A stretch of 64,000 bases of DNA from Patescibacteria group bacterium (GTDB taxonomy: Bacteria > Patescibacteriota > Patescibacteriia > Patescibacteriales > UBA12465): contig JBAZKQ010000001.1 in the NCBI GenBank assembly GCA_041650715.1, positions 723,913 to 787,912 of the forward strand. The letters run 5' to 3'. The notes under the pieces were generated by a model. The model was not told the DNA's origin. It searched no databases and worked only from the letters and a program-made list of their open reading frames with translations. This document shows, one piece after another, positions 1 through 64,000 of the stretch (its first letter is position 1; each line of letters opens with the position of its first letter). The position numbers were made by a program, and so were the translations under genes.

Positions 1-446
1 CTCAAGCTTTCCCGAATTTTGGTGTCGAGCGCACAGGCGCTCCGATACAATCTTTCGCGCGCATTAGCCGCGAACCGATTATTACCCGCGAACAAATTTA
101 TGAACCCACAATCTTGATTATTCAGGACTCGACTCTGCTCGACACGGTTGATGTTTTCGCCGGTTGCTCGAAAGATACGCTCGTGATTATTAATGCCACG
201 GAAAATAAATGGCCAAAATTAACCGCTAAATTTAAAAAACTATATCTCGCCGGCGCCACCGAAATCGCCTTGGAAATTTTCGGAAAAAATATCGTTAATA
301 CGATTATTCTCGGCGCTCTGGCTAAACACAGCCAGCTCGTCAGTCTAAACTCTCTCCAAAAAGCCATCACCGAAAAATTTAAAGATAAAGGCGAAGCGCT
401 GATTGCCAAAAATATCAAAGCGATAAAAATGATTTATGAAGAATAA
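1..446 (+). CDS. porG: 2-oxoacid (pyruvate):ferredoxin oxidoreductase gamma subunit, 5' end cut by window edge
   Basis: The frame of ORF 114..446 stays open back to nt 3 (QAFPNFGVERTGAPIQSFARISREPIITREQIYEP...), which is PorG-like. It overlaps the downstream porD start by 11 nt. Confidence 0.8.
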   Translation, partial: QAFPNFGVERTGAPIQSFARISREPIITREQIYEPTILIIQDSTLLDTVDVFAGCSKDTLVIINATENKWPKLTAKFKKLYLAGATEIALEIFGKNIVNTIILGALAKHSQLVSLNSLQKAITEKFKDKGEALIAKNIKAIKMIYEE

Positions 447-711
447 AAAAATTAGTTTAATTACTGATCCCAATACAACTTTAAAGAATAAAACCGGGCC
501 TTGGCGCACCCAAAAACCGGTGACTGATTATAATACCTGCATTAGCTGCGGCTTATGCTCTAAAATCTGCCCAGACGCTTGCATCGAAATGAAAGCACAA
601 GCCGGTTTTAATAAAGAGAAGCCGGTCACGAATTATGATTATTGCAAAGGCTGCGCTTTGTGCGTGCATGAATGTCCGGTAAAAGCGATTAAAATGGTAG
701 CCGACTATTAA
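436..711 (+). CDS. porD: PFOR delta subunit, 2x[4Fe-4S] ferredoxin
   Basis: 91 aa with two CxxCxxCxxxCP motifs (CISCGLCSKICP, CKGCALCVHECP). Sits between porG and porA. Confidence 0.85.
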   Translation: MKNKKISLITDPNTTLKNKTGPWRTQKPVTDYNTCISCGLCSKICPDACIEMKAQAGFNKEKPVTNYDYCKGCALCVHECPVKAIKMVADY

Positions 712-712
712 T

Positions 713-1861
713 ATGGAAAATAAAAAACAAATCATGGAGGGTTCGCAGGCAATTGCGGCGGTTATTAATAATATTAACCCAGCCGTTATTTCTGCTTACC
801 CGATAACACCCCAAACTCATATCGTCGAAAAGCTCGCGAAGCTCAAAGCAAACGGCGAAGCCAACTATGAATATGTGCGCGCGGAAAGCGAGTTCGCGGC
901 CGCTTCGATTATCCTCGGGGCGAGCGCGACCGGTGTCCGCGTTTATAGCGCGACCAGCTCCCAGGGCTTACTCTTAATGGCCGAAGTCATTTTTAATATC
1001 GCGGGCATGCGCCTCCCGATCGTGATGACTTGCGCTAATCGTGCCCTATCCGGACCGATTAATATTTGGAACGATCAGAGCGATGTAATGTCTATCCGCG
1101 ACGCGGGCTGGATTCAATTATTTGCCAGCGATAACCAGGAAGCGGTTGACCTGCATATTTTGGCTTATAAGCTGGCCGAAAAATTAAATTTACCGGTCAT
1201 GGTCAACGTTGACGGTTTTATTTTAACGCATGCTTATGAACCGGTAGCAATTCCCGACCGTAAAACCATTAAGAAATATCTACCCGACTATAAAGCGGCG
1301 CGCGGCACTTATTTAGACCCTAATAATCCGGTAACGCTCGGCGCCTTTTTTACGCCGGCGCATTATTTCGAAACGAGAGAAGATTTGCATAATGACGGTT
1401 TAGCTGCCATAGGCACTATTAAAAAAGAATACCAAAGTTTAGTAAAAATTATCGGCCGCAAAAATAAAGATAATGGCTTAGTCGAATACTACGGACCAAA
1501 AAAGCCGGAAACGATTTTAGTTGCGCTCGGTTCGGTCGTCGGCACCTTGCGGGAAAGCGTTAAGGACAATAATAAGGTCGGGGTCTTAAAAATAAAAACT
1601 TTCCGCCCTTTCCCGGCCGCCGAAATTAATAAAATAATTTTACGCGCGAAAAATGTCGCGGTGATTGAAAAAGCCATTAGCCTCGGCCAAGCCGGCCCGC
1701 TATTTTCCGATCTTAAAGCCGCTCTCCCGAATAATAAATTAAATCTCAGTAATTATATCGTCGGGCTCGGCGGACGCGATGTCACACAAAAAATGATTAA
1801 GAGCATTATTGTGAGTGCGAAGAAAATAAATAAACAAACTAAATTTATCGGCAAAATATGA
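713..1861 (+). CDS. porA: PFOR alpha subunit
   Basis: 382 aa. The N-terminus (EGSQAIAAVINNINPAVISAYPITPQTHIVE) is typical of PorA. Starts 2 nt after the porD stop. Confidence 0.85.
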   Translation: MENKKQIMEGSQAIAAVINNINPAVISAYPITPQTHIVEKLAKLKANGEANYEYVRAESEFAAASIILGASATGVRVYSATSSQGLLLMAEVIFNIAGMRLPIVMTCANRALSGPINIWNDQSDVMSIRDAGWIQLFASDNQEAVDLHILAYKLAEKLNLPVMVNVDGFILTHAYEPVAIPDRKTIKKYLPDYKAARGTYLDPNNPVTLGAFFTPAHYFETREDLHNDGLAAIGTIKKEYQSLVKIIGRKNKDNGLVEYYGPKKPETILVALGSVVGTLRESVKDNNKVGVLKIKTFRPFPAAEINKIILRAKNVAVIEKAISLGQAGPLFSDLKAALPNNKLNLSNYIVGLGGRDVTQKMIKSIIVSAKKINKQTKFIGKI

Positions 1862-2691
1862 TTAAGTCTAAATTTAATTTTGCTAAACTTTCACTCGGCG
1901 TAATTTTCGGCCTGCAATTGGCCGCTGCCACTTTAATTTTTTCTTCCCCTCTTCCCGCAAGCGCGCAAACAAAGATTCAATCCTTAAACTTTGTGCCTCA
2001 AGTGAGCATTCCTAATTCCGAATTTAACGGCAGCGTTTCGGTGGGTAGTTACAACGATAAAACGGGAACAATCAGCAGCGATTTATTGGCTCGCTATATC
2101 AAAGCCTTTTATAATTACGGCTTAGCGGCAGCCGGAATATTGGCGGCCCTTATTTTAATGGGCGGCGGCGTACTCTGGTTAACTTCCGGCGGCGATGCCG
2201 GCAAAGTCGGCCAAGCGAAAGAATTAATTACCGGCAGTATCGTTGGTGTCGTCATTCTTGTCTGCGCTTGGGTGATACTAAATACGATCAATCCGAACCT
2301 CGTAAACTTACAACCGATTGAAACGACAGTTGTAAAAAAAATCGCTTATTGTTGCGACTCTAAACTTGGTAATGTCATGATGGATAAGGATGGAAATTGT
2401 CCGAGCGGGAAAGCTTGTGAAAACGGATTAACTTGTTTAAAAATGGACTCGACCAGCTATAGCTGCGCCGAAAATAGAATTTGTTGCCAATGCGGCGTCC
2501 ATTGCGTCGGCGGAATATGCCCGGATATTCTTTGTAAAAATGACACCACCGTCCAAGAATGTGATAATTGGTGCGAAAATGAAAAATATCTCGGAACCGG
2601 TTGGGCCTCGGCTTATTACGCCGGTGGAAGCAAATCCTATGAATGCAAAGCTATTCTCGGACTGATTGGAGTGGGCTGCGTAAAACAATAA
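1858..2691 (+). CDS. secreted T4SS-pilin-like (TrbC/VirB2-like) membrane protein with Cys-rich C-terminal domain
   Basis: Signal peptide (..PLPASA|QT). Two-TM hairpin core (AAGILAALILMGGGVLWLTSGGDAGKVGQAKELITGSIVGVVILVCAWVILNTINPNLVNL) is shared with ORFs 3591 and 4969. 16 Cys in the last ~110 aa. ATGA start/stop overlap with porA. Confidence 0.7.
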   Translation: MIKSKFNFAKLSLGVIFGLQLAAATLIFSSPLPASAQTKIQSLNFVPQVSIPNSEFNGSVSVGSYNDKTGTISSDLLARYIKAFYNYGLAAAGILAALILMGGGVLWLTSGGDAGKVGQAKELITGSIVGVVILVCAWVILNTINPNLVNLQPIETTVVKKIAYCCDSKLGNVMMDKDGNCPSGKACENGLTCLKMDSTSYSCAENRICCQCGVHCVGGICPDILCKNDTTVQECDNWCENEKYLGTGWASAYYAGGSKSYECKAILGLIGVGCVKQ

Positions 2692-2693
2692 AT

Positions 2694-3569
2694 ATGAAAA
2701 ATAATACAAAACAAAAATTTCTCTCTCCCGGTCATAATGCCTGCGCTGGCTGCGGCCAATTAAGCGCGGCTCAAGCCGTGATGCGGGGTTTAAATAAAAA
2801 TGTCATAATTGCCAATGCGACTGGTTGTTTAGAGGTAACCACAACTGCTTATCCGCAAAGCGCCTGGGGTCTTCCCTGGATTCATTCTTTATTTGAAAAC
2901 GCGGCGGCCGTTGCGTCCGGTATTCAAGCGGCTCTGAATAAAAAAGGAGATAAGACAACTAAAGTTATCGTTCAAGCGGGCGACGGCGGAACTTATGATA
3001 TCGGCCTGGGACTCATCAGTGGCATGTGGGAACGCGGCGAAAATATTTTATATATCTGCTACGATACTGAGGCTTATTCTAACACCGGTATCCAGGCCTC
3101 TGGCGCGACGCCCTATGGCGCCGACACAACGACTTCTCCTGCCGGTAGTGCTTCTATCGGCTCCAACCAGCGGAAAAAGGATATGCTGGCCCTGGCTCTT
3201 GCTCACGGCCTTAAATACGCCGCGCAAAGCACGGCCGGTTTCCCCGATGATATTACAAATAAAGTAAAAAAAGCGCTCAGTATTCCGGGCCCAAGCTATA
3301 TCCAAATTCTATCGCCCTGTATGCCCGGCTGGCGCATAAATAATGACGAAGCGGTGATGATGGGCAAACTGGCAGCTGCTACCGGACTTTTCCCTTTACT
3401 CGAGTACACTGACGGCCTTTTAAGCGCTTCGAGCGTGAACGCAAATTTCATAGCCAAGCCGGTCGCTGAATACTTATTAAAACAAGGACGCTTCAAACAT
3501 CTAAAAGAAGAAGATATTGCCGCTATCCAAAAATTAGCGGATGCCAATATAAAGAAATACAAAATTTAA
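2694..3569 (+). CDS. porB: PFOR beta subunit (TPP-binding)
   Basis: Contains GHNACAGCG and the QAGDGGTYDIG TPP motif. I prefer ATG 2694, 3 nt after the upstream stop. The track start at 2643 would overlap ORF 1858..2691 by 49 nt. Confidence 0.85.
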   Translation: MKNNTKQKFLSPGHNACAGCGQLSAAQAVMRGLNKNVIIANATGCLEVTTTAYPQSAWGLPWIHSLFENAAAVASGIQAALNKKGDKTTKVIVQAGDGGTYDIGLGLISGMWERGENILYICYDTEAYSNTGIQASGATPYGADTTTSPAGSASIGSNQRKKDMLALALAHGLKYAAQSTAGFPDDITNKVKKALSIPGPSYIQILSPCMPGWRINNDEAVMMGKLAAATGLFPLLEYTDGLLSASSVNANFIAKPVAEYLLKQGRFKHLKEEDIAAIQKLADANIKKYKI

Positions 3570-3590
3570 AAGAAGAAGCCTAAATTTATT

Positions 3591-4961
3591 ATGAAAAAAA
3601 TAAAACATTTTTATATACTGTCTATTTTATTTTTTGTTTTATTTCCATTTTTTTTAGTTTCTGCTGATATCGCTCCAATGGGAAAGGTTAATAGTGCTGC
3701 TGATTTCAATGCTTGGGGCGGAGGCAAGTGCGTCTACTATTCGGGCGGGGGCTGCAGCTCGGGCCAATGGTTAAATAGTGACAAGAGTAATTGCGCCTGG
3801 GAGCCCTGTTGCAAACAACACTTGGATGGCTATCCCGCCAACGACTTTATTTATCGATTTGCGACTCTTAATACTCCTTGTGTTAGTAAGACCGGTTTAA
3901 CTGAGACCATAGAACCTGACCAAACAAAATGTGTTAATCCAAACTTTGACTGCTGCTGTCCGGGTGCTCCAATTATTGCGCAGCAAAGTACCGTAGAAGA
4001 AAAAAAAGCCATCTATACTCCTCCCGATTTGCAGGTGAAGATACCAGGTATGGAAAAACTGTCGACTATCAGTTGTGACGAAACCGGACAATGCGAAATT
4101 CCTTGGCTCGGGCAATATGTAATCGGTATTTATAATTACGCCCTGAGCATCGTCGGTATTTTAGCGGCCATTATGCTCATGGCCGGCGGCCTACTTTGGT
4201 TAATTTCGGCCGGAGATGCTTCAAAAATAACTCAAGCGAAAGAGCTTATCACCGGCAGCGTTACCGGCCTAATTATTTTGGCCGCCTCTTTTATAATTCT
4301 TGTCCAAATTAATCCTAACTTGGTAAATTTTAATGCCCTTAGTTTATCTTCAATCAAGCGAGTAGATCTCGGTGATGCCGCTTGGACCCCAATAGTTTCC
4401 ACTAAACAATCGGTTGCGGCCTATTGCGGCTGTGTTGATTGGCATACCTTATATGCAGGTTCTAATCTAAAATCAGCCTCGGCGATAAAAGCGAAATTAG
4501 CAGGTTCACCCTTAGAAAGTTATAGCGATTTAGTTGCTTCTGCTTGTCAGCAAACCCAAATTGATCCGGCTTTAGTTTTAATTATTTGGCGCGTTGATAG
4601 TATCTACGCAACCGCCGGTCCAGGAAAAAAGAACAACAATCCCGGTAACGTCCGCTGCGGTGAGAAAAAAAGTGGCAATGGCTGGACCTGCGTCGACAAC
4701 TTCAGGCATTATGATAATCTCGCAATCGGCATTACGGATTGGTTTGTCGTTGTTGGCCAAGGCAAGCGCCTGAGCTCAAGTAAGAATATTCGTGAATTAA
4801 TTAAAACCTATGCCCCACCCAGCGATCATAATGATACTCAAGCCTATATTAATTTGGTTATGAGCGCGATAGACTCCGCTCACGGCGGCCAATTAAAAAC
4901 GACCGACGGCAGTGCCGCTTCTTTGCAGAAATGTACCGATATAAATAGTACTTGCCCATAA
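3591..4961 (+). CDS. secreted pilin-like membrane protein: Cys-rich N-domain, two-TM pilin core, lysozyme/SLT-like C-domain (tentative)
   Basis: Signal peptide (FFLVSA|DI). Core IPWLGQYVIGIYNYALSIVGILAAIMLMAGGLLWLISAGDASKITQAKELITGSVTGLIILAASFIILVQINPNLVNF. The C-domain has QIDPALVLIIWRVDS...NNNPGNVRC, which resembles the lytic transglycosylase/muramidase helix plus NNxxN motif, with D in place of the usual catalytic E. Confidence 0.65.
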   Translation: MKKIKHFYILSILFFVLFPFFLVSADIAPMGKVNSAADFNAWGGGKCVYYSGGGCSSGQWLNSDKSNCAWEPCCKQHLDGYPANDFIYRFATLNTPCVSKTGLTETIEPDQTKCVNPNFDCCCPGAPIIAQQSTVEEKKAIYTPPDLQVKIPGMEKLSTISCDETGQCEIPWLGQYVIGIYNYALSIVGILAAIMLMAGGLLWLISAGDASKITQAKELITGSVTGLIILAASFIILVQINPNLVNFNALSLSSIKRVDLGDAAWTPIVSTKQSVAAYCGCVDWHTLYAGSNLKSASAIKAKLAGSPLESYSDLVASACQQTQIDPALVLIIWRVDSIYATAGPGKKNNNPGNVRCGEKKSGNGWTCVDNFRHYDNLAIGITDWFVVVGQGKRLSSSKNIRELIKTYAPPSDHNDTQAYINLVMSAIDSAHGGQLKTTDGSAASLQKCTDINSTCP

Positions 4962-4968
4962 GACTATT

Positions 4969-5997
4969 ATGAAAAAACTAATTTTTATCATCAGTTTCAT
5001 AACTATATTTTTTATTTTTTCCGCTCCCGCTTGGGCGGCGTGCTCTTGGGAAACGGAAATTACCACTACGACCTATACCGCTCTCGGCTCAGCCCCGGTT
5101 ACGTCTGTTTCGGGAGGCTGCATCGCTAAAAGCATGCTTAAGGATAGTGATACTAAATGTTCCGGGACTAAGCCGACTTTTAGCATCAACTCCGGAAAAT
5201 CGGCCGTTTGTTGCTGTGATGGCGATCTTGGAAGCACGGATAAAATGCCGTTATTTAATATTCCTGATTTACAAGTAAAAATTCCGGGTATGCAAAATTT
5301 TAGCCAAACCACTTGTATCCCCGGAGCCAGTGGCGGTTATTTTTGCCAAATACCATGGATTGGACAATATATAATCGGTATTTATAATTATGCCATTAGC
5401 ATTGTCGGTATTTTAGCGGCGATTATGCTTATGGCCGGCGGCTTACTTTGGTTGCTTTCGTCGGGAGATGCTTCAAAAATTAGCCAAGCCAAAGAATTAA
5501 TTATCGGCAGTGTAACCGGCCTAATTATCTTGGCGGCCTCCTACATAATTCTCGGTCAAATTAATCCCAATCTCGTAAATTTTTCGCCAACCGCGATTAA
5601 TACGGTGGCCGATGTCGAACCGCTTTCCAGCGACGGCAATATAAATAACAGCACCGAATGCAATAATTGCGTTTCGCTGCAAAGCGCGATACCTTATAAA
5701 AATGGCCACCTCATAAATAGTGATTTGAATGCTAAATTGGCAACCGCTTGGGCAAACTCGGGTAGCCTGAAGTGGAGGGTAACCGAGGCTTATCCGCCCT
5801 CAAGCATGCACAACAGCCTTTGCCATAATAACGGCATGTGCGTCGATATCGCTTTGACGACCGATAAGAGTTGCACTAATGTAAATAAATTAATCTCAAT
5901 TTTAAAAAACGCCGGCGTATCAGTTTTAAATGAATACACCGGCTGCGGCGGGACCCAGACGACTTATGCCACGGGCGGGCATTTACATGTCAGATAA
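4969..5997 (+). CDS. secreted pilin-like membrane protein with LAS/peptidase-M15-like zinc hydrolase C-domain
   Basis: Signal peptide (SAPAWA|A). The pilin core is a close match to ORF 3591 at both protein and DNA level. The C-domain has H-x6-D (CHNNGMCVD) and a terminal HxH (GGHLHV), the LAS metallopeptidase signature. Confidence 0.65.
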   Translation: MKKLIFIISFITIFFIFSAPAWAACSWETEITTTTYTALGSAPVTSVSGGCIAKSMLKDSDTKCSGTKPTFSINSGKSAVCCCDGDLGSTDKMPLFNIPDLQVKIPGMQNFSQTTCIPGASGGYFCQIPWIGQYIIGIYNYAISIVGILAAIMLMAGGLLWLLSSGDASKISQAKELIIGSVTGLIILAASYIILGQINPNLVNFSPTAINTVADVEPLSSDGNINNSTECNNCVSLQSAIPYKNGHLINSDLNAKLATAWANSGSLKWRVTEAYPPSSMHNSLCHNNGMCVDIALTTDKSCTNVNKLISILKNAGVSVLNEYTGCGGTQTTYATGGHLHVR

Positions 5998-6402
5998 CTA
6001 TCTCCCCCGATCCATTGCTTCGTTAGCCAGGCGATCGGCTTCCCCATTCCGCTCCCGCGGAATATGAGTATAAGAAATTTTCTTAAAATTTAAACTTAAA
6101 TTGTGAATAGTCAAAAACAAAGGCGCCAAGTCTTTGTTTTTTACTTTATATTCATGTTTTAATTGTTTGACGACAAGTTCACTATCTAAATAGCAATCAA
6201 GCTCATTAGCCTTTAAAGAGGCGGCTTTCTGAAGGGCGGCGATAAGCGCTTTATACTCAGCTTGATTATTCGTGGCCACGCCAAGATACTCGGAAATTTC
6301 TGCCACGAGTTTTTTGTTTTCGTCATAAATTACTGCGCCGATGCCAGCCGGTCCGGGATTACCCCGCGCTCCGCCGTCGGTAAAAATAATCGCTTTATTC
6401 AT
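5998..6402 (-). CDS. rnhA: ribonuclease HI
   Basis: 134 aa: FTDGGARGNPGPAGIGAVI...NNQAEYKALIAAL...SELVVKQL...NGEADRLAN (DEDD RNase H motifs). Confidence 0.85.
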   Translation of the reverse strand: MNKAIIFTDGGARGNPGPAGIGAVIYDENKKLVAEISEYLGVATNNQAEYKALIAALQKAASLKANELDCYLDSELVVKQLKHEYKVKNKDLAPLFLTIHNLSLNFKKISYTHIPRERNGEADRLANEAMDRGR

Positions 6403-8224
6403 ATTTTTTTATATCAATCATTTTTAATTGCGGTTCACGCCGACCGTTAAAATCGTTCACTTCCAAATAATAAACCAAATCAACCCGATCGCCCACTTTA
6501 AATTCTTTATAACTGGCTGCTCCACCAAAAGCCAAGGCCCAGAAAGAGGACGCCGGGTGTGAAGCCGCCTGCGGATTAAACTGCGAGAAACGAATTTTAA
6601 TATGTTGATTATCGAAACCCATCGTTGTCACGTCATCCACGCGCAAATCATAGCTCACGAAACGGGGCTGCTGATTATTTTGGCCATAAGGTGCGAGCTT
6701 ACTGATACTATCAGCCAAATCAAGATTAATCGAAGAGAAATCCAGTTCCGCTTCGATTTTCAGTTTCGGTACCAGTTTACTTTTATCAACTGTTGTTTCG
6801 GCTAATTGCTGGATTTCCGTAACGAATTTATTTAATTTTTCTTCTGACTTTATAGAAAACCCGCAGGCCATCGGATGGCCGCCGAACTTATCAAGATTAG
6901 CGGAGCACGCTTCAATCGCGTGGATTAGGTTTAATTCTTCAACGGAACGTCCGGAACCTTTAAAGGCGACTTTCTTTGGCACGAGCTTCTTCGCAACGGG
7001 ATCAAACTCCGCCGCCTCAATTAAACGGGTAATGATTAAAGTTGGTCGATAATATTTTTCCGTAATTTTTCCGGCCACGAGTCCGATTACGCCTTCATTC
7101 CAAACCTCGTCTTCACCGGCGATACCGACAATTAAATTAGGCAGATTATTCTTATCAATCTGCTTTTCAACCGCTGCAATTATTTCCTCGGTGATTTGCT
7201 GGCGACTAATATTGCGTTGATTTAACTCGGCTGCCAGCCCTTGTGCCTCGCTCTCGTCAGTCGTCGTGAGCAGGGCGAAGGCGCTATTAGCATGGCTCAG
7301 ACGGCTTGCCGCGTTTAGGCGCGGCCCGATTTGCCAGCCAATATTCCAAGCCTCAAGCGGTCGCCCGCTATTTATTTTTGAAACTTTAATTAATTCGTTT
7401 AAGCCTAAGCGCTTACTGGTATTTAGAATTTTTAAACCGCTTTTAACGAGCAAGCGATTTTCTCCGAGTAAGCTGACCATATCGGCTACGGTTCCGACTG
7501 CCACTAAGTCCAAACTTTTATCGAGAATTAATTGTTTTTGCTTATCCGGCAAACTGGCTTTAGTTAAAAGAGCGCTAATTAATTTGAAAGCGACGCCAAC
7601 GCCGGCTAAATACGGCCAAGGATAATTATCGCTTTTATCCGCCGGATCGATATACAAACAATCAGGCGCGTCTTTCGGATCTTCCGGCAAGACGTGGTGA
7701 TCAGTCACAATAATTTCCAAGCCCTTACTTTTGGCGTAAGCAATTTCTTCATGATTGCGAATCCCGTTATCAACGGTTATGAGCAATTTAAAACCTTGGG
7801 CGACAATTTGATTAATCGCAACTTTATTCAAGCCGTAGCCCTCACTGACTCGATCCGGCAAATAGACTTCGGCGTTTGCGTGTAAAATCTTTAAAGTCTC
7901 CAGAAGGATAACGGAAGAGGTAACGCCGTCAGCGTCATAATCGCCGTACACAACTATCGGGCTGCCTTTTTTTATGTGGCTGATAATCAAATCGACTATC
8001 TGGGCCATGTGCTTAAATAAAAATGGATCGTAGAAAGCGTGTTCCGCGTTTTCCCCGATTACTAAAACTTTATCCGGCGAGAGTTCGCTATCTAAAAAAG
8101 CTTTAATATCAACTTTATTTTTCAAATCGCGATTATAAAGCAATTGCAAAAGCACCGGATTAATCTCCGGGTACTGAGCAAAAAATTCACTCGTGGCGGC
8201 AGGTGCGATTAGCCATTCCTTCAT
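6395..8224 (-). CDS. recJ: single-stranded-DNA-specific exonuclease RecJ
   Basis: 609 aa with DHH family motifs (VVYGDYDADGVTSS, ITVDNG, VTDHH) and DHHA1-like GGHPMACG. Confidence 0.9.
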   Translation of the reverse strand: MKEWLIAPAATSEFFAQYPEINPVLLQLLYNRDLKNKVDIKAFLDSELSPDKVLVIGENAEHAFYDPFLFKHMAQIVDLIISHIKKGSPIVVYGDYDADGVTSSVILLETLKILHANAEVYLPDRVSEGYGLNKVAINQIVAQGFKLLITVDNGIRNHEEIAYAKSKGLEIIVTDHHVLPEDPKDAPDCLYIDPADKSDNYPWPYLAGVGVAFKLISALLTKASLPDKQKQLILDKSLDLVAVGTVADMVSLLGENRLLVKSGLKILNTSKRLGLNELIKVSKINSGRPLEAWNIGWQIGPRLNAASRLSHANSAFALLTTTDESEAQGLAAELNQRNISRQQITEEIIAAVEKQIDKNNLPNLIVGIAGEDEVWNEGVIGLVAGKITEKYYRPTLIITRLIEAAEFDPVAKKLVPKKVAFKGSGRSVEELNLIHAIEACSANLDKFGGHPMACGFSIKSEEKLNKFVTEIQQLAETTVDKSKLVPKLKIEAELDFSSINLDLADSISKLAPYGQNNQQPRFVSYDLRVDDVTTMGFDNQHIKIRFSQFNPQAASHPASSFWALAFGGAASYKEFKVGDRVDLVYYLEVNDFNGRREPQLKMIDIKKYE

Positions 8225-8245
8225 GAGGATATGTGAAAAAAATTA

Positions 8246-8344
8246 TTAATAAAACATGGAACTAAAAGTCCAAGCGAGCATTGAGACAACCACAATCAGC
8301 GAAATTATCGTCCATAAGACTTTGGCGATTTTTTTCTTTTTCAT
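8246..8344 (-). CDS. possible 32-aa small membrane protein (below ORF-track cutoff)
   Basis: My own translation: MKKKKIAKVLWTIISLIVVVSMLAWTFSSMFY. It has a Lys-rich N-terminus plus one hydrophobic helix and fills the lepA-recJ gap. No clear SD. Confidence 0.3.
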   Translation of the reverse strand: MKKKKIAKVLWTIISLIVVVSMLAWTFSSMFY

Positions 8345-8353
8345 ATTATCTTT

Positions 8354-10180
8354 TTATCTTTTTAGTATTTTAACAAAAGTATCAGGGGGGATATCAACGC
8401 TTCCCTTGCCCGCCGCCATCATTTTTTTCTTGCCTTTTTTCTGTTTCTCGAGTAATTTGCGTTTCCGCGTTACGTCGCCGCCGTAAAGTTTAGCGGTTAC
8501 ATCTTTGCGCATCGCCGATAATTTATCGGCGGCGATAATTTTACCGTGGAGAGCCGCTTGAATTTTCACGGCAAACATTTGACGGGGTAAGTTATTTTTT
8601 AAAATATCGACGACTTCCCGCCCCTCCCGCATCGCGTCTTCGCGGTAAACGATAGTCGCCAAGGCTTCAATCGGTTCTTCGGCGACTAAAATATCCATGC
8701 GCACGACATCGGCCGGACGATACTCGAGATATTCATAGTTAATTGAGGCGTAACCCGAGGAGACACTCTTTATCTTATCATAAAAATCGGTTAAAATCGC
8801 GGCCATCGGTATTTCGTAATGCAGAATCACTCGCGCTTCATCGCTTTCCGCCGATATATATTCCGTATTTTTATAAATACCTTTCTTTTCTTGGGATAAT
8901 TTAATGATATTACCCATATAATTTTTGGGGGTAATAACATCCAAGCTCACCCAGGGTTCTTCTATGATATCAATATGTGTCGGATCGGGCAATCGCTGCG
9001 GTGTCCGAATTATCATTTCTTCGCCGCTGCTTTTAAGAACTTTATAAGCGACGCTCGGCACGGTCACGATTAAATCTAAATTATATTCTCGGCGCAGCCT
9101 TTCTTGAAAAACCTCGAGATGCAAGAGCCCTAAAAAACCACAACGAAAGCCGAAGCCGAGCGCGTCCGATCTTTCCGGCTCATATGATAAGGCGGCGTCA
9201 TTTAATTTTAATTTTTCCATGGCTTCGCGCAGTTCCTTAAAATCATTACCTTCGCGCGGGAAAATACCAGCGAAAACCATCGGCTTAACTTCTTTATAAC
9301 CAGAAAGAGCTTCAATTTTATTAAAATTAACTACTCCGGCCTTAGCCGTCATCGTATCGCCGACTCGGCAATCGCCGACGGTTTTAAAACCGGTAATAAC
9401 ATAGCCGATTTCGCCCGGTTCAAGCACGCCGGTCGATAAATAATCGGGCTTAAAAATCCCGCAGTCGAGTACTTCACTCTCCACCCGCATGGATAGCAGG
9501 CGAATTTTGTCGCCTTTCCTAATCGCCCCGTTAAAAACGCGAACATAAGCGACAACGCCCCGATAAATATCATATTTAGAATCAAAAATCAAAGCACGCG
9601 GATAATTATCCTGATCGCCGAGCGCATCTTCCTCCGGGGGTAAGCCTTTAGCAATCACTTCGTCTAAAACTGCCGCCACGCCTTCGCCCGTTTTTCCGGA
9701 ACAGCAAAATATTTCCTCTTCTTTGCAGCCCAAAAGCTTAATGATTTCCCGTTTTGTTTTTGGAACATCGGCCGCCGGCAAATCAATTTTATTAACCACC
9801 GGAATTATCGTTAAATTTTGTTCCATGGCCAAATATAAATTCGCCAGGGTTTGCGCTTGGATGCCTTGAGTACAATCGACCAAAAGAACGGCCGTCTCGA
9901 CGGCCGCGAGCGATCGGGAAACTTCGTAAGAAAAATCAACATGGCCGGGAGTATCAATCAAATCCAATTTATAACCCTTATAATCCATGGTCACCGGCTG
10001 CAATTTAATCGTTATTCCCCGCTCCCGCTCGATATCCATGCCATCCAGAATCTGATCTTTCATTTTTCGCTTATCGACTGTGCCGGTAATTTCAAGCATA
10101 CGATCGGCCAAGGTAGATTTGCCATGATCAATATGAGCGATTATGCAGAAATTTCTGATTTTTTTTATTTCTTCTATCAT
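8354..10180 (-). CDS. lepA: translation elongation factor 4 (LepA)
   Basis: 608 aa. IRNFCIIAHIDHGKSTLADRMLE G-domain and LepA-specific C-terminus. Confidence 0.95.
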   Translation of the reverse strand: MIEEIKKIRNFCIIAHIDHGKSTLADRMLEITGTVDKRKMKDQILDGMDIERERGITIKLQPVTMDYKGYKLDLIDTPGHVDFSYEVSRSLAAVETAVLLVDCTQGIQAQTLANLYLAMEQNLTIIPVVNKIDLPAADVPKTKREIIKLLGCKEEEIFCCSGKTGEGVAAVLDEVIAKGLPPEEDALGDQDNYPRALIFDSKYDIYRGVVAYVRVFNGAIRKGDKIRLLSMRVESEVLDCGIFKPDYLSTGVLEPGEIGYVITGFKTVGDCRVGDTMTAKAGVVNFNKIEALSGYKEVKPMVFAGIFPREGNDFKELREAMEKLKLNDAALSYEPERSDALGFGFRCGFLGLLHLEVFQERLRREYNLDLIVTVPSVAYKVLKSSGEEMIIRTPQRLPDPTHIDIIEEPWVSLDVITPKNYMGNIIKLSQEKKGIYKNTEYISAESDEARVILHYEIPMAAILTDFYDKIKSVSSGYASINYEYLEYRPADVVRMDILVAEEPIEALATIVYREDAMREGREVVDILKNNLPRQMFAVKIQAALHGKIIAADKLSAMRKDVTAKLYGGDVTRKRKLLEKQKKGKKKMMAAGKGSVDIPPDTFVKILKR

Positions 10181-10199
10181 TTATCAAATAATTTATAAA

Positions 10200-11846
10200 T
10201 TAAACTCCGCGGGCCTCACCCTGATCGCCAACTTTAAGCTTCCGGAAGGAAAAGCGCTTGCGCAGAGAACCGACCAGGCTAAAATATTCTTCACTTCTAA
10301 GCAAATAGCAGAAAAAGGCATAAATCAGCAGGCCGGCCGTAAAGGAGCTGAACAACTGTACAAAGACTCCGGTGAATTTTGTCATATCGATAAACGGCCA
10401 AACCACTATCTTCATTAATTGCGCCGCGGCCCCGGCGGCAATTGCGCTCGCCGTAAATTTTAGTACCGAACGTAAAATATTTTTAATATCCAAACTGCCG
10501 ACATGTAAAGACAACCAGACCCAGAGCAATAAGAAATTCAATATATTGGCAATTGAAAAAGCGAGCGCTAAACCGGCGACGCCCATGCGCGGGCCAAGAA
10601 TAAAGGAAAGGCCGATATTAAGAGCAACAGTAACAAGGCCAAGATAAAACGGCGTGGAAGAATTATGACGCGCGTAAAAAACTCGGATTAGAAGCGGGGT
10701 CGTCGCTTGGGCGAATAGACTCAAGGCAAAATAGCCGAGCGTATTCATCGTAAGAATCGTATCTTCCCAGTCGAACGCACCCGAACCCAAAACGACGCGG
10801 ATAATTTGCGCGCGCAGAGTAATTATTAAAACCGTGGCCGGCACGATAAAAAATAAAATCTGCCGAATTGTCTGCGAGAAATTTTCCGTTAATTCTTTTT
10901 TATTAAAAGCGGCCGCCGAGAGAGCCGGAAAAGCGGCGATGGCGAAAGAAATGCCGAAAATGCCGATGGGAAATGACTGTAAATTATTGGCCAAATTAAA
11001 AATCGACAAAGAACCGCTCGATAAACCCGAGGCAATAATCGTAATGACGACTAAATTAATCTGAGAAATCGCCAGACTTAAAGTGCGCGGCACCATCATG
11101 CGCCCAATCTTAATTGTATTAAGGTCCCGCCAAAAAATTATAAATTTATAGCGGAAGCCTAAATGATAAACTGAAGGGATTTGAATCGCCATATGCATAA
11201 ACGCACCCAAAACTACGCCCCAGGCCAAACCATCAAGCCCCCACCACTTCATAAAGTACAAAGCGCCGATAATGATGCCAATATTATAAAAGATTGGAGC
11301 CAGCGAATAAATCAAAAATCTTTTGAATGATTGCAAGACGCCGCCAAGCACACCGGACAAGCCAAGGAATAAGGGCGACAAAAACATAATGCGGGTTAGG
11401 GCCGCCGTTTTTAACTGCTCTTCCGGACCAAAACCAGGCGTTATTAAACGTGTTAAGAGAGGCGCAAAAATGATGCCGATAATAGATAAAGCCAATAAGC
11501 CAATAAACAAATAATTCAAAACATTATTCGCCAAGCCCCAAGCTTCTTTATTGCCATCGCTCGCAGCGCCGTCTTTTTTGGTTTCAACGGTAAAATCTTT
11601 AATCAGCCCGGTAAAAATCGGGACAAAACCGGCCGATAAAGCACCCAAAACAATAAGATTGAAAATTAAATCCGGTATACGAAAAGCGGCGTAGTATATG
11701 TCCAAAGTCGTGCTGGCACCAAATTGGCCGGCCAAAATACGGTCGCGGATAACGCCCAAAAGACGAGAGGCCAGCGAAGACAGGGCGACAAGGGCTGCGG
11801 CCACGGTAATACTATTGATTTGCTGATGGAAAAGCTTCCTAAACAT
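10200..11846 (-). CDS. murJ: lipid II flippase MurJ (MviN family)
   Basis: 548 aa polytopic membrane protein. The N-terminus (SRLLGVIRDRILAGQFGASTTLDIYYAAFRIPD) is typical of MurJ. Confidence 0.85.
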   Translation of the reverse strand: MFRKLFHQQINSITVAAALVALSSLASRLLGVIRDRILAGQFGASTTLDIYYAAFRIPDLIFNLIVLGALSAGFVPIFTGLIKDFTVETKKDGAASDGNKEAWGLANNVLNYLFIGLLALSIIGIIFAPLLTRLITPGFGPEEQLKTAALTRIMFLSPLFLGLSGVLGGVLQSFKRFLIYSLAPIFYNIGIIIGALYFMKWWGLDGLAWGVVLGAFMHMAIQIPSVYHLGFRYKFIIFWRDLNTIKIGRMMVPRTLSLAISQINLVVITIIASGLSSGSLSIFNLANNLQSFPIGIFGISFAIAAFPALSAAAFNKKELTENFSQTIRQILFFIVPATVLIITLRAQIIRVVLGSGAFDWEDTILTMNTLGYFALSLFAQATTPLLIRVFYARHNSSTPFYLGLVTVALNIGLSFILGPRMGVAGLALAFSIANILNFLLLWVWLSLHVGSLDIKNILRSVLKFTASAIAAGAAAQLMKIVVWPFIDMTKFTGVFVQLFSSFTAGLLIYAFFCYLLRSEEYFSLVGSLRKRFSFRKLKVGDQGEARGV

Positions 11847-11851
11847 ACTAT

Positions 11852-13405
11852 TTATCTTAACGGGTTTGGTAAATTAAGCAAGTGCTGGTAGGCCTGATAA
11901 TTACGTGGATTAATACGCAGCGCTTCCTGCCATAAATTCTCCGCTTCTGTCAATCTTTTTTCCGTGAAATACAAATTTCCCAGATTTACCAGGGCCGTAT
12001 CATAATTCGGATATAAGCTTAGCTCTTTCTTGTACTCTCTCTCGGCCGCGCCGTAACTCCCCTGGTCAGCATAAATTAAACCCAAATTGTTGTGGACCAT
12101 CGGTTCGTTTTCATTAATAAGGAGGGCCTGGCGATAGCTCTTCTCGGCGCCTTCAAGATTATTATCTAAATAATACATCGCTCCGAGATTGCGGTTAGCG
12201 AGCGCCGAATGAGGCGAGCTTACGGCCGCCGATTGCCAAAAAGTAATTCTATCTTTAAAGACGCCAATATGGCGCCAACTTAAAATAAAGAAAAATAGAA
12301 TTAAGAGCAGGCTACCGAATTTTATTATCTTTTTATTAAAATCTAAATTTTTAATCCACTCAACTTCAAGCAACACGATAAAAAGACCGATCATGGGCAA
12401 ATAGAGACGGTGTTCGAGAAAATCGGGCGTGTCTATCGGGTTGAGCCGGACAAGCGAGGGTAGAAGAAATAATACAAACCAAACGAAACCAAGGCCGAGG
12501 TAGGACCATCTTTTATTTTTGGAAAATAATAGGGCGGCGATTAAGAGCGGCAAAACTATTAAGCCGTAAATAATTTTTGCATCCGCCAAAATCGGCAGAA
12601 CGCTGAGATTAAACGGCAAAAACACCTTGCCCAAGCTTACTAAAAAAGCGGGTGCATTCCGGATAATTGAGCTAATAACGATGTTTCCAGTTACCGGGTC
12701 CGACCCCAGGGCAAAGTAACGGAATAAATACCAGACAAAACCGGTGGCGAGCGAACCAAAAATTAATAGCCATCTATCACGCGCCAAAATTTTATCCCTG
12801 GCTATAAACGAAAAATAATAAATCACGACCAGCGGCAGGAGCGCGGCTGTTTCTTTGGTAAAAAGGGCCAGGAGAAAAGTTAATAAATAACCAAGATAAT
12901 ATTTAAGGCGCGGCTTGTCTTTAAAGGCAAGAAAAAAATTAAAGGCGGCCAAAACAAAAACGGCAAGCAGCGAATCGTTTCGCCCGGGTATCCAGGCAAC
13001 AGCCTGAGTTAAAACCGGATGAACGACAAATAAAGCCGCGAAGAAAAAGGCGAGCTCGCGCCGATATTTTAATTTGCTAAGTAATAAATAGAGCAAGGCG
13101 GCGCCCAAAATATGGATGAGAATATTATCGAGGTGATAAATAAAGGGCAAAACGCCGCCCACTTTCATATCGGCCATGAAAGATAAATTGAGGAGCGGCC
13201 GATAATAGTATTTACTGCTGGAGAAAAAGGCATCGCTCGTAAAAACCGTGCCGATATTCTGGAAACTGCTCAGTATCGGTGCATTATTTAAAATTAAACT
13301 TTGATCATCAAAATAAGAAAAATCAAAAAACAAGCTCTGACCGTAAAGCGCAAAGCCCAAAACAAATAAAATAAAATAAGGACGCCACCCTTTAAGCATA
13401 ATCAA
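11852..13405 (-). CDS. GT-C-type membrane glycosyltransferase-like protein with C-terminal TPR repeats (PMT/TMTC-like)
   Basis: 517 aa with ~10 TM segments (YHLDNILIHILGAALLYLLL motif), then TPR repeats (NRNLGAMYYLDNNLEGAEKSYRQAL...). 4-nt overlap with the upstream GT2 gene. Confidence 0.6.
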   Translation of the reverse strand: MIMLKGWRPYFILFVLGFALYGQSLFFDFSYFDDQSLILNNAPILSSFQNIGTVFTSDAFFSSSKYYYRPLLNLSFMADMKVGGVLPFIYHLDNILIHILGAALLYLLLSKLKYRRELAFFFAALFVVHPVLTQAVAWIPGRNDSLLAVFVLAAFNFFLAFKDKPRLKYYLGYLLTFLLALFTKETAALLPLVVIYYFSFIARDKILARDRWLLIFGSLATGFVWYLFRYFALGSDPVTGNIVISSIIRNAPAFLVSLGKVFLPFNLSVLPILADAKIIYGLIVLPLLIAALLFSKNKRWSYLGLGFVWFVLFLLPSLVRLNPIDTPDFLEHRLYLPMIGLFIVLLEVEWIKNLDFNKKIIKFGSLLLILFFFILSWRHIGVFKDRITFWQSAAVSSPHSALANRNLGAMYYLDNNLEGAEKSYRQALLINENEPMVHNNLGLIYADQGSYGAAEREYKKELSLYPNYDTALVNLGNLYFTEKRLTEAENLWQEALRINPRNYQAYQHLLNLPNPLR

Positions 13406-14106
13406 GAAAATAAATATTTAAGTCCTTCCCATACCGTTCCAAAGCCATATTTTAAGCTCCGGGTAAAATTTATAGACGAGGCTTCTTTAAAATAGCGGAC
13501 CGGGACAGGGACTTCGCCAATTCGGTATTTCTCGCGCACAATCTGAAATAAGACTTGGCTATCAAACACAAAATCATCGGAATTTCCCTGCCACTTTATT
13601 TTTTCCAGCACCGACCGCTTATAAGCGCGCATGCCAGTGTGCCATTCCGAGAGATTATAGCCGGTCACTAAATTTTCAAAAATAGTCAGAGCGCGATTAG
13701 CCAAGTATTTATAACGGGGCATACCGCCGGCGAGAGTCTCGCGCCGGCTGCGGATACGCGTCCCCAGCATGACATCATAATAATCATCGACAATAAACTG
13801 AACAAAAAAATTAATTAATTTCGGATCATATTGATAATCCGGATGCACCATAACAACGATATCCGCGCCGTGTTCAAGCGCCAAGCGGTAACACGTTTTT
13901 TGGTTCGCTCCATAGCCGCCGTTTGTTTCGCGCCGAAAAACAAAAAGCCCTAAGCGTTCGGCTTCAGCCACTGTCGTATCGGCGCTGCGGTCGTCAACTA
14001 AAATAATTTCATCGACGAGCGCCGGTATATCGCGCACTGTGAGCGCTAAAGTCTCGGCCGCGTTATAGGCCGGAAGGACAACAATAATTTTCTGGCCTTT
14101 ATACAT
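13402..14106 (-). CDS. family 2 glycosyltransferase (polyprenol-phosphate sugar synthase-like)
   Basis: 234 aa. VVLPAYNAAETL...ILVDDRSADTT is the GT2 DxD region. Confidence 0.8.
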   Translation of the reverse strand: MYKGQKIIVVLPAYNAAETLALTVRDIPALVDEIILVDDRSADTTVAEAERLGLFVFRRETNGGYGANQKTCYRLALEHGADIVVMVHPDYQYDPKLINFFVQFIVDDYYDVMLGTRIRSRRETLAGGMPRYKYLANRALTIFENLVTGYNLSEWHTGMRAYKRSVLEKIKWQGNSDDFVFDSQVLFQIVREKYRIGEVPVPVRYFKEASSINFTRSLKYGFGTVWEGLKYLFS

Positions 14107-14107
14107 A

Positions 14108-16093
14108 TTAAATAATTATTCTGACGTCAGCGGCTAAACATTCTCCCGGCATTACAAATAAGGGGTTAATATCAAACTCCTTAATTTCCGGGTGTTCATT
14201 GGCGAGCCGCGCTAAATTTACCAGTGCCTTCACTAAGCCTTTTAGGTCATACTTCTTCTGACCGCGCGCCCCGTTTAAAATTGGAAATATTTTCAATTCC
14301 ATAATAGCCGCCAGCGCAGATTTAGAATCGAGATCACCGGTCGCGAGTTTAATTTCCTTAAATATTTCCGTATAAATTCCGCCGAGCCCGACCATCATAA
14401 TCGGACCAAAAGAGGCGTCGCGCTTAAAACCAAGGATGATTTCCTGAAAGTGATCCGCCTGCGTCTGAACGATAAAATAATTTTCCGGCTTCTCAAGCAC
14501 GCGTTTATTTTGCTGTTTCAATTCTTTCACTGCTGCCTTTAAGGCGCTTTCATTTTTTAAATTAGCGACCACCGCTTTTTTATCAGACTTATGCAAAAAA
14601 TCCGGACCAATTATTTTTAATACAACTGGGTATTTATAATTTGCCGCTCGCGCCTCTTCATATTTTACGGTTTTAACGGTCGGAATTTTATAATCGCGCA
14701 GTAATTTTAAAGATTGCAAATAATCCGTATTTGTTATGACCTTTCTAACTTTTACGCGAGGCGCTTTATAGGGCTTAATGGTCGCAATCGTATTCTTATA
14801 AGCGATTAATTTTTTAAAACTGCGTACGGCTTCCTCCGGGTAATTAAAACTTGGGATATTACTTTTTTCCAGCATATCCTGGGCTTTCGCCACGGCTTCC
14901 CCGCCCAAAAAACAGGCCATAATCAATTTATGCGGATATTTTTTAGCAGCCGCAATTATCGCGGCAGCCGTTTTTTCCGGTTCGGTGGAAGTTTGCGGGG
15001 TTAAGAGCACCAATAAATTATTGATTTTTTTATCGGCCAGCATTTCTTTCAAGCCCGCCGTGTAGCGCGCGGCATCGGCATCGCCGAGTAAATCCCAGCT
15101 CCTGCCGAAGGGTAATTTCTGCCGGCTAATTTCGTCGACCGTTAAAACGGCTACTCCGCCGGCATTAGTTAAAACATAAAGCTTCTGTTCTCCCGGATTA
15201 TGCCAGGCTTCTTTCCGGAATAATAATAAAAGATTGAATAATTCTTCCAGGTTCTCCAACCAAATTGCACCGGCGCGGCGTAGCCCGGTTTCAACGGCGG
15301 CGCTTGACCCGGCGAGCGATCCGGTATGGGATAGGGCTAATTGTCCACCAGCGGCGCTTTGGCCCGCTTTAAGAATCGCAACGGGCTTATGTTTAACCAG
15401 GCGAGAAACAAGGGCCATTAATTTTTCGCCATCTTTAATTTCTTCAAGATAGGCAACTACCAAATCGATTCTCTTCTCGGTCGCCAGATATTCAATAATT
15501 TGATTTTCTTCTAAAACCGCTTTGTTTCCCAAACTGATAAAATAACCAAAATTAAAATCTTTCACTTTTAACCAATCAAGGGCGGCCGAACCGATGGCGC
15601 CGGATTGCGATAAAAGAGCCGTATTACCGGTTGCTTTATCGGCGGCAGCGAAAGTTGCATTCAATTTATGCCAAGTATTAATCAGGCCCAGGCAATTCGG
15701 CCCCAGGATATGAAGATGATGGCGGGCAGCTAAAGCCACGATATCTGCCTCCTGTTTTTTACCTTCTTCCCCCGCTTCCTTAAACCCGGCGGTAATAATA
15801 ATAATATTTTTAATGCCGAGGTGCGCGCATTTCTTTATTTCTGCCAGTACAAATTGAGCCGGGATGGCGATAATTACCAAGAGCGCCTCATATTCGCGGC
15901 GAGGTAAATTCTCTAAATTCTCATAGGCGATTAGGCCGGCGATTTTCTTTTCCTTCAAATTTAGCGGATAAATTCTCCCCTGATAGCCGCCGCGGATAAT
16001 ATTATCTAAAACTTGGCGTCCAATTTTCGCCTTATCGCTTGAAGCGCCGATAACGGCTACTGACTTGGGGTTAAAAAAATACTTTAAAGACAT
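14108..16093 (-). CDS. ADP-forming acetyl-CoA synthetase (fused alpha/beta; CoA-binding plus ATP-grasp)
   Basis: 661 aa. FNPKSVAVIGASSDKAKIGRQV CoA-binding N-terminus, succinyl-CoA-synthetase-like middle, ATP-grasp C-terminal third. Confidence 0.8.
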   Translation of the reverse strand: MSLKYFFNPKSVAVIGASSDKAKIGRQVLDNIIRGGYQGRIYPLNLKEKKIAGLIAYENLENLPRREYEALLVIIAIPAQFVLAEIKKCAHLGIKNIIIITAGFKEAGEEGKKQEADIVALAARHHLHILGPNCLGLINTWHKLNATFAAADKATGNTALLSQSGAIGSAALDWLKVKDFNFGYFISLGNKAVLEENQIIEYLATEKRIDLVVAYLEEIKDGEKLMALVSRLVKHKPVAILKAGQSAAGGQLALSHTGSLAGSSAAVETGLRRAGAIWLENLEELFNLLLLFRKEAWHNPGEQKLYVLTNAGGVAVLTVDEISRQKLPFGRSWDLLGDADAARYTAGLKEMLADKKINNLLVLLTPQTSTEPEKTAAAIIAAAKKYPHKLIMACFLGGEAVAKAQDMLEKSNIPSFNYPEEAVRSFKKLIAYKNTIATIKPYKAPRVKVRKVITNTDYLQSLKLLRDYKIPTVKTVKYEEARAANYKYPVVLKIIGPDFLHKSDKKAVVANLKNESALKAAVKELKQQNKRVLEKPENYFIVQTQADHFQEIILGFKRDASFGPIMMVGLGGIYTEIFKEIKLATGDLDSKSALAAIMELKIFPILNGARGQKKYDLKGLVKALVNLARLANEHPEIKEFDINPLFVMPGECLAADVRIII

Positions 16094-16238
16094 ATATAAT
16101 TAATTTGCGTTTCAGCTAAGCTTTTTCTACGCTTAGATGATTTCTGGGGAAAAATTAATCTTTTTTCTTAATTTTTTATTACACGTGATTAATTTTTCTT
16201 AACGAAATCATATGCGCTCCGAACAACTTAGCTGAAAC

Positions 16239-16433
16239 TTATTGATAAATTTTAATATTTTTTTTTAATAAATTAATTAATCCGCTCATAAGACACAAAA
16301 CAATCAGGTAATTTATATTAAAATAGGCAAGAATAATGTTCGGCCAAACAAGTTCCAAGCCGATAAAAGCCAAGAGGAGGAAAAAGAGAAAATAAAAAAT
16401 TTCCCGACTGATTATTGCCAAATTTTTTGCCAT
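16239..16433 (-). CDS. small membrane protein (2 predicted TM helices)
   Basis: 64 aa and hydrophobic. Overlaps the end of ORF 16412..17932 by 22 nt on the same strand. Confidence 0.4.
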   Translation of the reverse strand: MAKNLAIISREIFYFLFFLLLAFIGLELVWPNIILAYFNINYLIVLCLMSGLINLLKKNIKIYQ

Positions 16434-17932
16434 AGGGTCCGGCCTTTTAATTCTATTTTAATTTGATAAATTTCTAAATTATCTTCAACTCCATCTTCCG
16501 TCTTTAGGCCCGGTACCGAAATCATAAAACTATATTTACCGTTTTCCCGATAAGTTCCCTTTAAATCGAATTCGGCCGTGGCGGTTTTAAAGCCCTCTTC
16601 TTCGCTCGGTTTATGATAATTCGCCACGATATATTTAACCGGATCGGAGACCGAAAAATACCGATCGACTTTAGGCAAAGCGGGATTAAAAAGGCTGTTG
16701 GCTGACCAGGCAAAAACGCCATTATTTTCCAAAATTAGGTTGTCTTTGCTTAATTTTATCGCCTTCTTTATTTCTCCGCCCTCAGCTTTAAAGTCATATT
16801 GCTGATAGGCCGTGCTGAGAGTAAAATTTTTCCCCCCGAAATTAATCGTCTGTAAGCTCGCCGGCGTAGGCGCCTTAACCTGTAAATAGGCTGAATCGGT
16901 ATAAAGAGTCAAAGCTCCCGGATTCGATACCGGCCAAATTTTGTTGATGAAAGACAGGCGATCAACCGAACTGACAATTTTCTTTATAACCATATCATCG
17001 GTTATTTTCACCTCAACTTTATAAACACCAGCCGGCAAGTTCCCCGGATCAAGAGTCAGCTCTTTTTCTTCGGTCTGCCCGCTACCCGGCTGCGGATTAG
17101 GGTCACTCAAATCCCGTGTCTCGATAATTTTATCACCGCGAGAAATAATTAAGCTAATTGGGGCCGGTTTCAGGTCTTGATTTAAATCGACAAAAGTAAA
17201 GGCCAGGCGCAGAGGTTCATTTTTAACGTAAACATAAAATTGATGCGCGCCGCGCAAAGGGATATTAAGCGTAAGCGGAACGGCCGCTTGATAGTTTTGG
17301 ATCTGATAATCATACTCCGGAGCGTAATTATAAACGGCCAGACAATTTTTTGAAACTTGGTCGCAGCCCTTAATATCGCCCTTGCTTAAATCCGCTTCGA
17401 GAACACTTAAACTCGTATAATTTTCTTCCTTTTGCAAAAATAATTTACCGTTCTCCTCACTCAGGTGCCAGCGCAGCATTAAATAGTCGAGAGCCTTATT
17501 ATCAAGCGGCTGCAAATTATAGCGCCAGACAATATTATCGGCTAAAACACCGGCCTCAACAACAGGAGTATCGAGCCCGAGATTATCACGATAAACAACG
17601 GTCAGTTTTGCCCGATCAAAAGTGCGCGACGTAAACACGGAAAAATAAATTGGGTCGCCAATGACGCGCGGCAATTCCCCTTTTTCAACCGCGACTCTTT
17701 CCGCCGGCGTAAACCCATAAATAAAGCCCTTGCCTGAGCGCCAAGGCGAACTATAATCGCGCGTATAAACAATCTGACCGAAGGGCACAATTTTCAAATA
17801 TAAAAAAGAAAAAATAATAATAAACAAAATAAGCCCCAAAAATAGGCGTAATTTAAATAAAAATGGCCATTTTTTCCAAATAGTTTTAAGCATATCTATC
17901 TCTATTTTACGCCATTTTGCACTCGCTGGCAA
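16412..17932 (-). CDS. hypothetical membrane-anchored protein
   Basis: 506 aa. One N-terminal TM helix (LFLGLILFIIIFSFLYL) followed by a large, probably extracytoplasmic, beta-rich domain. No motif recognised. The true start may be the internal MLKTIWKKW. Confidence 0.6.
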   Translation of the reverse strand: MPASAKWRKIEIDMLKTIWKKWPFLFKLRLFLGLILFIIIFSFLYLKIVPFGQIVYTRDYSSPWRSGKGFIYGFTPAERVAVEKGELPRVIGDPIYFSVFTSRTFDRAKLTVVYRDNLGLDTPVVEAGVLADNIVWRYNLQPLDNKALDYLMLRWHLSEENGKLFLQKEENYTSLSVLEADLSKGDIKGCDQVSKNCLAVYNYAPEYDYQIQNYQAAVPLTLNIPLRGAHQFYVYVKNEPLRLAFTFVDLNQDLKPAPISLIISRGDKIIETRDLSDPNPQPGSGQTEEKELTLDPGNLPAGVYKVEVKITDDMVIKKIVSSVDRLSFINKIWPVSNPGALTLYTDSAYLQVKAPTPASLQTINFGGKNFTLSTAYQQYDFKAEGGEIKKAIKLSKDNLILENNGVFAWSANSLFNPALPKVDRYFSVSDPVKYIVANYHKPSEEEGFKTATAEFDLKGTYRENGKYSFMISVPGLKTEDGVEDNLEIYQIKIELKGRTLWQKIWQ

Positions 17933-17956
17933 CCGAATTTAACGAGTTTCCGCCAA

Positions 17957-17991
17957 CAAAAAAAGAAGTTTAAATTTAAACTTCTTTTTTA
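17957..17991 (-). terminator. intrinsic terminator downstream of rpoC (bidirectional-looking)
   Basis: GAAGTTTA/TAAACTTC stem flanked by an A-run and a T-run, 32 nt after the rpoC stop. Confidence 0.7.
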
Positions 17992-18022
17992 TAAAATTCG
18001 AAATAATTTTTTTGCCGCTCAA

Positions 18023-21000
18023 TTATTTTCCGTAATCGACGCGTTTTTTCTTACCTTTATATCCGGTACCGGCTGGGATTAAACAACCGATAATAACGTT
18101 TTCTTTCAGACCCTCGAGATAATCGATTTTGCCGTTAACGGCGGCGTCGATAAGAACGCGAGAGGTTTCTTGAAAGGAGGCGGCGGAGAGGAAGCTGTCG
18201 GTAGTAAGAGATGCCTTGGTAATACCAAGCAATAACTTTTCGGCCTTGGCCGGATTCTTCAGCCCCTTATTCGCTTGCGCCAATACTTCGTCCTCGATTG
18301 TTTCACCCGGCAGGAGCGCGGCGTCGCCGGCTTCTTTCACCAAATAACGGGAGAACATTTGACGCGCAATAATTTCAACGTGCTTATCGTTCAAGGGTTG
18401 ACCCTGAGAACCATAAACATATTGGATTTCTTGAATAATATATTTCTGAGTTTCAAGTTGGCCTTTAAGTTTATATAACTCACGCAAATCGAGACTGCCT
18501 TCAGTCAGCTGCGTGCCCCGTTCAATAACATCACCGTCTTTAACCATTAACATCGTACCCTTCAGAATCGAGAATTCCTTAACTTTCTCCACATCTTTGG
18601 CGACGCTAATGTATTTATCGGTTACCGATGCCTGACCGGCTGATTTCGAGCGCACGACATCGCCGTTGATACTGAAAAGATCAGTGTTTTTGGCGACTTC
18701 GGCCCCATCCTTAACCAAAACCTTGGTTTCCAATTTCTTTTTATCCTTGGCAGTAATACCACTGGACAACTTAATCTCATTAATTTTTTCCGAGAAATAA
18801 TATTTATCGTGGTCCTTGCCTTTGTAGAAAATGCTAAGAATCTTGGCCTGCGGGTTATTTACGGAAATCTCTTTCCCTTCCTGATCTTTAATAATTTTCT
18901 GCGCAAACTCAATTTTAACCCGACCGGCGACATCAGAAATTAAAGCCTTTTTCTTCGGGCTGCGCGCTTCAAAGATTTCTTCAACGCGCGGTAAACCCTG
19001 GGTAATATCGTCCTGACCGGCCACACCACCGGAATGGAAGGTTCTCATAGTTAACTGTGTGCCCGGTTCACCGATAGACTGAGCGGCAATAATTCCGACG
19101 GTCGAACCCATCGCCACGGGCTTATTGTAAGCCAAATCCCAACCGTAACATTTCGCACAAATTCCTTTGTGCATCTTGCAGCTTAGAACCGAACGGACGC
19201 AAGCTTCACTAATATCTTTAGTTTTAACTAATTTAATGTTTTCTTCATTCAAAATTTCTCCAGCCGCAAGTACGAGCTTGCCTTTGACGTCGACAATATC
19301 TTTAGCGACGTAGCGACCGGTCAAACGGCGGAAGAAATCTTCACCGTTCTTCTCGATTTCCGCGCGCTTAAGAGTCATACCGACAGTATCGCCGCAGTCG
19401 TCTTCCGCGATAATAACATCTTGCGAAACATCAACCAAACGACGAGTCAAATAACCGGCGTTAGCTGTTCTTAAAGCGGTATCGGATAAACCTTTACGCA
19501 CACCATGAGTAGAAATAAAATATTCCAATACGCCGAATCCCTGTTTAAAGTTTCCTTTCACCGGTAATTCGATGATGGCGCCACTTGGTGAGGTAACTAA
19601 ACCCTTCATTCCTAAAATCTGTACCGGCTGCGCCCAAGAACCGCGGGCTCCGGAATCAATCATCGAGAAAACTGGCAAAATATCCATCAATCCTTTTTTA
19701 CAAATATCGGCAATCTTATCTTTAGTATTGGTCCATTCTTCAATAACTTTGGCGTAGCGTTCTGATTCGGTGAGTAAACCTTCGTTATATTGTTCCTGAA
19801 TGAGTTCTACTTTTTCATTGGCCAAATCGATTAATTTATCTTTCTCGGGCAGGCTCGGCAAATCGCCGAAACCCCAGGACAAACCAGACTTGGTAATAAA
19901 GGCAAAAGCGCGGTTCTTTAAGCCATCAATAAACTTAACGGTTTCGTCTTCGCCATAAATGCGTAAACATTCACGAATCAAATCTTTTAATTTACTCTTA
20001 CCGACAACATCATTAATGAATTTTAATTTTTCCGGAAGCAACGAGTTAAAAATTAGGCGACCGACAGTTGTCTTAAGCATCTCGCCTTTATATTTAACGC
20101 TAATCGCTTCATGCAAATCAATATAATTACTTTCGTAAGCAAGCAAAGCTTCGTCTTCATTATAGAAATAACGCATTTCGGTGACTGGTTTTTCCAGGAA
20201 ATCTTTTTCCACCAAAGTAATATAATAGGTACCCCAAACAATATCCTGCGCCGGGGCCACGATTGGGTCGCCGGTCGCCGGTTTAAGCAGATTGTGAGTA
20301 GAAAGCATTAAAGTTTCCGCTTCGTGGCGAGCTTCTTTAGTCAGCGGAACATGAACAGCCATTTGGTCACCGTCGAAGTCGGCATTAAAAGCCGTACAAA
20401 CGAGCGGATGAATCTGGATAGCTTTACCTTCGATTAAAATCGGGCGGAAGGCCTGAATACCTAAACGATGCAAAGTTGGTGCACGATTTAAGAGAACGAA
20501 GGCGCCGCGGACGATTTCTTCCAAAATATCCCAAACCTCGTCATGCCCGGCTTCGATATAGCGAGAAGCGCTGCGCACATTATGCACAATTTCTCTTTTA
20601 ATCAATTGGGAAATGATGAAGGGTTTAAATAACTCGAGGGCCATAATCTTCGGTAAACCGCACTGATCCAAATTTAATTTCGGATTAACAACAATAACCG
20701 AACGGCCGGAGTAGTCGACGCGCTTACCGAGTAAATTCTGACGGAAACGGCCCTGTTTACCTTTCAAAGTATCCGCTAAGGATTTCAATTGTCTCTTTTG
20801 ACCAGTTGAAGCAGTTACAGTCTTGGTGTGACGGGCGCTATTATCAATTAAAGCATCAACTGCTTCCTGTAACATTCTTTTTTCGTTGCGGCAGATAACT
20901 TCCGGCGCGTTAAGATCCATTAATTGCTTTAAGCGATTATTACGGTTAATCACGCGACGATATAAATCATTTAAATCGGACGCGGCAAAACGACCGCCGT

Positions 21001-21949
21001 CGAGCGCAACCATCGGACGTAAATCCGGCGGTACTACCGGGAGAACAGTCATAATCATCCATTCCGGACGAATATCATTATTGCGAAAACTCTTAAGCAG
21101 TTTTAAGCGCTTCACTAATTTTTCTTTTTTAGAATCAACCGCGTCCGTTAATTTGCCTTCCAAATTTTCGATGCTGGCCACCAAATCAATCTTCATGAGT
21201 AATTTGCGAATCGCTTCGGCGCCAATCGAGGCTTCAAAAATATGTCCAAATTTCAAACTTAAATTCTGATATTGTTGTTCCGATAAAATTAAGAGGGGTT
21301 TTAATTCTTTTAATTCTTTTTGGGTAACGCCGAAATCTTCGTCTAAGCGCGCCATTCTTTCGGCCTTAGCCTTGGCGGCGTCTTTAATTTCGCTTTCGCC
21401 GTTTTCACCCTTCTCTTCTTTTATTTTTTTAAGGCTATTATTATATTCATTATCAATCCCTTTGACTTTAGATTTATATTCCGCTTTAATCTGCTCAATC
21501 GTTGAGTCCTTAAGAGCGTCGTCAACATCGGTCACGATAAAACTGGCATAATAAATTACTTTTTCCAAAGACTGAATACCGAGATTTAAGAGCAAGCCGA
21601 TTTTAGAAGATAGGCCGCGTAAAAACCAGATATGGGTAGCCGGCACCTGTAAGCTAATATGGCCCATGCGTTCACGACGCACAACACTGCGCGTAACCTC
21701 AACGCCGCATTTATCGCAAACGATACCCTTATAACGGATTTTTTTATATTTACCGCAAGCGCATTCCCAATCCTTGGTCGGACCAAAAATCTTTTCGCAG
21801 AATAAACCGTCTTTCTCCGGTTTTTGCGTGCGATAATTAATCGTTTCCGGGCGCGTTACTTCGCCATGGGACCAATTAAGAATCTCATCGGGCGAAGCCA
21901 ATTTGAGGCGGATGGCGCTGAAATCGCTTGTTTTTATTGGATTTAACAT
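18023..21949 (-). CDS. rpoC: DNA-directed RNA polymerase beta' subunit
   Basis: 1308 aa with the NADFDGD catalytic motif and zinc-binding CxC..CxxC near the N-terminus. Confidence 0.97.
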   Translation of the reverse strand: MLNPIKTSDFSAIRLKLASPDEILNWSHGEVTRPETINYRTQKPEKDGLFCEKIFGPTKDWECACGKYKKIRYKGIVCDKCGVEVTRSVVRRERMGHISLQVPATHIWFLRGLSSKIGLLLNLGIQSLEKVIYYASFIVTDVDDALKDSTIEQIKAEYKSKVKGIDNEYNNSLKKIKEEKGENGESEIKDAAKAKAERMARLDEDFGVTQKELKELKPLLILSEQQYQNLSLKFGHIFEASIGAEAIRKLLMKIDLVASIENLEGKLTDAVDSKKEKLVKRLKLLKSFRNNDIRPEWMIMTVLPVVPPDLRPMVALDGGRFAASDLNDLYRRVINRNNRLKQLMDLNAPEVICRNEKRMLQEAVDALIDNSARHTKTVTASTGQKRQLKSLADTLKGKQGRFRQNLLGKRVDYSGRSVIVVNPKLNLDQCGLPKIMALELFKPFIISQLIKREIVHNVRSASRYIEAGHDEVWDILEEIVRGAFVLLNRAPTLHRLGIQAFRPILIEGKAIQIHPLVCTAFNADFDGDQMAVHVPLTKEARHEAETLMLSTHNLLKPATGDPIVAPAQDIVWGTYYITLVEKDFLEKPVTEMRYFYNEDEALLAYESNYIDLHEAISVKYKGEMLKTTVGRLIFNSLLPEKLKFINDVVGKSKLKDLIRECLRIYGEDETVKFIDGLKNRAFAFITKSGLSWGFGDLPSLPEKDKLIDLANEKVELIQEQYNEGLLTESERYAKVIEEWTNTKDKIADICKKGLMDILPVFSMIDSGARGSWAQPVQILGMKGLVTSPSGAIIELPVKGNFKQGFGVLEYFISTHGVRKGLSDTALRTANAGYLTRRLVDVSQDVIIAEDDCGDTVGMTLKRAEIEKNGEDFFRRLTGRYVAKDIVDVKGKLVLAAGEILNEENIKLVKTKDISEACVRSVLSCKMHKGICAKCYGWDLAYNKPVAMGSTVGIIAAQSIGEPGTQLTMRTFHSGGVAGQDDITQGLPRVEEIFEARSPKKKALISDVAGRVKIEFAQKIIKDQEGKEISVNNPQAKILSIFYKGKDHDKYYFSEKINEIKLSSGITAKDKKKLETKVLVKDGAEVAKNTDLFSINGDVVRSKSAGQASVTDKYISVAKDVEKVKEFSILKGTMLMVKDGDVIERGTQLTEGSLDLRELYKLKGQLETQKYIIQEIQYVYGSQGQPLNDKHVEIIARQMFSRYLVKEAGDAALLPGETIEDEVLAQANKGLKNPAKAEKLLLGITKASLTTDSFLSAASFQETSRVLIDAAVNGKIDYLEGLKENVIIGCLIPAGTGYKGKKKRVDYGK

Positions 21950-21976
21950 ATATTAATAATGGCTAATTAATTATAA

Positions 21977-24900
21977 TTATTCTTTGTCCCCGCCTTCTTC
22001 AAGTAAGGTCGCGATAATTTCCGGCTTATCATAAATAAGCTTTTCATCATTTCTGATTTCTTCATCAATTTCAGTAACTACCTCAGAGGCCGGCTGTCCG
22101 CCGTTACCACCCAAGAGTTCCACGTTTAAGCCTAAGCCCTTGAGCTCACGGATTAAAACGTTGAAGGATTCAGGAACATTTAATTTTTCAATTTCTTCGC
22201 CCTTAATAATAGATTCATAAGCTTTGGAGCGACCAGGAACGTCATCGGATTTAATCGTTAACATTTCCTGTAAAGTGTGGGCGGCGCCATAACCTTCAAG
22301 CGCCCAAACTTCCATTTCTCCGAATCTCTGGCCGCCGAATTGCGCTTTACCGCCTAAAGGCTGCTGCGTGATTAAGGAGTAAGGACCAATAGAACGTTGG
22401 TGGATCTTATCTTCAACCATGTGGTTAAGTTTCAGTACATATTTATAACCGACCGTAATCGTGTGGTCGTAAGCGCTGCCGCTTTTACCGCTATAAAGAG
22501 TTACTTTTCCGTCCTCAGGCAAACCCGCGCGGATAAGTTCTCCCCGAATCTGATCTTCATTAATACCATCAAGCGCCGGGGTCATAACGCGATAACCAAG
22601 TTTCTTCGCAGCAAAACCTAAATGAGTTTCGAGCAATTGGCCGAGGTTCATACGAGAGATAATGCCGAGCGGAGACAAGATAACATCAATCGGTGTGCCG
22701 TCGGCCATATAAGGCATATCTTCAATCGGGACAACCTGAGAAATAACACCCTTATTACCATGGCGACCGGACATTTTATCGCCGACCTGAATCTTTCTTA
22801 AATTAGCGACGGCCACCTGAATAGATTTCAAAACGCCAGCCGATAATTTATCGCCGTCTTCACGCGAGAAAATTTTAATATCAACCACTTTACCGTGTTC
22901 GCCGTGCTCCAAGTATAAAGAGGAGTCGCGCACGTCTTTAGCTTTCTCACCGAAAATCGCGCGTAATAATTTTTCTTCCGCCGATAAAGTAGTTTCACCT
23001 TTCGGCGTAATTTTACCGACTAAAATATCACCGCTCGAAACTTCAGCGCCAATACGGATAATTCCGTCTTCGTCTAAATTCTTTAATTTTTCTTCACTGA
23101 TGTTTGGAATATCATTCGTAATCACTTCCGGACCGAGTTTTGTATCGCGGACATCAATCGTATAATTTTCAATATGGATAGAAGAATAAATATCTTCTTT
23201 AACGAGGCGTTCGGAAATAATAACCGCATCTTCATAATTGAAACCTTCCCAAGTCATGAAAGCAACAAGCACGTTGCGGCCCAAGGATAATTCACCGTTG
23301 TCGATGGCCGGGCCATCCGATAAAATATCTCCCTTCTTTACTTTCTGACCAACATCAACTACCGGGTGCTGGTTAATACAGGTGGAAGAATTAGAACGTA
23401 AAAATTTATTTAAAGGATAACGGTCGAGCGCGCCTTTCTTATTCTGAACTTCAACCGTCGCCGCTTCAACCTTAGTCACAACACCGTCTTCAAGCGCAAT
23501 CGCGACATGGCCGCTATCGCGGGCCGCTCTTTCCTCAACGCCCGTACCAACAATCGGTGCTTCGCTCTTCACGAGCGGCACAGCCTGACGTTGCATGTTC
23601 GTTCCCATGAGGGATCTCTGTCCATCGTTATGTTCCATGAAAGGAATAAGCGAAGTCGCGATAGAAATAATCTGATTAGCGGCCACACCGACGAAGTCGA
23701 TTTTACCAACTTCTTCCATGCCCGGTTGGCCGTGTTTGCGCACTTCAAATTTGCTGACAATAAAATAACCGTCCTTATCAAAAGGCACGGTGGCATCCAC
23801 CGTAATAAATTTTTCTTCTTCAAAAGCATCAAGATAAACAATCTCGTCGGTGACGCGGCTGCCTTTCTTATCGCGCACCACTTTTCGGTAAGGAGTTTCC
23901 AAGAAGCCGTAACTATTTAAGCGGGCATAGCTCGCTAAATGGCCGACTAAACCGATATTCGGACCTTCCGGAGTCGCAATCGGGCAGATACGTCCATAGT
24001 GAGTAGCGTGCACATCGCGGACATCAAAGCCGGCGCGTTCCCGGGTTAAACCACCCGGACCCATCGCTGATAAGCGACGCTTATGTTCGAGTTCAGCTAA
24101 AGGATTAGTTTGATCCATGAATTGGGATAACTGCGAAGACATAAAGAATTCGCGCACCACACCGATAACCGGACGGGCGTTAACTAATTTTGATGGCGTT
24201 AAGGAAACGATATCAGTTGTCGACATACGATCCTTAATAATGCGCTCCATTCTCGCCAAACCGACGCGGAAACGATTTTGAATCAAACCGCCAATCGCGC
24301 GGATACGGCGATTGCCTAAATGATCGATATCATCCTCCAGCTCTTTAGTAATATTTAATCGTATTACTTCTTTAACAATTAAAACTAAATCTTCTTTGCG
24401 TAAAATTCGGTTTTCTTTTTTATTGGCCGGCAAGTTCAATTCGAAACGGCGGTTCAATTTATAACGGCCAACGCGTCCGAAATCGTAACGGTCAAAGCGG
24501 AAAAACATCGAGTAGATTAATTGGCGCGCGTTTTCGACGGAAGCTAAATCTCCCGGACGAATGCGGCGATAAACTTCCTGTAAACCTTCCGCTTCAGTTT
24601 TAGCGGCATCTTTTTCAATAGTCGCTTCGATAAAAGATTTTTCATCCTTATTCTTAACGAGATCGACGTCGGCAAAAAGCTTAATCAGCTCTTCGTCTTT
24701 TTCATAACCAAAAGCCCGGAGCAATGAAGTCACCGCGACTTTTCTTTTACGATCGATGCGCACCCAGAGAACTTTATTTGAATCGGTTTCAATTTCGAGC
24801 CAAGCGCCGCGATTCGGAATAATTTTCGCGCCATAGCATTTCTTCCCTTTAACAAATTCAGCGGTAAACATAACACCGGCGCTACGGATGAGCTGAGAAA

Positions 24901-25276
24901 CAACCACACGTTCAATGCCGTTAACGATAAAAGTTCCCTTCTCGGTCATGAGCGGAAAATCACCCAAGAAAACTTCTTGGTTAATCGCTTTATTCGTTTT
25001 TTTATTAAGCAAGCGCGTCTTAACGCGGAGAGGCGCTTCATAAGTAATATTTTTCTCGCGGCTTTCAATTTCCGAGAATTTCGGTTCGTCTAAATAGTAA
25101 TCTTCGAAATATAATTCTAAATCGCGTCCGATAAAATCGGTGACCGGATTTATCTCATCAAATAATTCGGCTAATCCTTCTTTCAGAAACCAATCATAAG
25201 AATCTTTCTGAATCTCGATTAGGTCAGGCATCGGCATGATAACCTGGAGCTCAGAAAATGATTTTCTTTTAGACAT
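21977..25276 (-). CDS. rpoB: DNA-directed RNA polymerase beta subunit
   Basis: 1099 aa. Conserved RpoB blocks (GRHGNKGVIS, FGEMEVWALE). Immediately upstream of rpoC. Confidence 0.97.
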   Translation of the reverse strand: MSKRKSFSELQVIMPMPDLIEIQKDSYDWFLKEGLAELFDEINPVTDFIGRDLELYFEDYYLDEPKFSEIESREKNITYEAPLRVKTRLLNKKTNKAINQEVFLGDFPLMTEKGTFIVNGIERVVVSQLIRSAGVMFTAEFVKGKKCYGAKIIPNRGAWLEIETDSNKVLWVRIDRKRKVAVTSLLRAFGYEKDEELIKLFADVDLVKNKDEKSFIEATIEKDAAKTEAEGLQEVYRRIRPGDLASVENARQLIYSMFFRFDRYDFGRVGRYKLNRRFELNLPANKKENRILRKEDLVLIVKEVIRLNITKELEDDIDHLGNRRIRAIGGLIQNRFRVGLARMERIIKDRMSTTDIVSLTPSKLVNARPVIGVVREFFMSSQLSQFMDQTNPLAELEHKRRLSAMGPGGLTRERAGFDVRDVHATHYGRICPIATPEGPNIGLVGHLASYARLNSYGFLETPYRKVVRDKKGSRVTDEIVYLDAFEEEKFITVDATVPFDKDGYFIVSKFEVRKHGQPGMEEVGKIDFVGVAANQIISIATSLIPFMEHNDGQRSLMGTNMQRQAVPLVKSEAPIVGTGVEERAARDSGHVAIALEDGVVTKVEAATVEVQNKKGALDRYPLNKFLRSNSSTCINQHPVVDVGQKVKKGDILSDGPAIDNGELSLGRNVLVAFMTWEGFNYEDAVIISERLVKEDIYSSIHIENYTIDVRDTKLGPEVITNDIPNISEEKLKNLDEDGIIRIGAEVSSGDILVGKITPKGETTLSAEEKLLRAIFGEKAKDVRDSSLYLEHGEHGKVVDIKIFSREDGDKLSAGVLKSIQVAVANLRKIQVGDKMSGRHGNKGVISQVVPIEDMPYMADGTPIDVILSPLGIISRMNLGQLLETHLGFAAKKLGYRVMTPALDGINEDQIRGELIRAGLPEDGKVTLYSGKSGSAYDHTITVGYKYVLKLNHMVEDKIHQRSIGPYSLITQQPLGGKAQFGGQRFGEMEVWALEGYGAAHTLQEMLTIKSDDVPGRSKAYESIIKGEEIEKLNVPESFNVLIRELKGLGLNVELLGGNGGQPASEVVTEIDEEIRNDEKLIYDKPEIIATLLEEGGDKE

Positions 25277-25446
25277 AGGACGTATATTTTATAAAATATT
25301 TATGTAAAACAAAAGAAAAAATAAAGGGCTCGATGATTTTTTAACAAAAAAATCCCAATCCCAAATTGGCTTGAGTTCAAGTCTATTTAATTAATTATTT
25401 TTTCGATAAATCACTTTTTTTAGATAAAAAAGTGTTAATGCCTTTA

Positions 25447-26904
25447 TTATATATCCTTAATGGCTGCCTTGTCAATATCAATTCTCGCCATAATTTCCGC
25501 GTGGACAACTAATCTTTCATCCCAGGGGAGTTTCGTGCCATTTGGCCCGCAAATTGCCTGCTCGGCGCCCTTACCCGTGAAGAGCAATAAATCGCCCTCT
25601 TTGGCTAATTCAAGCGCTTTTTTAACCGCCTCCCGCCTATCAAGAATTTTAAATAAGTCGACATTAAGGGTTTTACCCGCCTCTTCGGCACCGGCCGCCA
25701 CCTGATTTATAATTTGAGCCGGGTCCTCGTCATAAGGATCTTCATTGGTGACAATAACAATATCTGCGTTGTCGGCGGCAATTTTGCCCAAAATCGGTCG
25801 CCGCGCAGCATCTCGTCCACCCCCGGTCGAGCCTAATAGATGAATTACCTTTTCGCGCGGCACGAGGGCAAGCGCCTGATAAAGTTTAGCGAGGGCCATC
25901 GGCTCGAATGAGTAATCAACAATGGCCGTATAATTTTGCCCGGCCGCAATAAGTTCAATCTTCCCTGCCAAGCCGCGAACGCTTTCTAAGCCGAGCCGCA
26001 GTTTTTCTGAATTAATATTTTGGTTAATACCAACCGCATAGGCGGCCAGCGCGTTAAACGCATTAAATTCTCCCAGGAGATTTAATTTAATTAGGTCCTG
26101 CTCTCCCCCCTCGATACGGAAAGAAATACCCTCAACTCCGGAACTAATATCCGCCCCCTTAACCAAAGAAAAATCTTTAACTGCCGCTTCACTCGGTAAT
26201 TGCCTGAGTAGTTCATCTAAGGAAAACCCGGCACGGAAAGAGCACACAATTTTTGCTTCAGCCCAAAAACCCAGGAAATACGGGGCATTTTCGTCATCGC
26301 CATTAGCAATAATCGTTTTCACAACACGTGTTAATTCCAGTTTTTTTAGATTACTCATCGGTTTAACCACCTGTCTTTTCTCGTTAACATATTTAACGGA
26401 GCAATCTTTTAAATGGGCAAAAAGTTTTCCCTTGGCCTCTTTATACTTTTCAAAATTACCATGAGCCTCAATATGCTCGGGATATAAATTTGTAAAAACA
26501 ATCGTATCGTAATTAATAAAGCGATGACGGAATTGCTTAATGCCCTCAGAGGTCGTTTCGACGATTGCATAGCGGCAATTATTTTTTAGCATCAGCTTTA
26601 AAGTTTTCTGAATAAAAAAGCGACCCGGCATGGTCATCTTTTTATCATTCAACCATTCCTCGTCGCCATCCGAAAAAACCGCAGTCGAGGTGAAGCCCGT
26701 TTTATAACCGGCCGCTGAGAGCATTTTTGCCAAAAGGTAGACAGTCGAAGTCTTGCCGGCCGTTCCAGTCACGCCGATAACAATCATCTTCCGGCTTGGA
26801 AAACCATAGCTAATAGCTGCCGCCAGGGCAACCATAAAATGATAAACCGGTTGAAAAAAATGAAACAGTTTTAAGGGAATTAGTTTTTTGATTTTATTAA
26901 GCAT
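25447..26904 (-). CDS. murE: Mur ligase family protein, MurE-like
   Basis: GVTGTAGKTST P-loop and a DRREAVKKALELAKEGDLLLFTGKGAEQ C-terminus. I chose the start at internal ATG 26904 (MLNKIKK). The track's 20 extra codons overlap the ftsK terminator U-tract, and a TATAAT box lies 7 nt upstream of 26904. Confidence 0.75.
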   Translation of the reverse strand: MLNKIKKLIPLKLFHFFQPVYHFMVALAAAISYGFPSRKMIVIGVTGTAGKTSTVYLLAKMLSAAGYKTGFTSTAVFSDGDEEWLNDKKMTMPGRFFIQKTLKLMLKNNCRYAIVETTSEGIKQFRHRFINYDTIVFTNLYPEHIEAHGNFEKYKEAKGKLFAHLKDCSVKYVNEKRQVVKPMSNLKKLELTRVVKTIIANGDDENAPYFLGFWAEAKIVCSFRAGFSLDELLRQLPSEAAVKDFSLVKGADISSGVEGISFRIEGGEQDLIKLNLLGEFNAFNALAAYAVGINQNINSEKLRLGLESVRGLAGKIELIAAGQNYTAIVDYSFEPMALAKLYQALALVPREKVIHLLGSTGGGRDAARRPILGKIAADNADIVIVTNEDPYDEDPAQIINQVAAGAEEAGKTLNVDLFKILDRREAVKKALELAKEGDLLLFTGKGAEQAICGPNGTKLPWDERLVVHAEIMARIDIDKAAIKDI

Positions 26905-26945
26905 ATAGACCATTATAACAGGAAATGGCGTAAAGTAAAAAGCAC

Positions 26946-26985
26946 CCCAAAAAACAAAAACCACCCCGATTCCGAGGGGTGGCTT
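26946..26985 (-). terminator. intrinsic terminator downstream of ftsK
   Basis: Minus strand reads CCACCCC-UCGGAAUC-GGGGUGG followed by UUUUUGUUUUUU. Confidence 0.7.
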
Positions 26986-27132
26986 TGTTTAATTTATTCT
27001 ATTTATTTCAAGCACCAAACGAGCTTAATATTTTATCACTTTCTCGTTTGATAATCTTAAATAATAATACGGATGATTAGTTAAATTGTTACAAAATCTT
27101 GACAAAATCTTGTATTTTAATTAATCACGCCC

Positions 27133-29682
27133 TTACTTGGCAAAAAACATTTCATCATCATCCTCGTAAGGCTTTGCCGCCGGCTTATCGCCCTCAACTT
27201 TCGGCAAGGGATGATCCTGATGAATCTCCTCTAATATTTCATCCTCATCGTCAATTGTAGCGTCTTCTTCTTCCGGCGTCAAACTTAATTCTTCTTTAAT
27301 TTCTTCTTCATTTTCTGGGGCTTCGTCCTCCGCTTCTTCTTCCTCATTTTCATCCGGAGCGGGCTTGTCATTCTTAAAAACCAAAACATCATCCGCCTCC
27401 TCTTCATCTTCATCCGCCTCATCTTCTTCGCCTAAATAACTGGCTGGCGCCACGGCTGTCGCCCGATCATGAACCGGAATTCCGCTAATAACTTCCGTAT
27501 TCGATGCTTCATATTGTTCCTGGCTAATCATCACTTCGCGCGGCTTCGCGCCATTTGAGGGTCCAATAATACCTGACTCTTCGAGCATATCTAATATCTT
27601 AGCCGCCCGGCCATAACCGATAGAAAGACGGCGCTGCAGCATTGAGGTTGAAGCCTTTCCGGCTTTAACAATTATTTCTTTAGCTGCTTCGAATAATTCA
27701 TCTTCATCACCGTGATTACCGTCTAACCCGACTCCGGCGTTTCCGCCCACTTTCTGACGGTCGGTTACCCCCTCTAAATATTCAGCTGGTCCGCACTTAT
27801 CTTTAATATAATTTACGACATCGTTTATTTCATTATCGCTTAAGTATGCCCCCTGGATTCTTTTTGGTTTGGAAAACTCAGCGGTCATAAATAACATATC
27901 GCCTTGGCCCAATAATTTTTCTGCGCCCGACGAATCAAGAATTGTTTTCGAGTCGACGAGCGAAGCCACGGAAAACGCGATACGCGTCGGTACGTTCGCT
28001 TTGATTAACCCGGTAATAACATCAACGCTCGGCCGCTGTGTCGCAAGTATCAAATGGATACCGATGGCGCGCGACATCTGGGCAAGACGGATAATAGCCG
28101 CTTCCATTTCCTTACCGCTCGTCATCATAAAATCGGCGAGCTCATCAATAATGAAAACGATATAGGGTAATTTTTCTTTAGCTGTTTGATTATATGATTG
28201 GATATTGCGCTTCCCCGCTTTATTTAAAACATCATAGCGGCGCTCCATTTCATTCAAGCACCACTTAAGCGCGTTGATCGTTTTATTAACATCGGTAATG
28301 ACCGGGGTTAGTAAATGAGGAATGCCGTTATAAGTCGGGAGTTCAACCCGCTTCGGATCAACCATGATAAAGCGTAGTTCATCCGGATTATTTTGGTAAA
28401 GCAAAGAAACAATAATTGAATTTAAACAGACTGATTTCCCGGAATTAGTCGCGCCCGCCACAAGGAGGTGCGGCATGCGCGTTAAATCATAAAGCCAGGC
28501 CGTACCGGCGACATCTTTACCAAGAGCAATAAATAAATTATTTTTTCGATCTTTAAAAGTTTGATCTTCTAAAATTTCTCTTAGACCAACGATTGCTTTC
28601 GCGCGGTTAGGCACCTCGACACCGACTAATGACTTACCCGGAATCGGTGCTTCAATTCTAATCGGATGCGCGGCGAGCGACAACGAGAGATCATTACTTA
28701 AAGTTGTAATCCGAGAAAGTTTAACGCCTTCCGCCGGACGAAAAGTATATTGAGTCACAGTCGGGCCAACCTTAGTATCTCCCATCTCGACATCAATGCC
28801 GAATTTATTTAAAGTTTTTTGAATCTTAAGTGCATTGGCGTCGGTATCGCCGCCGATTGCTTTGGTAAATTTATTATTTAAAAGTTCGAACGGCAAATCA
28901 ATTTTAATTAAGCGTTTCGGCCAAACAATTTTTTCCTGTACCTTCGGCTTATCTTTAAGTGCCTTAGCCGGTGAAACTATTTCATCTTCCTCTTCTTCAA
29001 TTTCTTCCGGTTTCACTTCTTTCTTCTGCCAGGCACTTAAAATTTCTTCTTTCGCTTCGGCCACAAATTTCTGACCCTGATTATCCTCCACTTCCGAACT
29101 GGAAAATAAATTCTTGAAGAAAAGAGCAAAGGGCCGGAAAATCTTAGCGAGCATACTTTCCTGACCGATAATGCGCGCGAGCGAAGTATTGAAGACGAGC
29201 ACGAGCGATATTAATAAGAGGGCAATTAAAACGAGCACACCGCCCCAGAAACCGAAGATATAATTAAATAACTCACTCAAATACAAGCCGATATAGCCAC
29301 CGCCAACCCCTGTTTCCACCGTCGTCTCCCAATTAATCTGGTCGATAAAAAAGTGAAATAGAGTTTGATAAGAAATAAAAAGCGTAGTCAATCCCAAATA
29401 GTCCGTAAATTTTAAAGGTTTCTTGGTCTTACGGATTAAAATAAGCGCCCAATAAAGAAAAATGAGCGGGACAAGCCATTTACCGAAGCCGAAAATAAGG
29501 GTCAACCACTTCGAAAGGAAAATGCCAAAATGGCCGGAAAGATTAAACAGGCCGAGCAGGCTAACAAGACCGAGCACAATGAGAAACACGATAATAATAC
29601 TGCGCTTAGCGCGATCATCAAGGTCGAACTCTGGCAAGGAGATGTAATCAAGGGGATTAGAATTTTTCTTTTTACGAGACAT
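27133..29682 (-). CDS. ftsK: DNA translocase FtsK/SpoIIIE with acidic C-terminal tail
   Basis: 849 aa. N-terminal TM segments, Walker A (VAGATNSGKSV), a gamma-like winged-helix region (LQRRLSIGYGRAAKILDMLEE), then a ~100-aa Glu/Asp-rich tail. Confidence 0.9.
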   Translation of the reverse strand: MSRKKKNSNPLDYISLPEFDLDDRAKRSIIIVFLIVLGLVSLLGLFNLSGHFGIFLSKWLTLIFGFGKWLVPLIFLYWALILIRKTKKPLKFTDYLGLTTLFISYQTLFHFFIDQINWETTVETGVGGGYIGLYLSELFNYIFGFWGGVLVLIALLLISLVLVFNTSLARIIGQESMLAKIFRPFALFFKNLFSSSEVEDNQGQKFVAEAKEEILSAWQKKEVKPEEIEEEEDEIVSPAKALKDKPKVQEKIVWPKRLIKIDLPFELLNNKFTKAIGGDTDANALKIQKTLNKFGIDVEMGDTKVGPTVTQYTFRPAEGVKLSRITTLSNDLSLSLAAHPIRIEAPIPGKSLVGVEVPNRAKAIVGLREILEDQTFKDRKNNLFIALGKDVAGTAWLYDLTRMPHLLVAGATNSGKSVCLNSIIVSLLYQNNPDELRFIMVDPKRVELPTYNGIPHLLTPVITDVNKTINALKWCLNEMERRYDVLNKAGKRNIQSYNQTAKEKLPYIVFIIDELADFMMTSGKEMEAAIIRLAQMSRAIGIHLILATQRPSVDVITGLIKANVPTRIAFSVASLVDSKTILDSSGAEKLLGQGDMLFMTAEFSKPKRIQGAYLSDNEINDVVNYIKDKCGPAEYLEGVTDRQKVGGNAGVGLDGNHGDEDELFEAAKEIIVKAGKASTSMLQRRLSIGYGRAAKILDMLEESGIIGPSNGAKPREVMISQEQYEASNTEVISGIPVHDRATAVAPASYLGEEDEADEDEEEADDVLVFKNDKPAPDENEEEEAEDEAPENEEEIKEELSLTPEEEDATIDDEDEILEEIHQDHPLPKVEGDKPAAKPYEDDDEMFFAK

Positions 29683-29754
29683 AGTTAAAAATTAAGAAAA
29701 TAAAGGATAAATACATTATATCATAAGCGGGGATAAATAAAATACGGAAAAATA

Positions 29755-29893
29755 AAAAACCGTCAATAATCTGTAGAGCGTTATTTACCGGCCCGAAGGC
29801 TAATAAACGACGAAAAGTAAAAACATATTTAAGGAGAGAGATTGATTAAATGCGTTTTAGACTTCTCCGCTCTACAAGTTATTGGCGGTTTTT
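29755..29893. repeat. 26-nt imperfect inverted repeat (23/26) enclosing ~87 nt; terminator-like or structured RNA at the distal end of the GC-rich block
   Basis: 29755-29780 (AAAAACCGTCAATAATCTGTAGAGCG) pairs with 29868-29893 (CGCTCTACAAGTTATTGGCGGTTTTT). The inside holds a GCC-UUCG-GGC hairpin (minus-strand reading). A/T runs on both outer sides give a U-tract on either strand. Confidence 0.6.
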
Positions 29894-29898
29894 AGCTT

Positions 29899-29985
29899 AT
29901 TCTCTTCTGAAGATACCATAATTATATGATATTTTCGGGAAAGAAGCGAACAGGTGAACTGCCTGTTCGCGCTTTTTTTGAACTT
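29899..29985 (-). ncRNA. conserved intergenic element, copy A (hairpin plus second hairpin; no hammerhead core)
   Basis: Shares GUUCAA, a GCGAACAG(G)/(C)CUGUUCGC stem, CUUCUUUCCCGAAA, a covarying second hairpin and UUCAGAAGAGAA with 33568-33658. Starts 8 nt after the helicase stop. Confidence 0.55.
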
Positions 29986-29992
29986 AAAAGAA

Positions 29993-32900
29993 CTATTTGA
30001 TTAACCCAGCGCGACGCAAGGCTTCAGCCATAGCGTCATTCGAAGTTCCGACTTTATCTTGCCAATTTTCTTGGCGCAACTGTTTCGGTTCTTCGTACGA
30101 AGTGTCATTTCCGAAATGATATTCCGATACATAGTATTTGACATCATTCGGATCGGCGCCACAAAAAAAATCTGAAGTTTCGCCAATAGACGACCAAACG
30201 TCGCTTAAATTGCGGCTAACTCGGGCGCGCCCGCAGGAAATTTCATGAGCATCAATTTTACGGGTCGGCAATTTAGACACATTATCCATAAATTGAAGCG
30301 CACGGTCAACGTCGTTTGCGAAAGCATTAAGCAAGTAAGCCGGAATATTATTGGCCCTTACTAAAGCGTCACGGTCGGCTTGGCGTGTTTTTAGAAGATC
30401 AACGAGTCCGGCGATAAAATTATTGGCCTCGTTAATCTTTACTTTAGCTTCCAAAAAATTAGCTTCATTACTCAGGCTACGTGCTTCGGAAACTAAATAA
30501 CGGAAACGGCTCGATTCTTCAGAAATTAATTCTAAGGATTGATTAGAAAAATGATTGCTAAAGTTATTTTCTGCTTCTTCAATCAATTCTCCCACTTCGC
30601 TGTTTTCCGAAAGCAAATTTGCCTTCAGCGTACGTAAGCCCTGTCTGCTTTCGCTTAGGAGCTCAGAAAAATTTTCCGCGTTTGCCCGTTCGACAACCTG
30701 AGAAATAATTCTTGTACTTTCAGTTTGGAATCTTTCAGTCATGGCAGTCCAGCCCCAGCTATACCAGGGTCTATCGGATTCCAAGAAAAATTCACCGCTC
30801 AGTAGCGCCCGCATCATACTTATTATCGCGGAGCGATTAGCAAGCTTTGCATCTTTAGAATCCTTATGAATGGCGAGGCGGAAACTATTACCACTCAGTG
30901 AGATATACGGAAAAGCATAAACTTTTTCTCCGTTATCTTTCTGGGCATATTCTAACGGCTGAAGCTCTTTCAGCAAAGCAACAAAACTTTCTCCGCTCTC
31001 TAACCAAGGAGCATTCCTCAGCTCGCTTTCCTTAATCCGCCACGCTTCTTCGAGGCGTCTATTTTCAAAATAAACGTTTACCTCGTCAAAGCTATCAAAA
31101 CTTGTATAAGAATCGACATACAGTCTCAGCTGACGACCACCGGCAAGACTTAAGGTGCCAATTTGGTTCTTAGCCTGCTCGGCATTGATACGAATTGCAG
31201 CCTGATTATTGTTATAGTTAACAGAAATTTCTTCACCATTAACTAAAATAGAGTCAGGATTATCAGCCAGCACTTTTGCTTCGAGCTCGGCGTCGATATT
31301 AGTAAGAAGAAAATCTTCTACCTTTATCTCAGCCAAACACTTTGCCGAAACAAGTTTCAATGAAACAAACTCTTGCCACTCCGATCGTTCGAACGGATAA
31401 ACAAAAATTTTCTCACCGGCACGACGATTTAATTCTTTGGCCCGCTTTATTATTTCGTTATCAGCGGCGGCGAATTCATAATTGTCTATGCTGTAACCAT
31501 AAGACAATTTATTCACCAGCCAATTACCAAAAATTTTAGCGGCCTCAGGATGATCCGGCGTTTCCAGAACTTCTTCTTTAACAAGCATGTCATTAAAGAA
31601 TGTCTGACGCGTCGAAACACAAACGTCTTTTTCCGAGTCAAATTTAGGACTTACTCCTTCTTCGACTTTAGCCAGTTGCGGAGCAACCTCGACTAACCAT
31701 GAAGTGTCCACGTTTGTGGCCATTGTGACAAGACGAAATATTCCGCGTCGGGTCGCGAGATCGAAGGGTTGTCCGACAATCCAATTTTTTCCGTTAACAA
31801 TGGATTCATTGGAAAGCCGACGAGAATAACCGTCGCCGTTTCTGTAATCCGACCATGAGCCCTGATATAAGTGCTCAACCATGCCGGCACAAAGTGCTTT
31901 TAGGATATCCTCCCTCTTTCCAGAACTCTGAAAAGAAGAAATTTTTCCTTTGAGCGCATTTGCCAGAAGCTGACGGCGATCACGTGCCTGATGATAGGCT
32001 TTCACGAAGACACCTTTTAAACGGCGTTCTTCGTTAGACATATTCCTGGCACCGCGGAAAACCGCGAGTTGCGCCATCGGGTCCGAATCTTCTTCCTTCG
32101 GACAGAAAGCCGGACGCCAAAGATCGACTGCATCCATTACATCGTCGCCGATTGTAACTTTACGAGCAGTTACTCCACCTTGTTCAAGAATAGCGGCGAT
32201 ATCAATAATATCGTCGACTACCCCGTACTTTTCCGCAGCGATAACCATGCGGCCATACTGAACAGAAATAGGCAGGCGAGAAACCTGACGCCCGATTGCA
32301 GTTACCAAACCGCTTTCGTCCATGCAACCAAGAGCTCTGAGAGCTTGCTTAGCCTCATGAATTTGATCTTGAGGCGGCTGATGGAAAAAATTTAATTCTT
32401 CGGCATCAATCTTAGCTTCGGCCAAACGTAAGACGGTTTGGTCGAGACGAACGCGTAGAATTTCGGCTTCCGGGAAGGCTAAACGATTTTCGTCGTCCGT
32501 TGGACAACAATCGATATAGACTCCCTCGCGGCAACGACCGGCCCGGCCTTTGCGTTGGGCGCGATCAGCTAGTGAAATCGCTTTCAGGAATAATCCTTCG
32601 ACGCCTTCATTAAGCTCGATACGACGCTCAGTCCCACCATCAACAACGGCATCAATATCCTCAATCGTAATCGAGGTCTGAGCGACGTTAGTGGCAATGA
32701 CACACTTGGGGCGACTATAGGAACGGAATACCCGATCCTGTTCGTCAGCTTCAAGTTCACCGTGCAGCGGCAGGATTTCGGCGTTGAGGCCATAGCTTTC
32801 CAGCTGGCTCCATAATTCACCGATTTCTTTTTTTCCCGGCTGAAAGGCTAAAACATTGCGACCCTCTTTAAGAAGACTGCTAATGTCCTGGCCCATGTTT

Positions 32901-33457
32901 CCGGAACTAACTTGCTCCTCAACCGGGTAACAACGACCGGGAATACTAATCACCGGTGCGTTGTTGAAATAAAGCGATAATTTTTCCGCTTCAAGTGTAG
33001 CGGACATAATTACCAATTTAAATTCGACGCCGCTTTCGATTTGGCGTTTCGACCAAGCAACGAGAACCTCCATATTGAGATTCCATTCGTGGACTTCGTC
33101 GAGCACCAGAATCTGGTGACGATGAGTGCCCATTAACTCTCTCACGAGAGCGAGGCCGTCCGTTACGAATAAGCAGCGCGTATTCGGTCCGTCCTGTTTT
33201 TCATAAGCAGTCCGGAATCCGATTTCGCTACCAAGTTCGCAATTACGTTCTTGGGCAACACGTTTCGCTACCGAGCGAGCGGCGAGACGACGCGGTTGAG
33301 TTACAACGAGAGAATATCCCTCGTCGAGCAAAAATTGCGGCACGCGGGTTGATTTCCCGGCGCCAGTTTCAGCGGTGATGATAACAACTGAATTGTTAAT
33401 CACTGAATTAATAATCTGGGCCCGGTAAGAATCCACGGGCAATTTCTGGTTTTTCAT
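29993..33457 (-). CDS. DEAH-box (HrpA/HrpB-like) ATP-dependent helicase with ~500-aa extra C-terminal region
   Basis: 1154 aa. TGAGKST Walker A, DEVHE motif II, SAT, QRKGRAGR motif VI, then an HA2/OB-like region to about aa 600. I could not assign the rest. Confidence 0.8.
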   Translation of the reverse strand: MKNQKLPVDSYRAQIINSVINNSVVIITAETGAGKSTRVPQFLLDEGYSLVVTQPRRLAARSVAKRVAQERNCELGSEIGFRTAYEKQDGPNTRCLFVTDGLALVRELMGTHRHQILVLDEVHEWNLNMEVLVAWSKRQIESGVEFKLVIMSATLEAEKLSLYFNNAPVISIPGRCYPVEEQVSSGNMGQDISSLLKEGRNVLAFQPGKKEIGELWSQLESYGLNAEILPLHGELEADEQDRVFRSYSRPKCVIATNVAQTSITIEDIDAVVDGGTERRIELNEGVEGLFLKAISLADRAQRKGRAGRCREGVYIDCCPTDDENRLAFPEAEILRVRLDQTVLRLAEAKIDAEELNFFHQPPQDQIHEAKQALRALGCMDESGLVTAIGRQVSRLPISVQYGRMVIAAEKYGVVDDIIDIAAILEQGGVTARKVTIGDDVMDAVDLWRPAFCPKEEDSDPMAQLAVFRGARNMSNEERRLKGVFVKAYHQARDRRQLLANALKGKISSFQSSGKREDILKALCAGMVEHLYQGSWSDYRNGDGYSRRLSNESIVNGKNWIVGQPFDLATRRGIFRLVTMATNVDTSWLVEVAPQLAKVEEGVSPKFDSEKDVCVSTRQTFFNDMLVKEEVLETPDHPEAAKIFGNWLVNKLSYGYSIDNYEFAAADNEIIKRAKELNRRAGEKIFVYPFERSEWQEFVSLKLVSAKCLAEIKVEDFLLTNIDAELEAKVLADNPDSILVNGEEISVNYNNNQAAIRINAEQAKNQIGTLSLAGGRQLRLYVDSYTSFDSFDEVNVYFENRRLEEAWRIKESELRNAPWLESGESFVALLKELQPLEYAQKDNGEKVYAFPYISLSGNSFRLAIHKDSKDAKLANRSAIISMMRALLSGEFFLESDRPWYSWGWTAMTERFQTESTRIISQVVERANAENFSELLSESRQGLRTLKANLLSENSEVGELIEEAENNFSNHFSNQSLELISEESSRFRYLVSEARSLSNEANFLEAKVKINEANNFIAGLVDLLKTRQADRDALVRANNIPAYLLNAFANDVDRALQFMDNVSKLPTRKIDAHEISCGRARVSRNLSDVWSSIGETSDFFCGADPNDVKYYVSEYHFGNDTSYEEPKQLRQENWQDKVGTSNDAMAEALRRAGLIK

Positions 33458-33567
33458 TTTTATAAGTTTTGGTTTTGAGGATGGTCAAACAAATTTAGCC
33501 AGCCTAAAAACCAAAACTAAAGGATAAATAATAACCTTATTACTATTAAGTTTTAAACGTACACTTT

Positions 33568-33658
33568 TTTCTCTTCTGAAAGCACCATTGGTAAATTTCA
33601 CTAATGATGATTTCGGGAAAGAAGCGAACAGTTTGAAAGTCTGTTCGCTCTTGAACTT
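33568..33658 (-). ncRNA. conserved intergenic element, copy B
   Basis: Paralog of 29899-29985. Lies between the DHH-motif gene stop (33727) and the helicase leader. Confidence 0.55.
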
Positions 33659-33726
33659 TTTTCTCATCCGATTTCGCTCTTAGAGATTAAAGCGCTCAAT
33701 TTAATGTCGAGAGATGACGAAAGGAT

Positions 33727-34575
33727 TTATGCCTGGGGTTTGTCGTAAGCCCCGGCAAAACCACGGCCAGCATCACCATAGGCCTGATAAAGACCGTTAG
33801 CAGCTGCCCAGCCGTTGGGATAAGTTGGCCGGCCTTCGGCCATTACGGCCTCACCGAGAAATTCGGCGACAACCGGTTTGGTACCGGACAGGTTCACCTT
33901 GTCCGGGAAACGTTTGTCTCCCTTTGCGAGATAAGGTGTGGCTGTCATGACTCCGGCCTCTACCAAAAATGGTATCGGACCCGAGTCGCGAACATCTGCT
34001 ACCTGGACACCGCCGAGCGTGACAGTTTTGGTCGGATTTTTCAGCTGCTGAACAGCGGCTTCGATTCCGGCCATAGCTTCGGCCTCCGAAGAAACGTTTT
34101 CACGTTTCATAATTTCGGGAAGACGCATGGCGAGAACTTCTTCAGCCGTAACACCAGGACACTGTCCCTGGTAGGCGGCGCCAAGACAGTGGTCTGCGGC
34201 AGCTATCACCCGGTCCTCCTGAGTTGGCTCAACTTCGAGATATTTCAGGAGTTGCCCCAATGAGGAAGCCTCGAGATACTGGCTTGGCGGTAAGCCGAAG
34301 CCAAAATTTCCTGGGTTATGATGGTCGCATTGCCCAACCATGACCAGCGAGCCGGCGGCTTTCGGAGAGCATTCAAAAATAATGCATTCCAAAGCCTCGG
34401 CGGCAGATTCGGTTGAATCCAGAACGAAGCCGTCGGCACGGTAGGCTGTCATTGGGTTGCACTTTTCGCCTGCAATTGTTGCCGTGGCTAAAAGTAAACC
34501 GTGCTGAGCGGCAATTTTGCGTGCTCTCTGCTCCTCGATGTCGGGAGCGCCGAAAATAATCACAATTTTATTCAT
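33727..34575 (-). CDS. DHH-motif protein (putative phosphoesterase), paralog 1
   Basis: 282 aa from MNKIVIIFGAPD. Contains QCDHHNPGN and AAADHC. It aligns by eye with ORF 34862..35632 (KIVIIFGAPD/KIFFIVPAND; CDHH/IDHH; SSLGQLLKYLEVE/SSIEQVAALLGVE; IAAADH/IAANDK). The track's upstream 17 codons fall inside the conserved leader hairpin, so I trimmed them. Confidence 0.6.
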   Translation of the reverse strand: MNKIVIIFGAPDIEEQRARKIAAQHGLLLATATIAGEKCNPMTAYRADGFVLDSTESAAEALECIIFECSPKAAGSLVMVGQCDHHNPGNFGFGLPPSQYLEASSLGQLLKYLEVEPTQEDRVIAAADHCLGAAYQGQCPGVTAEEVLAMRLPEIMKRENVSSEAEAMAGIEAAVQQLKNPTKTVTLGGVQVADVRDSGPIPFLVEAGVMTATPYLAKGDKRFPDKVNLSGTKPVVAEFLGEAVMAEGRPTYPNGWAAANGLYQAYGDAGRGFAGAYDKPQA

Positions 34576-34601
34576 TTTTTTCTTTTTTTCTCCGCGCACC
34601 A

Positions 34602-34656
34602 TTGCTCGGATTATTCTGTAACTCATAAATTATGAAATCCAAAATAATCCGGACAA
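34602..34656 (-). promoter_or_regulatory. conserved 5'-leader long hairpin, copy 1
   Basis: Arms 34602-34615 and 34643-34656 (minus strand UUGUCCGGAUUAUU / AAUAAUCCGAGCAA) enclose a 27-nt loop containing CAUAAUUUAUG. About 100 nt of leader is near-identical to 36580-36690. Confidence 0.6.
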
Positions 34657-34723
34657 TATGCTCCTTAAAAATGAAACAAATTTTTAGGTCTTTCTATTTC
34701 TATATTTTTCTATCAAAGAACAT

Positions 34724-34776
34724 TTCCATTTCGTCGTTTCCGACTCATCAGCACTGATACACATCAGTGGATGGAA
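34724..34776 (-). ncRNA. type III hammerhead ribozyme (HHR-1)
   Basis: Minus strand: UUCCAUC|CACUGAU-GUGU-AUCAGUG-CUGAUGA-GUCG-GAAA-CGAC-GAAA-UGGAA. All core invariants are present (C3-A9, G12-A14, A15.1:U16.1, C17, G10.1:C11.1). Stems I, II and III are 7, 4 and 6 bp. Confidence 0.9.
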
Positions 34777-34861
34777 GAGCAAGTTTAAACGGCTTGCTCT
34801 TTTGAACTTTTTTTTGCTGGCCAACGCCAATTACTCCGCAAAAGAGAGTATGATTTTGAAA

Positions 34862-35632
34862 TTATTTTTGCCAGAAAAATTCCAAAATCTTGACCTGGGT
34901 TTCTGGAGTGGGTTTTTCCACTCCCGAGAATCCATTCTTCGGATCACCACCGGCCCAGCGAGCGAATGTCGTTCCATCCTCAGTGAGAGCATAAAACTGC
35001 ATGTGCCGTGGACCGAAATAAATCCATTTTCCATTGAGGCCGTCAACGGTCAGAAGTTCAGCGTACTGACCAAAAATGCGGTCGGTAATTGCCGAAGTGG
35101 AGCCCTTTGGGCAACGGACAAACCATTTTTCGCCCCGGATTTCAGCCGACCGGATATCAGCTACTGCTTGGGCCTCTTGATCAGGAGTGACGCCCTGCGA
35201 CAAGCGGTCTTGGGCACGAACAATTTTAATTTCGTTTTCAGTTGCGCCCATCGCCCTTAATGCCGGAATGTATCCTTTATCATTGGCGGCGATAAGGAGT
35301 TGATGGTGAGTAAGTTCTACTCCCAAAAGAGCGGCCACCTGCTCGATTGAGGATTTTTCGTTGAAACGATTTTCATCACGGTAAATGTGATGATCAATAT
35401 TAATTGCGTTCCAACGAGCGAGCCCGCCCAGTTCAACCCCGTAAATCACGGCCGAAGGATTAGCGGATAAAACTCCCTCAACTTTTTCAACCACGGTTTG
35501 TTCTAACCTGGCCCAGGTTGCTCCCCAGGCTTGACGGGTAACTACGTGACTGATTTTAGCGGCCTGAAGAATTTTACGGATTTCTACCGCTTCGCCATCA
35601 TTAGCTGGCACTATGAAAAAAATTTTTTCCAT
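34862..35632 (-). CDS. DHH-motif protein (putative phosphoesterase), paralog 2
   Basis: 256 aa. Contains NIDHH and AANDKGY. Start is coupled to the upstream stop (UAAUG). Confidence 0.6.
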   Translation of the reverse strand: MEKIFFIVPANDGEAVEIRKILQAAKISHVVTRQAWGATWARLEQTVVEKVEGVLSANPSAVIYGVELGGLARWNAINIDHHIYRDENRFNEKSSIEQVAALLGVELTHHQLLIAANDKGYIPALRAMGATENEIKIVRAQDRLSQGVTPDQEAQAVADIRSAEIRGEKWFVRCPKGSTSAITDRIFGQYAELLTVDGLNGKWIYFGPRHMQFYALTEDGTTFARWAGGDPKNGFSGVEKPTPETQVKILEFFWQK

Positions 35633-36063
35633 TACACAAAGTTTAATTGGCCACCAAGCTCATAAGCAACGGCGTCCTGGTTGGTTAAAACTTTTATCTC
35701 TTCGGCGAGCGAAGCTAAGTTCTTCCGAACTTTACTGGCTATGCCTATACCCCAGAGAATCCAAATATATTCAATTTGAACCACTCCGTTTTCGGATAGT
35801 ACCCACATACCGCTAGCCGGGGTTTCATTGCTGAACCCCAAACTCTTAGCATGTTCACGTAGCTTCTGGACGTGCTCGGTTGCCACCGGCTCACCAGTTT
35901 TTTGTAGAGTTGGGATATATAGGGCATCCCGTCCCCCTTTAAATTCTTCTCCGAGTTCCGAAAGTTCTTCAGTGGAATATGTCCACCAACCGATTTCCGG
36001 TTCAAGAGTACACCCACCAGCTCTAAGAGCCGCCTCAAGAGGCGACTTTGCTAAATATTTCAT
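35632..36063 (-). CDS. hypothetical protein (143 aa)
   Basis: The ORF starts 24 nt after HHR-2 and its stop overlaps the next start. No motif recognised. Confidence 0.55.
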   Translation of the reverse strand: MKYLAKSPLEAALRAGGCTLEPEIGWWTYSTEELSELGEEFKGGRDALYIPTLQKTGEPVATEHVQKLREHAKSLGFSNETPASGMWVLSENGVVQIEYIWILWGIGIASKVRKNLASLAEEIKVLTNQDAVAYELGGQLNFV

Positions 36064-36087
36064 CTACCGCGTTGTTTTAATGAACAT

Positions 36088-36140
36088 TTCCGTTTCGTCG
36101 TTTCCGACTCATCAGCACCGACATACATCGGTTGACGGAA
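36088..36140 (-). ncRNA. type III hammerhead ribozyme (HHR-2)
   Basis: Minus strand: UUCCGUC|AACCGAU-GUAU-GUCGGUG-CUGAUGA-GUCG-GAAA-CGAC-GAAA-CGGAA. Core and stem II are identical to HHR-1. Stems I and III carry compensatory changes. Confidence 0.9.
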
Positions 36141-36180
36141 GAGCAAGTTTGAACGACTTGCTCTTTTTTGAACGCCCTTG

Positions 36181-36579
36181 CTATTTAGCCTTGGGCCGAA
36201 AATCCAAGTACTCGAACTCCACTTCCAAAAAAGTGAGTTGAGTTGTTGACTGGCCCAATTTTTTCGCGGTCCTTTTCAGAACCTTGAGAGTCGCGGCTTT
36301 GTAGGCCGCTAATTCGGTGTATTCCGGATTACATTCGCCAGTGATGGCGACTGTAATTTCACCTCCGACAGGGCAGCCCCAGTCTTTGTGATAAACCGTG
36401 CGCGCCGACGTAATCACGGCTCCAACATAGGTGCCGTATTTTTTCATAACTGCGGCCGCTGATTGCTGCCATGCTTTTGCAGCGATTTCCACTGCATTGT
36501 CGGCAGTAATCACTGCATTGTCGTGGCCATAGCCTGCAACAACTCCCAGGCTGGCAAAAAATTTACTGGTTTTTTTCAT
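36181..36579 (-). CDS. hypothetical protein (132 aa)
   Basis: ORF preceded by the conserved leader hairpin and an A-rich tract. No motif recognised. Confidence 0.55.
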   Translation of the reverse strand: MKKTSKFFASLGVVAGYGHDNAVITADNAVEIAAKAWQQSAAAVMKKYGTYVGAVITSARTVYHKDWGCPVGGEITVAITGECNPEYTELAAYKAATLKVLKRTAKKLGQSTTQLTFLEVEFEYLDFRPKAK

Positions 36580-36606
36580 TTTTTTCTTTTTTCGTCCGCG
36601 ACACCA

Positions 36607-36661
36607 TTGTCCGGATTATTCTGTAGTCCATAAATTATGAAATTCAAAATAATCCGGACAA
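36607..36661 (-). promoter_or_regulatory. conserved 5'-leader long hairpin, copy 2
   Basis: Perfect 14-bp arms at 36607-36620 and 36648-36661 (UUGUCCGGAUUAUU / AAUAAUCCGGACAA). Confidence 0.6.
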
Positions 36662-36719
36662 TATGATCCACAAAAAATGAAAAATCTTTTTCGACTATTC
36701 AATTTCAAAGAACTTTTTT

Positions 36720-37668
36720 TCCTCTACCTAATCTAATTAATCTATTCTGAGGAAGTTCCCGAGTCCCAAGCTTGTTCAAGGCTTAATGGCTCGGCCGATC
36801 TCCTCATAAGAGACGGTCACGATTGTCGCTTTTCTCCGAGCCTTTTCTCCTTTCGGAAATACGGCCACAAGATACTTGGATCGCCTGCGCCCTTGATTAT
36901 AGTTTGCGACATAATCTCGGGATCAGCTCGACTAACCGTTTATTCTTTCCGGTCCGTAGGCCACGAAAGAAGCAAACGAATGAGCGCTTGCTGGTCTTAG
37001 GAAATGAACTCTCTCCCTGACTCGCAATTTTTGCGAGCAGATGTTAATTCATCTTAATCTCCTAAAATCGACACTAATCGCTCGATAATTTTTTTATTAT
37101 TTATGTACGATAGATTATTCCTTAATCTAATTAGGAGAACGGTTTAACCGCCGTTCTTTCGGCTCTCCGCTAAGCGGATAGTGATGAAGGGGAGAAACGA
37201 ATACATTATTTTGTGGCGCGCATGGGGCTGCACCGCTCTCTCTCCTCTCCATTACTATTCACTCAACAAAAAACTCTCTATTATGGAGAGAGCAAAGTTC
37301 CTATATATGCGGGCGCGCCTTAGCTTAATCAAGCCTCTGCGCTCACGTATATATCTTGGTTTTAAATAATGGCTCTCTCCTTCCATTACTTTTCTATTTG
37401 TAAATGTTCGTCTCGACTTCTCGCCCGGCTCTTGGCCTGGGCATTAGCGGAGACTGGGTCTCTCTTATCTTATTGATAAGGGATGGCCACTCGCCGTTAA
37501 GGCTTTCCCTGTTCTTACCCTTCGGATTGGACTACCACCATGCTCTCTCCTTCATAATGGTCGTCACTCTAACCCAGCTAAGTATAGAATCGGGGAGTGA
37601 TATCTCTTTATTAATGAATGTACTGGGATGTGTCCGAATGTCTCTTTGCCTTTTCTCACTTTCGATAC
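36720..37668 (-). ncRNA. candidate large structured non-coding RNA or long leader (no ORF of 60 aa or more on this strand)
   Basis: Lies downstream of the minus-strand promoter at 37701-37673. Dense local hairpins. Three GGAGAGAG-containing repeats (plus coordinates 37538-37560, 37367-37390, 37233-37256) and a complementary GCUCUCUCC (37285-37293). Class unknown. Confidence 0.45.
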
Positions 37669-37672
37669 TAAC

Positions 37673-37701
37673 AGTTTAGCATAGATATTTAATCTTGTCA
37701 A
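37673..37701 (-). promoter_or_regulatory. sigma70-like promoter facing the GC-rich block
   Basis: Minus strand TTGACA (37701-37696), 17-nt spacer, TAAACT (37678-37673). Confidence 0.55.
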
Positions 37702-37797
37702 TACTAAATCTTACATTTTATTGCTATTGTTAGCAAAACAGCGGACAGTATTGAGTAAAATAGGCATATTTATTTACTAAAAGTGTCATTATTTGAG

Positions 37798-37826
37798 TTG
37801 ACACCTATATTTAAATTTGCTATAAT
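37798..37826 (+). promoter_or_regulatory. consensus sigma70 promoter of the TrmB-like gene
   Basis: TTGACA (37798-37803), 17 nt, TATAAT (37821-37826). The -10 is embedded in palindromes GCTATAATATAGC and TATAGCTATA. Confidence 0.7.
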
Positions 37827-37911
37827 ATAGCTATAAACTACTATTTCGCTTGACGCCTAATAAGCGCAAACGAAATAAAAATCATTATTTGTAAAGTTAT
37901 CCCCAACCCAT

Positions 37912-38700
37912 ATGAACGAAAAAATCTTAATTAGTCTCGGTTTAAGCGGTGTACAAGCAGAGGTTTTTAGTTGCCTGCTCCAAAACGGACCGCAAAAAGC
38001 CAGTGATATCGCCAAATTAACCAAGCGCCCCCGCGGTGTCGCCTACAAAGGCTTAGAGGAATTGATTAGCTTGGGTCTGGCCAATAAAAAAGAAGCAAAG
38101 GCCGGTATAGCTGTCTTCGCGGCTGAGCACCCCTCGAATCTCGAGAAGGTCATAGAACAAAAAGAAAAAGACCTGGCTAAAACCAAGTCTGCTTTTGCGA
38201 GCTCCCTGCCCGATCTGATATCGACTTTCAATCTTGTCAGCAATAAGCCAGGAGTTAGATTTTATGAGGGGGAGGAAGGAATTAAAAAATCCCTGGAAGA
38301 TACCTTAAATTGCCAAGACATAATTTATACTTTTGCTGACATCGAGGCCGTTGAAAAAAACGTCAAAGAAATTAATGACGCTTACGCTAAAAAGAGGGAG
38401 AAGGCACAAATTAAAAAAAGAGTTATCGTCGCCGATACTCCTTTTAATCGCTCTTATTTAAAAAATTATAATGGCACTATTACCGAGTTTCGTTTTCTCC
38501 CCAAAGATTTTTACAGTTTTAACAGCGGCGTGCAAATTTATGAAAATAAAGTTTCTTATCAAGTAATTTCGGCGGAGAATAAGATGGCTATTATTATTGA
38601 AGACAAAAATATATACCAAATGAATAAGCTTTTATTTGAGTTTATCTGGGAAAAATTGGCAACTAAAATTAATGATTCTTCTCAAACGCCAAATACCTAA
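37912..38700 (+). CDS. TrmB-family HTH transcriptional regulator (paralog 1)
   Basis: 262 aa. N-terminal wHTH (LGLSGVQAEVFSCLLQNGPQKASDIAKLTKRPRGVAYKGLEELISLGL). The shared block PGVRFYEGEEGIKKSLEDTL matches ORF 52657..53430. Confidence 0.75.
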   Translation: MNEKILISLGLSGVQAEVFSCLLQNGPQKASDIAKLTKRPRGVAYKGLEELISLGLANKKEAKAGIAVFAAEHPSNLEKVIEQKEKDLAKTKSAFASSLPDLISTFNLVSNKPGVRFYEGEEGIKKSLEDTLNCQDIIYTFADIEAVEKNVKEINDAYAKKREKAQIKKRVIVADTPFNRSYLKNYNGTITEFRFLPKDFYSFNSGVQIYENKVSYQVISAENKMAIIIEDKNIYQMNKLLFEFIWEKLATKINDSSQTPNT

Positions 38701-41182
38701 TATTTCCCTGGGGTTCTTCATCCTTATCATAAAAATAACGCGTTAAAGTATATTTCCCCTTCTTCGCTTCCAGCTCCCGTCCCTCATCATCAACCTTGGG
38801 TAATAATTCACTCAAGGTTTTTTGATAGTCGGCCATCTCGGAATTTAAATCAAAACGCAAAACAAAAGTTTCGCGGCCAATTAAATCTTTTAACTCCACG
38901 CAGCTTTGCGCCGCCATTTTTAACTCACTAATCGTCAACGGACCGTCCTTCCCTTCCGGTCTAAGAGTATAATTTGAGTTGTTCTCTTTATCCAATTTTA
39001 TATTATATAAGCTTTCGCCGGTCTGATGATAATTCTCAATGATCCCGTTAGCCACAAAACCAATTTTTTCGACATAAGAACAACCCGCCGGAATTTTTAT
39101 GGAAGCAGTTGCCTCTAAAACATTATCGTCCCCTTCTCTCATTAAGGCTTTTTCCATCAGGTCATTGCCAATTGCTAAACCACGCAAATCTTTAGAAACA
39201 TTAAACGACCCGGCATAAACAGTGCTCCGGTCAGTTTTTTCAAAACGAACGAAACCGATTGCCTCATCTTTAAACTTTAAAATATAAGCCCGTTGGTTTT
39301 TATCATTTTCCAAAGCTTCCTCCAATCCGGACAGAGCCACCTTGGCCATTTTATCGTTGCCAAAATTATTCCAATTAGCTTCAGCCATTTCCAAAACCTC
39401 TTTCTTGTCTTTTTCGTTTATACCTTCACCGTAATCATTGACCTGTAAACTTAAATCTCGGGCCGATTCAATATTGAACTCTTTTTGATATTTCTTAATT
39501 GACTCTAAAAGGCCCGCTAAAATAGTTATTTCCGATTTATTATTGTTAAGATTATGCAGGAGCGCATCAAAATTTTTATTTTTGTTGTCCGCCAATTCTT
39601 CAATAATTTTCGCCGACTTCTGGAGTAAAACCTGACGCAAACCATTAACGGTATCGTCTTCAACACTTGTACCGCTCTTAAAAAACAGCGGAATTAGATC
39701 ATTAATCTTCTGTGTGGTAAGTTCATTTATCTTACTGATTGCCGAGAAAACCGCGCTTGCCTTTTCCGGAGCTATCCTATTGCCCAGACCCAACTCGATT
39801 ATCTTTTCACCGAGATTATTGCCCCGCTCCATGGCTAAAAACGTTTTTAGGCCATCAATGCCATAGCGTCCGACAAATTCTTTTAATTTCTGTTCATCTT
39901 TTATTTCCGATGTATAATTAGCGATTAAAATTTGTTCCGACCAAGACAATTCCCTAATTGGAGTTTTTGTTTCTAAAAATAAAGACCGAAAACGATTATG
40001 GACAAAATTTACATCATTGAGGTTAGACAAACGATCGGCATATTCTTCGACGGATTCTTGCGGCCGTTTCGGAAAATGGTCTGAAACATGATAAGGTTTA
40101 ATCCGCTCCTTCATATGTTCGGCTGGAATAGTCCGAAAAACATCCCGTTTGTCGGCAAAAGAAAAGTCTTTATATTCCGGCTCGGATAATTTATTAAAAG
40201 TGTATAAGATTTTTTCTCGGCCATGGCTTGTCTCCGTAATACCCATTAAATCTTTGGCTAGTTCCACTGCCTTAATGTCGGGCGTTATCTCCTTGTCTGT
40301 TCCGGTTATCTTATTACGGCCAATATAATATCTAACTAATTTATTATTTTCTCCAGAAATATTAACATAGGGGTTGGATCCGCCAAATTTGCGGTCATGC
40401 GAAAAAGACACGGCGGCCGACTCGGAATCAGTGGGTCGAGTTTTTAAATCTTCATTTTTAAATAGATTTAACGAGTCAATCGTCGGTAAGAATTTTTTAA
40501 TAAAAATCGTGGGGGTTCCCTCAAATGAATATTTCTTTCCATCCGCGACAAAAGTTATTCTGCGATTAAACAACTCTCGTGATTTTTTGAACGCAAAATC
40601 ATTAGTCTGCCCGTTTTTGGGATCAGTATATTCTAAATTTCCTTTTTCATTACGACGCAAATCAATTTCTTTAAACTTCTGTAAATAATATAATTCAGCT
40701 AATGATATATTGTTACCATCATCCAATTTAAGTTGGCTAGAAAATTCCGGCCGCTGACCAATTTCCCACGGCTTAATTATACCTTTAGAGAAATCGCCCC
40801 TCTTAGCATCTTCAATGTTGTTAGGGAGCGAAAGGAGCGGCTTTCCCGCCTGGGCGGCTGCACCATTATCGTCGCTCGCATCTTTCGCTAATCCCTTTTT
40901 ATCCCTTAAATAGTCTAAAATATCCTGATAATTTAAATAGTGTCTTCCCCCGTTTTGATTAATTGATTTGTTTATAAAACGATCGGACATTTTAAAGCCT
41001 CCGAGTGCATCGAGGTCAAACCGCTCTGCGCCATCCTCTCCGGAAATAATACCTAATTGTCTAAACTTTTTATCGACATCAGAAAAAATCAAGTCGCGAT
41101 CAAACCCGTCTGGTTGGTTCCCTGACTCGGCTTTTGAAATATCTGGCGCAATTACCTCATTTTTCAACATATATTGAATCAA
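38669..41182 (-). CDS. large hypothetical protein with GNAT-like acetyltransferase domain near the C-terminus
   Basis: 837 aa with no signal peptide or TM helix. AYILKFKDEAIGFVRFEK...VSKDLRGLAIGNDLMEKAL...GFVANG resembles the GNAT motif A region. The first ~620 aa are unassigned. Confidence 0.55.
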   Translation of the reverse strand: MIQYMLKNEVIAPDISKAESGNQPDGFDRDLIFSDVDKKFRQLGIISGEDGAERFDLDALGGFKMSDRFINKSINQNGGRHYLNYQDILDYLRDKKGLAKDASDDNGAAAQAGKPLLSLPNNIEDAKRGDFSKGIIKPWEIGQRPEFSSQLKLDDGNNISLAELYYLQKFKEIDLRRNEKGNLEYTDPKNGQTNDFAFKKSRELFNRRITFVADGKKYSFEGTPTIFIKKFLPTIDSLNLFKNEDLKTRPTDSESAAVSFSHDRKFGGSNPYVNISGENNKLVRYYIGRNKITGTDKEITPDIKAVELAKDLMGITETSHGREKILYTFNKLSEPEYKDFSFADKRDVFRTIPAEHMKERIKPYHVSDHFPKRPQESVEEYADRLSNLNDVNFVHNRFRSLFLETKTPIRELSWSEQILIANYTSEIKDEQKLKEFVGRYGIDGLKTFLAMERGNNLGEKIIELGLGNRIAPEKASAVFSAISKINELTTQKINDLIPLFFKSGTSVEDDTVNGLRQVLLQKSAKIIEELADNKNKNFDALLHNLNNNKSEITILAGLLESIKKYQKEFNIESARDLSLQVNDYGEGINEKDKKEVLEMAEANWNNFGNDKMAKVALSGLEEALENDKNQRAYILKFKDEAIGFVRFEKTDRSTVYAGSFNVSKDLRGLAIGNDLMEKALMREGDDNVLEATASIKIPAGCSYVEKIGFVANGIIENYHQTGESLYNIKLDKENNSNYTLRPEGKDGPLTISELKMAAQSCVELKDLIGRETFVLRFDLNSEMADYQKTLSELLPKVDDEGRELEAKKGKYTLTRYFYDKDEEPQGNIRYLAFEKNH

Positions 41183-41271
41183 TTAAAGCTTAAGCTTCGT
41201 GCCTTACCTATATTAATACTAACATATTTTGCTACTTTTGTAAATAGGCACCACTTTGCCCATGACGGCAT

Positions 41272-42327
41272 TTAATTTATCTCAATATCAATAAATACCG
41301 CCTGCGGAACCTCAGCGCGAATCTTTTTCTCAATATCGTCTATCTTCTTCCCGACTAAACGCGGGACGCGATCCAGATATTCAACCGAAAACTTCATAAA
41401 ATTCTCAAAGCTTAATTTTGCATCATCGTATTCGTTTTCAAAAAAATGATGCTGCGACATTTCCTTCAAAAGAATAGAAGCGTTAAACTCCACATCGAAT
41501 TTAATCAAATATTTATTAACGTCTAAAATCGCCGATTTAAAATCAAGAATTTTTTCAATCGTCGGATCGGCATTTAATATGTCCCTGATTGTTTCTTCCA
41601 CTTCCGGTGGAATCGATTTCGTAATCAAATAGTTTCGATTTTTCGCGATTAGAACAATGGCCATCACACCGAGAAGCAAGCCAATCAAAATTGAACCGAT
41701 CGCGTCCCAATAAGTCTGCCCCGTTAAATAAACTAAACCGATACTAATTAAAGCGATAATAATCCCGATAACGGCCAAGCCATCCTCATATAAAACTGCA
41801 AGAACCGATGGGTCGGCATCGGCCAAAGCCTTTTTTAGTTTTATCTTCGGTGAAGTCAAAAGATGCTTTCGGATTTCTCGAACTGCAATTAAGAAAGTCG
41901 AGAATTCAATAACAAAGGAAACGCCTAAAATAATTATCGCCCAAATATTAAAATGAATTTCCGGTCCGTGCATGAGTGCGCTCACGCCGTGATAAACGGT
42001 AACGCCGCAACCGATGAAGAAAATGCCGCAGGCGGAGATGAGCGCCCAAATAAATCTTTCTTTACCATAACCATAATTAAATTCTTTGTCCGGCTTTTTC
42101 GCCGATGAGCGTACGCCGATAACGAGTAAAAACTGATTCGCCGTGTCGGCGAAACTATGAATCGCTTCAGAAAAAAGGGCGCCTGACCCCGTAAAAAAGA
42201 ACCCGACAAATTTAGCGGCACAGACGATAGCATTACCGATTAGGGCCGCTAAAACCGGCAAGAGACCGGAAACTTTGGGTGCTTTGGCTAATGACGCCGT
42301 CACTGGCATCTTCGCTTTAGGAAGCAT
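41272..42327 (-). CDS. cation diffusion facilitator family transporter
   Basis: 351 aa. GNAIVCAAKFVGFFFTGSGALFSEAIHSFADTANQ is the CDF signature. 5-6 TM helices plus a cytoplasmic domain. Confidence 0.8.
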   Translation of the reverse strand: MLPKAKMPVTASLAKAPKVSGLLPVLAALIGNAIVCAAKFVGFFFTGSGALFSEAIHSFADTANQFLLVIGVRSSAKKPDKEFNYGYGKERFIWALISACGIFFIGCGVTVYHGVSALMHGPEIHFNIWAIIILGVSFVIEFSTFLIAVREIRKHLLTSPKIKLKKALADADPSVLAVLYEDGLAVIGIIIALISIGLVYLTGQTYWDAIGSILIGLLLGVMAIVLIAKNRNYLITKSIPPEVEETIRDILNADPTIEKILDFKSAILDVNKYLIKFDVEFNASILLKEMSQHHFFENEYDDAKLSFENFMKFSVEYLDRVPRLVGKKIDDIEKKIRAEVPQAVFIDIEIN

Positions 42328-42394
42328 AAATTTTTTTTATTTAATATCTTTAATTTACTTTAAGAATTTAACTTGTTTTGCCGCGATCTCAATT

Positions 42395-42982
42395 TTAAGT
42401 TTTTTCAAAAATCATTAAATTATTCACCAGCCACCAGACTACTCCCTGGGCCCCCATTATCTTCTTCATTTCTTCTGTCCGCGCTTCCAAATAACGGAAT
42501 CCCTTCTCGCGAAATTTCTCAATCCAATAACTATGCGGTTGCTCATTAATATGCCCGATACTACGCGGCCCTTGACCGAGAACCGCCGCCGTAAAAATAA
42601 TATTGTCCGCGGCGTTAATTATCGTTTCCACAAGCGTGTCGGCATCCGCTTCCGGCAGATGCTCGGCTACCTCCAAGCAAAGACTAAGATCATACTTCTT
42701 GGCAAACTTATATTTTTTTGCCAAATCAAAAATTATTAGTTTGTCTTTTTCTAATAAAAATTCGGCGGCTGCCGCCGGTGAGCCGTCAAGGCCTAAGATA
42801 TCTTTAATTCCCCGACGCTGAAATTCCTGAAGATACAGGCCTGCGCCGCAACCGATGTCAACCACGCTGGCTGGCGAATAATATTTCAAAATAATATCCA
42901 CAAACTGAGCCGCCGACTTGGCTTCCAGCTTGATGGTATTTTGAAAGAATTTCCGGTCATAAATATGTGTTTCAACTGCCAT
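42395..42982 (-). CDS. class I SAM-dependent methyltransferase
   Basis: 195 aa. VVDIGCGAGLY motif I. Confidence 0.8.
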   Translation of the reverse strand: MAVETHIYDRKFFQNTIKLEAKSAAQFVDIILKYYSPASVVDIGCGAGLYLQEFQRRGIKDILGLDGSPAAAAEFLLEKDKLIIFDLAKKYKFAKKYDLSLCLEVAEHLPEADADTLVETIINAADNIIFTAAVLGQGPRSIGHINEQPHSYWIEKFREKGFRYLEARTEEMKKIMGAQGVVWWLVNNLMIFEKT

Positions 42983-43062
42983 ATATAAAATTATAAATTC
43001 GGGACACCGAGCGACTTTGGCTGTCTAATTTAAGCTTTTCGAAAATAATATGGCTTGTCATA

Positions 43063-44085
43063 TTATATTTTTAAATTATTTTTAACCATATTTAACAAAG
43101 CTTCGCCACGCTCCTCATTGTGGCCCGCCTTGAGAAACCAATAAGTCGAGGTGCGAATCGCTGTCCAATTATAATACAAATCAATTCTGGCGCGCAGACT
43201 GGCATCAAGTTCTAAGCCGGCCGCGTCTAAATATGTTTCTAAAAAAATATTTTTAATTTTATCCGCAAATAAAGAATCGCTAACTTTCATATTTATTTTA
43301 TACTCGACTTGCTGAATAAATGCTCCCAAGTCGCGGGCGAAATCGCTTAAGCATAAATCCGTAAAATCGATTAGGCCGATCCTATCCTCTCCCGTTTTAA
43401 TGATATTTTCCGGATGAGCGTCACCATGGATTAATTTTAGCGGTGCGCCGGACGCGAAGAAAACGGCCTCGCGCTTGGCCAAAATATCATAAATCGCCTC
43501 AAGCGTCGGCGTATACTTGCCATGATAGCGCGCTCTCATTTCGGAAAAAATCATGGCTGTCCCCGGAATAACGGTTTGAATACGAGCATTTAAGGGGTTA
43601 AAATTAGCTTCCGGCCCGACAGATAGCGCATGCAGTCGCGCAAACAGTTCAGCCGATTCACGGGTAATTTTCTCGATACTCGCCCTATCTTTATTAATAA
43701 TATAATGGAGCAAATTTTCGCCGTTCAAGGCGCGATAAAAAGTGCCATTAAAATGGTGCGAAAAAAATAAAGGGCGCGGTAAATCGATTCCCGACCGGTT
43801 AATTTTTTTCTCCCAAAGATAATTAAGGCCAATAAAGACATTCTCCCGCGCCTCGTCGCTGTGCGCGGAACAAATAATCGGAATCTTTATTTCTTTTTTT
43901 CCCTTCGCTAAAAAATAAACATTAAAACCGATCACGACGTGATAGGTTGTCTCCCAGATTAATTTTTTGTACGGTTTTATTTCAACGCGCTTTATCTCCT
44001 TAAAGGCCGGATAAAGCGGTAATAATTTACGGCGGAAATAATCAAGTACAAACGCCTCGTCAAATAATTGCCAGATTTTATTCAT
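43063..44085 (-). CDS. phosphotransferase (APH/choline-kinase fold), possibly maltokinase-like given the neighbours
   Basis: 340 aa. LIHGDAHPENII...GLIDFTD is the Brenner/catalytic loop. 8-nt overlap with the GH57 gene. Confidence 0.6.
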   Translation of the reverse strand: MNKIWQLFDEAFVLDYFRRKLLPLYPAFKEIKRVEIKPYKKLIWETTYHVVIGFNVYFLAKGKKEIKIPIICSAHSDEARENVFIGLNYLWEKKINRSGIDLPRPLFFSHHFNGTFYRALNGENLLHYIINKDRASIEKITRESAELFARLHALSVGPEANFNPLNARIQTVIPGTAMIFSEMRARYHGKYTPTLEAIYDILAKREAVFFASGAPLKLIHGDAHPENIIKTGEDRIGLIDFTDLCLSDFARDLGAFIQQVEYKINMKVSDSLFADKIKNIFLETYLDAAGLELDASLRARIDLYYNWTAIRTSTYWFLKAGHNEERGEALLNMVKNNLKI

Positions 44086-45262
44086 ATTGTTTCTTCCAGT
44101 GTTTTTTCCAATGCTCTTCCCAAATTAATTTTTTAATCTTTAAATAATATTTTTCCGCTTCGATTTTTGCTTTTTTTGTTTTCTGATCATTAAGCGAGCG
44201 AATACTTCGAACTAAATCTTCCAAACCGCGTTCAATATCGTCCGGGCTCCAGGCGTAGGGACCAAAAATTTTCGAAAAATCGCGGGCGCTCGCCCACCAG
44301 AAAGTGCAACTGGCGAGTCCGCGCGCCAAATGCCAGCGATACCAATAATAATTTTTATCTTTTTTATATTTTTTCTCCAAATCTAAAGCGAGTTTCGCTA
44401 AGCGCCAAAGCAGAACCTGAATCTTATTGTTTTTATTCTGCCAGAGGCTATAGGCTTCGCCGGCCTTAACTTCCTTGGCCGTGCTTTCCCAGGAAGAGGG
44501 CCAAATCTTAACTTTTTGCGTGCCCGTCTTCGGCATTCTTTTTAAATAAGCCGATAAGGTCATGGTTGTTATCTCCCGGCTTTTCACAATTTTTTCCATT
44601 TCTCCGGTCGGGTCCTCATGGCGCAAACCATAAAGCTCGGCGTCAGTCGCGGTCAATAACTGCGCCGGCATCTTTTTCTCCTTCAAGAAAGATAGAATTT
44701 TATCGGGGGGATAAGCGCTCGAGATTTCCCGGTCGCGGAATAAAACTTTTAGGCCGCTTGCCTCATCGATATATAAATGATTAATATCCGGTCTTATTTT
44801 CTCGCCCCCGCTAAAAGCAATCTCATCTAAAATCAACCACTGATAACCTAAGCGCTTAATAATTTTAGCGACCGCCGGCGCATAGGCCATTTCCGGCAAG
44901 AAAAAGCCGCTCGCCTTAAAGCTTTTCCCAAATACCTTACGGAGCATTTTTTCGTTTTCTTTAATTTGCCGAATAACTTCCTCTTCCGGTAAGAGCGGCA
45001 AGAAACCGTGATAATAAGCGGAGCCGGTTAATTCAATCCTTCCCTTTTTCACCAAAAATTTTAAGCGCTCGAGGAAAGCTTTTTCTTTAGCCTCAAGCAA
45101 GCGCTCAAGCAGGCAGCCACTAATATTAAAAGTCATTTTTATTTCCGGGTGTTCTTCAAGCAAACGCAAAAGACGCCAATAGCTTTTATCAAGCGCTTTG
45201 CGGATATTATAAAATTCGGCGTTGGCGGGCTGATAAAAATGTAGAAAATTAAGCCACAGCAT
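44078..45262 (-). CDS. glycoside hydrolase family 57 protein
   Basis: 394 aa. FLHFYQP, GRIELTGSAYYHGFLPL, FFLPEMAY and WLILDE match the GH57 conserved regions. Confidence 0.7.
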   Translation of the reverse strand: MLWLNFLHFYQPANAEFYNIRKALDKSYWRLLRLLEEHPEIKMTFNISGCLLERLLEAKEKAFLERLKFLVKKGRIELTGSAYYHGFLPLLPEEEVIRQIKENEKMLRKVFGKSFKASGFFLPEMAYAPAVAKIIKRLGYQWLILDEIAFSGGEKIRPDINHLYIDEASGLKVLFRDREISSAYPPDKILSFLKEKKMPAQLLTATDAELYGLRHEDPTGEMEKIVKSREITTMTLSAYLKRMPKTGTQKVKIWPSSWESTAKEVKAGEAYSLWQNKNNKIQVLLWRLAKLALDLEKKYKKDKNYYWYRWHLARGLASCTFWWASARDFSKIFGPYAWSPDDIERGLEDLVRSIRSLNDQKTKKAKIEAEKYYLKIKKLIWEEHWKKHWKKQYE

Positions 45263-45265
45263 AAA

Positions 45266-46732
45266 TTATTTTTTTAAGGCCTTTTTATATAGCTCTAAAT
45301 ATTTTTGCGCCGGTATCTCCCAGCTGCTTGATTGCTTCATGGCCCGCTTCACTAATTTTTCCCAAGCCTTCTTATGTTTAAAATTTTCCAGAGCTCGAAT
45401 AATCGTCATATAGAACATCGACTCGTCGTCATCTTGAAAATTAAAACCATTCCCCGTGTCTTTAATCGGATCATAATTTTCGACTGTATCGTAAAGACCG
45501 CCGATAGCGCGCACCACCGGAATACAGCCGTAGCGCATCGCAATTAATTGATTGAGGCCGCAGGGTTCGTGCACCGACGGCAGCAAAAATAAATCACTCC
45601 CCGCATAAACTAAAGTTTCATACTTCTGATTGGCGGCGTGCGAAGGAATAACAATAATTTTACTGGGATTTTTCGTCGCAATTTGCTGTAATTTTTTTAA
45701 ATAAGTTTTATCACCCGTACCAATAATAATAAATTGGGCATCAAGCTTTAAAAGTTGAGGCAATAATTTAATAATAAGTTCAAAACCTTTCTGGAAAGTC
45801 ACTCGGGAGGTCGTACATAAAATCGGCATGTTTTTATCAATCGGTAATAAAAACTTTTTCTGCAGCGCCACTTTATTATCCATTTTAGCGGCCGGGTTCG
45901 CGGCCGTGTAGTTTTTAGAGAGCCCCGCGTCACGCGCCGGGTTATAAGCGTTATAATCAATGCCGTTAACAATGCCGAATAAATGGTCCGCGCGATTTTT
46001 TAGGGTTCGCTGCAAATCCTGACCGAATTTCTTGGTCATAATTTCTTCGCGATATTGTTCACTCACGGTATTTATAATATCGGCCGAGCGAATCGCACGC
46101 TTGGCAAAATTAATATCTTCTAAGCGCGGGTCGCTTAAATGCGGCAGTTTGCCGCGTCCGTAATCCTTGCGGTCGAGCGGAATTTCCCACCAATTATGGC
46201 CGAGCTGAAAAATTAAATTATGAATCGTAAAAATAGTTTTTGCCTTCTTCAAAGTTTTAGAATAACGGAAATCCGTTTTTAAATAATAGGGGATAAGACC
46301 GGTCTGCCAATCGTGGCAATGGATAATATCAGCCGAGAACTTTAAGAGCGATAATAATTTAAGGGCGGCCACGCTAAAAACTAAGAAGCGGGCGTTTTCA
46401 TGGATCGAACCATAAATCCGTTTATGCTTGGAAAAAAAGCTTTTATTCTCGACGAAATATACGGGCAGATCATTCATTAAATAACCCCGCCAATAATTAA
46501 CCTTTACCGTCTCGAGTGAATTAAGACGGAGTTCGATATTTTCAAATATTAACTCTAAGTTAAATTCTTTTTTATCGATTGTTCTCCCGTAAAGAGGCGT
46601 AATCAAAATGACCTCCTGTCCTAAACGCTTAAGCGCTTTCGGCAGACTACGAGCCACATCACCTAAGCCACCGGTTTTAGAAAAGGGTGCGACCTCGGAA
46701 GCGATATGAACAATTTTTAATTTTTTGGACAT
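45266..46732 (-). CDS. glgA: glycogen synthase
   Basis: 488 aa. IVHIASEVAPFSKTGGLGDV N-terminus, GT5 family. Confidence 0.9.
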   Translation of the reverse strand: MSKKLKIVHIASEVAPFSKTGGLGDVARSLPKALKRLGQEVILITPLYGRTIDKKEFNLELIFENIELRLNSLETVKVNYWRGYLMNDLPVYFVENKSFFSKHKRIYGSIHENARFLVFSVAALKLLSLLKFSADIIHCHDWQTGLIPYYLKTDFRYSKTLKKAKTIFTIHNLIFQLGHNWWEIPLDRKDYGRGKLPHLSDPRLEDINFAKRAIRSADIINTVSEQYREEIMTKKFGQDLQRTLKNRADHLFGIVNGIDYNAYNPARDAGLSKNYTAANPAAKMDNKVALQKKFLLPIDKNMPILCTTSRVTFQKGFELIIKLLPQLLKLDAQFIIIGTGDKTYLKKLQQIATKNPSKIIVIPSHAANQKYETLVYAGSDLFLLPSVHEPCGLNQLIAMRYGCIPVVRAIGGLYDTVENYDPIKDTGNGFNFQDDDESMFYMTIIRALENFKHKKAWEKLVKRAMKQSSSWEIPAQKYLELYKKALKK

Positions 46733-47211
46733 AGCTTAGAATTTAAACCGCAAATGGCAACGGCGAGAGCGTCGGCCGCATCATCGGGTTGAGGTAATTC
46801 TTTTAAATTAAGAATTAATTTAACCATTTTTTGTACCTGCAATTTCGAAGCCTGGCCGTAAGCCGAGACCGCCGACTTAACTTGCGAGGGCGTATAGTCA
46901 AAAGTAGCCAATTTATTTTGTTTAAGCGTTAAGAGTACGACGCCGCGGGCCTGGCCGACAATGAGCGCCGTCCGCACGTTCTTATTAAAAAATAATTGCT
47001 CAATGCTGGCGTAATCCGGTCTATACTGCTTAATTATTTTATCGAGTTCCGTGTGCAAAATTTCCAGACGGGAAATTAAATCAAGTTTCGCACTCGTTTT
47101 TATCGAGCCGTAACACAAGCAGTCAAGCCGGCTGCCTTCGGATTTAATAACCCCATAGCCGGTGTCGGCTATTCCCGGGTCGATGCCTAAAATTATTTTT
47201 ACGCTCGCCAT
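46717..47211 (-). CDS. ruvC: crossover junction endodeoxyribonuclease RuvC
   Basis: 164 aa. ILGIDPGIADTGYGVI ... DAADALAVAIC. Confidence 0.9.
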   Translation of the reverse strand: MASVKIILGIDPGIADTGYGVIKSEGSRLDCLCYGSIKTSAKLDLISRLEILHTELDKIIKQYRPDYASIEQLFFNKNVRTALIVGQARGVVLLTLKQNKLATFDYTPSQVKSAVSAYGQASKLQVQKMVKLILNLKELPQPDDAADALAVAICGLNSKLCPKN

Positions 47212-47222
47212 AATTTCCGGCT

Positions 47223-47942
47223 TTAAGCCAAATTAGTGTAATAGTCACTCACATCTTCGTTTTCATCGAGTGCTTCAATAAATTTTTCCATCTTTTCCTT
47301 ACTGTCAGCGGGTAATTCCAATTTTTCTTTGGCGACATACTCAATATCGGCCGACTCGGTTTTCAGGTCCTTAGCTTCTAAAAACTCTTTGATGCTTTGC
47401 AGGTCCTTAATTTCCGTATAAACCGTAATACCCTCTTCTTCCTTTTGGAAGTCACTAATATTTAAATCGATTAATTCAAGTTCTAATTCTTCATTGCTTA
47501 ATTTTTTCGCTTTAATTTCCTCGCTCGCAATCCGAATTACTCCCAATTGCGAAAAATTCCACATGACCGCGCCGAAAGCCCCGCCATTTTTGGTAAATAA
47601 ATGACGGACGGTCGAACCGCTGCGATTTTTATTATCTGTTACGCACTTAACGACTACCTGAATTCCCGGCGGCATGATGCCTTCATAGAATAATTCTTCG
47701 AGAATCGCTCCCCCAAGTTCACCGGTGCCCTTTTTTATCGCCCGTTCAATATTGTCCTTCGGCATACTCGCGTCGCGCGCCCGATCAACTGCCGCGCGCA
47801 GCGAAGGGTTGCCATTCGGGTCACCGCCTTTACGGGCAGCAATCGTAATTATATTGGCCAGTTTTGTAAAAACGGCGCCGCGCTTAGCGTCCACCAATTC
47901 TTTTTGGCGATGCGTTGTCGCCCACTTTGAGTGTCCAGACAT
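47223..47942 (-). CDS. yebC: YebC/PmpR family DNA-binding regulator
   Basis: 239 aa. MSGHSKWATTHRQKELVDAKRGAVFTKL. Confidence 0.9.
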   Translation of the reverse strand: MSGHSKWATTHRQKELVDAKRGAVFTKLANIITIAARKGGDPNGNPSLRAAVDRARDASMPKDNIERAIKKGTGELGGAILEELFYEGIMPPGIQVVVKCVTDNKNRSGSTVRHLFTKNGGAFGAVMWNFSQLGVIRIASEEIKAKKLSNEELELELIDLNISDFQKEEEGITVYTEIKDLQSIKEFLEAKDLKTESADIEYVAKEKLELPADSKEKMEKFIEALDENEDVSDYYTNLA

Positions 47943-47982
47943 AAATTAAATTCGTTAATAATCACTTTTATCCTACCCCAAA

Positions 47983-48011
47983 TTGAAATTAAAATCAAGA
48001 TGAATTATAAT
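47983..48011 (+). promoter_or_regulatory. sigma70-like promoter
   Basis: TTGAAA, 17 nt, TATAAT. The -10 ends 28 nt upstream of ATG 48040. Confidence 0.55.
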
Positions 48012-48039
48012 AAAAACATAAGTAAAATAAAGCAAAAAT

Positions 48040-48957
48040 ATGAATTACAATAAATTGCCTAGTCTTGACGAAAGTGTTATCGCCGCCCTCGACTTCTTTG
48101 TAAAAAATAATCCGCCCCATTTAAATCTTAAACCCTATTCCCTGCCTATCGTTGTCGGGAGCGGCAATGCCTATAATACCGCCCAAATTATTTTTGCCGG
48201 GCGTCCGGCGATTATCGCCAATGAAAGTAACTTCAAGACAATCTTAACCGGTTACAGGAAATTAATTAGTAGTAAGACTATCAGCCAGGCAATTATTATT
48301 TCTGCTTCCGGCGAAAAAGATTCGATTTGGGAAATTAAATTAGCCAAGAAAAGTAAATTAAAAACCGTTCTCATTACTTGTAATTCGGACTCGAGCGCAG
48401 CCAAATTAGCGGATCAAGTCGTCGCCTATAAAAAGCTCCCCGAACCTTATACTTATAATGTCTCTACGTATTTGGGTATGATTTTATCGGCCGGCCAAGA
48501 AGAGTCTCGCGGAATCAAAGAATTTATCAGTAAAATTAAGTTACCGGCTAATTTCAAAAAATATAATGCCTTCTCCTTTATTCTGCCTGACGAATTTGGC
48601 GCTATTTCTCCCATGCTTGAGATTAAACGCAATGAATTATTCGGTCCCTATATTTCCCTACGCGCTTTTAGCTTCGGCGAGGCGCGCCATGCTAAATTCG
48701 TGAATAATTCAGACAAGGAACTGGTGATTAGTTTCGGCGACAATAAATATTTCGGCCTAAAAGGAAATCGCTGGGAAATTAAAATACCACGTAACGCCGG
48801 CAATAGCTTTATTATGGCTTTAAGCTATTATCTAATCGGTAAAATCCAAGAGTCGAAAACACCCTATTTTAAGAAAAACATCGCTGATTTCTGTAAAGAA
48901 GGACCTTTAGCCTATGGCAGTAAGCGGCCGTTTGATATTATTGTCCCAGGAAATTAG
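48040..48957 (+). CDS. hypothetical protein (weak SIS/sugar-phosphate-binding-like pattern)
   Basis: 305 aa. VVGSGNAYNTAQ...IIISASGEK...LITCNSDS resembles SIS-domain segments. Low certainty. Confidence 0.5.
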   Translation: MNYNKLPSLDESVIAALDFFVKNNPPHLNLKPYSLPIVVGSGNAYNTAQIIFAGRPAIIANESNFKTILTGYRKLISSKTISQAIIISASGEKDSIWEIKLAKKSKLKTVLITCNSDSSAAKLADQVVAYKKLPEPYTYNVSTYLGMILSAGQEESRGIKEFISKIKLPANFKKYNAFSFILPDEFGAISPMLEIKRNELFGPYISLRAFSFGEARHAKFVNNSDKELVISFGDNKYFGLKGNRWEIKIPRNAGNSFIMALSYYLIGKIQESKTPYFKKNIADFCKEGPLAYGSKRPFDIIVPGN

Positions 48958-49014
48958 ATTAATATTAGCTTAATTATTAGCAAGTCATAAAAGCCCCAAA
49001 TCAAGGGGCTTTTA

Positions 49015-49044
49015 TTGACAAAAATAGCAATATCGTGCTATAGT
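49015..49044 (+). promoter_or_regulatory. sigma70-like promoter after a terminator hairpin
   Basis: TTGACA, 18 nt, TATAGT. Preceded by the AAAAGCCCC..GGGGCTTTTATT hairpin (48989-49014). Confidence 0.55.
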
Positions 49045-49125
49045 GACACCTGTTAGATACAGAAGAATTGTAATTAAATCAAAAACCCCTACTCGGTAAT
49101 GAGTAGATCTTTAAAAACTTAGAAA

Positions 49126-49683
49126 ATGGAAAAAAAAATTAGACCGGCGAGCATTTTTATTGCTCTGAGTTTTCTGGCAATCGGCGGCACAGCACTTTTT
49201 ATGGGTATTAAAATAATAATTCCCCACTGGCCCACCATTGTTCAAGCTTCAAGCAGCGCAGCAATCTATACCGCAATTATTTCGGTAGCTGCCTGCTGCG
49301 GTACATTTTATGCGCTTGGTAAGGATTTTAAATTTTTATCAGTAAAAGTAGGCAAAAAAATCATTCTTTCAAGCATTGTCATTTTTACTATAAACACATT
49401 CGCTCTATTCAATAAATTCGGTCTCTTAAACTTGTGGCTAATTATTCTTGGCGGACTCTTCCTTCTGAGTTTGCTCTACCTGACCTACCGGTATTTAGAA
49501 AATGACAAGGATAGTAATTTGCCCATGGTTCTCGCCATTTTCCTGCTTATCGGTTTCATGTACTATTTAGACGCGATTATTTTTTCTTGGAACCAACCCT
49601 ATTTAAGCGGTCTAAGCGCTCTTTTAATAACCGTTAAATTTATTAATTCCTTGTTTCCAAACAGACTTAAAAAAAGAATTTAA
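49126..49683 (+). CDS. hypothetical polytopic membrane protein
   Basis: 185 aa with ~5 hydrophobic helices. Confidence 0.6.
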   Translation: MEKKIRPASIFIALSFLAIGGTALFMGIKIIIPHWPTIVQASSSAAIYTAIISVAACCGTFYALGKDFKFLSVKVGKKIILSSIVIFTINTFALFNKFGLLNLWLIILGGLFLLSLLYLTYRYLENDKDSNLPMVLAIFLLIGFMYYLDAIIFSWNQPYLSGLSALLITVKFINSLFPNRLKKRI

Positions 49684-49776
49684 CGATTAATATTTCGGTG
49701 CCTTAAAGCGCCGGAAACAATAAAGCCTCGCAAGCAATGCGAGGCTCTTTTATTTTAAAATCTAAAACACAAATAC

Positions 49777-50523
49777 TTATTTTTTCTTTTCCGTTTTTCC
49801 CTGATTTTCAATTTTCGCAATCGCCGCTTTCAGTTCTTTCGGGCTTGCCAAAAAATAATGTCGAATCGGTTTCAACTTAGCGTCGAGTTCATAAACCAAG
49901 GGAATCCCCGTCGGGATATTAAGGTTCGTGATTTCTCCGGCCGGAACTTTATCTAAATATTTAATAAGCGCCCGCAGACTATTGCCGCTTGCCGCAATAA
50001 TTATTTTCTTGCCCGCTTTAATCTGCGGCGCAATTTCATTTTGCCAGAGAGGTGTCACGCGCAGGACAACATCTTTTAAACTTTCTGCTTCCGGCACTTT
50101 AATGCCTTTATATTTCGGATCATTTTTCTGATTATACTGATTAGCCTTAGCAATCTTCGGTGGGCGAACCGAATAGCTCCGGCGCCAAATTAAAACCTGC
50201 TTTTCGCCGAATTTCGCAGCCATCTCTTTTTTATTTAAACCCTGCAAATTGCCATAATGGCGCTCGTTAAGGCGCCAATCAATGACAACGGGAATTTTTG
50301 TTAATTTTAGGAAATGTAAAACTATATTTAAAGTGCGCGACGCGCGTACTAAAAGTGAGGAATAGGCTAAATCAAAAGTGTAGCCCTTTTTTTTAAATTC
50401 ACGCGCAGCCTTTTCCGCTTCTTTAACTCCGGCGGCCGTTAAATTAACGTCGGTCCACCCGGTAAATAAACCCTTTTTATTCCAAACACTTTCACCATGA
50501 CGCAGTAAAACAATTTTATACAT
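49777..50523 (-). CDS. gpmA: 2,3-bisphosphoglycerate-dependent phosphoglycerate mutase
   Basis: 248 aa. LLRHGESVWNKKGLFTGWTDVNLT. Confidence 0.9.
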   Translation of the reverse strand: MYKIVLLRHGESVWNKKGLFTGWTDVNLTAAGVKEAEKAAREFKKKGYTFDLAYSSLLVRASRTLNIVLHFLKLTKIPVVIDWRLNERHYGNLQGLNKKEMAAKFGEKQVLIWRRSYSVRPPKIAKANQYNQKNDPKYKGIKVPEAESLKDVVLRVTPLWQNEIAPQIKAGKKIIIAASGNSLRALIKYLDKVPAGEITNLNIPTGIPLVYELDAKLKPIRHYFLASPKELKAAIAKIENQGKTEKKK

Positions 50524-50603
50524 AATTGAACCTATTAAAATTATTAATTTTATTATATCATAAATTGACTATAAAAGTTCAAAAATGATAGTATAGTTAT
50601 GAG

Positions 50604-52001
50604 TTGAATAAATATATAAATACACAGCCACCAAGACAATTCAAGAAAATAGCCGTAGAAATCGGTCTGATTACGATAAAAGGCACTGTTTTACTGAAAA
50701 AACTACTGGCTTTCCCTTTCCGGCTAATCGCCGGTTTTTTTCGTTGGGTCTTCAAGCTGCTTTTTTATAAAATATTAGTCAAAATATACTATCAATTATT
50801 CCGCCTCCGCAAGCTCGGTTTTATTAAACACTCGCCGCTCGAGTTATTTCGCCGCCAATCGGTTTATTTCTTTATTTTTGGTTTGCTGGTTATTGTTTTG
50901 ACAATAAATTTTAGCGCTACAAAACGCGCCAGCGCTATGGACACTAAGATACCCAAAACCGTTATGTTTCAATTAGTAGCGACCGACTTTAGTGTAACGG
51001 CGGCAGACGACTTAATCGAGGAAATTGCCTCGCCCAATAGCGTTCTCACGGCCGGCAAAGACAAATATATCGACGACTCCTGCAGTTTGCCAAAACAAAC
51101 AATTATCAATTCGACTGATGAGAGCGATCAATTCAACTCTTTTTCTTTTGACGAAAACAGCGACTTAGTTTTCAAACCCGAACTGATTACTCCCGGCTCC
51201 AGTGCAGATAACGGCAGTTCGGCCACAGCCCGCACGGAAATTGTTGAATACACTGTTCAGAACGGCGATACAGTTTCTTCAATTGCGCATCGCTTTGGTA
51301 TAACCATCAACACAATTCTGTGGGCCAATAACTTGACCGCCTATAGTTTAATTCGCCCGGGTGACTCCTTGAGTATTTTACCCTATAGCGGCGTTTTGTA
51401 TGTCGTAAAGAAAGGAGATACCCTGGCCAGAATTGCTCAGCTATATGATGTCGAGTTAGATAAAATATTAAGCTGTAATAATTTAGGCAACAGCATTGCG
51501 GTTGGCGAAAAAATTGTCGTGCCGGGTGCCCAAAAAATTAACACCGCCGTCGCTGTCAAAAAACCAAGCGCCAGTTATACCGGTATTTCCGTAATTAAAG
51601 ATTTAATTTCCAGTCCGGGCGTTAAAGCGAGCGGCAATAAAATGGTTTGGCCGACAGTTGGCGCGAGGATCACTCAATATTATGGTGCCGTTCATACTGG
51701 AGTTGATATTGCCAATAAGGTCGGGACGGCAATTTATGCGGCTGATGACGGTGTTGTTCTTATTTCCCAAGGCGGTTATAATGGCGGCTATGGTAACACG
51801 ATTGTTATTGATCATGGCGGCGGCGTAAAAACACGTTACGGTCATGCTTCGAAGCTTTATGTTAAGGCCGGGCAAACTGTCACCAAGGGACAAGTGATTG
51901 CCGCGATGGGCTCAACCGGACGTTCAACCGGATCGCACCTGCATTTCGAAGTACTTGTTAACGGAGCGCGGCGCAATCCTTTAAACTATATTAAATACTA
52001 A
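50604..52001 (+). CDS. LysM-domain M23 family metallopeptidase
   Basis: 465 aa. TM anchor, two LysM repeats (YTVQNGDTVSSIAHRFG.., YVVKKGDTLARIAQLY..), and M23 motifs HTGVDI and GSTGRSTGSHLHFE. The TTG start is uncertain. Confidence 0.8.
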   Translation: MNKYINTQPPRQFKKIAVEIGLITIKGTVLLKKLLAFPFRLIAGFFRWVFKLLFYKILVKIYYQLFRLRKLGFIKHSPLELFRRQSVYFFIFGLLVIVLTINFSATKRASAMDTKIPKTVMFQLVATDFSVTAADDLIEEIASPNSVLTAGKDKYIDDSCSLPKQTIINSTDESDQFNSFSFDENSDLVFKPELITPGSSADNGSSATARTEIVEYTVQNGDTVSSIAHRFGITINTILWANNLTAYSLIRPGDSLSILPYSGVLYVVKKGDTLARIAQLYDVELDKILSCNNLGNSIAVGEKIVVPGAQKINTAVAVKKPSASYTGISVIKDLISSPGVKASGNKMVWPTVGARITQYYGAVHTGVDIANKVGTAIYAADDGVVLISQGGYNGGYGNTIVIDHGGGVKTRYGHASKLYVKAGQTVTKGQVIAAMGSTGRSTGSHLHFEVLVNGARRNPLNYIKY

Positions 52002-52012
52002 AATAAACAAGT

Positions 52013-52282
52013 ATGGGACAAGTAATCCTCGGCATTATTATTACCCTCGCCAGCGTTTTTATGATTATAAAGACGGAATGGCTGGTTAATAATTTTGGCC
52101 GCATCGCCTGGTTCGAAGACAAGCTCGGTTCCGAGGGCGGTACAAGGCTTGGTTATAAATTAATCGGCATTATCGCACTATTTATCGGTATCGTTGTTAT
52201 GACCGGTAGCGGGCAAGATTTAATGAATTGGCTGCTCAGTCCACTCATCAAATCTGGTCAGCCCTCTTCACAAATTAAATAA
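52013..52282 (+). CDS. small membrane protein
   Basis: 89 aa with two hydrophobic helices. Confidence 0.5.
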   Translation: MGQVILGIIITLASVFMIIKTEWLVNNFGRIAWFEDKLGSEGGTRLGYKLIGIIALFIGIVVMTGSGQDLMNWLLSPLIKSGQPSSQIK

Positions 52283-52326
52283 TCCTGTTTATAATCATAA
52301 AGTCATCTTTCGAAGGTGACTTGATT

Positions 52327-52399
52327 GGGCCCTTAGCTCATCTGGTAGAGCACCTGCTTTGCAAGCAGGGGGTGGCAGGTTCGAGTCCTGTAGGGTCCA
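52327..52399 (+). tRNA. tRNA-Ala(UGC)
   Basis: Cloverleaf folds by hand. Anticodon loop CUUUGCAAG, G3:U70 identity pair, T-loop GGTTCGAGTCC. CCA is not encoded. Confidence 0.9.
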
Positions 52400-52410
52400 C
52401 TAAACAAAGA

Positions 52411-52440
52411 AAATTCCTAACTACGTTAGGAATTTTTTTG
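52411..52440 (+). terminator. intrinsic terminator after tRNA-Ala
   Basis: ATTCCTAAC-TAC-GTTAGGAAT followed by T7. Confidence 0.75.
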
Positions 52441-52454
52441 TTTATGGTTCGCAA

Positions 52455-52612
52455 CTACAGGACGAGAACAGGCGGCGAGCGAGATATTAGGGCGAGTGAA
52501 ACGAGCCATAATAATCGAGCGACGATAAACGCGAGTTGGCGAGCGTTTAGCGGGTCCGCCACGGCAAGGAGCAGGCGCCGCTAAGGCGCTTGCGACGCGA
52601 AAGTCCTGTAAT
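52455..52612. ncRNA. GC-rich structured element of unknown class
   Basis: Closing inverted repeat ACAGGAC (52457-52463) / GTCCTGT (52603-52609). Internal hairpins (AAACGC..GCGTTT; AGGCGCC-GCTAA-GGCGCTT). Repeated CGAG(C/T)G words. Composition stands out from the flanks. Confidence 0.35.
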
Positions 52613-52656
52613 TAATTACGACCGTGACCGAGTCCTGAACGTAATAACTCTTACAT

Positions 52657-53430
52657 TTAATTTTTACCCATTCTCTTTGCTTCTATCCAAGCCAACTCAA
52701 ACATTTTTTTCATAACATCGGCGATTTCATCTGACTCAATAATAATTCCTAATTTCTCTCGCCAAGAGGCAATCATAATTTTATTATCATAAATATCAAT
52801 TTCAGGAGAGAAGCCGTATTTATCAATCGGAACTAAGGCAACTTCACGAGCTTCATCATTCCCCAATCTCATTCGTTCGCGCGCCAAAGGTGTATCCGGA
52901 ACAATCCCCCTAATAGAAATGCCTTTTTCAGCACGACGTTTATAATATTCCGGAAAATAATTTGGCAAAGTTTTATGCATATCCTCAAAAGCAGCATAAG
53001 CTACAATTGGCTCAGTGGCTGTTAGTGTATCTTCGTAAACCTGCTTTAAGCCATCTATGCCTTCATAAAAACGGACCTTAGGACGGTCGCCCACATTATA
53101 AAGCGAGGCGAGATCCGGAATCATTTTATTAATTTCATTAACAATAGATTTTTGTTTTTCAACTTGTCCATTTAAATATTTAGACAAATTTTCCGGAGAT
53201 TCAGCCATATACTCCTGCTTAGGCTCTTTTCCAGAAATGCTTGCCAGACCTTTGCTGGCCAAGCTATCAAGAATAACATAACCAGTTGTGCGATTTATCT
53301 TTGCTTTACGAGAAATTTCAGAGACTGTCCCCCGCCCCATTTCCAGTAGTGTCAAAAAAACAGAGACTTCTTTATCTAAAAATCCCGCCTTTCTTAATAG
53401 ATCTTCTATTTTAATTAGCTGTTCTTTCAT
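52657..53430 (-). CDS. TrmB-family HTH transcriptional regulator (paralog 2)
   Basis: 257 aa. wHTH region (VSVFLTLLEMGRGTVSEISRKAKINRTTGYVILDSLASKGL). RPKVRFYEGIDGLKQVYEDTL block shared with ORF 37912. Confidence 0.75.
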   Translation of the reverse strand: MKEQLIKIEDLLRKAGFLDKEVSVFLTLLEMGRGTVSEISRKAKINRTTGYVILDSLASKGLASISGKEPKQEYMAESPENLSKYLNGQVEKQKSIVNEINKMIPDLASLYNVGDRPKVRFYEGIDGLKQVYEDTLTATEPIVAYAAFEDMHKTLPNYFPEYYKRRAEKGISIRGIVPDTPLARERMRLGNDEAREVALVPIDKYGFSPEIDIYDNKIMIASWREKLGIIIESDEIADVMKKMFELAWIEAKRMGKN

Positions 53431-53438
53431 ATAAAATA

Positions 53439-53467
53439 ATTATACACCAAAACCAATTTTGTGTCAA
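53439..53467 (-). promoter_or_regulatory. consensus sigma70 promoter giving a (near-)leaderless trmB-like mRNA
   Basis: Minus strand TTGACA (53467-53462), 17 nt, TATAAT (53444-53439). Only 8 nt separate the -10 from ATG 53430. Confidence 0.65.
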
Positions 53468-53556
53468 TAATATATAACAAAATATTTTACTACTAAAAAT
53501 AGCTATATTATTTGGCTATTTTATAATATATTTATGATAATTTTAATTGACATCTA

Positions 53557-53585
53557 TTGACAAGCTCATTTTAATATGCTATAAT
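53557..53585 (+). promoter_or_regulatory. consensus sigma70 promoter for ORF 53640
   Basis: TTGACA (53557-53562), 17 nt, TATAAT (53580-53585). A second TTGACA lies 10 nt upstream. GGAG SD at 53627-53630. Confidence 0.7.
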
Positions 53586-53639
53586 TTTCTATTGATAATA
53601 AAACCAGTAAATTAACAATCTAATATAGGAGAACAAACA

Positions 53640-54317
53640 ATGTACATAGATCTTAGCTCTATTAAAGCAAAAATTTTGGAGGAAACAGAAGATGAAAGGA
53701 ACAAAATCCAAGACATCATTCGATTACGCAACGAGATAGATAAAAGGCGTACGCGAATAACATATTATGTATTCGTATGCGCATTGGCTTATGTTTTAAT
53801 CGCCACTCAAGGCTGGATTAATTGGTATCTGATCCCAATTATGATAGCCGTACTACTAGCGGGGTTTTTATTCGCTGATTCTAAATTTATCCAATACTGC
53901 TCCGAGGGGGTTCAAAAAAAGGGAGAAGACCTTTTTTCACTGAAGGAGGTTGCCTCGAAAAAAAAAGATATGATTCTTCAGGAGAGCGATAATGTATCAA
54001 AGTATTTAAGCTACCTGCAACAAGAAACAATGAAGGCTGTGCTAAATGATTTCGACTATTATTCTGTATGTATGAAGAATAAAGGCGAGGTTGATCAAGA
54101 AAGAAAAAGAATAATCAATGAAATTAGATCAGCATTCTCGAAACGCGGGTTGTTTCTATCATTTACTTCTTCATACCAGGATCTAAAATTCGAGTTCTCT
54201 CGCAAATTTAATTATAAATGGGGGGACGGTCTTGAACATACAAAAATTTGTCAAATAAGTGCACACGGTGACAAAATCTCTTTTTACTCCTATTCTTATT
54301 ACCCAAGTTACTTTTAA
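53640..54317 (+). CDS. hypothetical membrane protein (AT-rich accessory gene)
   Basis: 225 aa. Charged N-terminus, two TM helices (YYVFVCALAYVLIA.., LIPIMIAVLLAGFLF), soluble C-domain. Good SD and promoter. Confidence 0.65.
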   Translation: MYIDLSSIKAKILEETEDERNKIQDIIRLRNEIDKRRTRITYYVFVCALAYVLIATQGWINWYLIPIMIAVLLAGFLFADSKFIQYCSEGVQKKGEDLFSLKEVASKKKDMILQESDNVSKYLSYLQQETMKAVLNDFDYYSVCMKNKGEVDQERKRIINEIRSAFSKRGLFLSFTSSYQDLKFEFSRKFNYKWGDGLEHTKICQISAHGDKISFYSYSYYPSYF

Positions 54318-54420
54318 CAATGCTTTTTCAATCCAAGTACAAATTGTCTCCAAATTGACAAAATTGAAGCTCTAACCAAAAAAAATTGACATCCTTTCTG
54401 TAATTTTATAAAATAAATAA

Positions 54421-54720
54421 AGAAGAGGTTGTTTGTTTTCATTTTCATTACTCGTCGACTTTGATCGGCTCGTAAACAAATTACTCGTATTCACTCTTTA
54501 AGTGCTTGGTTAATCGCTTGATGGTTTGTTGATGGTTGGTTGGTTTTCCTTCCCAGATACGGAGTGCCAATAAGCTCTCCCACATCTACGCAAAATGTAC
54601 GTTCTTTAAATCTTCTCGGATCCGAGCCAAAAAATTGGCTCGCATATCCACGCAGCACCCCACCTCTGTTCTGTTTTCCTGTGTTCAAAGCTTCGGTATT
54701 TAAAAACCGAAGCTTTTTTC
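54421..54720 (+). ncRNA. candidate ~300-nt small RNA bounded by a promoter and an intrinsic terminator
   Basis: Promoter TTGACA (54386-54391), 17 nt, TAAAAT (54409-54414). Terminator AAGCTTCGGT..ACCGAAGCTT plus T-run (54688-54720). No convincing ORF. Internal CGAGCCAA-AAAA-TTGGCTCG hairpin and a G/U-rich repeat tract. Confidence 0.4.
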
Positions 54721-54779
54721 TTTTCCAAGGCTTTATTTTTGCTTTTGCCCCTTTATCCTAAAGATGATAAAATTAAGCC

Positions 54780-57542
54780 ATGTCCAAAACAAAACCCAAA
54801 TTAATAATCATTGACGGGAATGCCCTAATTCACCGCAGTTTCCACGCCCTCCCTCCTACCCTACGCACCAAAAAAGGCGTTTTAGTAAACGCGGTTTATG
54901 GCTTCTCCTCCTTCCTCCTCAAGGCTCTGAACGAATTCCACCCGGAATACGTAGTTTTAACTTTGGATAAAAAGGGCCCGACTTTTCGACATGAGGCTTA
55001 TGCTGAATATAAAGGGACGCGCGTTAAAGCACCCGATGAGTTATATGAGCAAATTCCTTTAGTTAAAAAGGTGGCCGAAGCTTTTAATATTCCAATCTTT
55101 GAGCTCAGCGGCTTTGAGGCGGACGACCTCATCGGTACGCTTTGCGAAAAAACAAAAACCGAGAAGAACTTAGAAAAAATAATTATTACCGGCGACCTTG
55201 ATACTCTCCAACTTATTGACGATAAAACTAAAGTCTATACGATGAGCCGCGGCCTGTCCGATAGCGTCCTCTATGGTGCAGACGAGGTCAGAGCGCGTTA
55301 TAATCTCAACCCGGATCAAATTATCGACTATAAGGCGCTACGGGGCGATGTGAGTGATAATATTCCCGGCGTTAAAGGCATTGGCGAAAAGACGGCCAGC
55401 GAATTACTGGTTGATTTTAAAACTTTAGACGGCGTTTACACGGCGGCAAACAAAAATGATAAAAAAATTAAGCCGCGGATTATTGATTTGCTCAAAGAAC
55501 ATAAGTCCGACGCCTATCTTAGCCAAGACTTGGCGACAATTCATTTAAACGCGCCCATTAAATTCTCCCTGGCTGATGTTAGTTTTCGCTCCTTCGAATT
55601 AGAGAATGTCCTCTCTATTTTCAGTGAATTTGAATTCCGTTCCCTGCTGCCGAAAGTAAAAGAATTGCGCGATAAAATCAATAAAGAAAATGATAACCAA
55701 AAAAATTCCCTTCTTCCGGAAAACAAGAACTCGGGCGACATAAAATTCGCCCGTAACGCCAAGCAATTTAAATATGAATTAATCGATAATGATAAAAAAT
55801 TCACCAGCTTCTTAAAAAAAATAAAAGCTCAGAAAGAATTTGCGCTCGACGCGGAAACTTCCGGCCTCGATCCGATTACTTCCGATTTGCTCGGCCTGTC
55901 TTTCTCCTGGAAAACGGGCGAGGCTTACTTTGTTTTAATTAATAAAAAGAGACTTGCCGAATTAAAGCCCTTGCTCATAAATCCAAAAATAAAAAAATAC
56001 GGCCATAACCTTAAATTCGATTGGCGCGTTTTAAAAAACCAAGGAGTTGAGCTTCAGGGGCTCGCCTTTGATACGATGATCGCCTCCTATTTATTAAACC
56101 CCGGCAATCGGCAACATAATTTAGACGCCGTCGTTTTTTCCGAACTGGGCTTTGAAAAAATCAGTAAAATAAATTTGGCCGATACTCAACCGGGCCAACT
56201 CAGTCTCGATTTTACCGCGCTCGACCCGGAAAAATTAAGCCTTTACTCCTGCGAGGACGCGGACTTTACTAATCGCCTGGTTAAAGTTTTGGGCTCGCGT
56301 TTAAAAAGCGAGAAATTAACTGATTTATTTAATAATTTAGAGATGCCGCTTGTAGCGATTCTGGGCGAGATCGAAGATAATGGCATTAAGCTTGATTTAA
56401 CGCCTTTAAAAATTTTAGATAAAGAAGTGGGCGGTAAATTAAAAAAGTTGGAAAAAAATATTCACACTCTGGCTAAGGAAAAATTCAATATCAATTCTAC
56501 TAAACAACTGAAGGAAATCCTCTTTGAAAAATTGGCGATTCCGACCGATAATCTTAAAAAAACCAAAACCGGTTTCTCTACGGCTGAAGATACTTTAGAA
56601 AAATTAAATGATTTGCATCCAATAATTCCCTTACTGCGTGACTACCGTGAACTTAATAAACTTCAAACGACTTATTTAAATGCCCTGCCGGAAATGATAA
56701 ATTCGAAGACTGGGCGTATCCACACTAATTTTAATCAAACCGTAGCCGCCACCGGCCGTTTATCTTCAAACGATCCTAATCTGCAAAATATTCCTACCCG
56801 AACCGAAGAAGGCCGGAAGGTGCGCACTGCCTTTGTCGCTGCGCCCGGCTATTCGCTTCTCAGTTTCGACTATTCCCAAATCGAGCTTCGCCTGGCCGCT
56901 CATATTTCCGGCGACAAGAAAATGATTGCCGCCTTTAAAAATAATGAGGACATCCATACGGCGACGGCTGCCGAAATTAACGGACTGAAATTAGACGGGG
57001 TCACGAAAAATATGCGCCGCGAAGCCAAGGCGATAAATTTTGGTATTCTCTACGGTCAAGGTCCGCACGGCCTAAGCCAAAGCGCGGGGATTCCTTATTA
57101 CCAAGCCACCGAATTCATAAAAAAATATTGGGAAGCCTACCCAAGCATAAAAAAAATGATTGATAACTCAATTAAGACGGCCCAAAAAAATTCCTATGCC
57201 ATTACTTTATTTGGCCGCCGCCGCCCTTTGCCGGAAATAAATTCGACTATCCCGATGGTCCGAAAAAGCGCCGAGCGCATGGCGATAAATACGCCTCTCC
57301 AGGGAACGGCTGCTGATTTAATTAAAATGGCGATGATTAAAGTCGAGGAGTTAATTAAGGGACATGAGACAGATATTCGTATGCTCCTGCAAATTCACGA
57401 TGAGTTGATTTTTGAAGTAAAAAAAGATAAGCTTGATTTCTACTCACCGAAAATTAAAAATATCATGCAAGACGTGCTTGCTTTGCGCGTCCCGATTATC
57501 GTTGACGAGGGCCGGGGTAATAATTGGGGCGAATTAAAATAA
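54780..57542 (+). CDS. polA: DNA polymerase I
   Basis: 920 aa. 5'-nuclease N-terminus (IIIDGNALIHRSFHAL), a 3'-5' exo-like middle, and pol A motifs (DYSQIELRLAAH, QIHDELIFE). Confidence 0.95.
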   Translation: MSKTKPKLIIIDGNALIHRSFHALPPTLRTKKGVLVNAVYGFSSFLLKALNEFHPEYVVLTLDKKGPTFRHEAYAEYKGTRVKAPDELYEQIPLVKKVAEAFNIPIFELSGFEADDLIGTLCEKTKTEKNLEKIIITGDLDTLQLIDDKTKVYTMSRGLSDSVLYGADEVRARYNLNPDQIIDYKALRGDVSDNIPGVKGIGEKTASELLVDFKTLDGVYTAANKNDKKIKPRIIDLLKEHKSDAYLSQDLATIHLNAPIKFSLADVSFRSFELENVLSIFSEFEFRSLLPKVKELRDKINKENDNQKNSLLPENKNSGDIKFARNAKQFKYELIDNDKKFTSFLKKIKAQKEFALDAETSGLDPITSDLLGLSFSWKTGEAYFVLINKKRLAELKPLLINPKIKKYGHNLKFDWRVLKNQGVELQGLAFDTMIASYLLNPGNRQHNLDAVVFSELGFEKISKINLADTQPGQLSLDFTALDPEKLSLYSCEDADFTNRLVKVLGSRLKSEKLTDLFNNLEMPLVAILGEIEDNGIKLDLTPLKILDKEVGGKLKKLEKNIHTLAKEKFNINSTKQLKEILFEKLAIPTDNLKKTKTGFSTAEDTLEKLNDLHPIIPLLRDYRELNKLQTTYLNALPEMINSKTGRIHTNFNQTVAATGRLSSNDPNLQNIPTRTEEGRKVRTAFVAAPGYSLLSFDYSQIELRLAAHISGDKKMIAAFKNNEDIHTATAAEINGLKLDGVTKNMRREAKAINFGILYGQGPHGLSQSAGIPYYQATEFIKKYWEAYPSIKKMIDNSIKTAQKNSYAITLFGRRRPLPEINSTIPMVRKSAERMAINTPLQGTAADLIKMAMIKVEELIKGHETDIRMLLQIHDELIFEVKKDKLDFYSPKIKNIMQDVLALRVPIIVDEGRGNNWGELK

Positions 57543-57592
57543 AAAACCGCCTCCGAAGAAAGAGACGGTATAAAAGAGAACATTTTTGGAAA

Positions 57593-57841
57593 CTATCCGG
57601 CTTCGAGAGTGGGATCTTCTTCAACCGGTTGCAAAAGAATTGCAAAGGCCAGCGAAAGGATTCCTCCGATAAGAATGAGATAGGCCACCCATTGATGATT
57701 AGCCGGCTCAAACCAGGCGAGGGTAGAAAAAGTAAAAACGACAAAATCGATTTTGAAGCCAACCAGCAAGATAACGTTGGCTACAAAAACCGCGAAAACC
57801 AAATAAAAGAAAATTGAAAGGAACTTCCGAAACTTTTTCAT
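57593..57841 (-). CDS. small membrane protein
   Basis: 82 aa with two or three hydrophobic helices. Convergent with polA. Confidence 0.45.
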   Translation of the reverse strand: MKKFRKFLSIFFYLVFAVFVANVILLVGFKIDFVVFTFSTLAWFEPANHQWVAYLILIGGILSLAFAILLQPVEEDPTLEAG

Positions 57842-57941
57842 AAAACCAAGATTTAGTAGGCAGTTAAGAGATCTAATGAACTATTCAAACCTTATAATAT
57901 TTCGTGCCGATAGTCAATAATACAGGCAGTGCATAAAAAAA

Positions 57942-60545
57942 ATGAAACCAGACAGCAAAAAACCAAATATATTTACTTTTGAATCATATTCGATTAATGA
58001 AAAAACGGATACGATTAATTTTTGTTATTCTTTCGACAATGGCCTTAAATTTACGGAAACAATTTCTCTCGGCGGGGGTAAAATCGATTGGCATCGCGTC
58101 AATCGCCCATTAATTACCAGGATAATTTTTAATCTCCAGCTCGCTCTCGGGATTGGTTATTATAAAGCTTATTGCCCGAAAAAAATACTTATTAAAAGCG
58201 GCGCGCTTTCCCGCGGAGAAGCCGAATTTTGGAATAAACTTTATACTAAAGGCCTCGGCGAATTTTTTTATCGCAATAAAATTGATTACCGCGGTTTAAT
58301 TAATTTCCCTTACCAAAAAAATAAAAGTACTCAGGCCGTCACTATTAAATTAAGTGAGCGCGTTCTTCTCCCTTGGGGTGGCGGTAAAGATTCATGCGTC
58401 TCTGCTGAACTCTTAAAAGAGTTGGGGCACGATTTTACTCTTATTACTTTACGCGATAGCGATATCCAAAGAGCCACGGCGAAAATAAGCGGTAAAGCGC
58501 GCATTATTAATGATCGTATTATCGACCCGGCTCTTATTGAATTAAATAAGTCCGGTGTTTATAATGGCCATATTCCAATTTCCGCAATTTACGCCTGGAT
58601 GACGGTTTTGGGTGCGGTTCTTTATGACTATAGCCACATTATTTATTCTAATGAAGCCAGCGCCAATTTTGGGAACATCAATTATCTGGGCTCAGAAATA
58701 AATCATCAATATAGTAAGTCGCTTGAATTCGAAAATGATTTTCGGGATTATTTAAAAAATTTCGTTTCTCCCGACATTAATCATTTTAGTTCCCTGCGCC
58801 AATTTTCTGACTTAAAAATCAGCCGCCTTTTTTCCAAATATCCAAAATATTTTCCCGTATTTTCCAGTTGTAACCGCAATTTTTCAATTACGAAGAAAGC
58901 GGCTTCGCGCTGGTGCGGCGAGTGCCCGAAATGTTTATTTACTTTTTCCCAACTGGCCGCATATATTGAACGCCCGAAGTTAATCGCCACCTTCGGCCAA
59001 AATTTATTCGCGCGCAAAGAGCTTCTACCTTTATTCCAGGAGCTGTGGGGCGAAAAAAAATTTAAACCCTTTGACTGCGTCGGCACACCCGGCGAAGTTC
59101 GGGCCGCCCTGCTTTTAAGCGCGGCCAAAAAAGATTGGAATCAAGACTTTATCGTAAAATATTTTAATAAACAGATCGCTCCGAAAATAAGCAATCCGGG
59201 AAAGTTGATTAATGATGCCTTAAAAAATAAAACGGAACATAATATCCCGGCCAATTTCCGCTCAACTTTGATTCTCGGTTTTGGCATCGAAGGTAAATTT
59301 GCCGCCGACTACTTACAAAAAAAATATCCCGGTTTTAAATTTGCGATTGCCGACCAAAAAGATGGACCGGACTATTTATCTGCGGTAAAGGACTATGATG
59401 TAATTATAAAATCACCCGGCATTAGCCTCCGAGAACCGGAACTCGTCGCTGCCCAAAACTCCGGCCGAGAAATAACTTCGATTACTAATATATTCTTGGA
59501 AAAATATGGCGCGCAAACTATCGGCGTTACCGGCACCAAGGGAAAAAGTACGACCGCTTCGCTTATCTATGAAATACTTAAGGCCGCCGGAAAGAACGTC
59601 TATCTGGTAGGCAATATCGGCTTCGACCCGCTATCGCACCTCCTCTGTGCACCCGACAAAAATAAAATATTTGTCTACGAATTATCGAGCTATCAATTAG
59701 AAAGCGCTAAACACAGCCCCCATATTTCCGTGTTTATCAATATCTTCCCCGATCATCTGCCTTATCACCGCGGCTTTAATAATTATTTTAAAGCCAAAAC
59801 CAATATCACTAATTTCCAGACGCCCGCCGACCTTTTTATTTACAACGATAAATATCCGGCCATAAAAAAACTAGCGGCCCGCACGCCGGCGCAAACCCTG
59901 GCCTACCCAAAAGAATGCTCCGTCCGTGGCACCAATATTTATTATTTTTCAGAAAAAATAATTGCCTTGTCTGACATTAAACTTTTGGGTGAACATAATA
60001 TTAAAAATATTATGGCGGCCATCTGCGTGGCTAAAAATTATAAAATCTCCACGGCCGCGATTAAGCGCGCCTTAAGTAAATTCACCAATCTCAATCACCG
60101 TTTAGAATTTGTCGGCCGGTTTAAAAATATCGCTTTTTACGACGACGCAATTTCCACCACCCCGGAATCAACGCTGGCGGCTATTGAAGTATTCAAAGAA
60201 AAAATTGGCACCCTTATTTTAGGCGGCGAAGACCGCGGCTATAAATTCGGCGCCTTAGCCAAACGCTTGGCTGAACTTAAAATCAGAAATTATGTTTTCT
60301 TTCCGAATAGCGGGCGAGCAATTGCGTCCGCGATTCAAAAAGCGTACCAGAAAAAAGGACTAAAGGCTCCAGACATCCTATTCACCAAAAGTATGGCTGA
60401 AGCCGTAAAATTTGCCTATAAAAATACCGCGGCCGATCAGATTTGTCTCCTTTCCACCGCCTCGCCAAGCTATTCAATCTTTAGAGACTTTAAAGAGAAG
60501 GGAGATTTATTCCAAGCCGCCGTAAAAAAGACCGCTAAATTATGA
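57942..60545 (+). CDS. murD: fusion protein: N-terminal PP-loop (adenine-nucleotide alpha-hydrolase-like) domain plus C-terminal UDP-N-acetylmuramoylalanine--glutamate ligase (MurD)
   Basis: 867 aa. The N-half has PWGGGKDS (SGGxDS-like PP-loop) and WCGECPKCLF. The C-half has a MurD Rossmann N-domain (ILGFGIEGKFAADYL) and a GVTGTKGKSTT P-loop. Confidence 0.75.
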   Translation: MKPDSKKPNIFTFESYSINEKTDTINFCYSFDNGLKFTETISLGGGKIDWHRVNRPLITRIIFNLQLALGIGYYKAYCPKKILIKSGALSRGEAEFWNKLYTKGLGEFFYRNKIDYRGLINFPYQKNKSTQAVTIKLSERVLLPWGGGKDSCVSAELLKELGHDFTLITLRDSDIQRATAKISGKARIINDRIIDPALIELNKSGVYNGHIPISAIYAWMTVLGAVLYDYSHIIYSNEASANFGNINYLGSEINHQYSKSLEFENDFRDYLKNFVSPDINHFSSLRQFSDLKISRLFSKYPKYFPVFSSCNRNFSITKKAASRWCGECPKCLFTFSQLAAYIERPKLIATFGQNLFARKELLPLFQELWGEKKFKPFDCVGTPGEVRAALLLSAAKKDWNQDFIVKYFNKQIAPKISNPGKLINDALKNKTEHNIPANFRSTLILGFGIEGKFAADYLQKKYPGFKFAIADQKDGPDYLSAVKDYDVIIKSPGISLREPELVAAQNSGREITSITNIFLEKYGAQTIGVTGTKGKSTTASLIYEILKAAGKNVYLVGNIGFDPLSHLLCAPDKNKIFVYELSSYQLESAKHSPHISVFINIFPDHLPYHRGFNNYFKAKTNITNFQTPADLFIYNDKYPAIKKLAARTPAQTLAYPKECSVRGTNIYYFSEKIIALSDIKLLGEHNIKNIMAAICVAKNYKISTAAIKRALSKFTNLNHRLEFVGRFKNIAFYDDAISTTPESTLAAIEVFKEKIGTLILGGEDRGYKFGALAKRLAELKIRNYVFFPNSGRAIASAIQKAYQKKGLKAPDILFTKSMAEAVKFAYKNTAADQICLLSTASPSYSIFRDFKEKGDLFQAAVKKTAKL

Positions 60546-61510
60546 TTATATTTTTACATGGAGCCGACACTTTTCGTAGCCACCGCATGCTCCAAGACAT
60601 GAAAAAAAAATTTATTAATGACGTCGATCCAAACGCCAACAGTTTAAACGTGCTCGACGGGCAAAATACCAGCCTAAAAGAAATCGGCGAAAAAATTAAT
60701 ACCGGTTCCCTCTTTGTAAAAAAACGCCTGATTATAATTGAAAATATTTTTAAAAATAAAAAAACTAAAATATTTTCCGAGCTCGCCGAGTATTTAAAAA
60801 AATTTGTGAGCGATGGTGATAATATTATTATTTTTAGCGATGAAGAGGTGAGCGGCAAAAATAAAGTTTTGAAAGCGGATGCCAAAAAACTTTTTACTTT
60901 TTTAAATAAGCAAAAATTTGCCCAAGAATTTGCGCCTCTAAGCAATCTCCAGCTGCTTGCTTTCATAAAAAAAGAAAGCGCCGCTTACGACAAAGAAATC
61001 GGCGCGAGTGCCGCCTCCCGTCTGATAAATTTGAGCGGCGGCGATCTCTGGATAATCGCCGGTGAAATAAAAAAACTGGCTTTTTATACATCCGCTAAAA
61101 TTATTAATGAGGCTGACGTGAGCACGCTTTCGACTGGCACAGTAAACGACGATATCTTTGCCCTGACCGATGCGCTGAGCGCAAAAAATAAGAATCTGGC
61201 TCTAAAATTAATTGAAGAGCAATATGCCGCCGGCCTCAGCGATGAATATTTAATCGCCATGTTAATCCGCCAGTTTAAAATACTTTTGCAAATTCGGGCC
61301 GCGCTTGATAGCCGACTAAGCCAAACAGAAATGGCCAGCCAATTAAAACTTCATCCTTATGTTATTAAAAAGGGTATGTTCCAAGCGAAAAATTTTTCGC
61401 TCTCCGATTTAAAAAACTATCTAAACCAATTGATTCATTTAGATTTTTCGCTCAAAAACGGCCTCAGTCAGATTAAAACCGAATTAATGCTTCTTATTTC
61501 CACCCTTTAG
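60542..61510 (+). CDS. holA: DNA polymerase III delta subunit
   Basis: 322 aa. MIIFLHGADTFRS... and C-terminal helical domain typical of HolA. 4-nt overlap with the upstream gene. Confidence 0.7.
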   Translation: MIIFLHGADTFRSHRMLQDMKKKFINDVDPNANSLNVLDGQNTSLKEIGEKINTGSLFVKKRLIIIENIFKNKKTKIFSELAEYLKKFVSDGDNIIIFSDEEVSGKNKVLKADAKKLFTFLNKQKFAQEFAPLSNLQLLAFIKKESAAYDKEIGASAASRLINLSGGDLWIIAGEIKKLAFYTSAKIINEADVSTLSTGTVNDDIFALTDALSAKNKNLALKLIEEQYAAGLSDEYLIAMLIRQFKILLQIRAALDSRLSQTEMASQLKLHPYVIKKGMFQAKNFSLSDLKNYLNQLIHLDFSLKNGLSQIKTELMLLISTL

Positions 61511-61582
61511 CCGCCCCCACCCGAGATTAAAAAGCTTGCGTTTTTATTTATTATTTGATATATTCTTACTCGTAAATTCAAA

Positions 61583-61656
61583 GGGCAATTAGCTCAGTTG
61601 GTTAGAGCGCAACACTGATAATGTTGAGGTCGGAGGTTCGAATCCTCCATTGCCCA
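61583..61656 (+). tRNA. tRNA-Ile(GAU)
   Basis: GGGCAAT/ATTGCCC acceptor stem, anticodon loop CTGATAA, T-loop GGTTCGAATCC. Confidence 0.9.
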
Positions 61657-61680
61657 CTCTAAAGTATAGTTGATAATTAT

Positions 61681-61753
61681 AGCGGGATAGAGCAGTTGGC
61701 AGCTCGCTAGGCCCATAACCTAGAGGTCGTCGGTTCGAGTCCGACTCCCGCAA
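61681..61753 (+). tRNA. tRNA-Met(CAU), initiator-type
   Basis: Anticodon loop CCCATAA. An A1/A72 mismatch at the top of the acceptor stem and A73. The body is close to what I recall of E. coli tRNA-fMet (GAGCAG..GCTCG...AGGTCGTCGGTTCGA.TCCG.C.CCCGCAAC). Confidence 0.8.
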
Positions 61754-61777
61754 CAAGTTTAACAATAGTATTTTCAT

Positions 61778-62092
61778 GCCTCGGTAGCTCAGTGGTAGAG
61801 CAAAGGACTGGTTTTCGGTCCGCTCAATGGAAACATTGAGATGAAAATCGGGTGAATTCGGGGAAGCCTTAATTTAGAAATAAAAAAGGTAATCCCGAGC
61901 CAAGCTTTAATTGGGTAAATAATTAAAGAAGGTGTAGAGACTAGCGGGTGAGCCCAACAATAACCCCGCCGCGAGCGCCCGACTCCGTCCTTAAAAATTA
62001 AGCGGAGATGATATAGTCCGATCCTTAAGGAAACTTAAGTTGTAGCAAGGAAAATCCTTGTGTCGTCAGTTCGATTCTGACCCGGGGCACCA
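61778..62092 (+). tRNA. tRNA-Phe(GAA) interrupted by a group I intron; CCA encoded
   Basis: Exons 61778-61809 and 62050-62092 join to GCCUCGGUAGCUCAGUGGUAGAGCAAAGGACU|GAAAAUCCUUGUGUCGUCAGUUCGAUUCUGACCCGGGGCACCA. This makes a normal cloverleaf with anticodon GAA. Confidence 0.85.
61810..62049 (+). ncRNA. group I intron (IC3-like) in the tRNA-Phe anticodon loop
   Basis: P1 pairs exon GGACU with the intron guide GGUCC (61817-61821), with a U.G wobble at the 5' splice site. The intron ends in G. Core strings AAUUCGGGGAAGCCUUAA, AAUCCCGAGCCAAGCU and GAAGGUGUAGAGACUAG match tRNA-borne IC3 introns (Azoarcus tRNA-Ile, cyanobacterial tRNA-Leu) as I recall them. Confidence 0.85.
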
Positions 62093-62103
62093 ATCAGTAG
62101 ATA

Positions 62104-62153
62104 AAAAAGTGAACCCATGATATAATTATACTGTTACCGTGGGTTCACTTTTT
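62104..62153 (+). terminator. long hairpin plus T-run after the tRNA cluster
   Basis: AAAAAGTGAACCCA ... TGGGTTCACTTTTTT. The loop contains TGATATAAT, an extended -10-like sequence. Confidence 0.6.
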
Positions 62154-62158
62154 TATTT

Positions 62159-62842
62159 ATGCGTTTAGATAAACTAGAAGTCATAGAATTAAGAAAATCC
62201 GGCCAGTCTTATGGTCAAATAAGTGCTTCTTTGCATATTCCGAAAAGCACCCTTAGTGTTTGGCTAAAAGATATTAAACTTTCACAAATCGCGCAAAAAA
62301 AGATAAGGTCTCGGACAAATTTAACTGCTATAAGCAAATTAATTGAGAGAAATAAAAACCAAACCATCCTTGCGGCCGACAGGCAGGAGAAAATTCGGTC
62401 CTTAGCTAAGGCCGAGTCAAAAAAATTACTTTTAGATCCTCTATTTCTGGCCGGCGTTTCCTTATATTGGGCCGAAGGCTATAAACAAGGGGCGCTCGGC
62501 AGCAAATGGAAAAGCATTGACTTTGCCAACTCCGATCCGGAAATGATCAGATTGATGGTTAATTTTTTCACAAAATTCTTTGAATTTAAAAAAACAGAAA
62601 TTAAAGTCCAAATAATGCTGCACAATCCAAAAGACTCCACCGCGGCTATTAATTTTTGGCAACATCTTACGGGCATACCAAAAACCAATTTTTTTAAAGT
62701 TTCCACAGCTATTAGCCGGGCCAGTTTACAAAAGAGAAATAAAAAACTACAATATGGAACGATACACCTGAGAGTCAATAAGGTCGAATCTTTTTTTCGT
62801 CTGATTGGGTGGATTGATGGTTTAAAAGAAAAATTATTATAA
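62159..62842 (+). CDS. LAGLIDADG-like homing-endonuclease-family protein with N-terminal HTH (tentative)
   Basis: 227 aa. N-terminal HTH (SGQSYGQISASLHIPKSTLSVWLKD). Single LAGLIDADG-like helix (DPLFLAGVSLYWAEGYK). Wedged between two tRNA genes; its stop abuts tRNA-Pro. Confidence 0.45.
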   Translation: MRLDKLEVIELRKSGQSYGQISASLHIPKSTLSVWLKDIKLSQIAQKKIRSRTNLTAISKLIERNKNQTILAADRQEKIRSLAKAESKKLLLDPLFLAGVSLYWAEGYKQGALGSKWKSIDFANSDPEMIRLMVNFFTKFFEFKKTEIKVQIMLHNPKDSTAAINFWQHLTGIPKTNFFKVSTAISRASLQKRNKKLQYGTIHLRVNKVESFFRLIGWIDGLKEKLL

Positions 62843-62913
62843 CGGGGCGTCGTATACCGGTAGTACGCATGCTTTGGGAGCATGTTGACTGGGTTCAATT
62901 CCCAGCGCCCCGA
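62843..62913 (+). tRNA. tRNA-Pro(UGG)
   Basis: CGGGGCG/CGCCCCG acceptor stem, anticodon loop TTTGGGA, T-loop GGTTCAATTCC. 71 nt with a short D-loop and variable loop. Followed by the GAAGGC-TTAG-GCCTTC plus T-run terminator (62919-62948). Confidence 0.85.
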
Positions 62914-62976
62914 CATTAAAAAAGAAGGCTTAGGCCTTCTTTTTTTTGTTCTCTCATTAATTTAACTCTCGGCTTA

Positions 62977-64000
62977 TCAATTACCCGCCTGCTTAACGCT
63001 TATCTTATTTGCCGCCCGCGGCTTAGTAATAAGATCCGTGACTTTAGAAGCCGCCCAGCCAAGCGCGACAAAGAATGCTATATATAGAATAGTCGCGAGC
63101 CAAGCCGGCAGAAAACGATAGATAAAATCATAATGGTACATGATCGGCCAATGCCAAAGATAAATTTCGTAAGAGTAAATGCCAATCCAATAAAAAATTC
63201 TAAACTCAATCTTCTTTAGAATAAATACTCCCGAAATCGCCAAGACCGCGACGATACTCATCCATTGTTCTTTATTCGGGCTGACGCCGATACCAGAATT
63301 ATAATTCGCATAAACGAAGAGCGCGAAGAGAGCGAGCAAAACAACATAATATCCGACGGCGCGCCAACCGCGCGCTAACTTTTCCAATATTTCCGGATTT
63401 TTTAATTTACTGACACCCCAAGCTGCTAAAACACCCAGAGGGAAAGCGATGAAATGGACTTTATACAAATACAAAACATAATCCAGGGGCGCGGGCTGGA
63501 AATAAATTATCAAATAACCGAGCGCATATAAAATAAGTGCGGATAACCAGGGCCACTTTTTAATATACACGAGCGGATACAGCAAATAATAACCGAGAAT
63601 AAAAGTAAAATACCATAAAGGAGAATTTATATCTTGGTATAAATCGGCGTGCGTAAAAATACCGACCAGCGCTTTGGCCATGTAACTTAGAGAATAGCTA
63701 TGATGCAGCCCAAAAAAGTCCAAGGCGAAAAATACAATTAGTGCCAACCAGAAAGGCACAAATAATTTCAATAGTCTTTTCTTATAAAATTGGCCGACGC
63801 TCAAATTCTTTTGCATCTGGCTGGCAGTAAGCCCAAAGCCGGATAAAAACAAAAATAAATTGACGCCGACGCCCGCCATAATCGAAAGCGGCCACAAAAA
63901 ACGCGTATCGGTCACTAAGAAATAACCGATGTGCGATAAAACAATCACGAAAATAGCCAGACCTTTGAGCTCCGTCGTAAGCGATGAGGGAAACCAGGCT
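62977..64000 (-). CDS. acyltransferase family 3 membrane protein, 5' end beyond window
   Basis: Polytopic membrane protein. The frame stays open upstream of the track's GTG (..ELKGLAIFVIVLSHIGYF..) to the window edge. Confidence 0.7.
   Translation of the reverse strand, partial: AWFPSSLTTELKGLAIFVIVLSHIGYFLVTDTRFLWPLSIMAGVGVNLFLFLSGFGLTASQMQKNLSVGQFYKKRLLKLFVPFWLALIVFFALDFFGLHHSYSLSYMAKALVGIFTHADLYQDINSPLWYFTFILGYYLLYPLVYIKKWPWLSALILYALGYLIIYFQPAPLDYVLYLYKVHFIAFPLGVLAAWGVSKLKNPEILEKLARGWRAVGYYVVLLALFALFVYANYNSGIGVSPNKEQWMSIVAVLAISGVFILKKIEFRIFYWIGIYSYEIYLWHWPIMYHYDFIYRFLPAWLATILYIAFFVALGWAASKVTDLITKPRAANKISVKQAGN

Follow-up and report, generated by a model that had tools for sequence, protein, structure and literature searches.

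Genes for VirB2-like surface proteins are interleaved with 2-oxoacid:ferredoxin oxidoreductase genes across a lineage of Patescibacteria

The locus and its closest described counterparts

The closest counterparts of the por genes analyzed here are the porGDAB and porCDAB operons of anaerobic bacteria and archaea, which have the same four subunits, gene order and domain content. DsbA/BdbD-type oxidoreductases are encoded together with the disulfide-containing pilus or secretion proteins that they serve, as exemplified by BdbDC and ComGC in B. subtilis and by TrbB of the F plasmid. Peptidoglycan hydrolases are associated with type IV secretion systems (T4SS; VirB1, PrgK, and TraG of pIP501), and lytic domains are also found in phage tail proteins and endolysins. 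In Patescibacteria, genes for VirB2/TrbC-like proteins of the Pfam family PF18895 and arrays of such pilins were described earlier and lie near virB4 or other T4SS genes (Microb Genom 2025, PMC12102498; Cell 2023, PMC10633639).

We analyzed a 64,000-nt stretch of DNA (the window) from a Patescibacteria group bacterium (GCA_041650715.1, JBAZKQ010000001.1, positions 723,913-787,912, forward strand). The ORF list and the sequence gave the order porG-porD-porA-[pil1]-porB-[pil2]-[pil3], with all seven genes on the plus strand:

3-446, plus strand: porG, gamma subunit, 3' part; in frame from position 3 with the stop at 446, start upstream of the window
436-711, plus strand: porD, delta subunit, 2x[4Fe-4S] ferredoxin-like; overlaps porG by 11 nt
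713-1861, plus strand: porA, alpha subunit
1858-2691, plus strand: pil1, "B-type" VirB2-like anchored surface protein; start codon overlapping the stop of porA (ATGA, -4 nt)
2694-3569, plus strand: porB, beta subunit, TPP-binding; 2 nt after pil1
3591-4961, plus strand: pil2, "A-type" VirB2-like anchored protein; 21-nt gap after porB
4969-5997, plus strand: pil3, "A-type" VirB2-like anchored protein; 7-nt gap after pil2
5998-6402, minus strand: rnhA, convergent, 3' boundary of the operon; ORF with a Pfam RNase_H match in L001, its stop abutting that of pil3

The genes, their order and their operon-tight junctions agree with the original prediction. A longer porB ORF from 2643 was rejected because its start is not conserved. 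The three pil genes are the only pilin-like ORFs in the window. An ADP-forming acetyl-CoA synthetase, an ATP-yielding partner of pyruvate:ferredoxin oxidoreductase (PFOR), is encoded nearby (14108-16093).

All four subunits are present with their POR, 2x[4Fe-4S], POR_N/PFOR_II and TPP_enzyme_C domains. Specifically, PorG matched Pfam POR (E 1.6e-17; the full-length gene encodes 194 aa in L001) and NCBIfam TIGR02175 PorC_KorC (191.9 bits, above cut-off), and PorD matched Pfam Fer4 families and TIGR02179 PorD_KorD (93.1 bits, above cut-off). PorA matched POR_N (E 4.8e-72) and PFOR_II (E 1.8e-23), with PorA_Arch as its best NCBIfam match (447 bits, E 5e-134, below the equivalog cut-off of 550); PorB, which is 61-87% identical across the clade, matched TPP_enzyme_C (E 6e-20), with NCBIfam PorB as its best match (352.8 bits, E 1.5e-105, below the equivalog cut-off of 405). 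With PorA, PorB, PorC and PorD as the best NCBIfam matches, the por genes encode an ordinary, intact four-subunit 2-oxoacid:ferredoxin oxidoreductase, and pyruvate is its most likely substrate; because the PorA and PorB scores are under the equivalog cut-offs, pyruvate as opposed to another 2-oxoacid is not proven.

The locus differs from described por operons in that a membrane-protein gene always lies between porA and porB and in that dsbA heads the operon. This dsbA starts the operon just outside the window, and two independent assemblies show it overlapping the start of porG. Its product matched Pfam Thioredoxin_4 (E 2e-25) and DSBA (E 4.3e-15) and has the thioredoxin fold, a CxxC motif (CPYC) and an N-terminal hydrophobic TM anchor; the locus showed no DsbB/VKOR partner. 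As in the BdbDC/ComGC and TrbB systems, a membrane-anchored thioredoxin-fold CxxC protein is encoded together with Cys-containing exported pilin-like proteins, and here we infer the substrate relation from co-location and Cys content alone.

Architecture of the pilin-like proteins

By hydrophobicity, Pil1, Pil2 and Pil3 each have an N-terminal signal-like stretch and two hydrophobic helices with a short GGD..K..AKE loop between them. Pil1 matched PF18895 (T4SS_pilin) with 33.6 bits (cut-off 26.6), and Pil2 and Pil3 scored just under this cut-off (25.6 and 25.1 bits); among orthologues, 40/43 B-type and 23/29 A-type proteins matched the family at E<=1e-3. AlphaFold placed helices at high pLDDT at residues 76-109 and 114-144 in Pil1 and 130-163 and 168-198 in Pil3. 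The label "pilin-like secreted membrane protein" is supported for all three. At 277, 456 and 342 aa, of which the ectodomains take up 110-190 aa, they are not small hairpin-only mature pilins. Described Patescibacteria pilin arrays share with this locus the Pfam family, the signal peptide with two-helix hairpin, and the phylum, but contain small pilins, whereas the proteins here have large ectodomains, and the non-pilin genes in between are PFOR subunit genes. Moreover, in contrast to the arrays near T4SS genes, there is no T4SS gene within 64 kb: the Pfam families of VirB4, VirB6 and VirB3/PrgI were absent from the 46 large ORFs of the window and from the 10 kb upstream. In the parts of PMC12102498 and PMC10633639 that were searched, we found no mention of por linkage or hydrolase fusions.

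Beyond this core, the proteins fall into the B-type, encoded between porA and porB and carrying a Cys-rich C-terminal ectodomain, and the A-type, encoded after porB and ending in a peptidoglycan-hydrolase cassette that differs between genomes. The domains concerned are:

1858-1965, plus strand: Pil1 signal-peptide-like N-terminus (aa 1-36, ending in ASA before Q); hydrophobic aa 8-32, model helix 8-29
2092-2289, plus strand: Pil1 predicted membrane hairpin, VirB2-like core (aa 79-144), with short cytoplasmic loop TSGGDAGKVGQAKE; from Pfam, AlphaFold and hydrophobicity
2350-2688, plus strand: Pil1 C-terminal Cys-rich ectodomain with 16 Cys in aa 165-274; from Cys positions
4614-4910, plus strand: Pil2 C-terminal lysin-like domain (NNNPGNVR ... 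APPSDHNDTQAY); from PHROG and PDB profile matches
5704-5994, plus strand: Pil3 C-terminal domain with H-x6-D ... H-x-H (LAS / Hedgehog-DD-peptidase-like motif)

In Pil1 (mean pLDDT 77.7), the A-x-A motif suggests signal peptide cleavage after ASA, and the Pfam match at aa 79-144 coincides with the two helices, modeled at pLDDT about 90. The Cys-rich ectodomain, which has 9-28 Cys among B-type orthologues, had no Pfam or PHROG match, and Foldseek against the PDB returned nothing at E<1; it probably has a role in binding. For Pil1, 152 homologues were found, and both distant homologues that were sampled are likewise encoded between porA and porB.

Pil2 groups with the after-porB orthologues and combines a Cys-rich N-terminal ectodomain with the phage-lysin-like domain. 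The latter matched PHROG 2276 (tape-measure lytic region, E 3.3e-7), phrog_873 (endolysin, E 1.9e-5) and, among PDB profiles, phage Gp29 (9vvp_L, E 1.4e-3) and an endolysin (7q47, E 0.048), while Pfam Glucosaminidase (E 0.006) was below cut-off. By profile, it is a phage-type lytic ("NNNPGNIR") domain with putative catalytic activity. In Pil3 (mean pLDDT 80.8), a Cys-containing N-terminal ectodomain (C-x-W ... CCC) precedes a putative zinc-peptidase domain. LAS zinc peptidases are defined by H-x(3-6)-D and H-x-H zinc motifs on the LAS fold, and H281, H286, D293, H338 and H340 are invariant in 25 homologues; 167 homologues were found, with full-length orthologues in L009, L011 and L016. The sole PDB profile matches were Hedgehog N-domains, aligned on the zinc motif at a weak E of about 0.055, and neither Foldseek, Pfam, nor hhalign against VanY-type cassettes returned support for a LAS peptidase. 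We therefore regard the zinc-peptidase assignment as weak.

A-type C-termini from other genomes matched VanY, M15, M15_4, C39_2, SLT_3, 3D, NlpC/P60 and Amidase_2. They belong to the enzyme families of T4SS-associated hydrolases and phage tail or endolysin lytic domains, the shared ones being SLT, NlpC/P60, amidase, M15/VanY, 3D and the phage tape-measure/endolysin domain. They differ from these in that the putative hydrolase is fused to a VirB2-like membrane hairpin and the catalytic cassette is exchanged between orthologues. For Pil2 and Pil3, the hairpin of the pilin-like assignment holds, but their C-terminal profile matches suggest membrane-anchored putative cell-wall hydrolases rather than plain pilins.

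Conservation, por loss and duplication in relatives

That por subunit genes are normally contiguous, as the original prediction stated, was confirmed in 29 non-CPR loci, in all of which porA adjoins porB with no pilin-like gene in between (0/29). Its view of pil1 as a local insertion did not hold up: one or two pilin-like genes occupy the porA-porB spacer in 36/36 complete por loci of Patescibacteria species genomes and in 49 metagenome loci, i.e., the arrangement is clade-wide and vertically inherited. The B-type gene is present in every por+ locus (missing in 0/85), a pattern that a functional tie could explain as well; several por+ genomes have no A-type gene. Sampled database homologues had the same operon positions (5/5). 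The two types are positional orthogroups with distinct architectures, 70/72 best matches falling within their own class and all 26 after-porB genes forming one clade in NJ trees, which are quick distance trees without support values.

Across relatives, median gaps are 10, 9 and -4 nt, and genes overlap at the junction of porA with the B-type gene in 10/28 cases and of porB with the A-type gene in 16/22; in deep-branching relatives, 146-193 nt separate porA from the B-type gene. L041 and L047 carry dsbA-porG-porD in the opposite orientation to porA-B-porB, so that dsbA-porG-porD can be expressed alone. Several genomes also have small toxin-antitoxin-like, GIY-YIG and other genes between porA and porB, where unrelated genes spanning as much as about 4 kb are tolerated. 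The neighbor rnhA is kept in nearly all related loci. In GC and GC3, the pilin genes are similar to por and to the remainder of the genome. Misassembly, raised in the original prediction, was not found: protein and order are identical in a 758-kb contig of the ENA assembly and in a Logan assembly built from a different run, and the order recurs in >85 related loci. The arrangement is real, old and conserved in a Falkowbacteria-type Patescibacteria lineage. The predicted layout stands, while its interpretation stands only in part, having missed the clade-wide arrangement, the dsbA operon head and the hydrolase domains.

Eight related loci with the same flanks lack por and have dsbA-B-A. Because one of these (L134) retains 3' remnants of porA and porB, and because the por-less loci are nested among por+ relatives in the RecJ tree, the por genes were lost by deletion while the surface genes stayed. 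The surface-protein genes are the persistent backbone of the locus, with dsbA-B-A outlasting por deletion. L112 has a tandem duplicate of the 3' third of porB plus the A-type gene (74.6% nt identity over 1074 nt). Probably, the interleaving arose, and pilin copies multiply, via segmental duplication of [porB-pilin] followed by deletion.

Readings of the arrangement and their significance

We favor, at a probability of roughly 0.6, an inherited mixed operon in which a disulfide-rich surface module (DsbA and VirB2-like proteins) and the PFOR genes were brought together by duplication and deletion. The complete gene order is dsbA - porG - porD - porA - [B-type] - porB - [A-type], the last duplicated here as pil2 and pil3. 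The pilin-like proteins would have a cleavable signal peptide, a VirB2/TrbC-like hairpin, ~13 cytoplasmic residues and large extracellular disulfide-rich domains, the A-type hydrolase cassette is swapped between genomes, and the membrane-anchored DsbA (CPYC) would be the natural partner oxidizing these ectodomains. Co-transcription and translational coupling are plausible, given that the genes share one strand and are spaced by -4 to 21 nt; most likely, one transcript would start upstream of dsbA, with coupling at the overlaps, although no plus-strand sigma-70-like promoter turned up ahead of dsbA in a simple scan. The cell would thereby produce the surface proteins constitutively, together with an enzyme central to its fermentation. 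The genes are most likely linked through common expression and history rather than through a joint biochemical task, and a direct functional link between PFOR and the pilins is unlikely.

An adaptive co-regulation, a "host-exploitation regulon" in which surface attack or attachment proteins are made in step with a PFOR using host-derived pyruvate or other 2-oxoacids, is unlikely. The arrangement is kept in 85 loci, from none of which the B-type gene was lost, overlaps would enforce proportional translation, and the acetyl-CoA synthetase is nearby; also, VirB2-like pilins are essential for epibiotic growth of a cultivated relative (PMC10633639). Against this, the surface module is unchanged in por-less relatives, por+ genomes may lack the A-type gene or carry toxin-antitoxin-like, GIY-YIG and further genes in the porA-porB spacer, and the analysis identified no regulator or regulatory element.

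We consider it rather improbable that the pilin-like genes are transcribed independently, from their own promoters in upstream coding sequence, with gene order as frozen synteny. Promoter-like hexamers do lie inside pil1 (2086-2115, 2540-2568) and pil3 (5361-5388), gaps are wider in the deep-branching relatives, and porA-B-porB can exist as a separate unit, as the inversion in L041 and L047 demonstrates. Nevertheless, neither promoter- nor terminator-like matches exceeded shuffled expectation (13 promoter-like sites versus 12.9 by chance), two junctions repeatedly show ATGA overlaps in members of the clade, and, because junctions are -4 to 21 nt, there is no room for terminators.

A functional reading of the interleaving is improbable as a whole. 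A constitutive, translationally coupled operon would set the ratio of PFOR, a central ATP-yielding enzyme of fermentation, to an exported "attack kit" in host-dependent ultrasmall bacteria, this kit comprising DsbA, a Cys-rich VirB2-like protein that binds the host, and VirB2-anchored wall hydrolases whose warheads can be exchanged. As three operon products insert co-translationally into the membrane, they would tether the por mRNA, and new PFOR, to the membrane where the host is contacted, and the VirB2-hairpin::hydrolase fusions would be an undescribed supply of the "missing VirB1" in type IV systems of Patescibacteria.

Direct functional or physical coupling is very unlikely; here, the B-type protein would hold PFOR at the membrane or control it there, or would form an electron or redox path leading out of the cell from PFOR/ferredoxin. 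In every por+ locus, its gene is placed exactly between those encoding the two catalytic subunits, the ATGA overlap with porA is present, and its Cys-rich domain matches no family; but only ~13 residues (TSGGDAGKVGQAKE) would be cytoplasmic, and A-type proteins and the PF18895 family at large have this same loop. Structural disulfides are indicated by the predicted extracellular location of the Cys-rich domain and by the presence of DsbA in the operon; moreover, B-type genes outlast por deletion, and porA and porB tolerate the intervening unrelated genes. Finally, an artefact (misassembly, spurious ORFs or a recent mobile insertion) has nothing in its favor except the unusual order and is refuted by the two assemblies and >85 loci with the same order, consistent with the Pfam matches and conserved residues, the native base composition, and the lack of repeats or transposase at the junctions.

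The building blocks of the inherited mixed operon are all of known kinds: a PFOR operon, Patescibacteria VirB2-like pilins, DsbA and wall hydrolases. We found no description, in the literature searched, of catalytic-subunit genes of an enzyme split, with start/stop overlaps, by a membrane-protein gene throughout a lineage at the level of a candidate phylum. The order dsbA-porGDA-pil-porB-pil, followed by rnhA-recJ-lepA, is a synteny marker for the lineage, and the [porB-pilin] duplication in L112 and the por deletion with 3' stubs in L134 make the locus a natural experiment on the formation and decay of mixed operons in reduced genomes. It also defines two single-locus orthogroups of CPR surface proteins, the conserved Cys-rich B-type and the A-type with swappable putative hydrolase cassettes, which are good candidates for host-interaction factors and the "missing VirB1" function. 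A functional linkage would connect energy metabolism with the epibiotic surface machinery.

Layout of the por locus

The gene order and the operon-tight junctions described in the original prediction are borne out by the ORF list and the raw sequence, with the three VirB2-like genes pil1, pil2 and pil3 lying in and after porGDAB and with all four por (pyruvate/2-oxoacid:ferredoxin oxidoreductase, PFOR) subunits recognised by Pfam.

Genes of the por locus (window coordinates)
stop at 446, plus strand: porG, partial (ORF list, raw sequence, Pfam)
436-711, plus strand: porD (ORF list, raw sequence, Pfam)
713-1861, plus strand: porA (ORF list, raw sequence, Pfam)
1858-2691, plus strand: pil1, its ATG shared with the porA TGA as an ATGA overlap
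2694-3569, plus strand: porB, beginning 2 nt past the pil1 stop
3591-4961, plus strand: pil2, with a 21-nt gap upstream
4969-5997, plus strand: pil3, with a 7-nt gap upstream
5998-6402, minus strand: rnhA, convergent, its stop abutting the pil3 stop

The stop codons of pil3 and rnhA adjoin at 5997/5998 with zero spacer, rnhA and recJ overlap by 8 nt (window 6395-6402), and the sole plus-strand terminator-like hairpin 3' of pil3 lies at 6113-6141, within rnhA. At the other end, the operon is headed by dsbA, just upstream of the window: in L001, an independent assembly of the same locus, a dsbA-like gene (7281-8030) overlaps the porG start, and its product is membrane-anchored, has Thioredoxin_4 and DSBA matches and carries a CPYC active site. 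No DsbB/VKOR partner was seen near dsbA. Based on NCBIfam, the por proteins fall in the pyruvate/2-ketoisovalerate 2-oxoacid:ferredoxin oxidoreductase family, with PorA, PorB, PorC and PorD as top matches, yet under the equivalog cut-offs. An ADP-forming acetyl-CoA synthetase, the usual ATP-yielding partner of PFOR, is encoded ~8 kb from the por genes (14108-16093; CoA_binding_2, Succ_CoA_lig, ATP-grasp_5) on the minus strand and is, therefore, outside the por operon.

Elsewhere in the window, a tRNA-Phe(GAA) gene (61778-62092, plus strand) carries a 240-nt group I intron (61801-62040; Rfam RF00028, 93.3 bits) in its anticodon loop, was detected only with ARAGORN allowing introns, and lies in a cluster of tRNA genes for Ile(GAT), Met(CAT), Phe and Pro(TGG). 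Five sizeable ORFs had no Pfam match at E<=1e-4/1e-5: 16412-17932 (506 aa), 33727-34626 (299 aa), 34862-35632 (256 aa) and 38669-41182 (837 aa) on the minus strand, and 48040-48957 (305 aa) on the plus strand.

Conservation, loss and duplication around porA-pilin-porB

With porA as the query, a scan covering one genome for each GTDB species gave 80 loci, onto which we mapped all operon proteins. Complete porA and porB genes with a pilin-like gene between them were present in 36 loci, all of Patescibacteria/Falkowbacteria type (porA 53-85% identical), and 34 of these 36 also contain dsbA. In 29 loci from Azospirillum, Chloroflexota, Omnitrophota and others (porA 36-51% identical), porA adjoins porB, and neither dsbA nor a pilin gene was found in any of them (0/29); the other 15 of the 80 loci were incomplete. 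The original prediction had regarded PFOR subunit genes as normally contiguous, which holds for the 29 non-CPR loci, and had proposed looking for the inserted gene in related genomes. Its interpretation is partly supported: the order is confirmed, but the split is clade-wide and not local.

In the related loci, the median gaps are 10 nt from porA to the pilin gene, 9 nt from the pilin gene to porB, and -4 nt from porB to the next pilin gene, with ATGA-type overlaps at 10/28 and 16/22 of the porA-pilin and porB-next pilin junctions, respectively; the downstream neighbours rnhA, recJ and lepA are also conserved. The split porA-pilin-porB unit survives an inversion of dsbA-porG-porD relative to it in two loci (L041 and L047; 4400-8100), where a promoter of its own is thus required. 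Six loci (L017, L018, L022, L023, L032, L046) have extra small genes between porA and porB, including pairs resembling toxin-antitoxin or DUF2283-type genes, four-helix-bundle ('23S rRNA intervening sequence'-like) genes, a GIY-YIG nuclease-like ORF, and genes for SLT- and 3D-domain proteins; the porA-porB distance grows to ~4 kb in L046, and lytic-transglycosylase genes are among the intervening ones in a few genomes. No porB pseudogene remnants fill the larger porA-pilin gaps, which hold toxin-antitoxin-like, DUF-like, four-helix-bundle or GIY-YIG genes.

Scanning metagenomes with an alignment of B-type proteins (encoded between porA and porB) added 80 loci, classed as in the porA scan: 49 have the porA-pilin-porB order, 23 are incomplete and eight lack por genes (L095, L099, L116, L132, L133, L134, L135, L138). 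All por-less loci retain dsbA and have the layout dsbA, B-type gene, A-type gene (the class found after porB), then rnhA and recJ; the flanks match those of the por-containing loci and the junctions are tight. In L134, the last ~50 codons of porA directly follow dsbA (785-946) and a 3' stub of porB precedes rnhA (2046-2105). Because, in a neighbour-joining (NJ) tree of RecJ, the loci lacking por group together as a subclade deep within the por-containing ones, and because of the stubs in L134, we conclude that por was deleted secondarily while the surface-protein genes were retained. The reverse situation did not occur: none of 85 loci had por genes but no B-type gene. The A-type gene is absent from several por-containing genomes (e.g. 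L012, L041, L044).

One metagenome locus, L112, carries a tandem duplication (1845-5048) of the 3' third of porB together with the A-type gene (74.6% identity over 1074 nt) that left a porB fragment between two A-type genes, directly showing pilin copies multiplying here with porB sequence dragged along. A simple route to the interleaved order would thus be that porB-pilin was duplicated and one porB copy was lost afterwards.

Two classes of anchored surface proteins

All three pilin-like proteins match PF18895 ('T4SS_pilin'), with pil1 exceeding the curated cut-off and the other two falling about one bit short of it, and each combines a signal-peptide-like N-terminus with a pair of hydrophobic helices linked by a short GGD..K..AKE loop, supporting their description as pilin-like secreted membrane proteins; pil1 and pil3 already carry the label 'pilin' at NCBI. 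AlphaFold models the hairpin helices at high confidence. The topology would be a signal peptide, an N-terminal ectodomain outside, the hairpin with ~13 cytoplasmic residues, and a C-terminal domain outside.

We compared 72 pilin-like proteins from related loci by best inter-genome hits and an NJ tree of their cores. Both classes share the hairpin. In B-type proteins, it follows a short N-terminus devoid of cysteines and precedes a long C-terminal domain that has 9-28 of them; in A-type proteins, it stands between a Cys-containing N-terminal ectodomain (C-x-W ... CCC) and another domain at the C-terminus. Best matches stay within the class for 70 of the 72 proteins, and all 26 genes located after porB form one clade, joined by just three extra members, which are the second genes of loci with porB displaced downstream. 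Within the window, pil1 falls in the B-type class and the tandem duplicates pil2 and pil3 in the A-type class. The same operon positions recur in 5/5 sampled database homologues, down to 36% identity.

The B-type ectodomain matched no Pfam or PHROG family; the pil1 model is confident for a small beta domain (aa 154-205) and of low confidence for the Cys-rich tail that comes after it, and a Foldseek search of the PDB with the Cys-rich domain returned nothing with E<1. A-type C-termini belong to different wall-hydrolase families in different genomes (VanY, Peptidase_M15, M15_4, Peptidase_C39_2, SLT_3, 3D, NlpC/P60, Amidase_2). This variation extends across orthologues in L003-L075 and P0121-P0240, where phage lysin-like and LAS-like domains also occur. 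The catalytic cassette thus looks to have been exchanged while the VirB2-like anchor and the gene position stayed constant. The C-terminal part of pil2 matches phage tape-measure proteins, in their lytic region, and endolysins (PHROG E 3.3e-7 and 1.9e-5) and, in the PDB, Gp29 (E 1.4e-3) and endolysin 7q47 (E 0.048), with the common motifs NNNPGN[IV]R and APP..ND. In the pil3 C-terminal family, H-x6-D ... H-x-H is invariant, and its profile hits Hedgehog N-terminal domains alone in the PDB with the zinc motif aligned (E ~0.055), suggesting a putative LAS-type peptidase. hhalign gave no link between this family and the VanY-type cassettes, and Foldseek with the full-length pil3 model against PDB and BFVD gave only spurious helical-hairpin matches (e.g. 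histidine kinases, efflux adaptors). A LysM and Peptidase_M23 wall-hydrolase gene (50604-52001, plus strand) is separate from the por cluster.

Given the predicted topology and the many cysteines, the DsbA of the operon is the obvious helper and may assist disulfide formation in the pilin-like ectodomains. These proteins share Pfam family and hairpin with T4SS pilins; T4SS pilins, however, are small and linked to T4SS genes, and the proteins described here are not small and have no T4SS gene within the window. They would behave as membrane-anchored exported enzymes or binders. In the literature searched, we came across no account of interleaved por and pilin genes or of hydrolases fused to a VirB2-like anchor.

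A probable mixed operon and its alternatives

Co-transcription of the por and pilin-like genes is plausible, because they lie on the same strand with gaps of -4 to 21 nt and because promoter- and terminator-like matches inside the operon, for which the original prediction had suggested a check, are at chance level in a sequence scan; a promoter scan gave no plus-strand match upstream of dsbA. The evidence best supports a mixed operon, passed down vertically, in which a surface module would be co-expressed with an ordinary PFOR. This disulfide-rich module would consist of DsbA, the B-type protein (probably a binder) and the A-type proteins as wall hydrolases anchored through VirB2-like hairpins.

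Adaptive co-regulation of the surface machinery with fermentation is possible. A direct PFOR-pilin partnership is unlikely, because the pilin-like proteins barely face the cytoplasm, their loop is generic to the family and they persist after por loss. Chance adjacency from an abundant pilin family is ruled out: whether the HMMs were made from the three cores or from 120 homologues, the 64-kb window yielded no pilin-like ORFs beyond these three, all at the por locus. The window contains no type IV secretion component or T4SS cluster. Recent horizontal insertion is ruled out by old positional orthologues and by native GC and GC3, in which the pilin-like genes resemble both the por genes and the remainder of the window. 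Misassembly, which the original prediction had named as a concern, and spurious ORFs are ruled out by the presence of the identical pil1 protein, flanked by porA and porB, both in an ENA assembly (758-kb contig) and, independently, in a Logan assembly of a different run, and by related loci with the same order; the gene order is real.

A new mechanism is unlikely; the gene order is conserved and evolutionarily informative, and the surface proteins are of interest.

Follow-up and report, generated by a model that had tools for sequence, protein, structure and literature searches.

The DNA analysed here, a window of 64,000 nucleotides from the genome of a Patescibacteria group bacterium, starts inside porG (114-446, Pfam POR), which is followed on the plus strand by the ferredoxin subunit gene porD (436-711, Pfam Fer4 families) and by porA (713-1861, Pfam POR_N and PFOR_II). 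For most of the 79 related genomes compared, the genes in this upstream part of the pyruvate:ferredoxin oxidoreductase (POR) operon (114-1861) are arranged alike. The gene for the TPP-binding beta subunit, porB (2694-3569, plus strand, Pfam TPP_enzyme_C), comes further downstream, and embedded in the operon are three plus-strand genes for proteins with a pilin-type transmembrane hairpin: one in slot A (1858-2691) and two in slot B, after porB (3591-4961 and 4969-5997). The syntenic operon is headed by a DsbA-like gene, and the conserved downstream edge of slot B is a convergent RNase H gene (5998-6402, minus strand; assigned by Pfam RNase_H/RVT_3 and by synteny), beyond which lie recJ, lepA and murJ. 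Where the flanks are present, the POR-operon synteny of the hairpin genes is kept in most of the 79 species-level genomes. The hairpin genes are probably co-transcribed with the POR operon; scans for promoters and terminators returned counts at shuffle expectation. The preliminary description of this DNA, made from the sequence alone, gave both slot-B ORFs as they are found here; it had missed the slot-A paralog and the fact that all three genes lie within the POR operon.

The three proteins are built on one plan. ORF 3591 (456 aa, a 'hypothetical protein' at NCBI) consists of a signal peptide (aa 1-24, 3591-3662), a Cys-rich N-domain (aa 25-144, 3663-4022), a segment comprising PDLQVKIPGM and the hairpin (aa 145-247, 4023-4331), and a C-domain similar to GH73 enzymes and the Enc34 endolysin (aa about 270-456, 4398-4958). 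ORF 4969 (342 aa, annotated by NCBI as 'pilin') likewise has a signal peptide (aa 1-23, 4969-5037), a Cys-rich N-domain (aa 24-98, 5038-5262) and PDLQVKIPGM with the hairpin (aa 99-205, 5263-5583), and ends in a LAS domain of the Hedgehog-N/DD-peptidase type (aa about 226-342, 5644-5994). The slot-A paralog (277 aa) carries a signal peptide, a short N-region, the hairpin (about 2086-2310) and a Cys-rich C-domain (17 Cys) that has no match in Pfam or PDB. By hydropathy, each protein has an N-terminal signal segment and two transmembrane segments (3-31, 176-210 and 218-247 in ORF 3591, with equivalents in ORFs 4969 and 1858). Cysteines number 14-19 per protein and lie nearly all within the outer domains. 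Across the family, the extensions around the hairpin measure 50-240 aa on the N-terminal and 100-325 aa on the C-terminal side.

The block common to ORFs 3591 and 4969 aligns at 54% identity over 177 aa (BLASTP, E 1e-54), and outside this block the two proteins yield no alignment, in line with the earlier remark that their C-domains differ. Also as described before, the similarity extends to the DNA: the hairpin itself (IPW..NPNLVNF) is 88% identical over 78 aa and 83% identical over 234 nt. The proposed assignment to VirB2/T4SS_pilin-type two-helix hairpins is supported as well by the Pfam T4SS_pilin (PF18895) matches of ORFs 3591 and 4969 (E 1.3e-5 and 1.8e-5; 25.6 and 25.1 bits, respectively, both just under the gathering cut-off of 26.6) and the two transmembrane segments seen by hydropathy. 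The slot-A paralog, the core of which is 57-59% identical to those of ORFs 3591 and 4969, scores above the 26.6-bit cut-off (33.6 bits, E 4.3e-8) and also matches the NCBIfam Mbov_0395 pilin-like family (E 0.0024). In three sets of relatives, scored at E<=1e-3 or 1e-2, T4SS_pilin was recognised in 50 of 53, 75 of 79 and 91 of 112 proteins.

The DNA similarity had been taken to reflect a recent duplication. In fact, the common block shows a dS of 0.86 (dN 0.067), and the core of ORF 3591 is closer to its VanY-bearing ortholog in another genome (90% identity) than to that of ORF 4969 (87%); because of these two observations, both recent duplication and gene conversion are rejected as the source of the similarity. 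The hairpin is under strong purifying selection (dN/dS about 0.08), and its median identity across 38 species, 69%, is on a par with that of PorA (66%), RecJ (68%) and MurJ (73%), compared to 56% for the LAS domain. Such conservation, at the level of housekeeping proteins, argues for a specific role of the hairpin rather than for a passive anchor. An N-P-x-L motif, located exactly at the junction between the hairpin and the C-domain after the second transmembrane segment, is invariant.

The C-domain of ORF 4969 is predicted, from profile and model comparisons, to be a zinc-dependent LAS domain of the Hedgehog-N/DD-peptidase type and a peptidase. The preliminary description had read it as a LAS/M15-type zinc peptidase. 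The LAS part of this claim stands: the modelled domain (pLDDT 90.3) has the LAS fold, and the quoted signatures are in place, namely, CHNNGMCVD as H286-x6-D293 and the C-terminal HLH as H338/H340. The M15 label finds no counterpart in Pfam, since none of the M15 models (Peptidase_M15, VanY, M15_3, M15_4) matches ORF 4969 or any of 30 family members. The predicted active site spans 5824-5988 on the plus strand, with the codons of H286 at 5824-5826, D293 at 5845-5847, E322 at 5932-5934, H338 at 5980-5982 and H340 at 5986-5988; E273 and H281 are conserved as well. Among 114 homologs, the His and Asp of the first motif are present in 100%, the Glu in 99%, and the first and last His of HxH in 82% and 96%, respectively, and the catalytic set is invariant in two family alignments (A2 and A7). 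A Foldseek search with the model retrieved Hedgehog N-domains with probability 1.0, followed by VanXYc, LdcB, Ply500 and MepA, and a profile of the domain matched Sonic hedgehog (Shh) with E 2.5e-6, aligning the active-site residues with Shh H141, D148 and E177, the roles of which are described in PMC6027127. The domain thus has H-x6-D, H-x-H, the catalytic Glu and the fold in common with the Hh/DD-peptidases (LAS, MEROPS M15A-like). It differs from them in its extra conserved Cys pairs and in that it rarely occurs apart from a pilin hairpin, to which it is fused; identity is only about 20%, and, as read from the sequences, 15 residues separate the Glu from HxH, as against 3 in Shh. Pfam HH_signal matches 3 of 112 and 6 of 30 family members, and a single-sequence search of the C-domain in PDB and Pfam yielded nothing meaningful. 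A word-indexed homolog search found two relatives, and an exhaustive search of representatives was needed to collect 436 representative homologs at E<=1e-3; among the 150 matches listed, the hairpin lies upstream of the LAS domain in 122 of the 146 newly retrieved homologs.

The C-domain of ORF 3591 had been described as an SLT/muramidase-like segment. The motifs quoted for it, IDPALVLIIWRVDS and NNNPGNVR, are indeed present, but the SLT identity does not hold: no model of the SLT/GH23 lytic transglycosylases (PF01464), a family marked by E-S ... GLMQ-type motifs, matches, and in Foldseek GH23 structures rank below GH73 ones, with low probability. The comparisons indicate, instead, a lysozyme-like helical fold of the GH73/Enc34-endolysin type, with the model (pLDDT 75.5) resting on an alignment that is shallow because the clade is rare. 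The top PDB matches of the model are Ecd09610 and the GH73 proteins LytB, AtlE, Auto and TM0633, and phage glucosaminidases and tail lysins match as well; Pfam Glucosaminidase (PF01832) aligns over nearly its full length (profile positions 4-118 of 123), albeit at 15.3 bits with a cut-off of 30.2 (E 0.033). A profile of ORF 3591 matched the Enc34 endolysin (7q47, E 1.2e-5, profile positions 72-159) and phage Gp29 (9vvp, E 5.9e-5), and the nearest PHROGs are tape-measure/endolysin families. With the Enc34 endolysin (PHA02564) and Gp29, ORF 3591 shares the block NNNPGN..YAPP..ND..AY, such that its YAPP pairs with WAPP, and its AY with AY, of the Enc34 enzyme, which places aromatics at the positions equivalent to Trp79 and Tyr95 (for the roles of Trp79, Tyr95 and Glu131, see PMC8943055). 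The helix order is GH73-like in ORF 3591 and permuted in Enc34. The Enc34 endolysin, too, joins its enzyme with a two-helix transmembrane domain (PMC8943055), which, however, follows the enzyme, whereas in ORF 3591 the hairpin precedes it.

The activity of ORF 3591 is uncertain because Asp replaces the catalytic Glu that GH73 enzymes carry in the N-terminal helix (E-S-x-x-G). In the alignment, this residue, D336 (in RVDS; codon 4596-4598, plus strand), faces the KESS/KESG Glu of two proteins whose Glucosaminidase match is significant, and Asp occupies the position in all five known clade members. The groove aromatics Y374, Y407 and Y419 are kept in the clade. As for a permuted catalytic Glu of the Enc34 type (the Glu131 helix), the alignment stops before it, and no invariant Glu is found past domain position 159. 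With Asp for the catalytic Glu, the domain may be inactive or work differently. Compared to the GH73 and Enc34 families, the clade is rare, with four to five known members: a homolog search with the C-domain alone found one protein, and a metagenome scan added one locus, which encodes the full-length form of that protein.

The two C-domain types at this locus are part of a broader repertoire. Among the 120 closest relatives, the C-domains are 3D-like (27), LAS (20), VanY (19), NlpC/P60 (15), SLT-like (15), VanY-b (10), Amidase_2 (5) and GH73-D (4), with single cases of M23, C39_2 and M15_4; loose single-linkage clustering merged the 3D-like and LAS classes, and stricter thresholds together with a LAS HMM were used for these assignments. 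The slot after porB alone holds, in the 79 species genomes, LAS (17), 3D-like (10), VanY (9), VanY-b (6) and NlpC/P60 (6) domains, and SLT-like or GH73-like domains occur there on the hairpin, too. DNA alignments to related loci end at the hairpin boundaries. The breakpoints of exchange lie at the edges of the hairpin, and the N- and C-domains behave as modules that can be exchanged. Each genome carries two or three hairpin paralogs, and at the syntenic loci the gene after the slot-B hydrolase is always the convergent RNase H gene, with no immunity gene.

Several known systems resemble this arrangement in part. The VirB2-like pilins of Patescibacteria (PF18895), known to form pilin arrays (Wang et al. 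2023; Quinonero-Coronel et al. 2025), have in common with the proteins described here the hairpin family as recognised by HMM (for ORFs 3591 and 4969 with scores just under the cut-off), the Sec signal peptide and the phylum. Those pilins are small and consist essentially of the hairpin, whereas here the hairpin sits mid-protein, in chains of 277-456 aa with folded domains on both sides; and unlike the VirB2-like pilins encoded in type IV secretion system (T4SS) clusters, these genes belong to the POR operon. A Pfam search found no T4SS genes (VirB4, TrsD, PrgI, VirB6) among the large ORFs of the 64-kb window; in published Falkowbacteria genomes, VirB2-like hits are flagged 'VirB4 proximity: No'. 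The literature searched on Patescibacteria VirB2-like pilins makes no mention of hydrolase fusions. VirB1, PrgK (pCF10), TraG (pIP501) and CwlT (ICEBs1), which make way through the wall for a surface apparatus (PMC12102498), are likewise membrane-anchored, outward-facing, modular hydrolases with varied domain combinations, but they use a plain N-terminal transmembrane anchor and are encoded in T4SS loci, in contrast to the pilin-type hairpin and the lack of adjacent T4SS genes here. Finally, polymorphic toxins and peptidoglycan-targeting effectors, as here, combine a constant N-terminal chassis with C-terminal enzymes that are swapped at one locus among close relatives. Such toxins are accompanied by an immunity gene and linked to a secretion system, neither of which is adjacent here, and the hairpin proteins are predicted to stay in the membrane of the producer; the absence of an immunity gene weakens a polymorphic-toxin reading.

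The interpretation that we favor, and to which we give an even chance, is that the hairpin proteins are outward-facing, membrane-tethered peptidoglycan hydrolases with swappable warheads that likely open the producer's own wall locally. Each protein would be exported by Sec into the membrane, with the VirB2/T4SS_pilin-type two-helix hairpin at its centre holding the Cys-rich N-domain and the C-terminal hydrolase domain on the outer face. The hairpin would serve as a constant chassis, at the edges of which the N- and C-modules recombine. For the zinc LAS peptidase of ORF 4969, the predicted targets are peptide stems or cross-links, and ORF 3591 would contribute a glycosidase-fold domain of the GH73/Enc34 type, with Asp for the usual catalytic Glu. 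Since the linker between membrane and enzyme is only about 20-40 residues long, the substrate is most likely the peptidoglycan next to the producer's membrane, where the enzymes would carry out local opening or remodelling of the wall; that the cell has a wall of its own is indicated by genes in the window for Mur ligases, MurJ and a LysM-M23 protein. Conceivably, these fusions stand in for the VirB1-type hydrolase that, according to published work, is missing from most Patescibacteria with VirB2-like pilins. Against an own-wall role, there is no obvious reason why selection should keep swapping bond specificity at one locus. Further points against the favored interpretation are the lack of T4SS genes among the large ORFs of the 64-kb window, the Asp at the catalytic position of ORF 3591, and T4SS_pilin scores of ORFs 3591 and 4969 that stay slightly under the Pfam cut-off. 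Of the roles originally proposed, attack on a host wall and local remodelling are both plausible.

This cassette-like swap of bond specificities, taking place at a single conserved locus and reminiscent of effector diversification, would fit a different function, in which the hairpin polymerises into a VirB2-like filament or contact structure, or joins it as a minor subunit, and the hydrolases, displayed outward, breach the wall of the host cell that carries the epibiont, the warhead swaps matching the enzyme to the wall chemistry of the host. We regard this as possible, although somewhat unlikely. The multiple paralogs per genome would suit it, as would the housekeeping-level conservation of the hairpin, which is what one expects of a polymerising or machine-docking module, and a cultured Patescibacterium depends on VirB2-like pilin arrays to grow as an epibiont (PMC10633639; PMC12857230). 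Yet the roughly 80-aa core is flanked here by an N-domain of about 75-145 aa and a C-domain of about 140-210 aa. Given the way in which VirB2/TraA pili are packed, such bulky flanks are hard to fit in a filament as a major subunit. In addition, the producer's own peptidoglycan would stand in the way, no T4SS genes lie nearby in the 64-kb window, and the hydrolase gene has the conserved convergent RNase H gene as its neighbour instead of a downstream immunity gene.

More speculatively, and in our opinion rather improbably, the VirB2-like surface structure of Falkowbacteria-type Patescibacteria could be a 'lytic pilus' that consists of, or is decorated with, subunits bearing enzymes, with warheads recombining at the hairpin edges and the whole encoded in a fixed, constitutively expressed locus within a central fermentation operon. 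If so, the choice of warhead would set which host walls can be breached, and the fusions would explain the presence of VirB2-like pilins without VirB1 in these genomes.

The coincidence of the module boundaries with the hairpin edges, and of the invariant N-P-x-L with the junction to the C-domain, could also mean that the proteins are precursors, cut near NPxL after the second transmembrane segment to release a free secreted hydrolase and an ordinary small pilin. The RP4 TrbC and Agrobacterium VirB2 pilins do mature by C-terminal trimming. This trimming, however, removes tens of residues and not a folded enzyme of 140-210 aa; moreover, there is no protease partner, and NPxL is equally well explained as a helix end, so that we consider such processing unlikely.

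The chance that one or both C-domains, above all that of ORF 3591, are pseudo-enzymes limited to binding peptidoglycan and tethering the hairpin protein to a wall appears small. The replacement of the GH73 catalytic Glu by Asp in 5 of 5 known members of the ORF 3591 clade and the Glucosaminidase score far under the Pfam threshold would agree with such a function, but this Asp (D336) is itself invariant and the groove aromatics are kept; the full zinc and catalytic LAS set is found in 82-100% of the 114 homologs, and sister proteins bear the standard active families VanY, NlpC/P60, Amidase_2 and M23. An origin from a phage lysis cassette (a holin-like hairpin with an endolysin) or another mobile element, brought to mind by the fact that, in solved structures as well as in PHROGs, phage proteins come closest in sequence to the C-domain of ORF 3591, is extremely improbable and was rejected: it is effectively refuted by the synteny, i.e. 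the fixed place in a housekeeping operon in most of the 79 species genomes, and is further at odds with the purifying selection, with the lack of any hairpin relative in 2.9 million viral contigs and with the lack of phage genes around the hairpin genes within the 64-kb window.

Patescibacteria account for a large share of bacterial diversity, their interaction with hosts is mostly uncharted, and VirB2-like pilins are among the few essential, lineage-typical components of their surface. The present data suggest that a large subfamily of such 'pilins' is a chassis for outward-facing wall hydrolases, predicted to address every major type of peptidoglycan bond, so that enzymes would be concealed behind 'pilin' annotations in these genomes. 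The published puzzle of VirB2 homologues without VirB1 would find a concrete solution in the fusions, which also lend themselves to direct experiments, with defined catalytic residues, soluble domains and a set of warheads naturally swapped on a backbone that hardly varies. Furthermore, the predicted Hedgehog-N-like zinc peptidases linked to the hairpin are defined here as a family whose cluster representatives number in the hundreds; this is relevant to the question of how the Hedgehog domain is rooted in bacteria.

As a minor observation on the operon itself, the ORF list places the start of porB at 2643; a start at 2694, the second ATG, which comes directly after the ORF 1858 stop codon, is more likely.

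The open reading frames at 3591-4961 and 4969-5997, located on an 809 kb contig of a Patescibacteria MAG, are deposited as a hypothetical protein and as a 'pilin', respectively. Both proteins begin with a signal-type segment and a stretch rich in Cys, continue with two hydrophobic helices connected through a short loop (S-x-GDASKI-x-QAKELI), and end in a C-terminal domain of 140-210 aa. They share a single block (177 aa, 54% identity, E = 1e-54), outside of which no alignment was found; in its centre (IPW...NPNLVNF, 78 aa) the identity is 88% for protein and 83% for DNA, so the common block with similar DNA noticed in the preliminary description is real. The recent duplication read from it is not borne out: across the hairpin dS is 0.86 with dN of 0.067, so that the DNA similarity is due to strong purifying selection acting on the protein, and the ORF 3591 hairpin is 90% identical to its ortholog in another genome vs 87% to ORF 4969. 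As to the proposed pilin assignment, the Pfam T4SS_pilin model matches both hairpins slightly below its threshold (25.6 bits for ORF 3591 and 25.1 for ORF 4969, threshold 26.6) and matches above it, with 33.6 bits, a third paralog missed in that description, ORF 1858-2691 (+), in the porA/porB interval. A triple-Cys motif (3951-3959, C121-C123 of ORF 3591; 5209-5217, C81-C83 of ORF 4969) lies ~20 residues N-terminal to the conserved PDLQ.KIPG motif and is nearly invariant among the proteins encoded after porB (alignment A5).

Because the predicted topology combines a cleaved signal peptide with two membrane spans, both domains flanking the hairpin would lie outside the membrane. The cysteines, of which each protein has 14-19 with almost all of them in the outer domains, and the DsbA-like gene heading the operon in related genomes are consistent with this location. 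Immediately 5' of porG in syntenic loci (L001, 5352-6101; L003, 5357-6103), this DsbA/thioredoxin-like gene is in keeping with an oxidative folding of the outer, Cys-rich domains; because the window starts within porG, any such gene falls beyond its edge.

The three genes are interleaved with those of pyruvate:ferredoxin oxidoreductase (POR), in the order porG-porD-porA-ORF 1858-porB-ORF 3591-ORF 4969, followed by a convergent RNase H gene and then by recJ, lepA and murJ, with gaps of ≤21 nt across the POR-hairpin cluster where gene starts are unambiguous. As listed, porB begins at 2643 and shares 49 nt with the end of ORF 1858; it more likely starts at the second ATG, at 2694, directly past the stop codon of ORF 1858. 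A survey with a hairpin profile, covering a single genome for each GTDB species, yielded 79 loci, chiefly from Candidatus Falkowbacteria and unclassified Patescibacteria, and wherever the flank sufficed the arrangement was constant: one hairpin gene in the porA/porB interval with one or two more downstream of porB, or else two upstream of it. Many public MAG records with this Patescibacteria-specific synteny (L007, L009, L010, L012 and others) are titled 'uncultured Gammaproteobacteria bacterium' and are probably mislabelled. The Cys-rich C-domain of ORF 1858 (127 aa, with 16 of the protein's 17 Cys) had no match in Pfam or PDB; in other species, the porA/porB interval mostly encodes Cys-rich domains without family, many of them mutually unrelated.

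Comparison of related loci firmly supports a constant hairpin chassis maintained by selection, onto which the enzyme is fitted as a replaceable module. Among the 120 closest relatives ranked by hairpin, recognisable wall-hydrolase classes cover 118 C-extensions: 3D-like (27), LAS-Hh, the Hedgehog-N/DD-peptidase-like zinc class (20), VanY (19), NlpC/P60 (15), an SLT-like class with AESGG...GLFQFN (15), a second VanY-like class, VanY-b (10), Amidase_2 (5), GH73-D, the ORF 3591-type class with Asp (4), and M23, C39_2 and M15_4 (1 each). The syntenic slot after porB holds LAS-Hh in 17 cases, 3D-like in 10, VanY in 9, VanY-b in 6, NlpC/P60 in 6 and GH73-D in 1, namely this window (cross-checked against Pfam). 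N-domains are shuffled as well: P0002 joins an ORF 4969-type N-domain to an ORF 3591-type C-domain, and in P0005 and P0006 an N-domain of ORF 3591 type is paired with M23 and VanY-like domains. DNA alignments between the window and related loci end exactly at the hairpin edges; L001 matches the N-domain and hairpin of ORF 4969 up to position 5582, with the C-domain unaligned, and L003 and L005 match its hairpin and LAS domain, with the N-domain unaligned. Across 38 species, the hairpin is conserved at a median of 69%, on par with PorA, RecJ and MurJ, vs 56% for the LAS domain. Two further C-domain classes, unmatched in Pfam, bear hydrolase motifs on visual inspection: those of another LAS variant in one (L023, 9668-10681; CHYGG...AVDF...NHLHV) and SLT/GH23-like ones in the other (L011, 2879-3988; AESGG...GLFQFN).

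Single-sequence searches with the ORF 4969 C-domain gave no match; an exhaustive search retrieved 436 homologous cluster representatives (E≤1e-3). Among the 150 matches listed, 146 were newly retrieved homologs, 122 of them with the pilin hairpin upstream and the rest mostly fragments. The AlphaFold model, of high confidence (pLDDT 90.3), indicates a LAS fold, with Foldseek placing Hedgehog N-terminal domains first (probability 1.0, TM about 0.56), followed by VanXYc, LdcB, Ply500 and MepA. A profile built from 30 LAS-Hh members matches Sonic hedgehog (E = 2.5e-6), aligning the family H-x2-G-x3-D with Shh H141...D148 and N-E-Y with Shh E177 (for the roles of these residues, see PMC6027127). 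In 114 aligned homologs (ORF 4969 numbering), H286 and D293 are conserved in 100%, E273, H281 and E322 in 99%, H340 in 96% and H338 in 82%, so the loss of His/Asp among orthologs that would have spoken against a peptidase was not seen. Given the fold, these residues and the Shh match, the LAS/M15-type zinc peptidase call stands at the superfamily level; none of the Pfam M15 models matches the domain, and HH_signal matches a few family members. In the two-domain proteins P0239 and P0173, outside the window, a bona fide GH73 domain with catalytic Glu precedes the same Hedgehog-like LAS domain behind a different N-terminal anchor; the pilin hairpin is absent, and these enzyme modules thus serve another chassis as well.

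The C-domain of ORF 3591, previously likened to SLT, matches Pfam Glucosaminidase weakly, over nearly the full length of that model (E = 0.033). PDB sequence searches matched the phage Enc34 endolysin and phage Gp29 through NNNPGN...YAPP..ND..AY, and PHROGs matches were to tape-measure and endolysin families. In its model, built on a shallow alignment (pLDDT 75.5), GH73 glucosaminidases (LytB, AtlE, Auto, TM0633) lead the structural matches, with GH23 enzymes next; phage glucosaminidases and tail lysins match likewise. These matches point to a GH73-like fold rather than SLT. The Enc34 endolysin family is a permuted relative of GH73/GH23 with the catalytic Glu on a later helix (PMC8943055), whereas ORF 3591 keeps the unpermuted GH73 order. 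Alignment to two relatives, significant on Pfam Glucosaminidase and carrying K-E-S there, puts D336 at the site otherwise occupied by the catalytic Glu of GH73. Since Asp replaces this Glu, the predicted glycosidase activity is uncertain; the Asp is invariant across all known members of the clade, a rare one (three database proteins and one metagenome locus).

Patescibacteria are already known to have VirB2-like pilins and pilin arrays; T4SS hydrolases anchored in the membrane, LAS peptidases and GH73 enzymes are likewise known. In the searchable literature, where absence is not proof, we found no description of fusions between a pilin and a hydrolase, of their variation as cassettes, of their conserved location within the POR operon or of a pilin-linked Hedgehog-like LAS family. 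Elsewhere in the window, the large ORFs 38669-41182 (-) (837 aa) and 16412-17932 (-) (506 aa) matched no Pfam family at E≤1e-5.

It is firmly supported that these are Sec-exported, hairpin-anchored proteins displaying on the outer face a domain of peptidoglycan-hydrolase type, with predicted activity. Most likely, they would cut peptidoglycan near the producer's own membrane, given the short tether and the cell's own wall, for which the window encodes Mur ligases, MurJ and a LysM-M23 protein. They could stand in for the VirB1-type function, which is missing in most Patescibacteria with VirB2 homologues (PMC12102498). The main rival, attack on a host from a pilus or contact zone, accounts better for the diversity of the enzyme domains but must contend with steric objections, a missing immunity gene and no linkage to a T4SS, and we regard it as possible, though doubtful; no T4SS genes were found within the 64-kb window, and published Falkowbacteria genomes contain VirB4, with their VirB2-like matches flagged as not near it. 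Precursor processing is improbable, and a pseudo-enzyme, a reading that concerns chiefly ORF 3591 with its Asp, slightly more so; origin from a phage remnant is effectively excluded. As to the wall genes themselves, the product of 57942-60545 (+) (867 aa) has an N-terminal part of ~480 aa without Pfam match and a Mur ligase as its C-terminal half, and 50604-52001 (+) encodes a wall hydrolase of conventional type that lacks the pilin hairpin and combines two LysM repeats with Peptidase_M23.

Follow-up and report, generated by a model that had tools for sequence, protein, structure and literature searches.

A 2011 study of bacterial prophage-like regions described clusters of hammerhead ribozymes that flank single genes or short blocks of them; they process polycistronic RNAs in vitro, and their proposed role is to cut such RNAs to gene-length mRNAs (Perreault et al. 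2011, PMC3088659). The operon described here, located in a window of 64 kb (the whole stretch of DNA that was analysed), resembles these clusters in having several same-strand hammerheads between the cistrons of one transcript, with variable gene content between them, and a similar role is proposed. Unlike them, it is core-chromosomal and without phage genes, its hammerheads are of type III with very short stems and score under the Rfam threshold, each has an upstream hairpin fused to it, orthologous slots hold either a hammerhead or a double hairpin that is no ribozyme, and the operon has a leader RNA of ~1 kb. Long intercistronic hairpins, the RNase III sites between the early genes of phage T7, likewise part messages and leave a protective 3' hairpin; the double and leader hairpins are predicted by analogy to act alike, but here each element has a hairpin of its own upstream of it, and ribozymes take its place in some loci. 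The first-pass annotation had proposed an undescribed ribozyme-punctuated system, a claim that the 2011 description (PMC3088659) does not allow: hammerhead-flanked genes were already known from prophage-like regions, and the novelty lies in the gene context and in the large leader RNA, which is probably undescribed.

In type III-B CRISPR-CorA systems, SAM-AMP is turned over by NrN phosphodiesterase and SAM-AMP lyase (Chi et al. 2023, PMC10600005; PMC12255297). Two proteins of the operon, p132 and p256, are full-length homologues of the solved lyase and of NrN, and retain the catalytic Glu and the DHH motif, respectively. Whereas the two enzymes are alternatives in CRISPR loci, here one operon encodes both and adds an NrN paralogue and a third protein with a SAM-lyase fold. 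PADLOC found neither Cas10 nor CorA in the 64-kb window; because only 64 kb are in view, either protein could be encoded elsewhere in the genome. AcrIIIB4, a phage SAM-AMP lyase and candidate anti-CRISPR (PMC12255297), is also encoded apart from a CRISPR module, but p132 is not on a recognisable phage or plasmid, has no N-terminal extra domain and belongs to a conserved chromosomal operon. Finally, like GOLLD, ROOL, HEARO, OLE and raiA, the large bacterial non-coding RNAs of Rfam, the leader RNA runs to several hundred nucleotides, has many helices and is strongly conserved; it differs in matching no Rfam family (none at E<=10), in being an operon 5' leader and in its narrow distribution over seven close loci and one weak distant match.

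Architecture of the operon

All 14 features listed in the first-pass annotation were found at or near the places it gave (Table 1), and its picture of one co-oriented unit with conserved RNA structure in every intergenic gap was borne out. The operon promoter, kept in L001 and L002, diverges from the perfect-consensus promoter (37798-37826, +) of a TrmB-like gene. This gene is adjacent and divergent in L001-L005, L009, L012 and L013 as well, and its product is a probable regulator of the operon. The p143 and p256 genes overlap by base 35632 (TAATG). At the far end, the Y-shaped structure folds better than shuffles and is likely the operon terminator. Three repeat pairs recur along the block: the hairpin-hammerhead units (34708-34803 and 36072-36167, 86% identity), the leader hairpins (34597-34685 and 36602-36690, 83%) and elements A and B (29926-29974 and 33604-33652, 82%).

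The block had been described as G+C-rich. Its genes do have a G+C of 0.458-0.542 against 0.421 +/- 0.028 elsewhere, with p282 (0.542) the highest of the window's genes, but the rise is modest. It is mostly at codon positions 1-2, because GC3 is 0.417-0.519 against 0.433 +/- 0.039, and only p282 and p132 have a GC3 that is high by ~2 sd. As a signal of composition it is weak.

Table 1. Features of the operon and its surroundings, in window coordinates (z, folding score against shuffles)
Feature	Position	Strand	Remarks
Terminal Y-shaped structure	29745..29890	-	closing stem >20 bp, then U run; z = -6.7 against shuffles; kept in L001, L002, L005, L006, L007, L010
Element A, double hairpin	29885..29987	-	double-hairpin model 96 bits; z = -6.8
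HrpA/HrpB-like DEAH helicase	29993..33457	-	1154 aa; variable cargo
Long leader hairpin before helicase gene	33465..33518	-	z = -2.9; partial match in L006
Element B, double hairpin	33554..33660	-	double-hairpin model 81 bits; z = -4.6
p282	33727..34575	-	distant NrN-family paralogue; variable cargo
Leader hairpin 2	34591..34665	-	before p282; paralogue of leader hairpin 1; z = -5.8
HHR-1, type III hammerhead	34720-34779	-	predicted cleavage after C34770 (AUC/C)
H1 hairpin 5' of HHR-1	34776..34800	-
p256	34862..35632	-	NrN-family DHH phosphodiesterase homologue
p143	35632..36063	-	SAM-lyase/PII-like fold (model); no sequence-level family
HHR-2, type III hammerhead	36084-36143	-	predicted cleavage after C36134 (GUC/A)
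H1 hairpin 5' of HHR-2	36140..36164	-
p132	36181..36579	-	SAM-AMP lyase homologue, PII-like fold family
Leader hairpin 1	36596..36670	-	19-bp perfect stem; z = -6.3; present in L001, L002, L005, L007, L012
Structured non-coding leader RNA	36690..37668	-	~1 kb; no ORF; kept in L001, L002, L005, L006, L007, L012
Leader 3' domain	36748..36941	-	194 nt, multi-branched; best-conserved part of the leader
Terminator-like hairpin within leader	37265..37293	-	CUCUCUCC-loop-GAGAG and U run; columns conserved
Operon promoter, sigma-70-type	37673..37701	-	TTGACA-17-TAAACT, TG-extended, 10/12
TrmB-like regulator gene	37912..38700	+	divergent from operon; Pfam TrmB 1.1e-10

Hammerheads and double hairpins share the intercistronic slots

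Both hammerheads score under the Rfam Hammerhead_3 gathering score of 48.5 (HHR-1, 41.4 bits, E 1.9e-6; HHR-2, 24.5 bits), and a custom model, R1, gives them 87.5 and 84.8 bits. The core of HHR-2 is complete (CUGAUGA...GAAA), and compensatory changes in stems I and III set the two ribozymes apart. They belong to a family whose 20 copies, spread over 13 loci, have complete cores and are 98.2% paired (49% or less in slid controls); 12 of its 17 pairs show compensatory changes. The L002b copy has a U4-to-C core change. Judged by this covariation, HHR-1 and HHR-2 are genuine hammerheads, as had been claimed, and no others occur elsewhere in the 64-kb window. Stem III is absent from the MFE fold of each hairpin-hammerhead unit.

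Elements A and B do not have ribozyme-like cores, and ribozymes stand at only two of the four "hairpin plus element" junctions. We rejected A and B as hammerheads (element B scores only 8.3 bits as one): in each, a strong hairpin comes first and a long one with almost perfect pairing after it. In element B, H1 (8 bp) is directly followed by the long hairpin (8 + 10 bp), and in element A H1 and a UUCUUU tract score as terminator-like. The double-hairpin family is 95% paired, with four compensatory pairs. In relatives, double hairpins also take the intercistronic slots of hammerheads: the slot 3' of p132 holds a hammerhead in nine loci, a double hairpin in two and nothing in one, and that 3' of the NrN-like gene is split five to five, while the block ends in a double hairpin in six loci and in a hammerhead in L007. 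Hammerheads vary from 0 to 3 per locus, with hairpins replacing them; L006 and L007 have an extra one between leader RNA and p132, and the two copies of L001 are almost identical.

A structured leader RNA precedes the first gene

Between 36580 and 37911 every frame of the operon strand has 24-34 stops under code 11, and the region is closed under codes 4 and 25 too. The leader RNA has 142 predicted pairs (96.3% paired), of which 24 show compensatory changes, against six or fewer in slid registers; many invariant G-U pairs fix its strand. On this pattern of covariation the ORF-free kilobase noted at first is a conserved, structured non-coding leader RNA, and one that is probably undescribed so far. 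Its 5' part carries GGAGAGAG boxes and is ~280 nt longer than in L001 and L002. GGAGAGAG, upstream of the terminator-like hairpin in the leader, can pair with CUCUCUCC in an alternative, antiterminator-like helix; the 5' part of the L002 leader folds no better than shuffles (z = -0.37). The 3' domain has a mean column identity of 90% over seven loci, in which its model, R3, scores 200-237 bits, and R3 has a 27-bit match in the divergent locus L024, 5' of the p143-NrN pair. After leader hairpin 1 come an A-rich tract and the p132 AUG, and the position of leader hairpin 2 before p282 speaks for the ATG at 34575 as the real start of that gene.

Three conserved proteins and a variable cargo

The first-pass annotation had seen no recognisable defence-system signature in the block; profile and structure comparison placed p132, p256, p282 and p143, and two of them carry such a signature. 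In phmmer searches p132 matched PDB 9gad, 9gab and 9lqd over its full length (E 1.4e-19), with GE of WGCPvgGEiTV aligned with catalytic E71; it also matched the PADLOC Mvol_0529 family (2.5e-25) and shares 40-42% identity with Clostridium botulinum/sporogenes plasmid proteins. The p256 family, in which IDHH is conserved, matched NrN (PDB 9lq9, 9lqa, 9lqc) as a full-length profile (E 4e-41) and in PADLOC C3a116 (1e-35) and DHH_CorA (1e-32). For p143, which has only 49 homologues and always adjoins an NrN-like gene, the best Foldseek hits of the AF2 model (pLDDT 92.6) were phage SAM lyase (6zm9, 6znb; E 1.3e-3, TM ~0.5), then CutA, PotN and SbtB; as modelled, p143 is a SAM-lyase/PII-fold protein.

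The helicase and p282 do not belong to the constant part of the system; they are cargo that varies among loci. No match to p282, which is absent from relatives, was found in a sequence search of PDB; hhalign aligned its DHH, SSL and AxxD motifs with those of the NrN-like family, at a probability of 86% (E 5e-6). The helicase matched NCBIfam HrpB (5.5e-89) and HrpA (1.2e-87), in both cases far under the curated cut-off, and Pfam DEAD, Helicase_C and, weakly, HA2. In L013 a 31%-identical homologue lies beside the NrN-like gene; what is shared with an 879-aa protein of L001 is limited to the C-terminal 195 aa. The usual cargo in relatives, a GT8 glycosyltransferase and a PIG-L deacetylase, is a hint that the enzymes may serve metabolism and not signalling. 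In L087, a 44%-identical NrN-like relative adjoins cas10, RAMP and RT-cas1 genes.

Alternative explanations

The block could be an anti-defence island of mobile or phage origin that has integrated into the chromosome. Its lyase and NrN proteins would then be anti-CRISPRs directed at CorA-type type III systems, and its hammerheads would be of the usual phage processing type. In bacteria, clustered hammerheads are typically found with prophages, and ardA and other anti-restriction genes can be among those that they flank (PMC3088659), a phage SAM-AMP lyase has been put forward as a candidate anti-CRISPR (PMC12255297), an NrN-like gene of 40% identity lies inside a Mob_Pre element, and a lyase-domain fusion is found on a C. 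botulinum plasmid with no adjacent cas genes; the changing cargo and the somewhat raised G+C of p282 and p132 point the same way. We nevertheless consider an island unlikely, given that, as first annotated, no integrase, transposase or phage structural gene, and also no relaxase, was found in or beside the block, that the window is core chromosome with core genes on both sides and upstream synteny (GNAT protein, TrmB-like gene) at 53-90% protein identity across relatives, that IMG/VR and a phage collection yielded no relative, that GC3 is ordinary in most genes and that no direct repeats bounding the block were found. A different proposal concerns elements A and B, which might form a new self-cleaving ribozyme class standing in for hammerheads: they share the hammerhead slots, the upstream GUUCAA motif and the H1 hairpin, their junction surroundings (UUCUUUCCCGA ... 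UCAGAAGAGAA) are strongly conserved among close loci, and earlier ribozyme classes were discovered beside hammerhead-associated genes (PMC4604425). More divergent double-hairpin copies, however, retain two helices only, the long hairpin of L015 is almost perfectly paired, so that no conserved internal loop is left to house a catalytic core, and no Rfam ribozyme family matches at E<=10. H1 and its U-rich tract score as a terminator, and a 20-bp duplex is a standard substrate of double-strand-specific RNases, which makes a new class distinctly improbable.

The two type III hammerheads are direct repeats 1364 nt apart, and cleavage by both could free a 1.36-kb p143-NrN segment to be ligated to a circular RNA as in retrozymes. 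Hammerhead cleavage leaves 5'-OH and cyclic-phosphate ends, which suit RtcB-type ligation, and the near-identity of the two L001 copies would also fit. This is very improbable: stem III differs between HHR-1 and HHR-2 by compensatory changes (A-U against G-C), so that the hybrid hammerhead formed on circularisation would hold a mismatch, the number of hammerheads varies as described, the segment is an ordinary coupled gene pair, and circles searched for in bacterial clusters were not found (PMC3088659). We give hardly any credence to the idea that the conserved "RNA" is a decayed gene or encodes a small protein on the opposite strand. A frame of 60-99 codons over the leader 3' domain is open in the window, L001, L002 and L012, but it has an in-frame stop in L005 and shifts in L006 and L007 while nucleotide conservation runs on, and start codons are not kept. 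Variable columns number 24/16/15 at codon positions 1/2/3 and hence show no third-position excess, and the compensatory and invariant G-U pairs agree with an operon-strand RNA; this ORF was rejected.

Proposed mechanism

We favour, at a probability of roughly 60%, a lineage-specific chromosomal operon, probably of a Saccharibacteria-like bacterium, whose transcript is cut between cistrons and whose enzymes most likely break down SAM-AMP or a closely related conjugate of SAM with a nucleotide. A single promoter would give a transcript beginning with the ~1-kb structured leader, which has an attenuator-like 5' part, a highly conserved 3' domain and a putative regulatory role, followed by the three conserved proteins and the variable cargo. 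Between cistrons it would be split into separate mRNAs, at two junctions by predicted type III hammerhead self-cleavage. Each cleavage would leave an upstream mRNA ending in a stable hairpin with a 2',3'-cyclic phosphate, H1 of HHR-2 becoming the 3'-terminal hairpin of the p132 mRNA, and a downstream mRNA beginning with a 5'-OH. At the other junctions the double hairpin may have the same effect, most likely by terminating transcription and/or by offering a double-strand-specific RNase its target. A long hairpin and an A-rich start region also stand before each cistron.

As p132, p256 and p143 are all related to SAM-AMP-degrading enzymes, the operon most likely serves to remove that molecule, or a similar SAM-nucleotide conjugate, independently of a linked CRISPR module, a substrate suggested by homology. 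With ribozymes and hairpins exchanged in the same slots among its relatives, the operon is a natural test of what bacterial hammerheads do.

Organization and composition of the block

All features that the first-pass annotation had listed for the block were found, and their positions are collected in the table below together with those of the further elements described here. Three paralogous pairs of RNA elements were recovered by a direct-repeat scan. Folding was in every case much stronger than in shuffled controls, with z = -6.8 for element A, -6.7 for the terminal structure, -6.3 and -5.8 for the two leader hairpins, and -4.6 for element B. The operon promoter faces a perfect-consensus promoter of the TrmB-like gene. 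The block had also been described as rich in G+C, which holds weakly, with values of 0.458-0.542 against 0.421 +/- 0.028 in the 37 other genes. GC3 of the block genes (0.417-0.519) is near that of the 37 other window genes (0.433 +/- 0.039), so that most of the G+C excess falls at codon positions 1 and 2.

Features of the block and its RNA elements (window coordinates)
Feature	Position	Strand	Remark
Five co-oriented ORFs	29745-37701	-	between ftsK (27133-29682) and the divergent TrmB-like gene (37912-38700)
Operon promoter	37701-37673	-	10/12 match, TG extension
Terminator-like hairpin inside the leader	37293-37273 plus U run	-	conserved
Leader 3' domain	36941-36748	-	90% mean column identity
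Leader hairpins, direct-repeat pair	34597-34685 / 36602-36690	-	83% identical
Hairpin plus hammerhead, direct-repeat pair	34708-34803 / 36072-36167	-	86% identical
Hammerhead HHR-1	34720-34779	-	after p256
Hammerhead HHR-2	36084-36143	-	after p132
Element A	29885-29987		double hairpin
Element B	33554-33660		double hairpin
Elements A/B, direct-repeat pair	29926-29974 / 33604-33652	-	82% identical
GUUCAA(A) motif	34801-34812, 36165-36176, 33661-33672, 29976-29987	-	also in H1 loops

Protein products of the operon

The first protein, p132, gave a full-length match to the solved SAM-AMP lyases 9gad, 9gab and 9lqd of the PII-like SAM lyase family (residues 1-125, E 1.4e-19). A SAM-AMP lyase yields MTA-AMP and homoserine lactone from SAM-AMP. 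The GE in its WGCPvgGEiTV motif aligns with the GE of WGCPENGEETV, by which p132 retains the counterpart of E71, the catalytic glutamate of the C. botulinum enzyme (PMC12255297), and p132 is 40-42% identical to plasmid proteins of Clostridium botulinum/sporogenes. Likewise, the family profile of p256 matched the solved NrN structure 9lq9 over the full length (positions 2-247, E 4e-41) with an invariant IDHH, and a role of D85/H86/H87 in NrN has been reported (PMC10600005). PADLOC independently flagged p132 as Mvol_0529-fam and p256 as C3a116/DHH_CorA, families that had been delineated among the type III accessory genes associated with CorA (PMC6546367). The matches of p132 and p256 do not support the earlier statement that the block has no recognisable defence-system signature.

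Profile comparison with the NrN-like family by hhalign (probability 86%, E 5e-6), in which the catalytic motifs line up, identifies p282 as a distant NrN paralogue. The 284-aa cargo protein of related loci was considered as a relative of p282 and proved unrelated on comparison. For p143, sequence searches against Pfam, PHROGs, NCBIfam, PADLOC and PDB (phmmer and profile), as well as hhalign against p132, returned nothing significant. Its confidently predicted fold (pLDDT 92.6) has the phage SAM lyase 6zm9/6znb as top structural matches, followed by PII-like proteins, and we tentatively assign p143 to a SAM-lyase/PII-like fold.

The helicase scored 299.5 bits against HrpB (cut-off 546) and 294.8 bits against HrpA (cut-off 723). 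The alignment covered only its first ~750 aa, HA2 matches were weak, no family assignment came out for the C-terminal ~400 aa, and the protein is best described as HrpA/HrpB-like, far under the equivalog cut-offs. In the related locus L001, the resemblance of an 879-aa cargo protein (11030-13669) to the window helicase is limited to the C-terminal ~195 aa of the former and the C-terminus of the latter (39% identity), which suggests a mobile C-terminal domain. The same 879-aa protein has a weak cold-shock-domain match near its N-terminus.

Hammerhead ribozymes between the genes

At gathering score, Rfam gave no hammerhead match in the window, and both hammerheads are invisible to it at the default threshold. 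A permissive search matched Hammerhead_3 (RF00008) at 34723-34777 (41.4 bits, E 1.9e-6) and at 36087-36127 (24.5 bits); the gathering threshold of this family is 48.5 bits, which is an annotation cut-off and no biochemical criterion. We attribute the sub-threshold scores to short stems and to loops unlike those of the seed. The type III core was checked at C3-U4-G5-A6-N7-G8-A9, G12-A13-A14, the A15.1-U16.1 pair and the cleavage-site H17, and both window hammerheads have it, in the order UC/N (the slash marking the predicted cleavage), stem I, CUGAUGA, stem II with a GAAA loop, GAAA and stem III. Three helices with stem III open, together with covariation, were also found for the hammerhead family, and between HHR-1 and HHR-2 both stem I and stem III show compensated changes.

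A covariance model built on six units found 20 hammerheads across the window and 12 related loci. In the alignment of these 20 copies, 98.2% of cells were paired, compared with 31-49% in slid controls whose registers were shifted by 1-3 columns, and 12 of the 17 pairs had changed on both sides. A filter-free search of the block returned the two hammerheads and no more. By core, helices and covariation, these are genuine type III hammerheads, with cleavage predicted after C34770 and after C36134. An 8-bp hairpin, H1, lies immediately upstream of each hammerhead and would form the 3' end of the upstream fragment after cleavage.

Variation among the relatives touches both the core and the number of hammerheads. 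One copy in the related locus L002 (13642-13701) has CCGAUGA in place of CUGAUGA (U4 to C) and retains all three stems; lower activity is expected of it. Two loci, L006 and L007, have an additional hammerhead between the leader RNA and p132, by which the leader RNA would come off as a separate molecule. Two small inserted ORFs (124 and 108 aa) lie between the leader RNA and this extra hammerhead in L007 (1209-2010). No hammerheads were found at distant loci whose NrN-like genes are about 40% identical, including a CRISPR-linked locus, a Mob_Pre locus and the oral-TM7 loci.

Double hairpins in orthologous positions

Eight aligned copies of the double hairpin consist of H1 and, directly adjoining it, a long hairpin of 8 + 10 bp, with 95% of the alignment paired and four compensated pairs. 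The resulting model found additional copies in L004, L006, L007, L010, L013 and L015, and the divergent ones retain the two helices alone. The long hairpin of L015 is almost perfectly paired and so lacks the conserved internal loop that a catalytic core would require. Elements A and B were also considered as degenerate hammerheads, and this was rejected with scores of 7-8 bits in the filter-free hammerhead model. No Rfam family matched elements A and B or the leader hairpins. H1 with its U-rich tail has a terminator-like score.

A per-locus map placed both devices in the same slots. After p132, a hammerhead is present in nine loci, a double hairpin in two and nothing in one; after the NrN-like gene, each device occurs in five loci; and at the end of the block, L007 has a hammerhead and six loci have a double hairpin. 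Since hammerhead and double hairpin share orthologous slots, they look functionally interchangeable. We infer that both would define mRNA ends, the one by self-cleavage and the other by termination and/or a double-strand-specific RNase.

A GUUCAA(A) motif is found just upstream of every H1 and recurs in the H1 loops; the divergent loci L003 and L009 have GGGUUAA at this position. The motif may be a protein-binding site.

A conserved structured leader RNA

The kilobase without ORFs contains 24-34 stops per frame, and hidden coding was rejected, as the frames are closed under tables 11, 4 and 25. It is conserved as DNA in L001, L002, L005, L006, L007 and L012. RNAalifold predicted 142 pairs in 18 helices (96.3% paired), and 24 pairs had compensatory changes compared with 3-6 in slid registers. 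Many G-U pairs are invariant, which establishes the operon strand as the transcribed one. The leader is thus a conserved structured RNA.

Conservation of the 3' domain exceeds that of the neighbouring genes (~73-79% DNA identity in the same loci). R3, the model of this domain, scored 200-237 bits in seven loci and had no match in L003, L004, L009 and L013. In the low-G+C relative L024, 3.3 kb with only short ORFs (4205-7530) lie upstream of a p143-NrN pair whose NrN-like protein is 43% identical, and a weak R3 match of 27 bits falls within this region; the L024 leader may be much longer or otherwise built. An antisense ORF over the 3' domain was rejected: variable columns are distributed 24/16/15 over codon positions 1/2/3, a stop interrupts the frame in L005, and L006 and L007 have frame shifts despite conserved nucleotides.

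Inside the leader, the 5' arm of the terminator-like hairpin, CUCUCUCC, is able to pair alternatively with an upstream GGAGAGAG box. From this attenuator-like arrangement of the front end, we infer a regulatory function. For the 1-kb leader, Rfam 15 returned no match at gathering score and nothing relevant at E<=10 over 36.7-37.7 kb, and we found no paper that describes this RNA. The leader is probably a large and as yet undescribed RNA.

Genomic context and related loci

The remaining window is ordinary core chromosome, with genes for RNA polymerase subunits, PolA, Mur ligases, MurJ, RuvC and LepA. A group I intron lies at 61801-62040 on the plus strand (Rfam, 93.3 bits), just after tRNA-Ile (61583-61657) and tRNA-Met (61681-61754); ARAGORN called no intron-containing tRNA around it. 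In the block and beside it, Pfam, PHROG and PADLOC searches found no integrase, transposase, relaxase or structural gene, and no direct repeats bounding the block were found. A tRNA lies downstream of the block in L001 and L002 and is absent there in the window. Viral relatives of p256, p132 and the RNA core were found neither in IMG/VR nor in the GenBank phage collection.

Relatives have the TrmB-like gene and a large GNAT-domain protein upstream as in the window, and they retain the core order of RNA, p132, p143 and NrN-like gene. Beyond the second junction the genes vary among loci. The window has p282 and the helicase there, and the commoner cargo comprises the 284-aa protein, a GT8 glycosyltransferase, a PIG-L deacetylase and a 171-aa protein; L013 carries a helicase 31% identical to that of the window. 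Of the relatives that also have ftsK as neighbour, L007 is the closest; it shares this neighbour at 78-79% identity but has a different cargo.

No cas10/cmr gene, CRISPR array or CorA effector was found within the 64-kb window. PADLOC reported neither Cas10 nor CorA among the 35 other window proteins, and neither was found in L001-L013. Adjacency or fusion of NrN with corA in a type III CRISPR locus is absent in the window and in L001-L013, and was found only for the distant relative in L087 and for an Arcobacter fusion. In L087, the NrN-like gene (44% identity) lies beside cas10, RAMP and RT-cas1 genes, and a Mob_Pre element carries another (40% identity). Oral-TM7 chromosomes have NrN-like genes that are 42% identical, with their own promoters and no hammerheads. 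In one of these, L088 (7440-9860), the NrN-like gene and the gene after it have separate promoters, built as almost identical modules (ATTGACA...TATCAT/TATTAT). Both genes also have a CCUGUGUACACAGGG hairpin, a long leader rich in A+T (400-900 nt) and a conserved motif close to the RBS. The second gene, which starts MEKYFIVAVDSFESKII, may be a paralogue. L088 is a different regulatory design for the NrN-like family. On the C. botulinum plasmid pRSJ10_1 (L090, 8716-9369), the p132 homologue makes up the C-terminal domain of a protein of 217 aa encoded amid methylase, primase-like and TnpB genes, with no adjoining cas genes within 9 kb. This protein resembles an N-terminally extended phage lyase put forward as AcrIIIB4.

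Proposed mechanism and meaning

We propose that one transcript from ~37665 would run through the structured leader, where read-through is possibly regulated, and would be split by the two hammerheads and the two double hairpins into p132, p143-p256, p282 and helicase messages. Each message would have H1 at its 3' end and a long hairpin with an A-rich start region at its 5' end. A retrozyme-like circular RNA was considered for the hammerhead-flanked segment and is unlikely. Retrozymes have identical flanking hammerheads and non-coding cargo; here a compensated pair in stem III sets the two hammerheads apart and would make the hybrid arising from circularization mispair, and the cargo consists of two coupled protein genes.

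The most likely substrate of the operon products is SAM-AMP or a close analogue, which they would degrade. To our knowledge, SAM-AMP has so far been described solely in the signalling of type III CRISPR systems. In CRISPR-linked loci, SAM-AMP lyase and NrN are known as alternatives to each other (PMC10600005, PMC12255297), and the lyase is also a candidate phage anti-CRISPR (PMC12255297). Degradation may here be a means of counter-defence, may belong to an unlinked CRISPR-CorA module or may be part of another SAM-nucleotide pathway, and the GT8/PIG-L cargo of relatives leaves room for a metabolic role. The most far-reaching reading, to which we give a probability of about one in five, is a stand-alone signal-quenching module: a large structured RNA of a new class (0.6-1 kb) would sense or scaffold SAM-AMP-type nucleotides and control the operon, 3-4 enzymes would destroy the signal without linked Cas10/CorA, and hammerheads and double hairpins would process the transcript interchangeably. 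Such a module would serve counter-defence for an epibiotic bacterium or unrecognised SAM-nucleotide signalling.

The first-pass annotation had asked whether this was an undescribed ribozyme-punctuated gene system. As such it is not new, because gene-flanking hammerhead clusters have been known since 2011 from prophage-like regions, where processing of polycistronic RNA was proposed (PMC3088659). No paper was found that links hammerheads to SAM-AMP lyase or NrN enzymes. New here are the gene context, the natural interchange of hammerhead and hairpin, and the large leader RNA, the last probably undescribed.

What biological role hammerheads play in bacteria has yet to be settled (PMC6765202). 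Orthologous slots that contain a hammerhead in some loci and a plain double hairpin in others amount to a natural swap experiment, in which two mechanisms are predicted to give the same mRNA ends. If hammerheads and double hairpins are evolutionarily interchangeable processing devices, this would be the first comparative evidence for a function of chromosomal bacterial hammerheads. The leader, attenuator-like at its front, is a candidate for a new large structured RNA. In a bacterium with a small genome and without linked Cas10/CorA, the operon would unite a lyase and an NrN with an NrN paralogue and a third protein of lyase fold. This points either to a use of SAM-AMP enzymes outside CRISPR loci, in counter-defence or in another SAM-nucleotide pathway, or to an immune module that is unlinked in these genomes.
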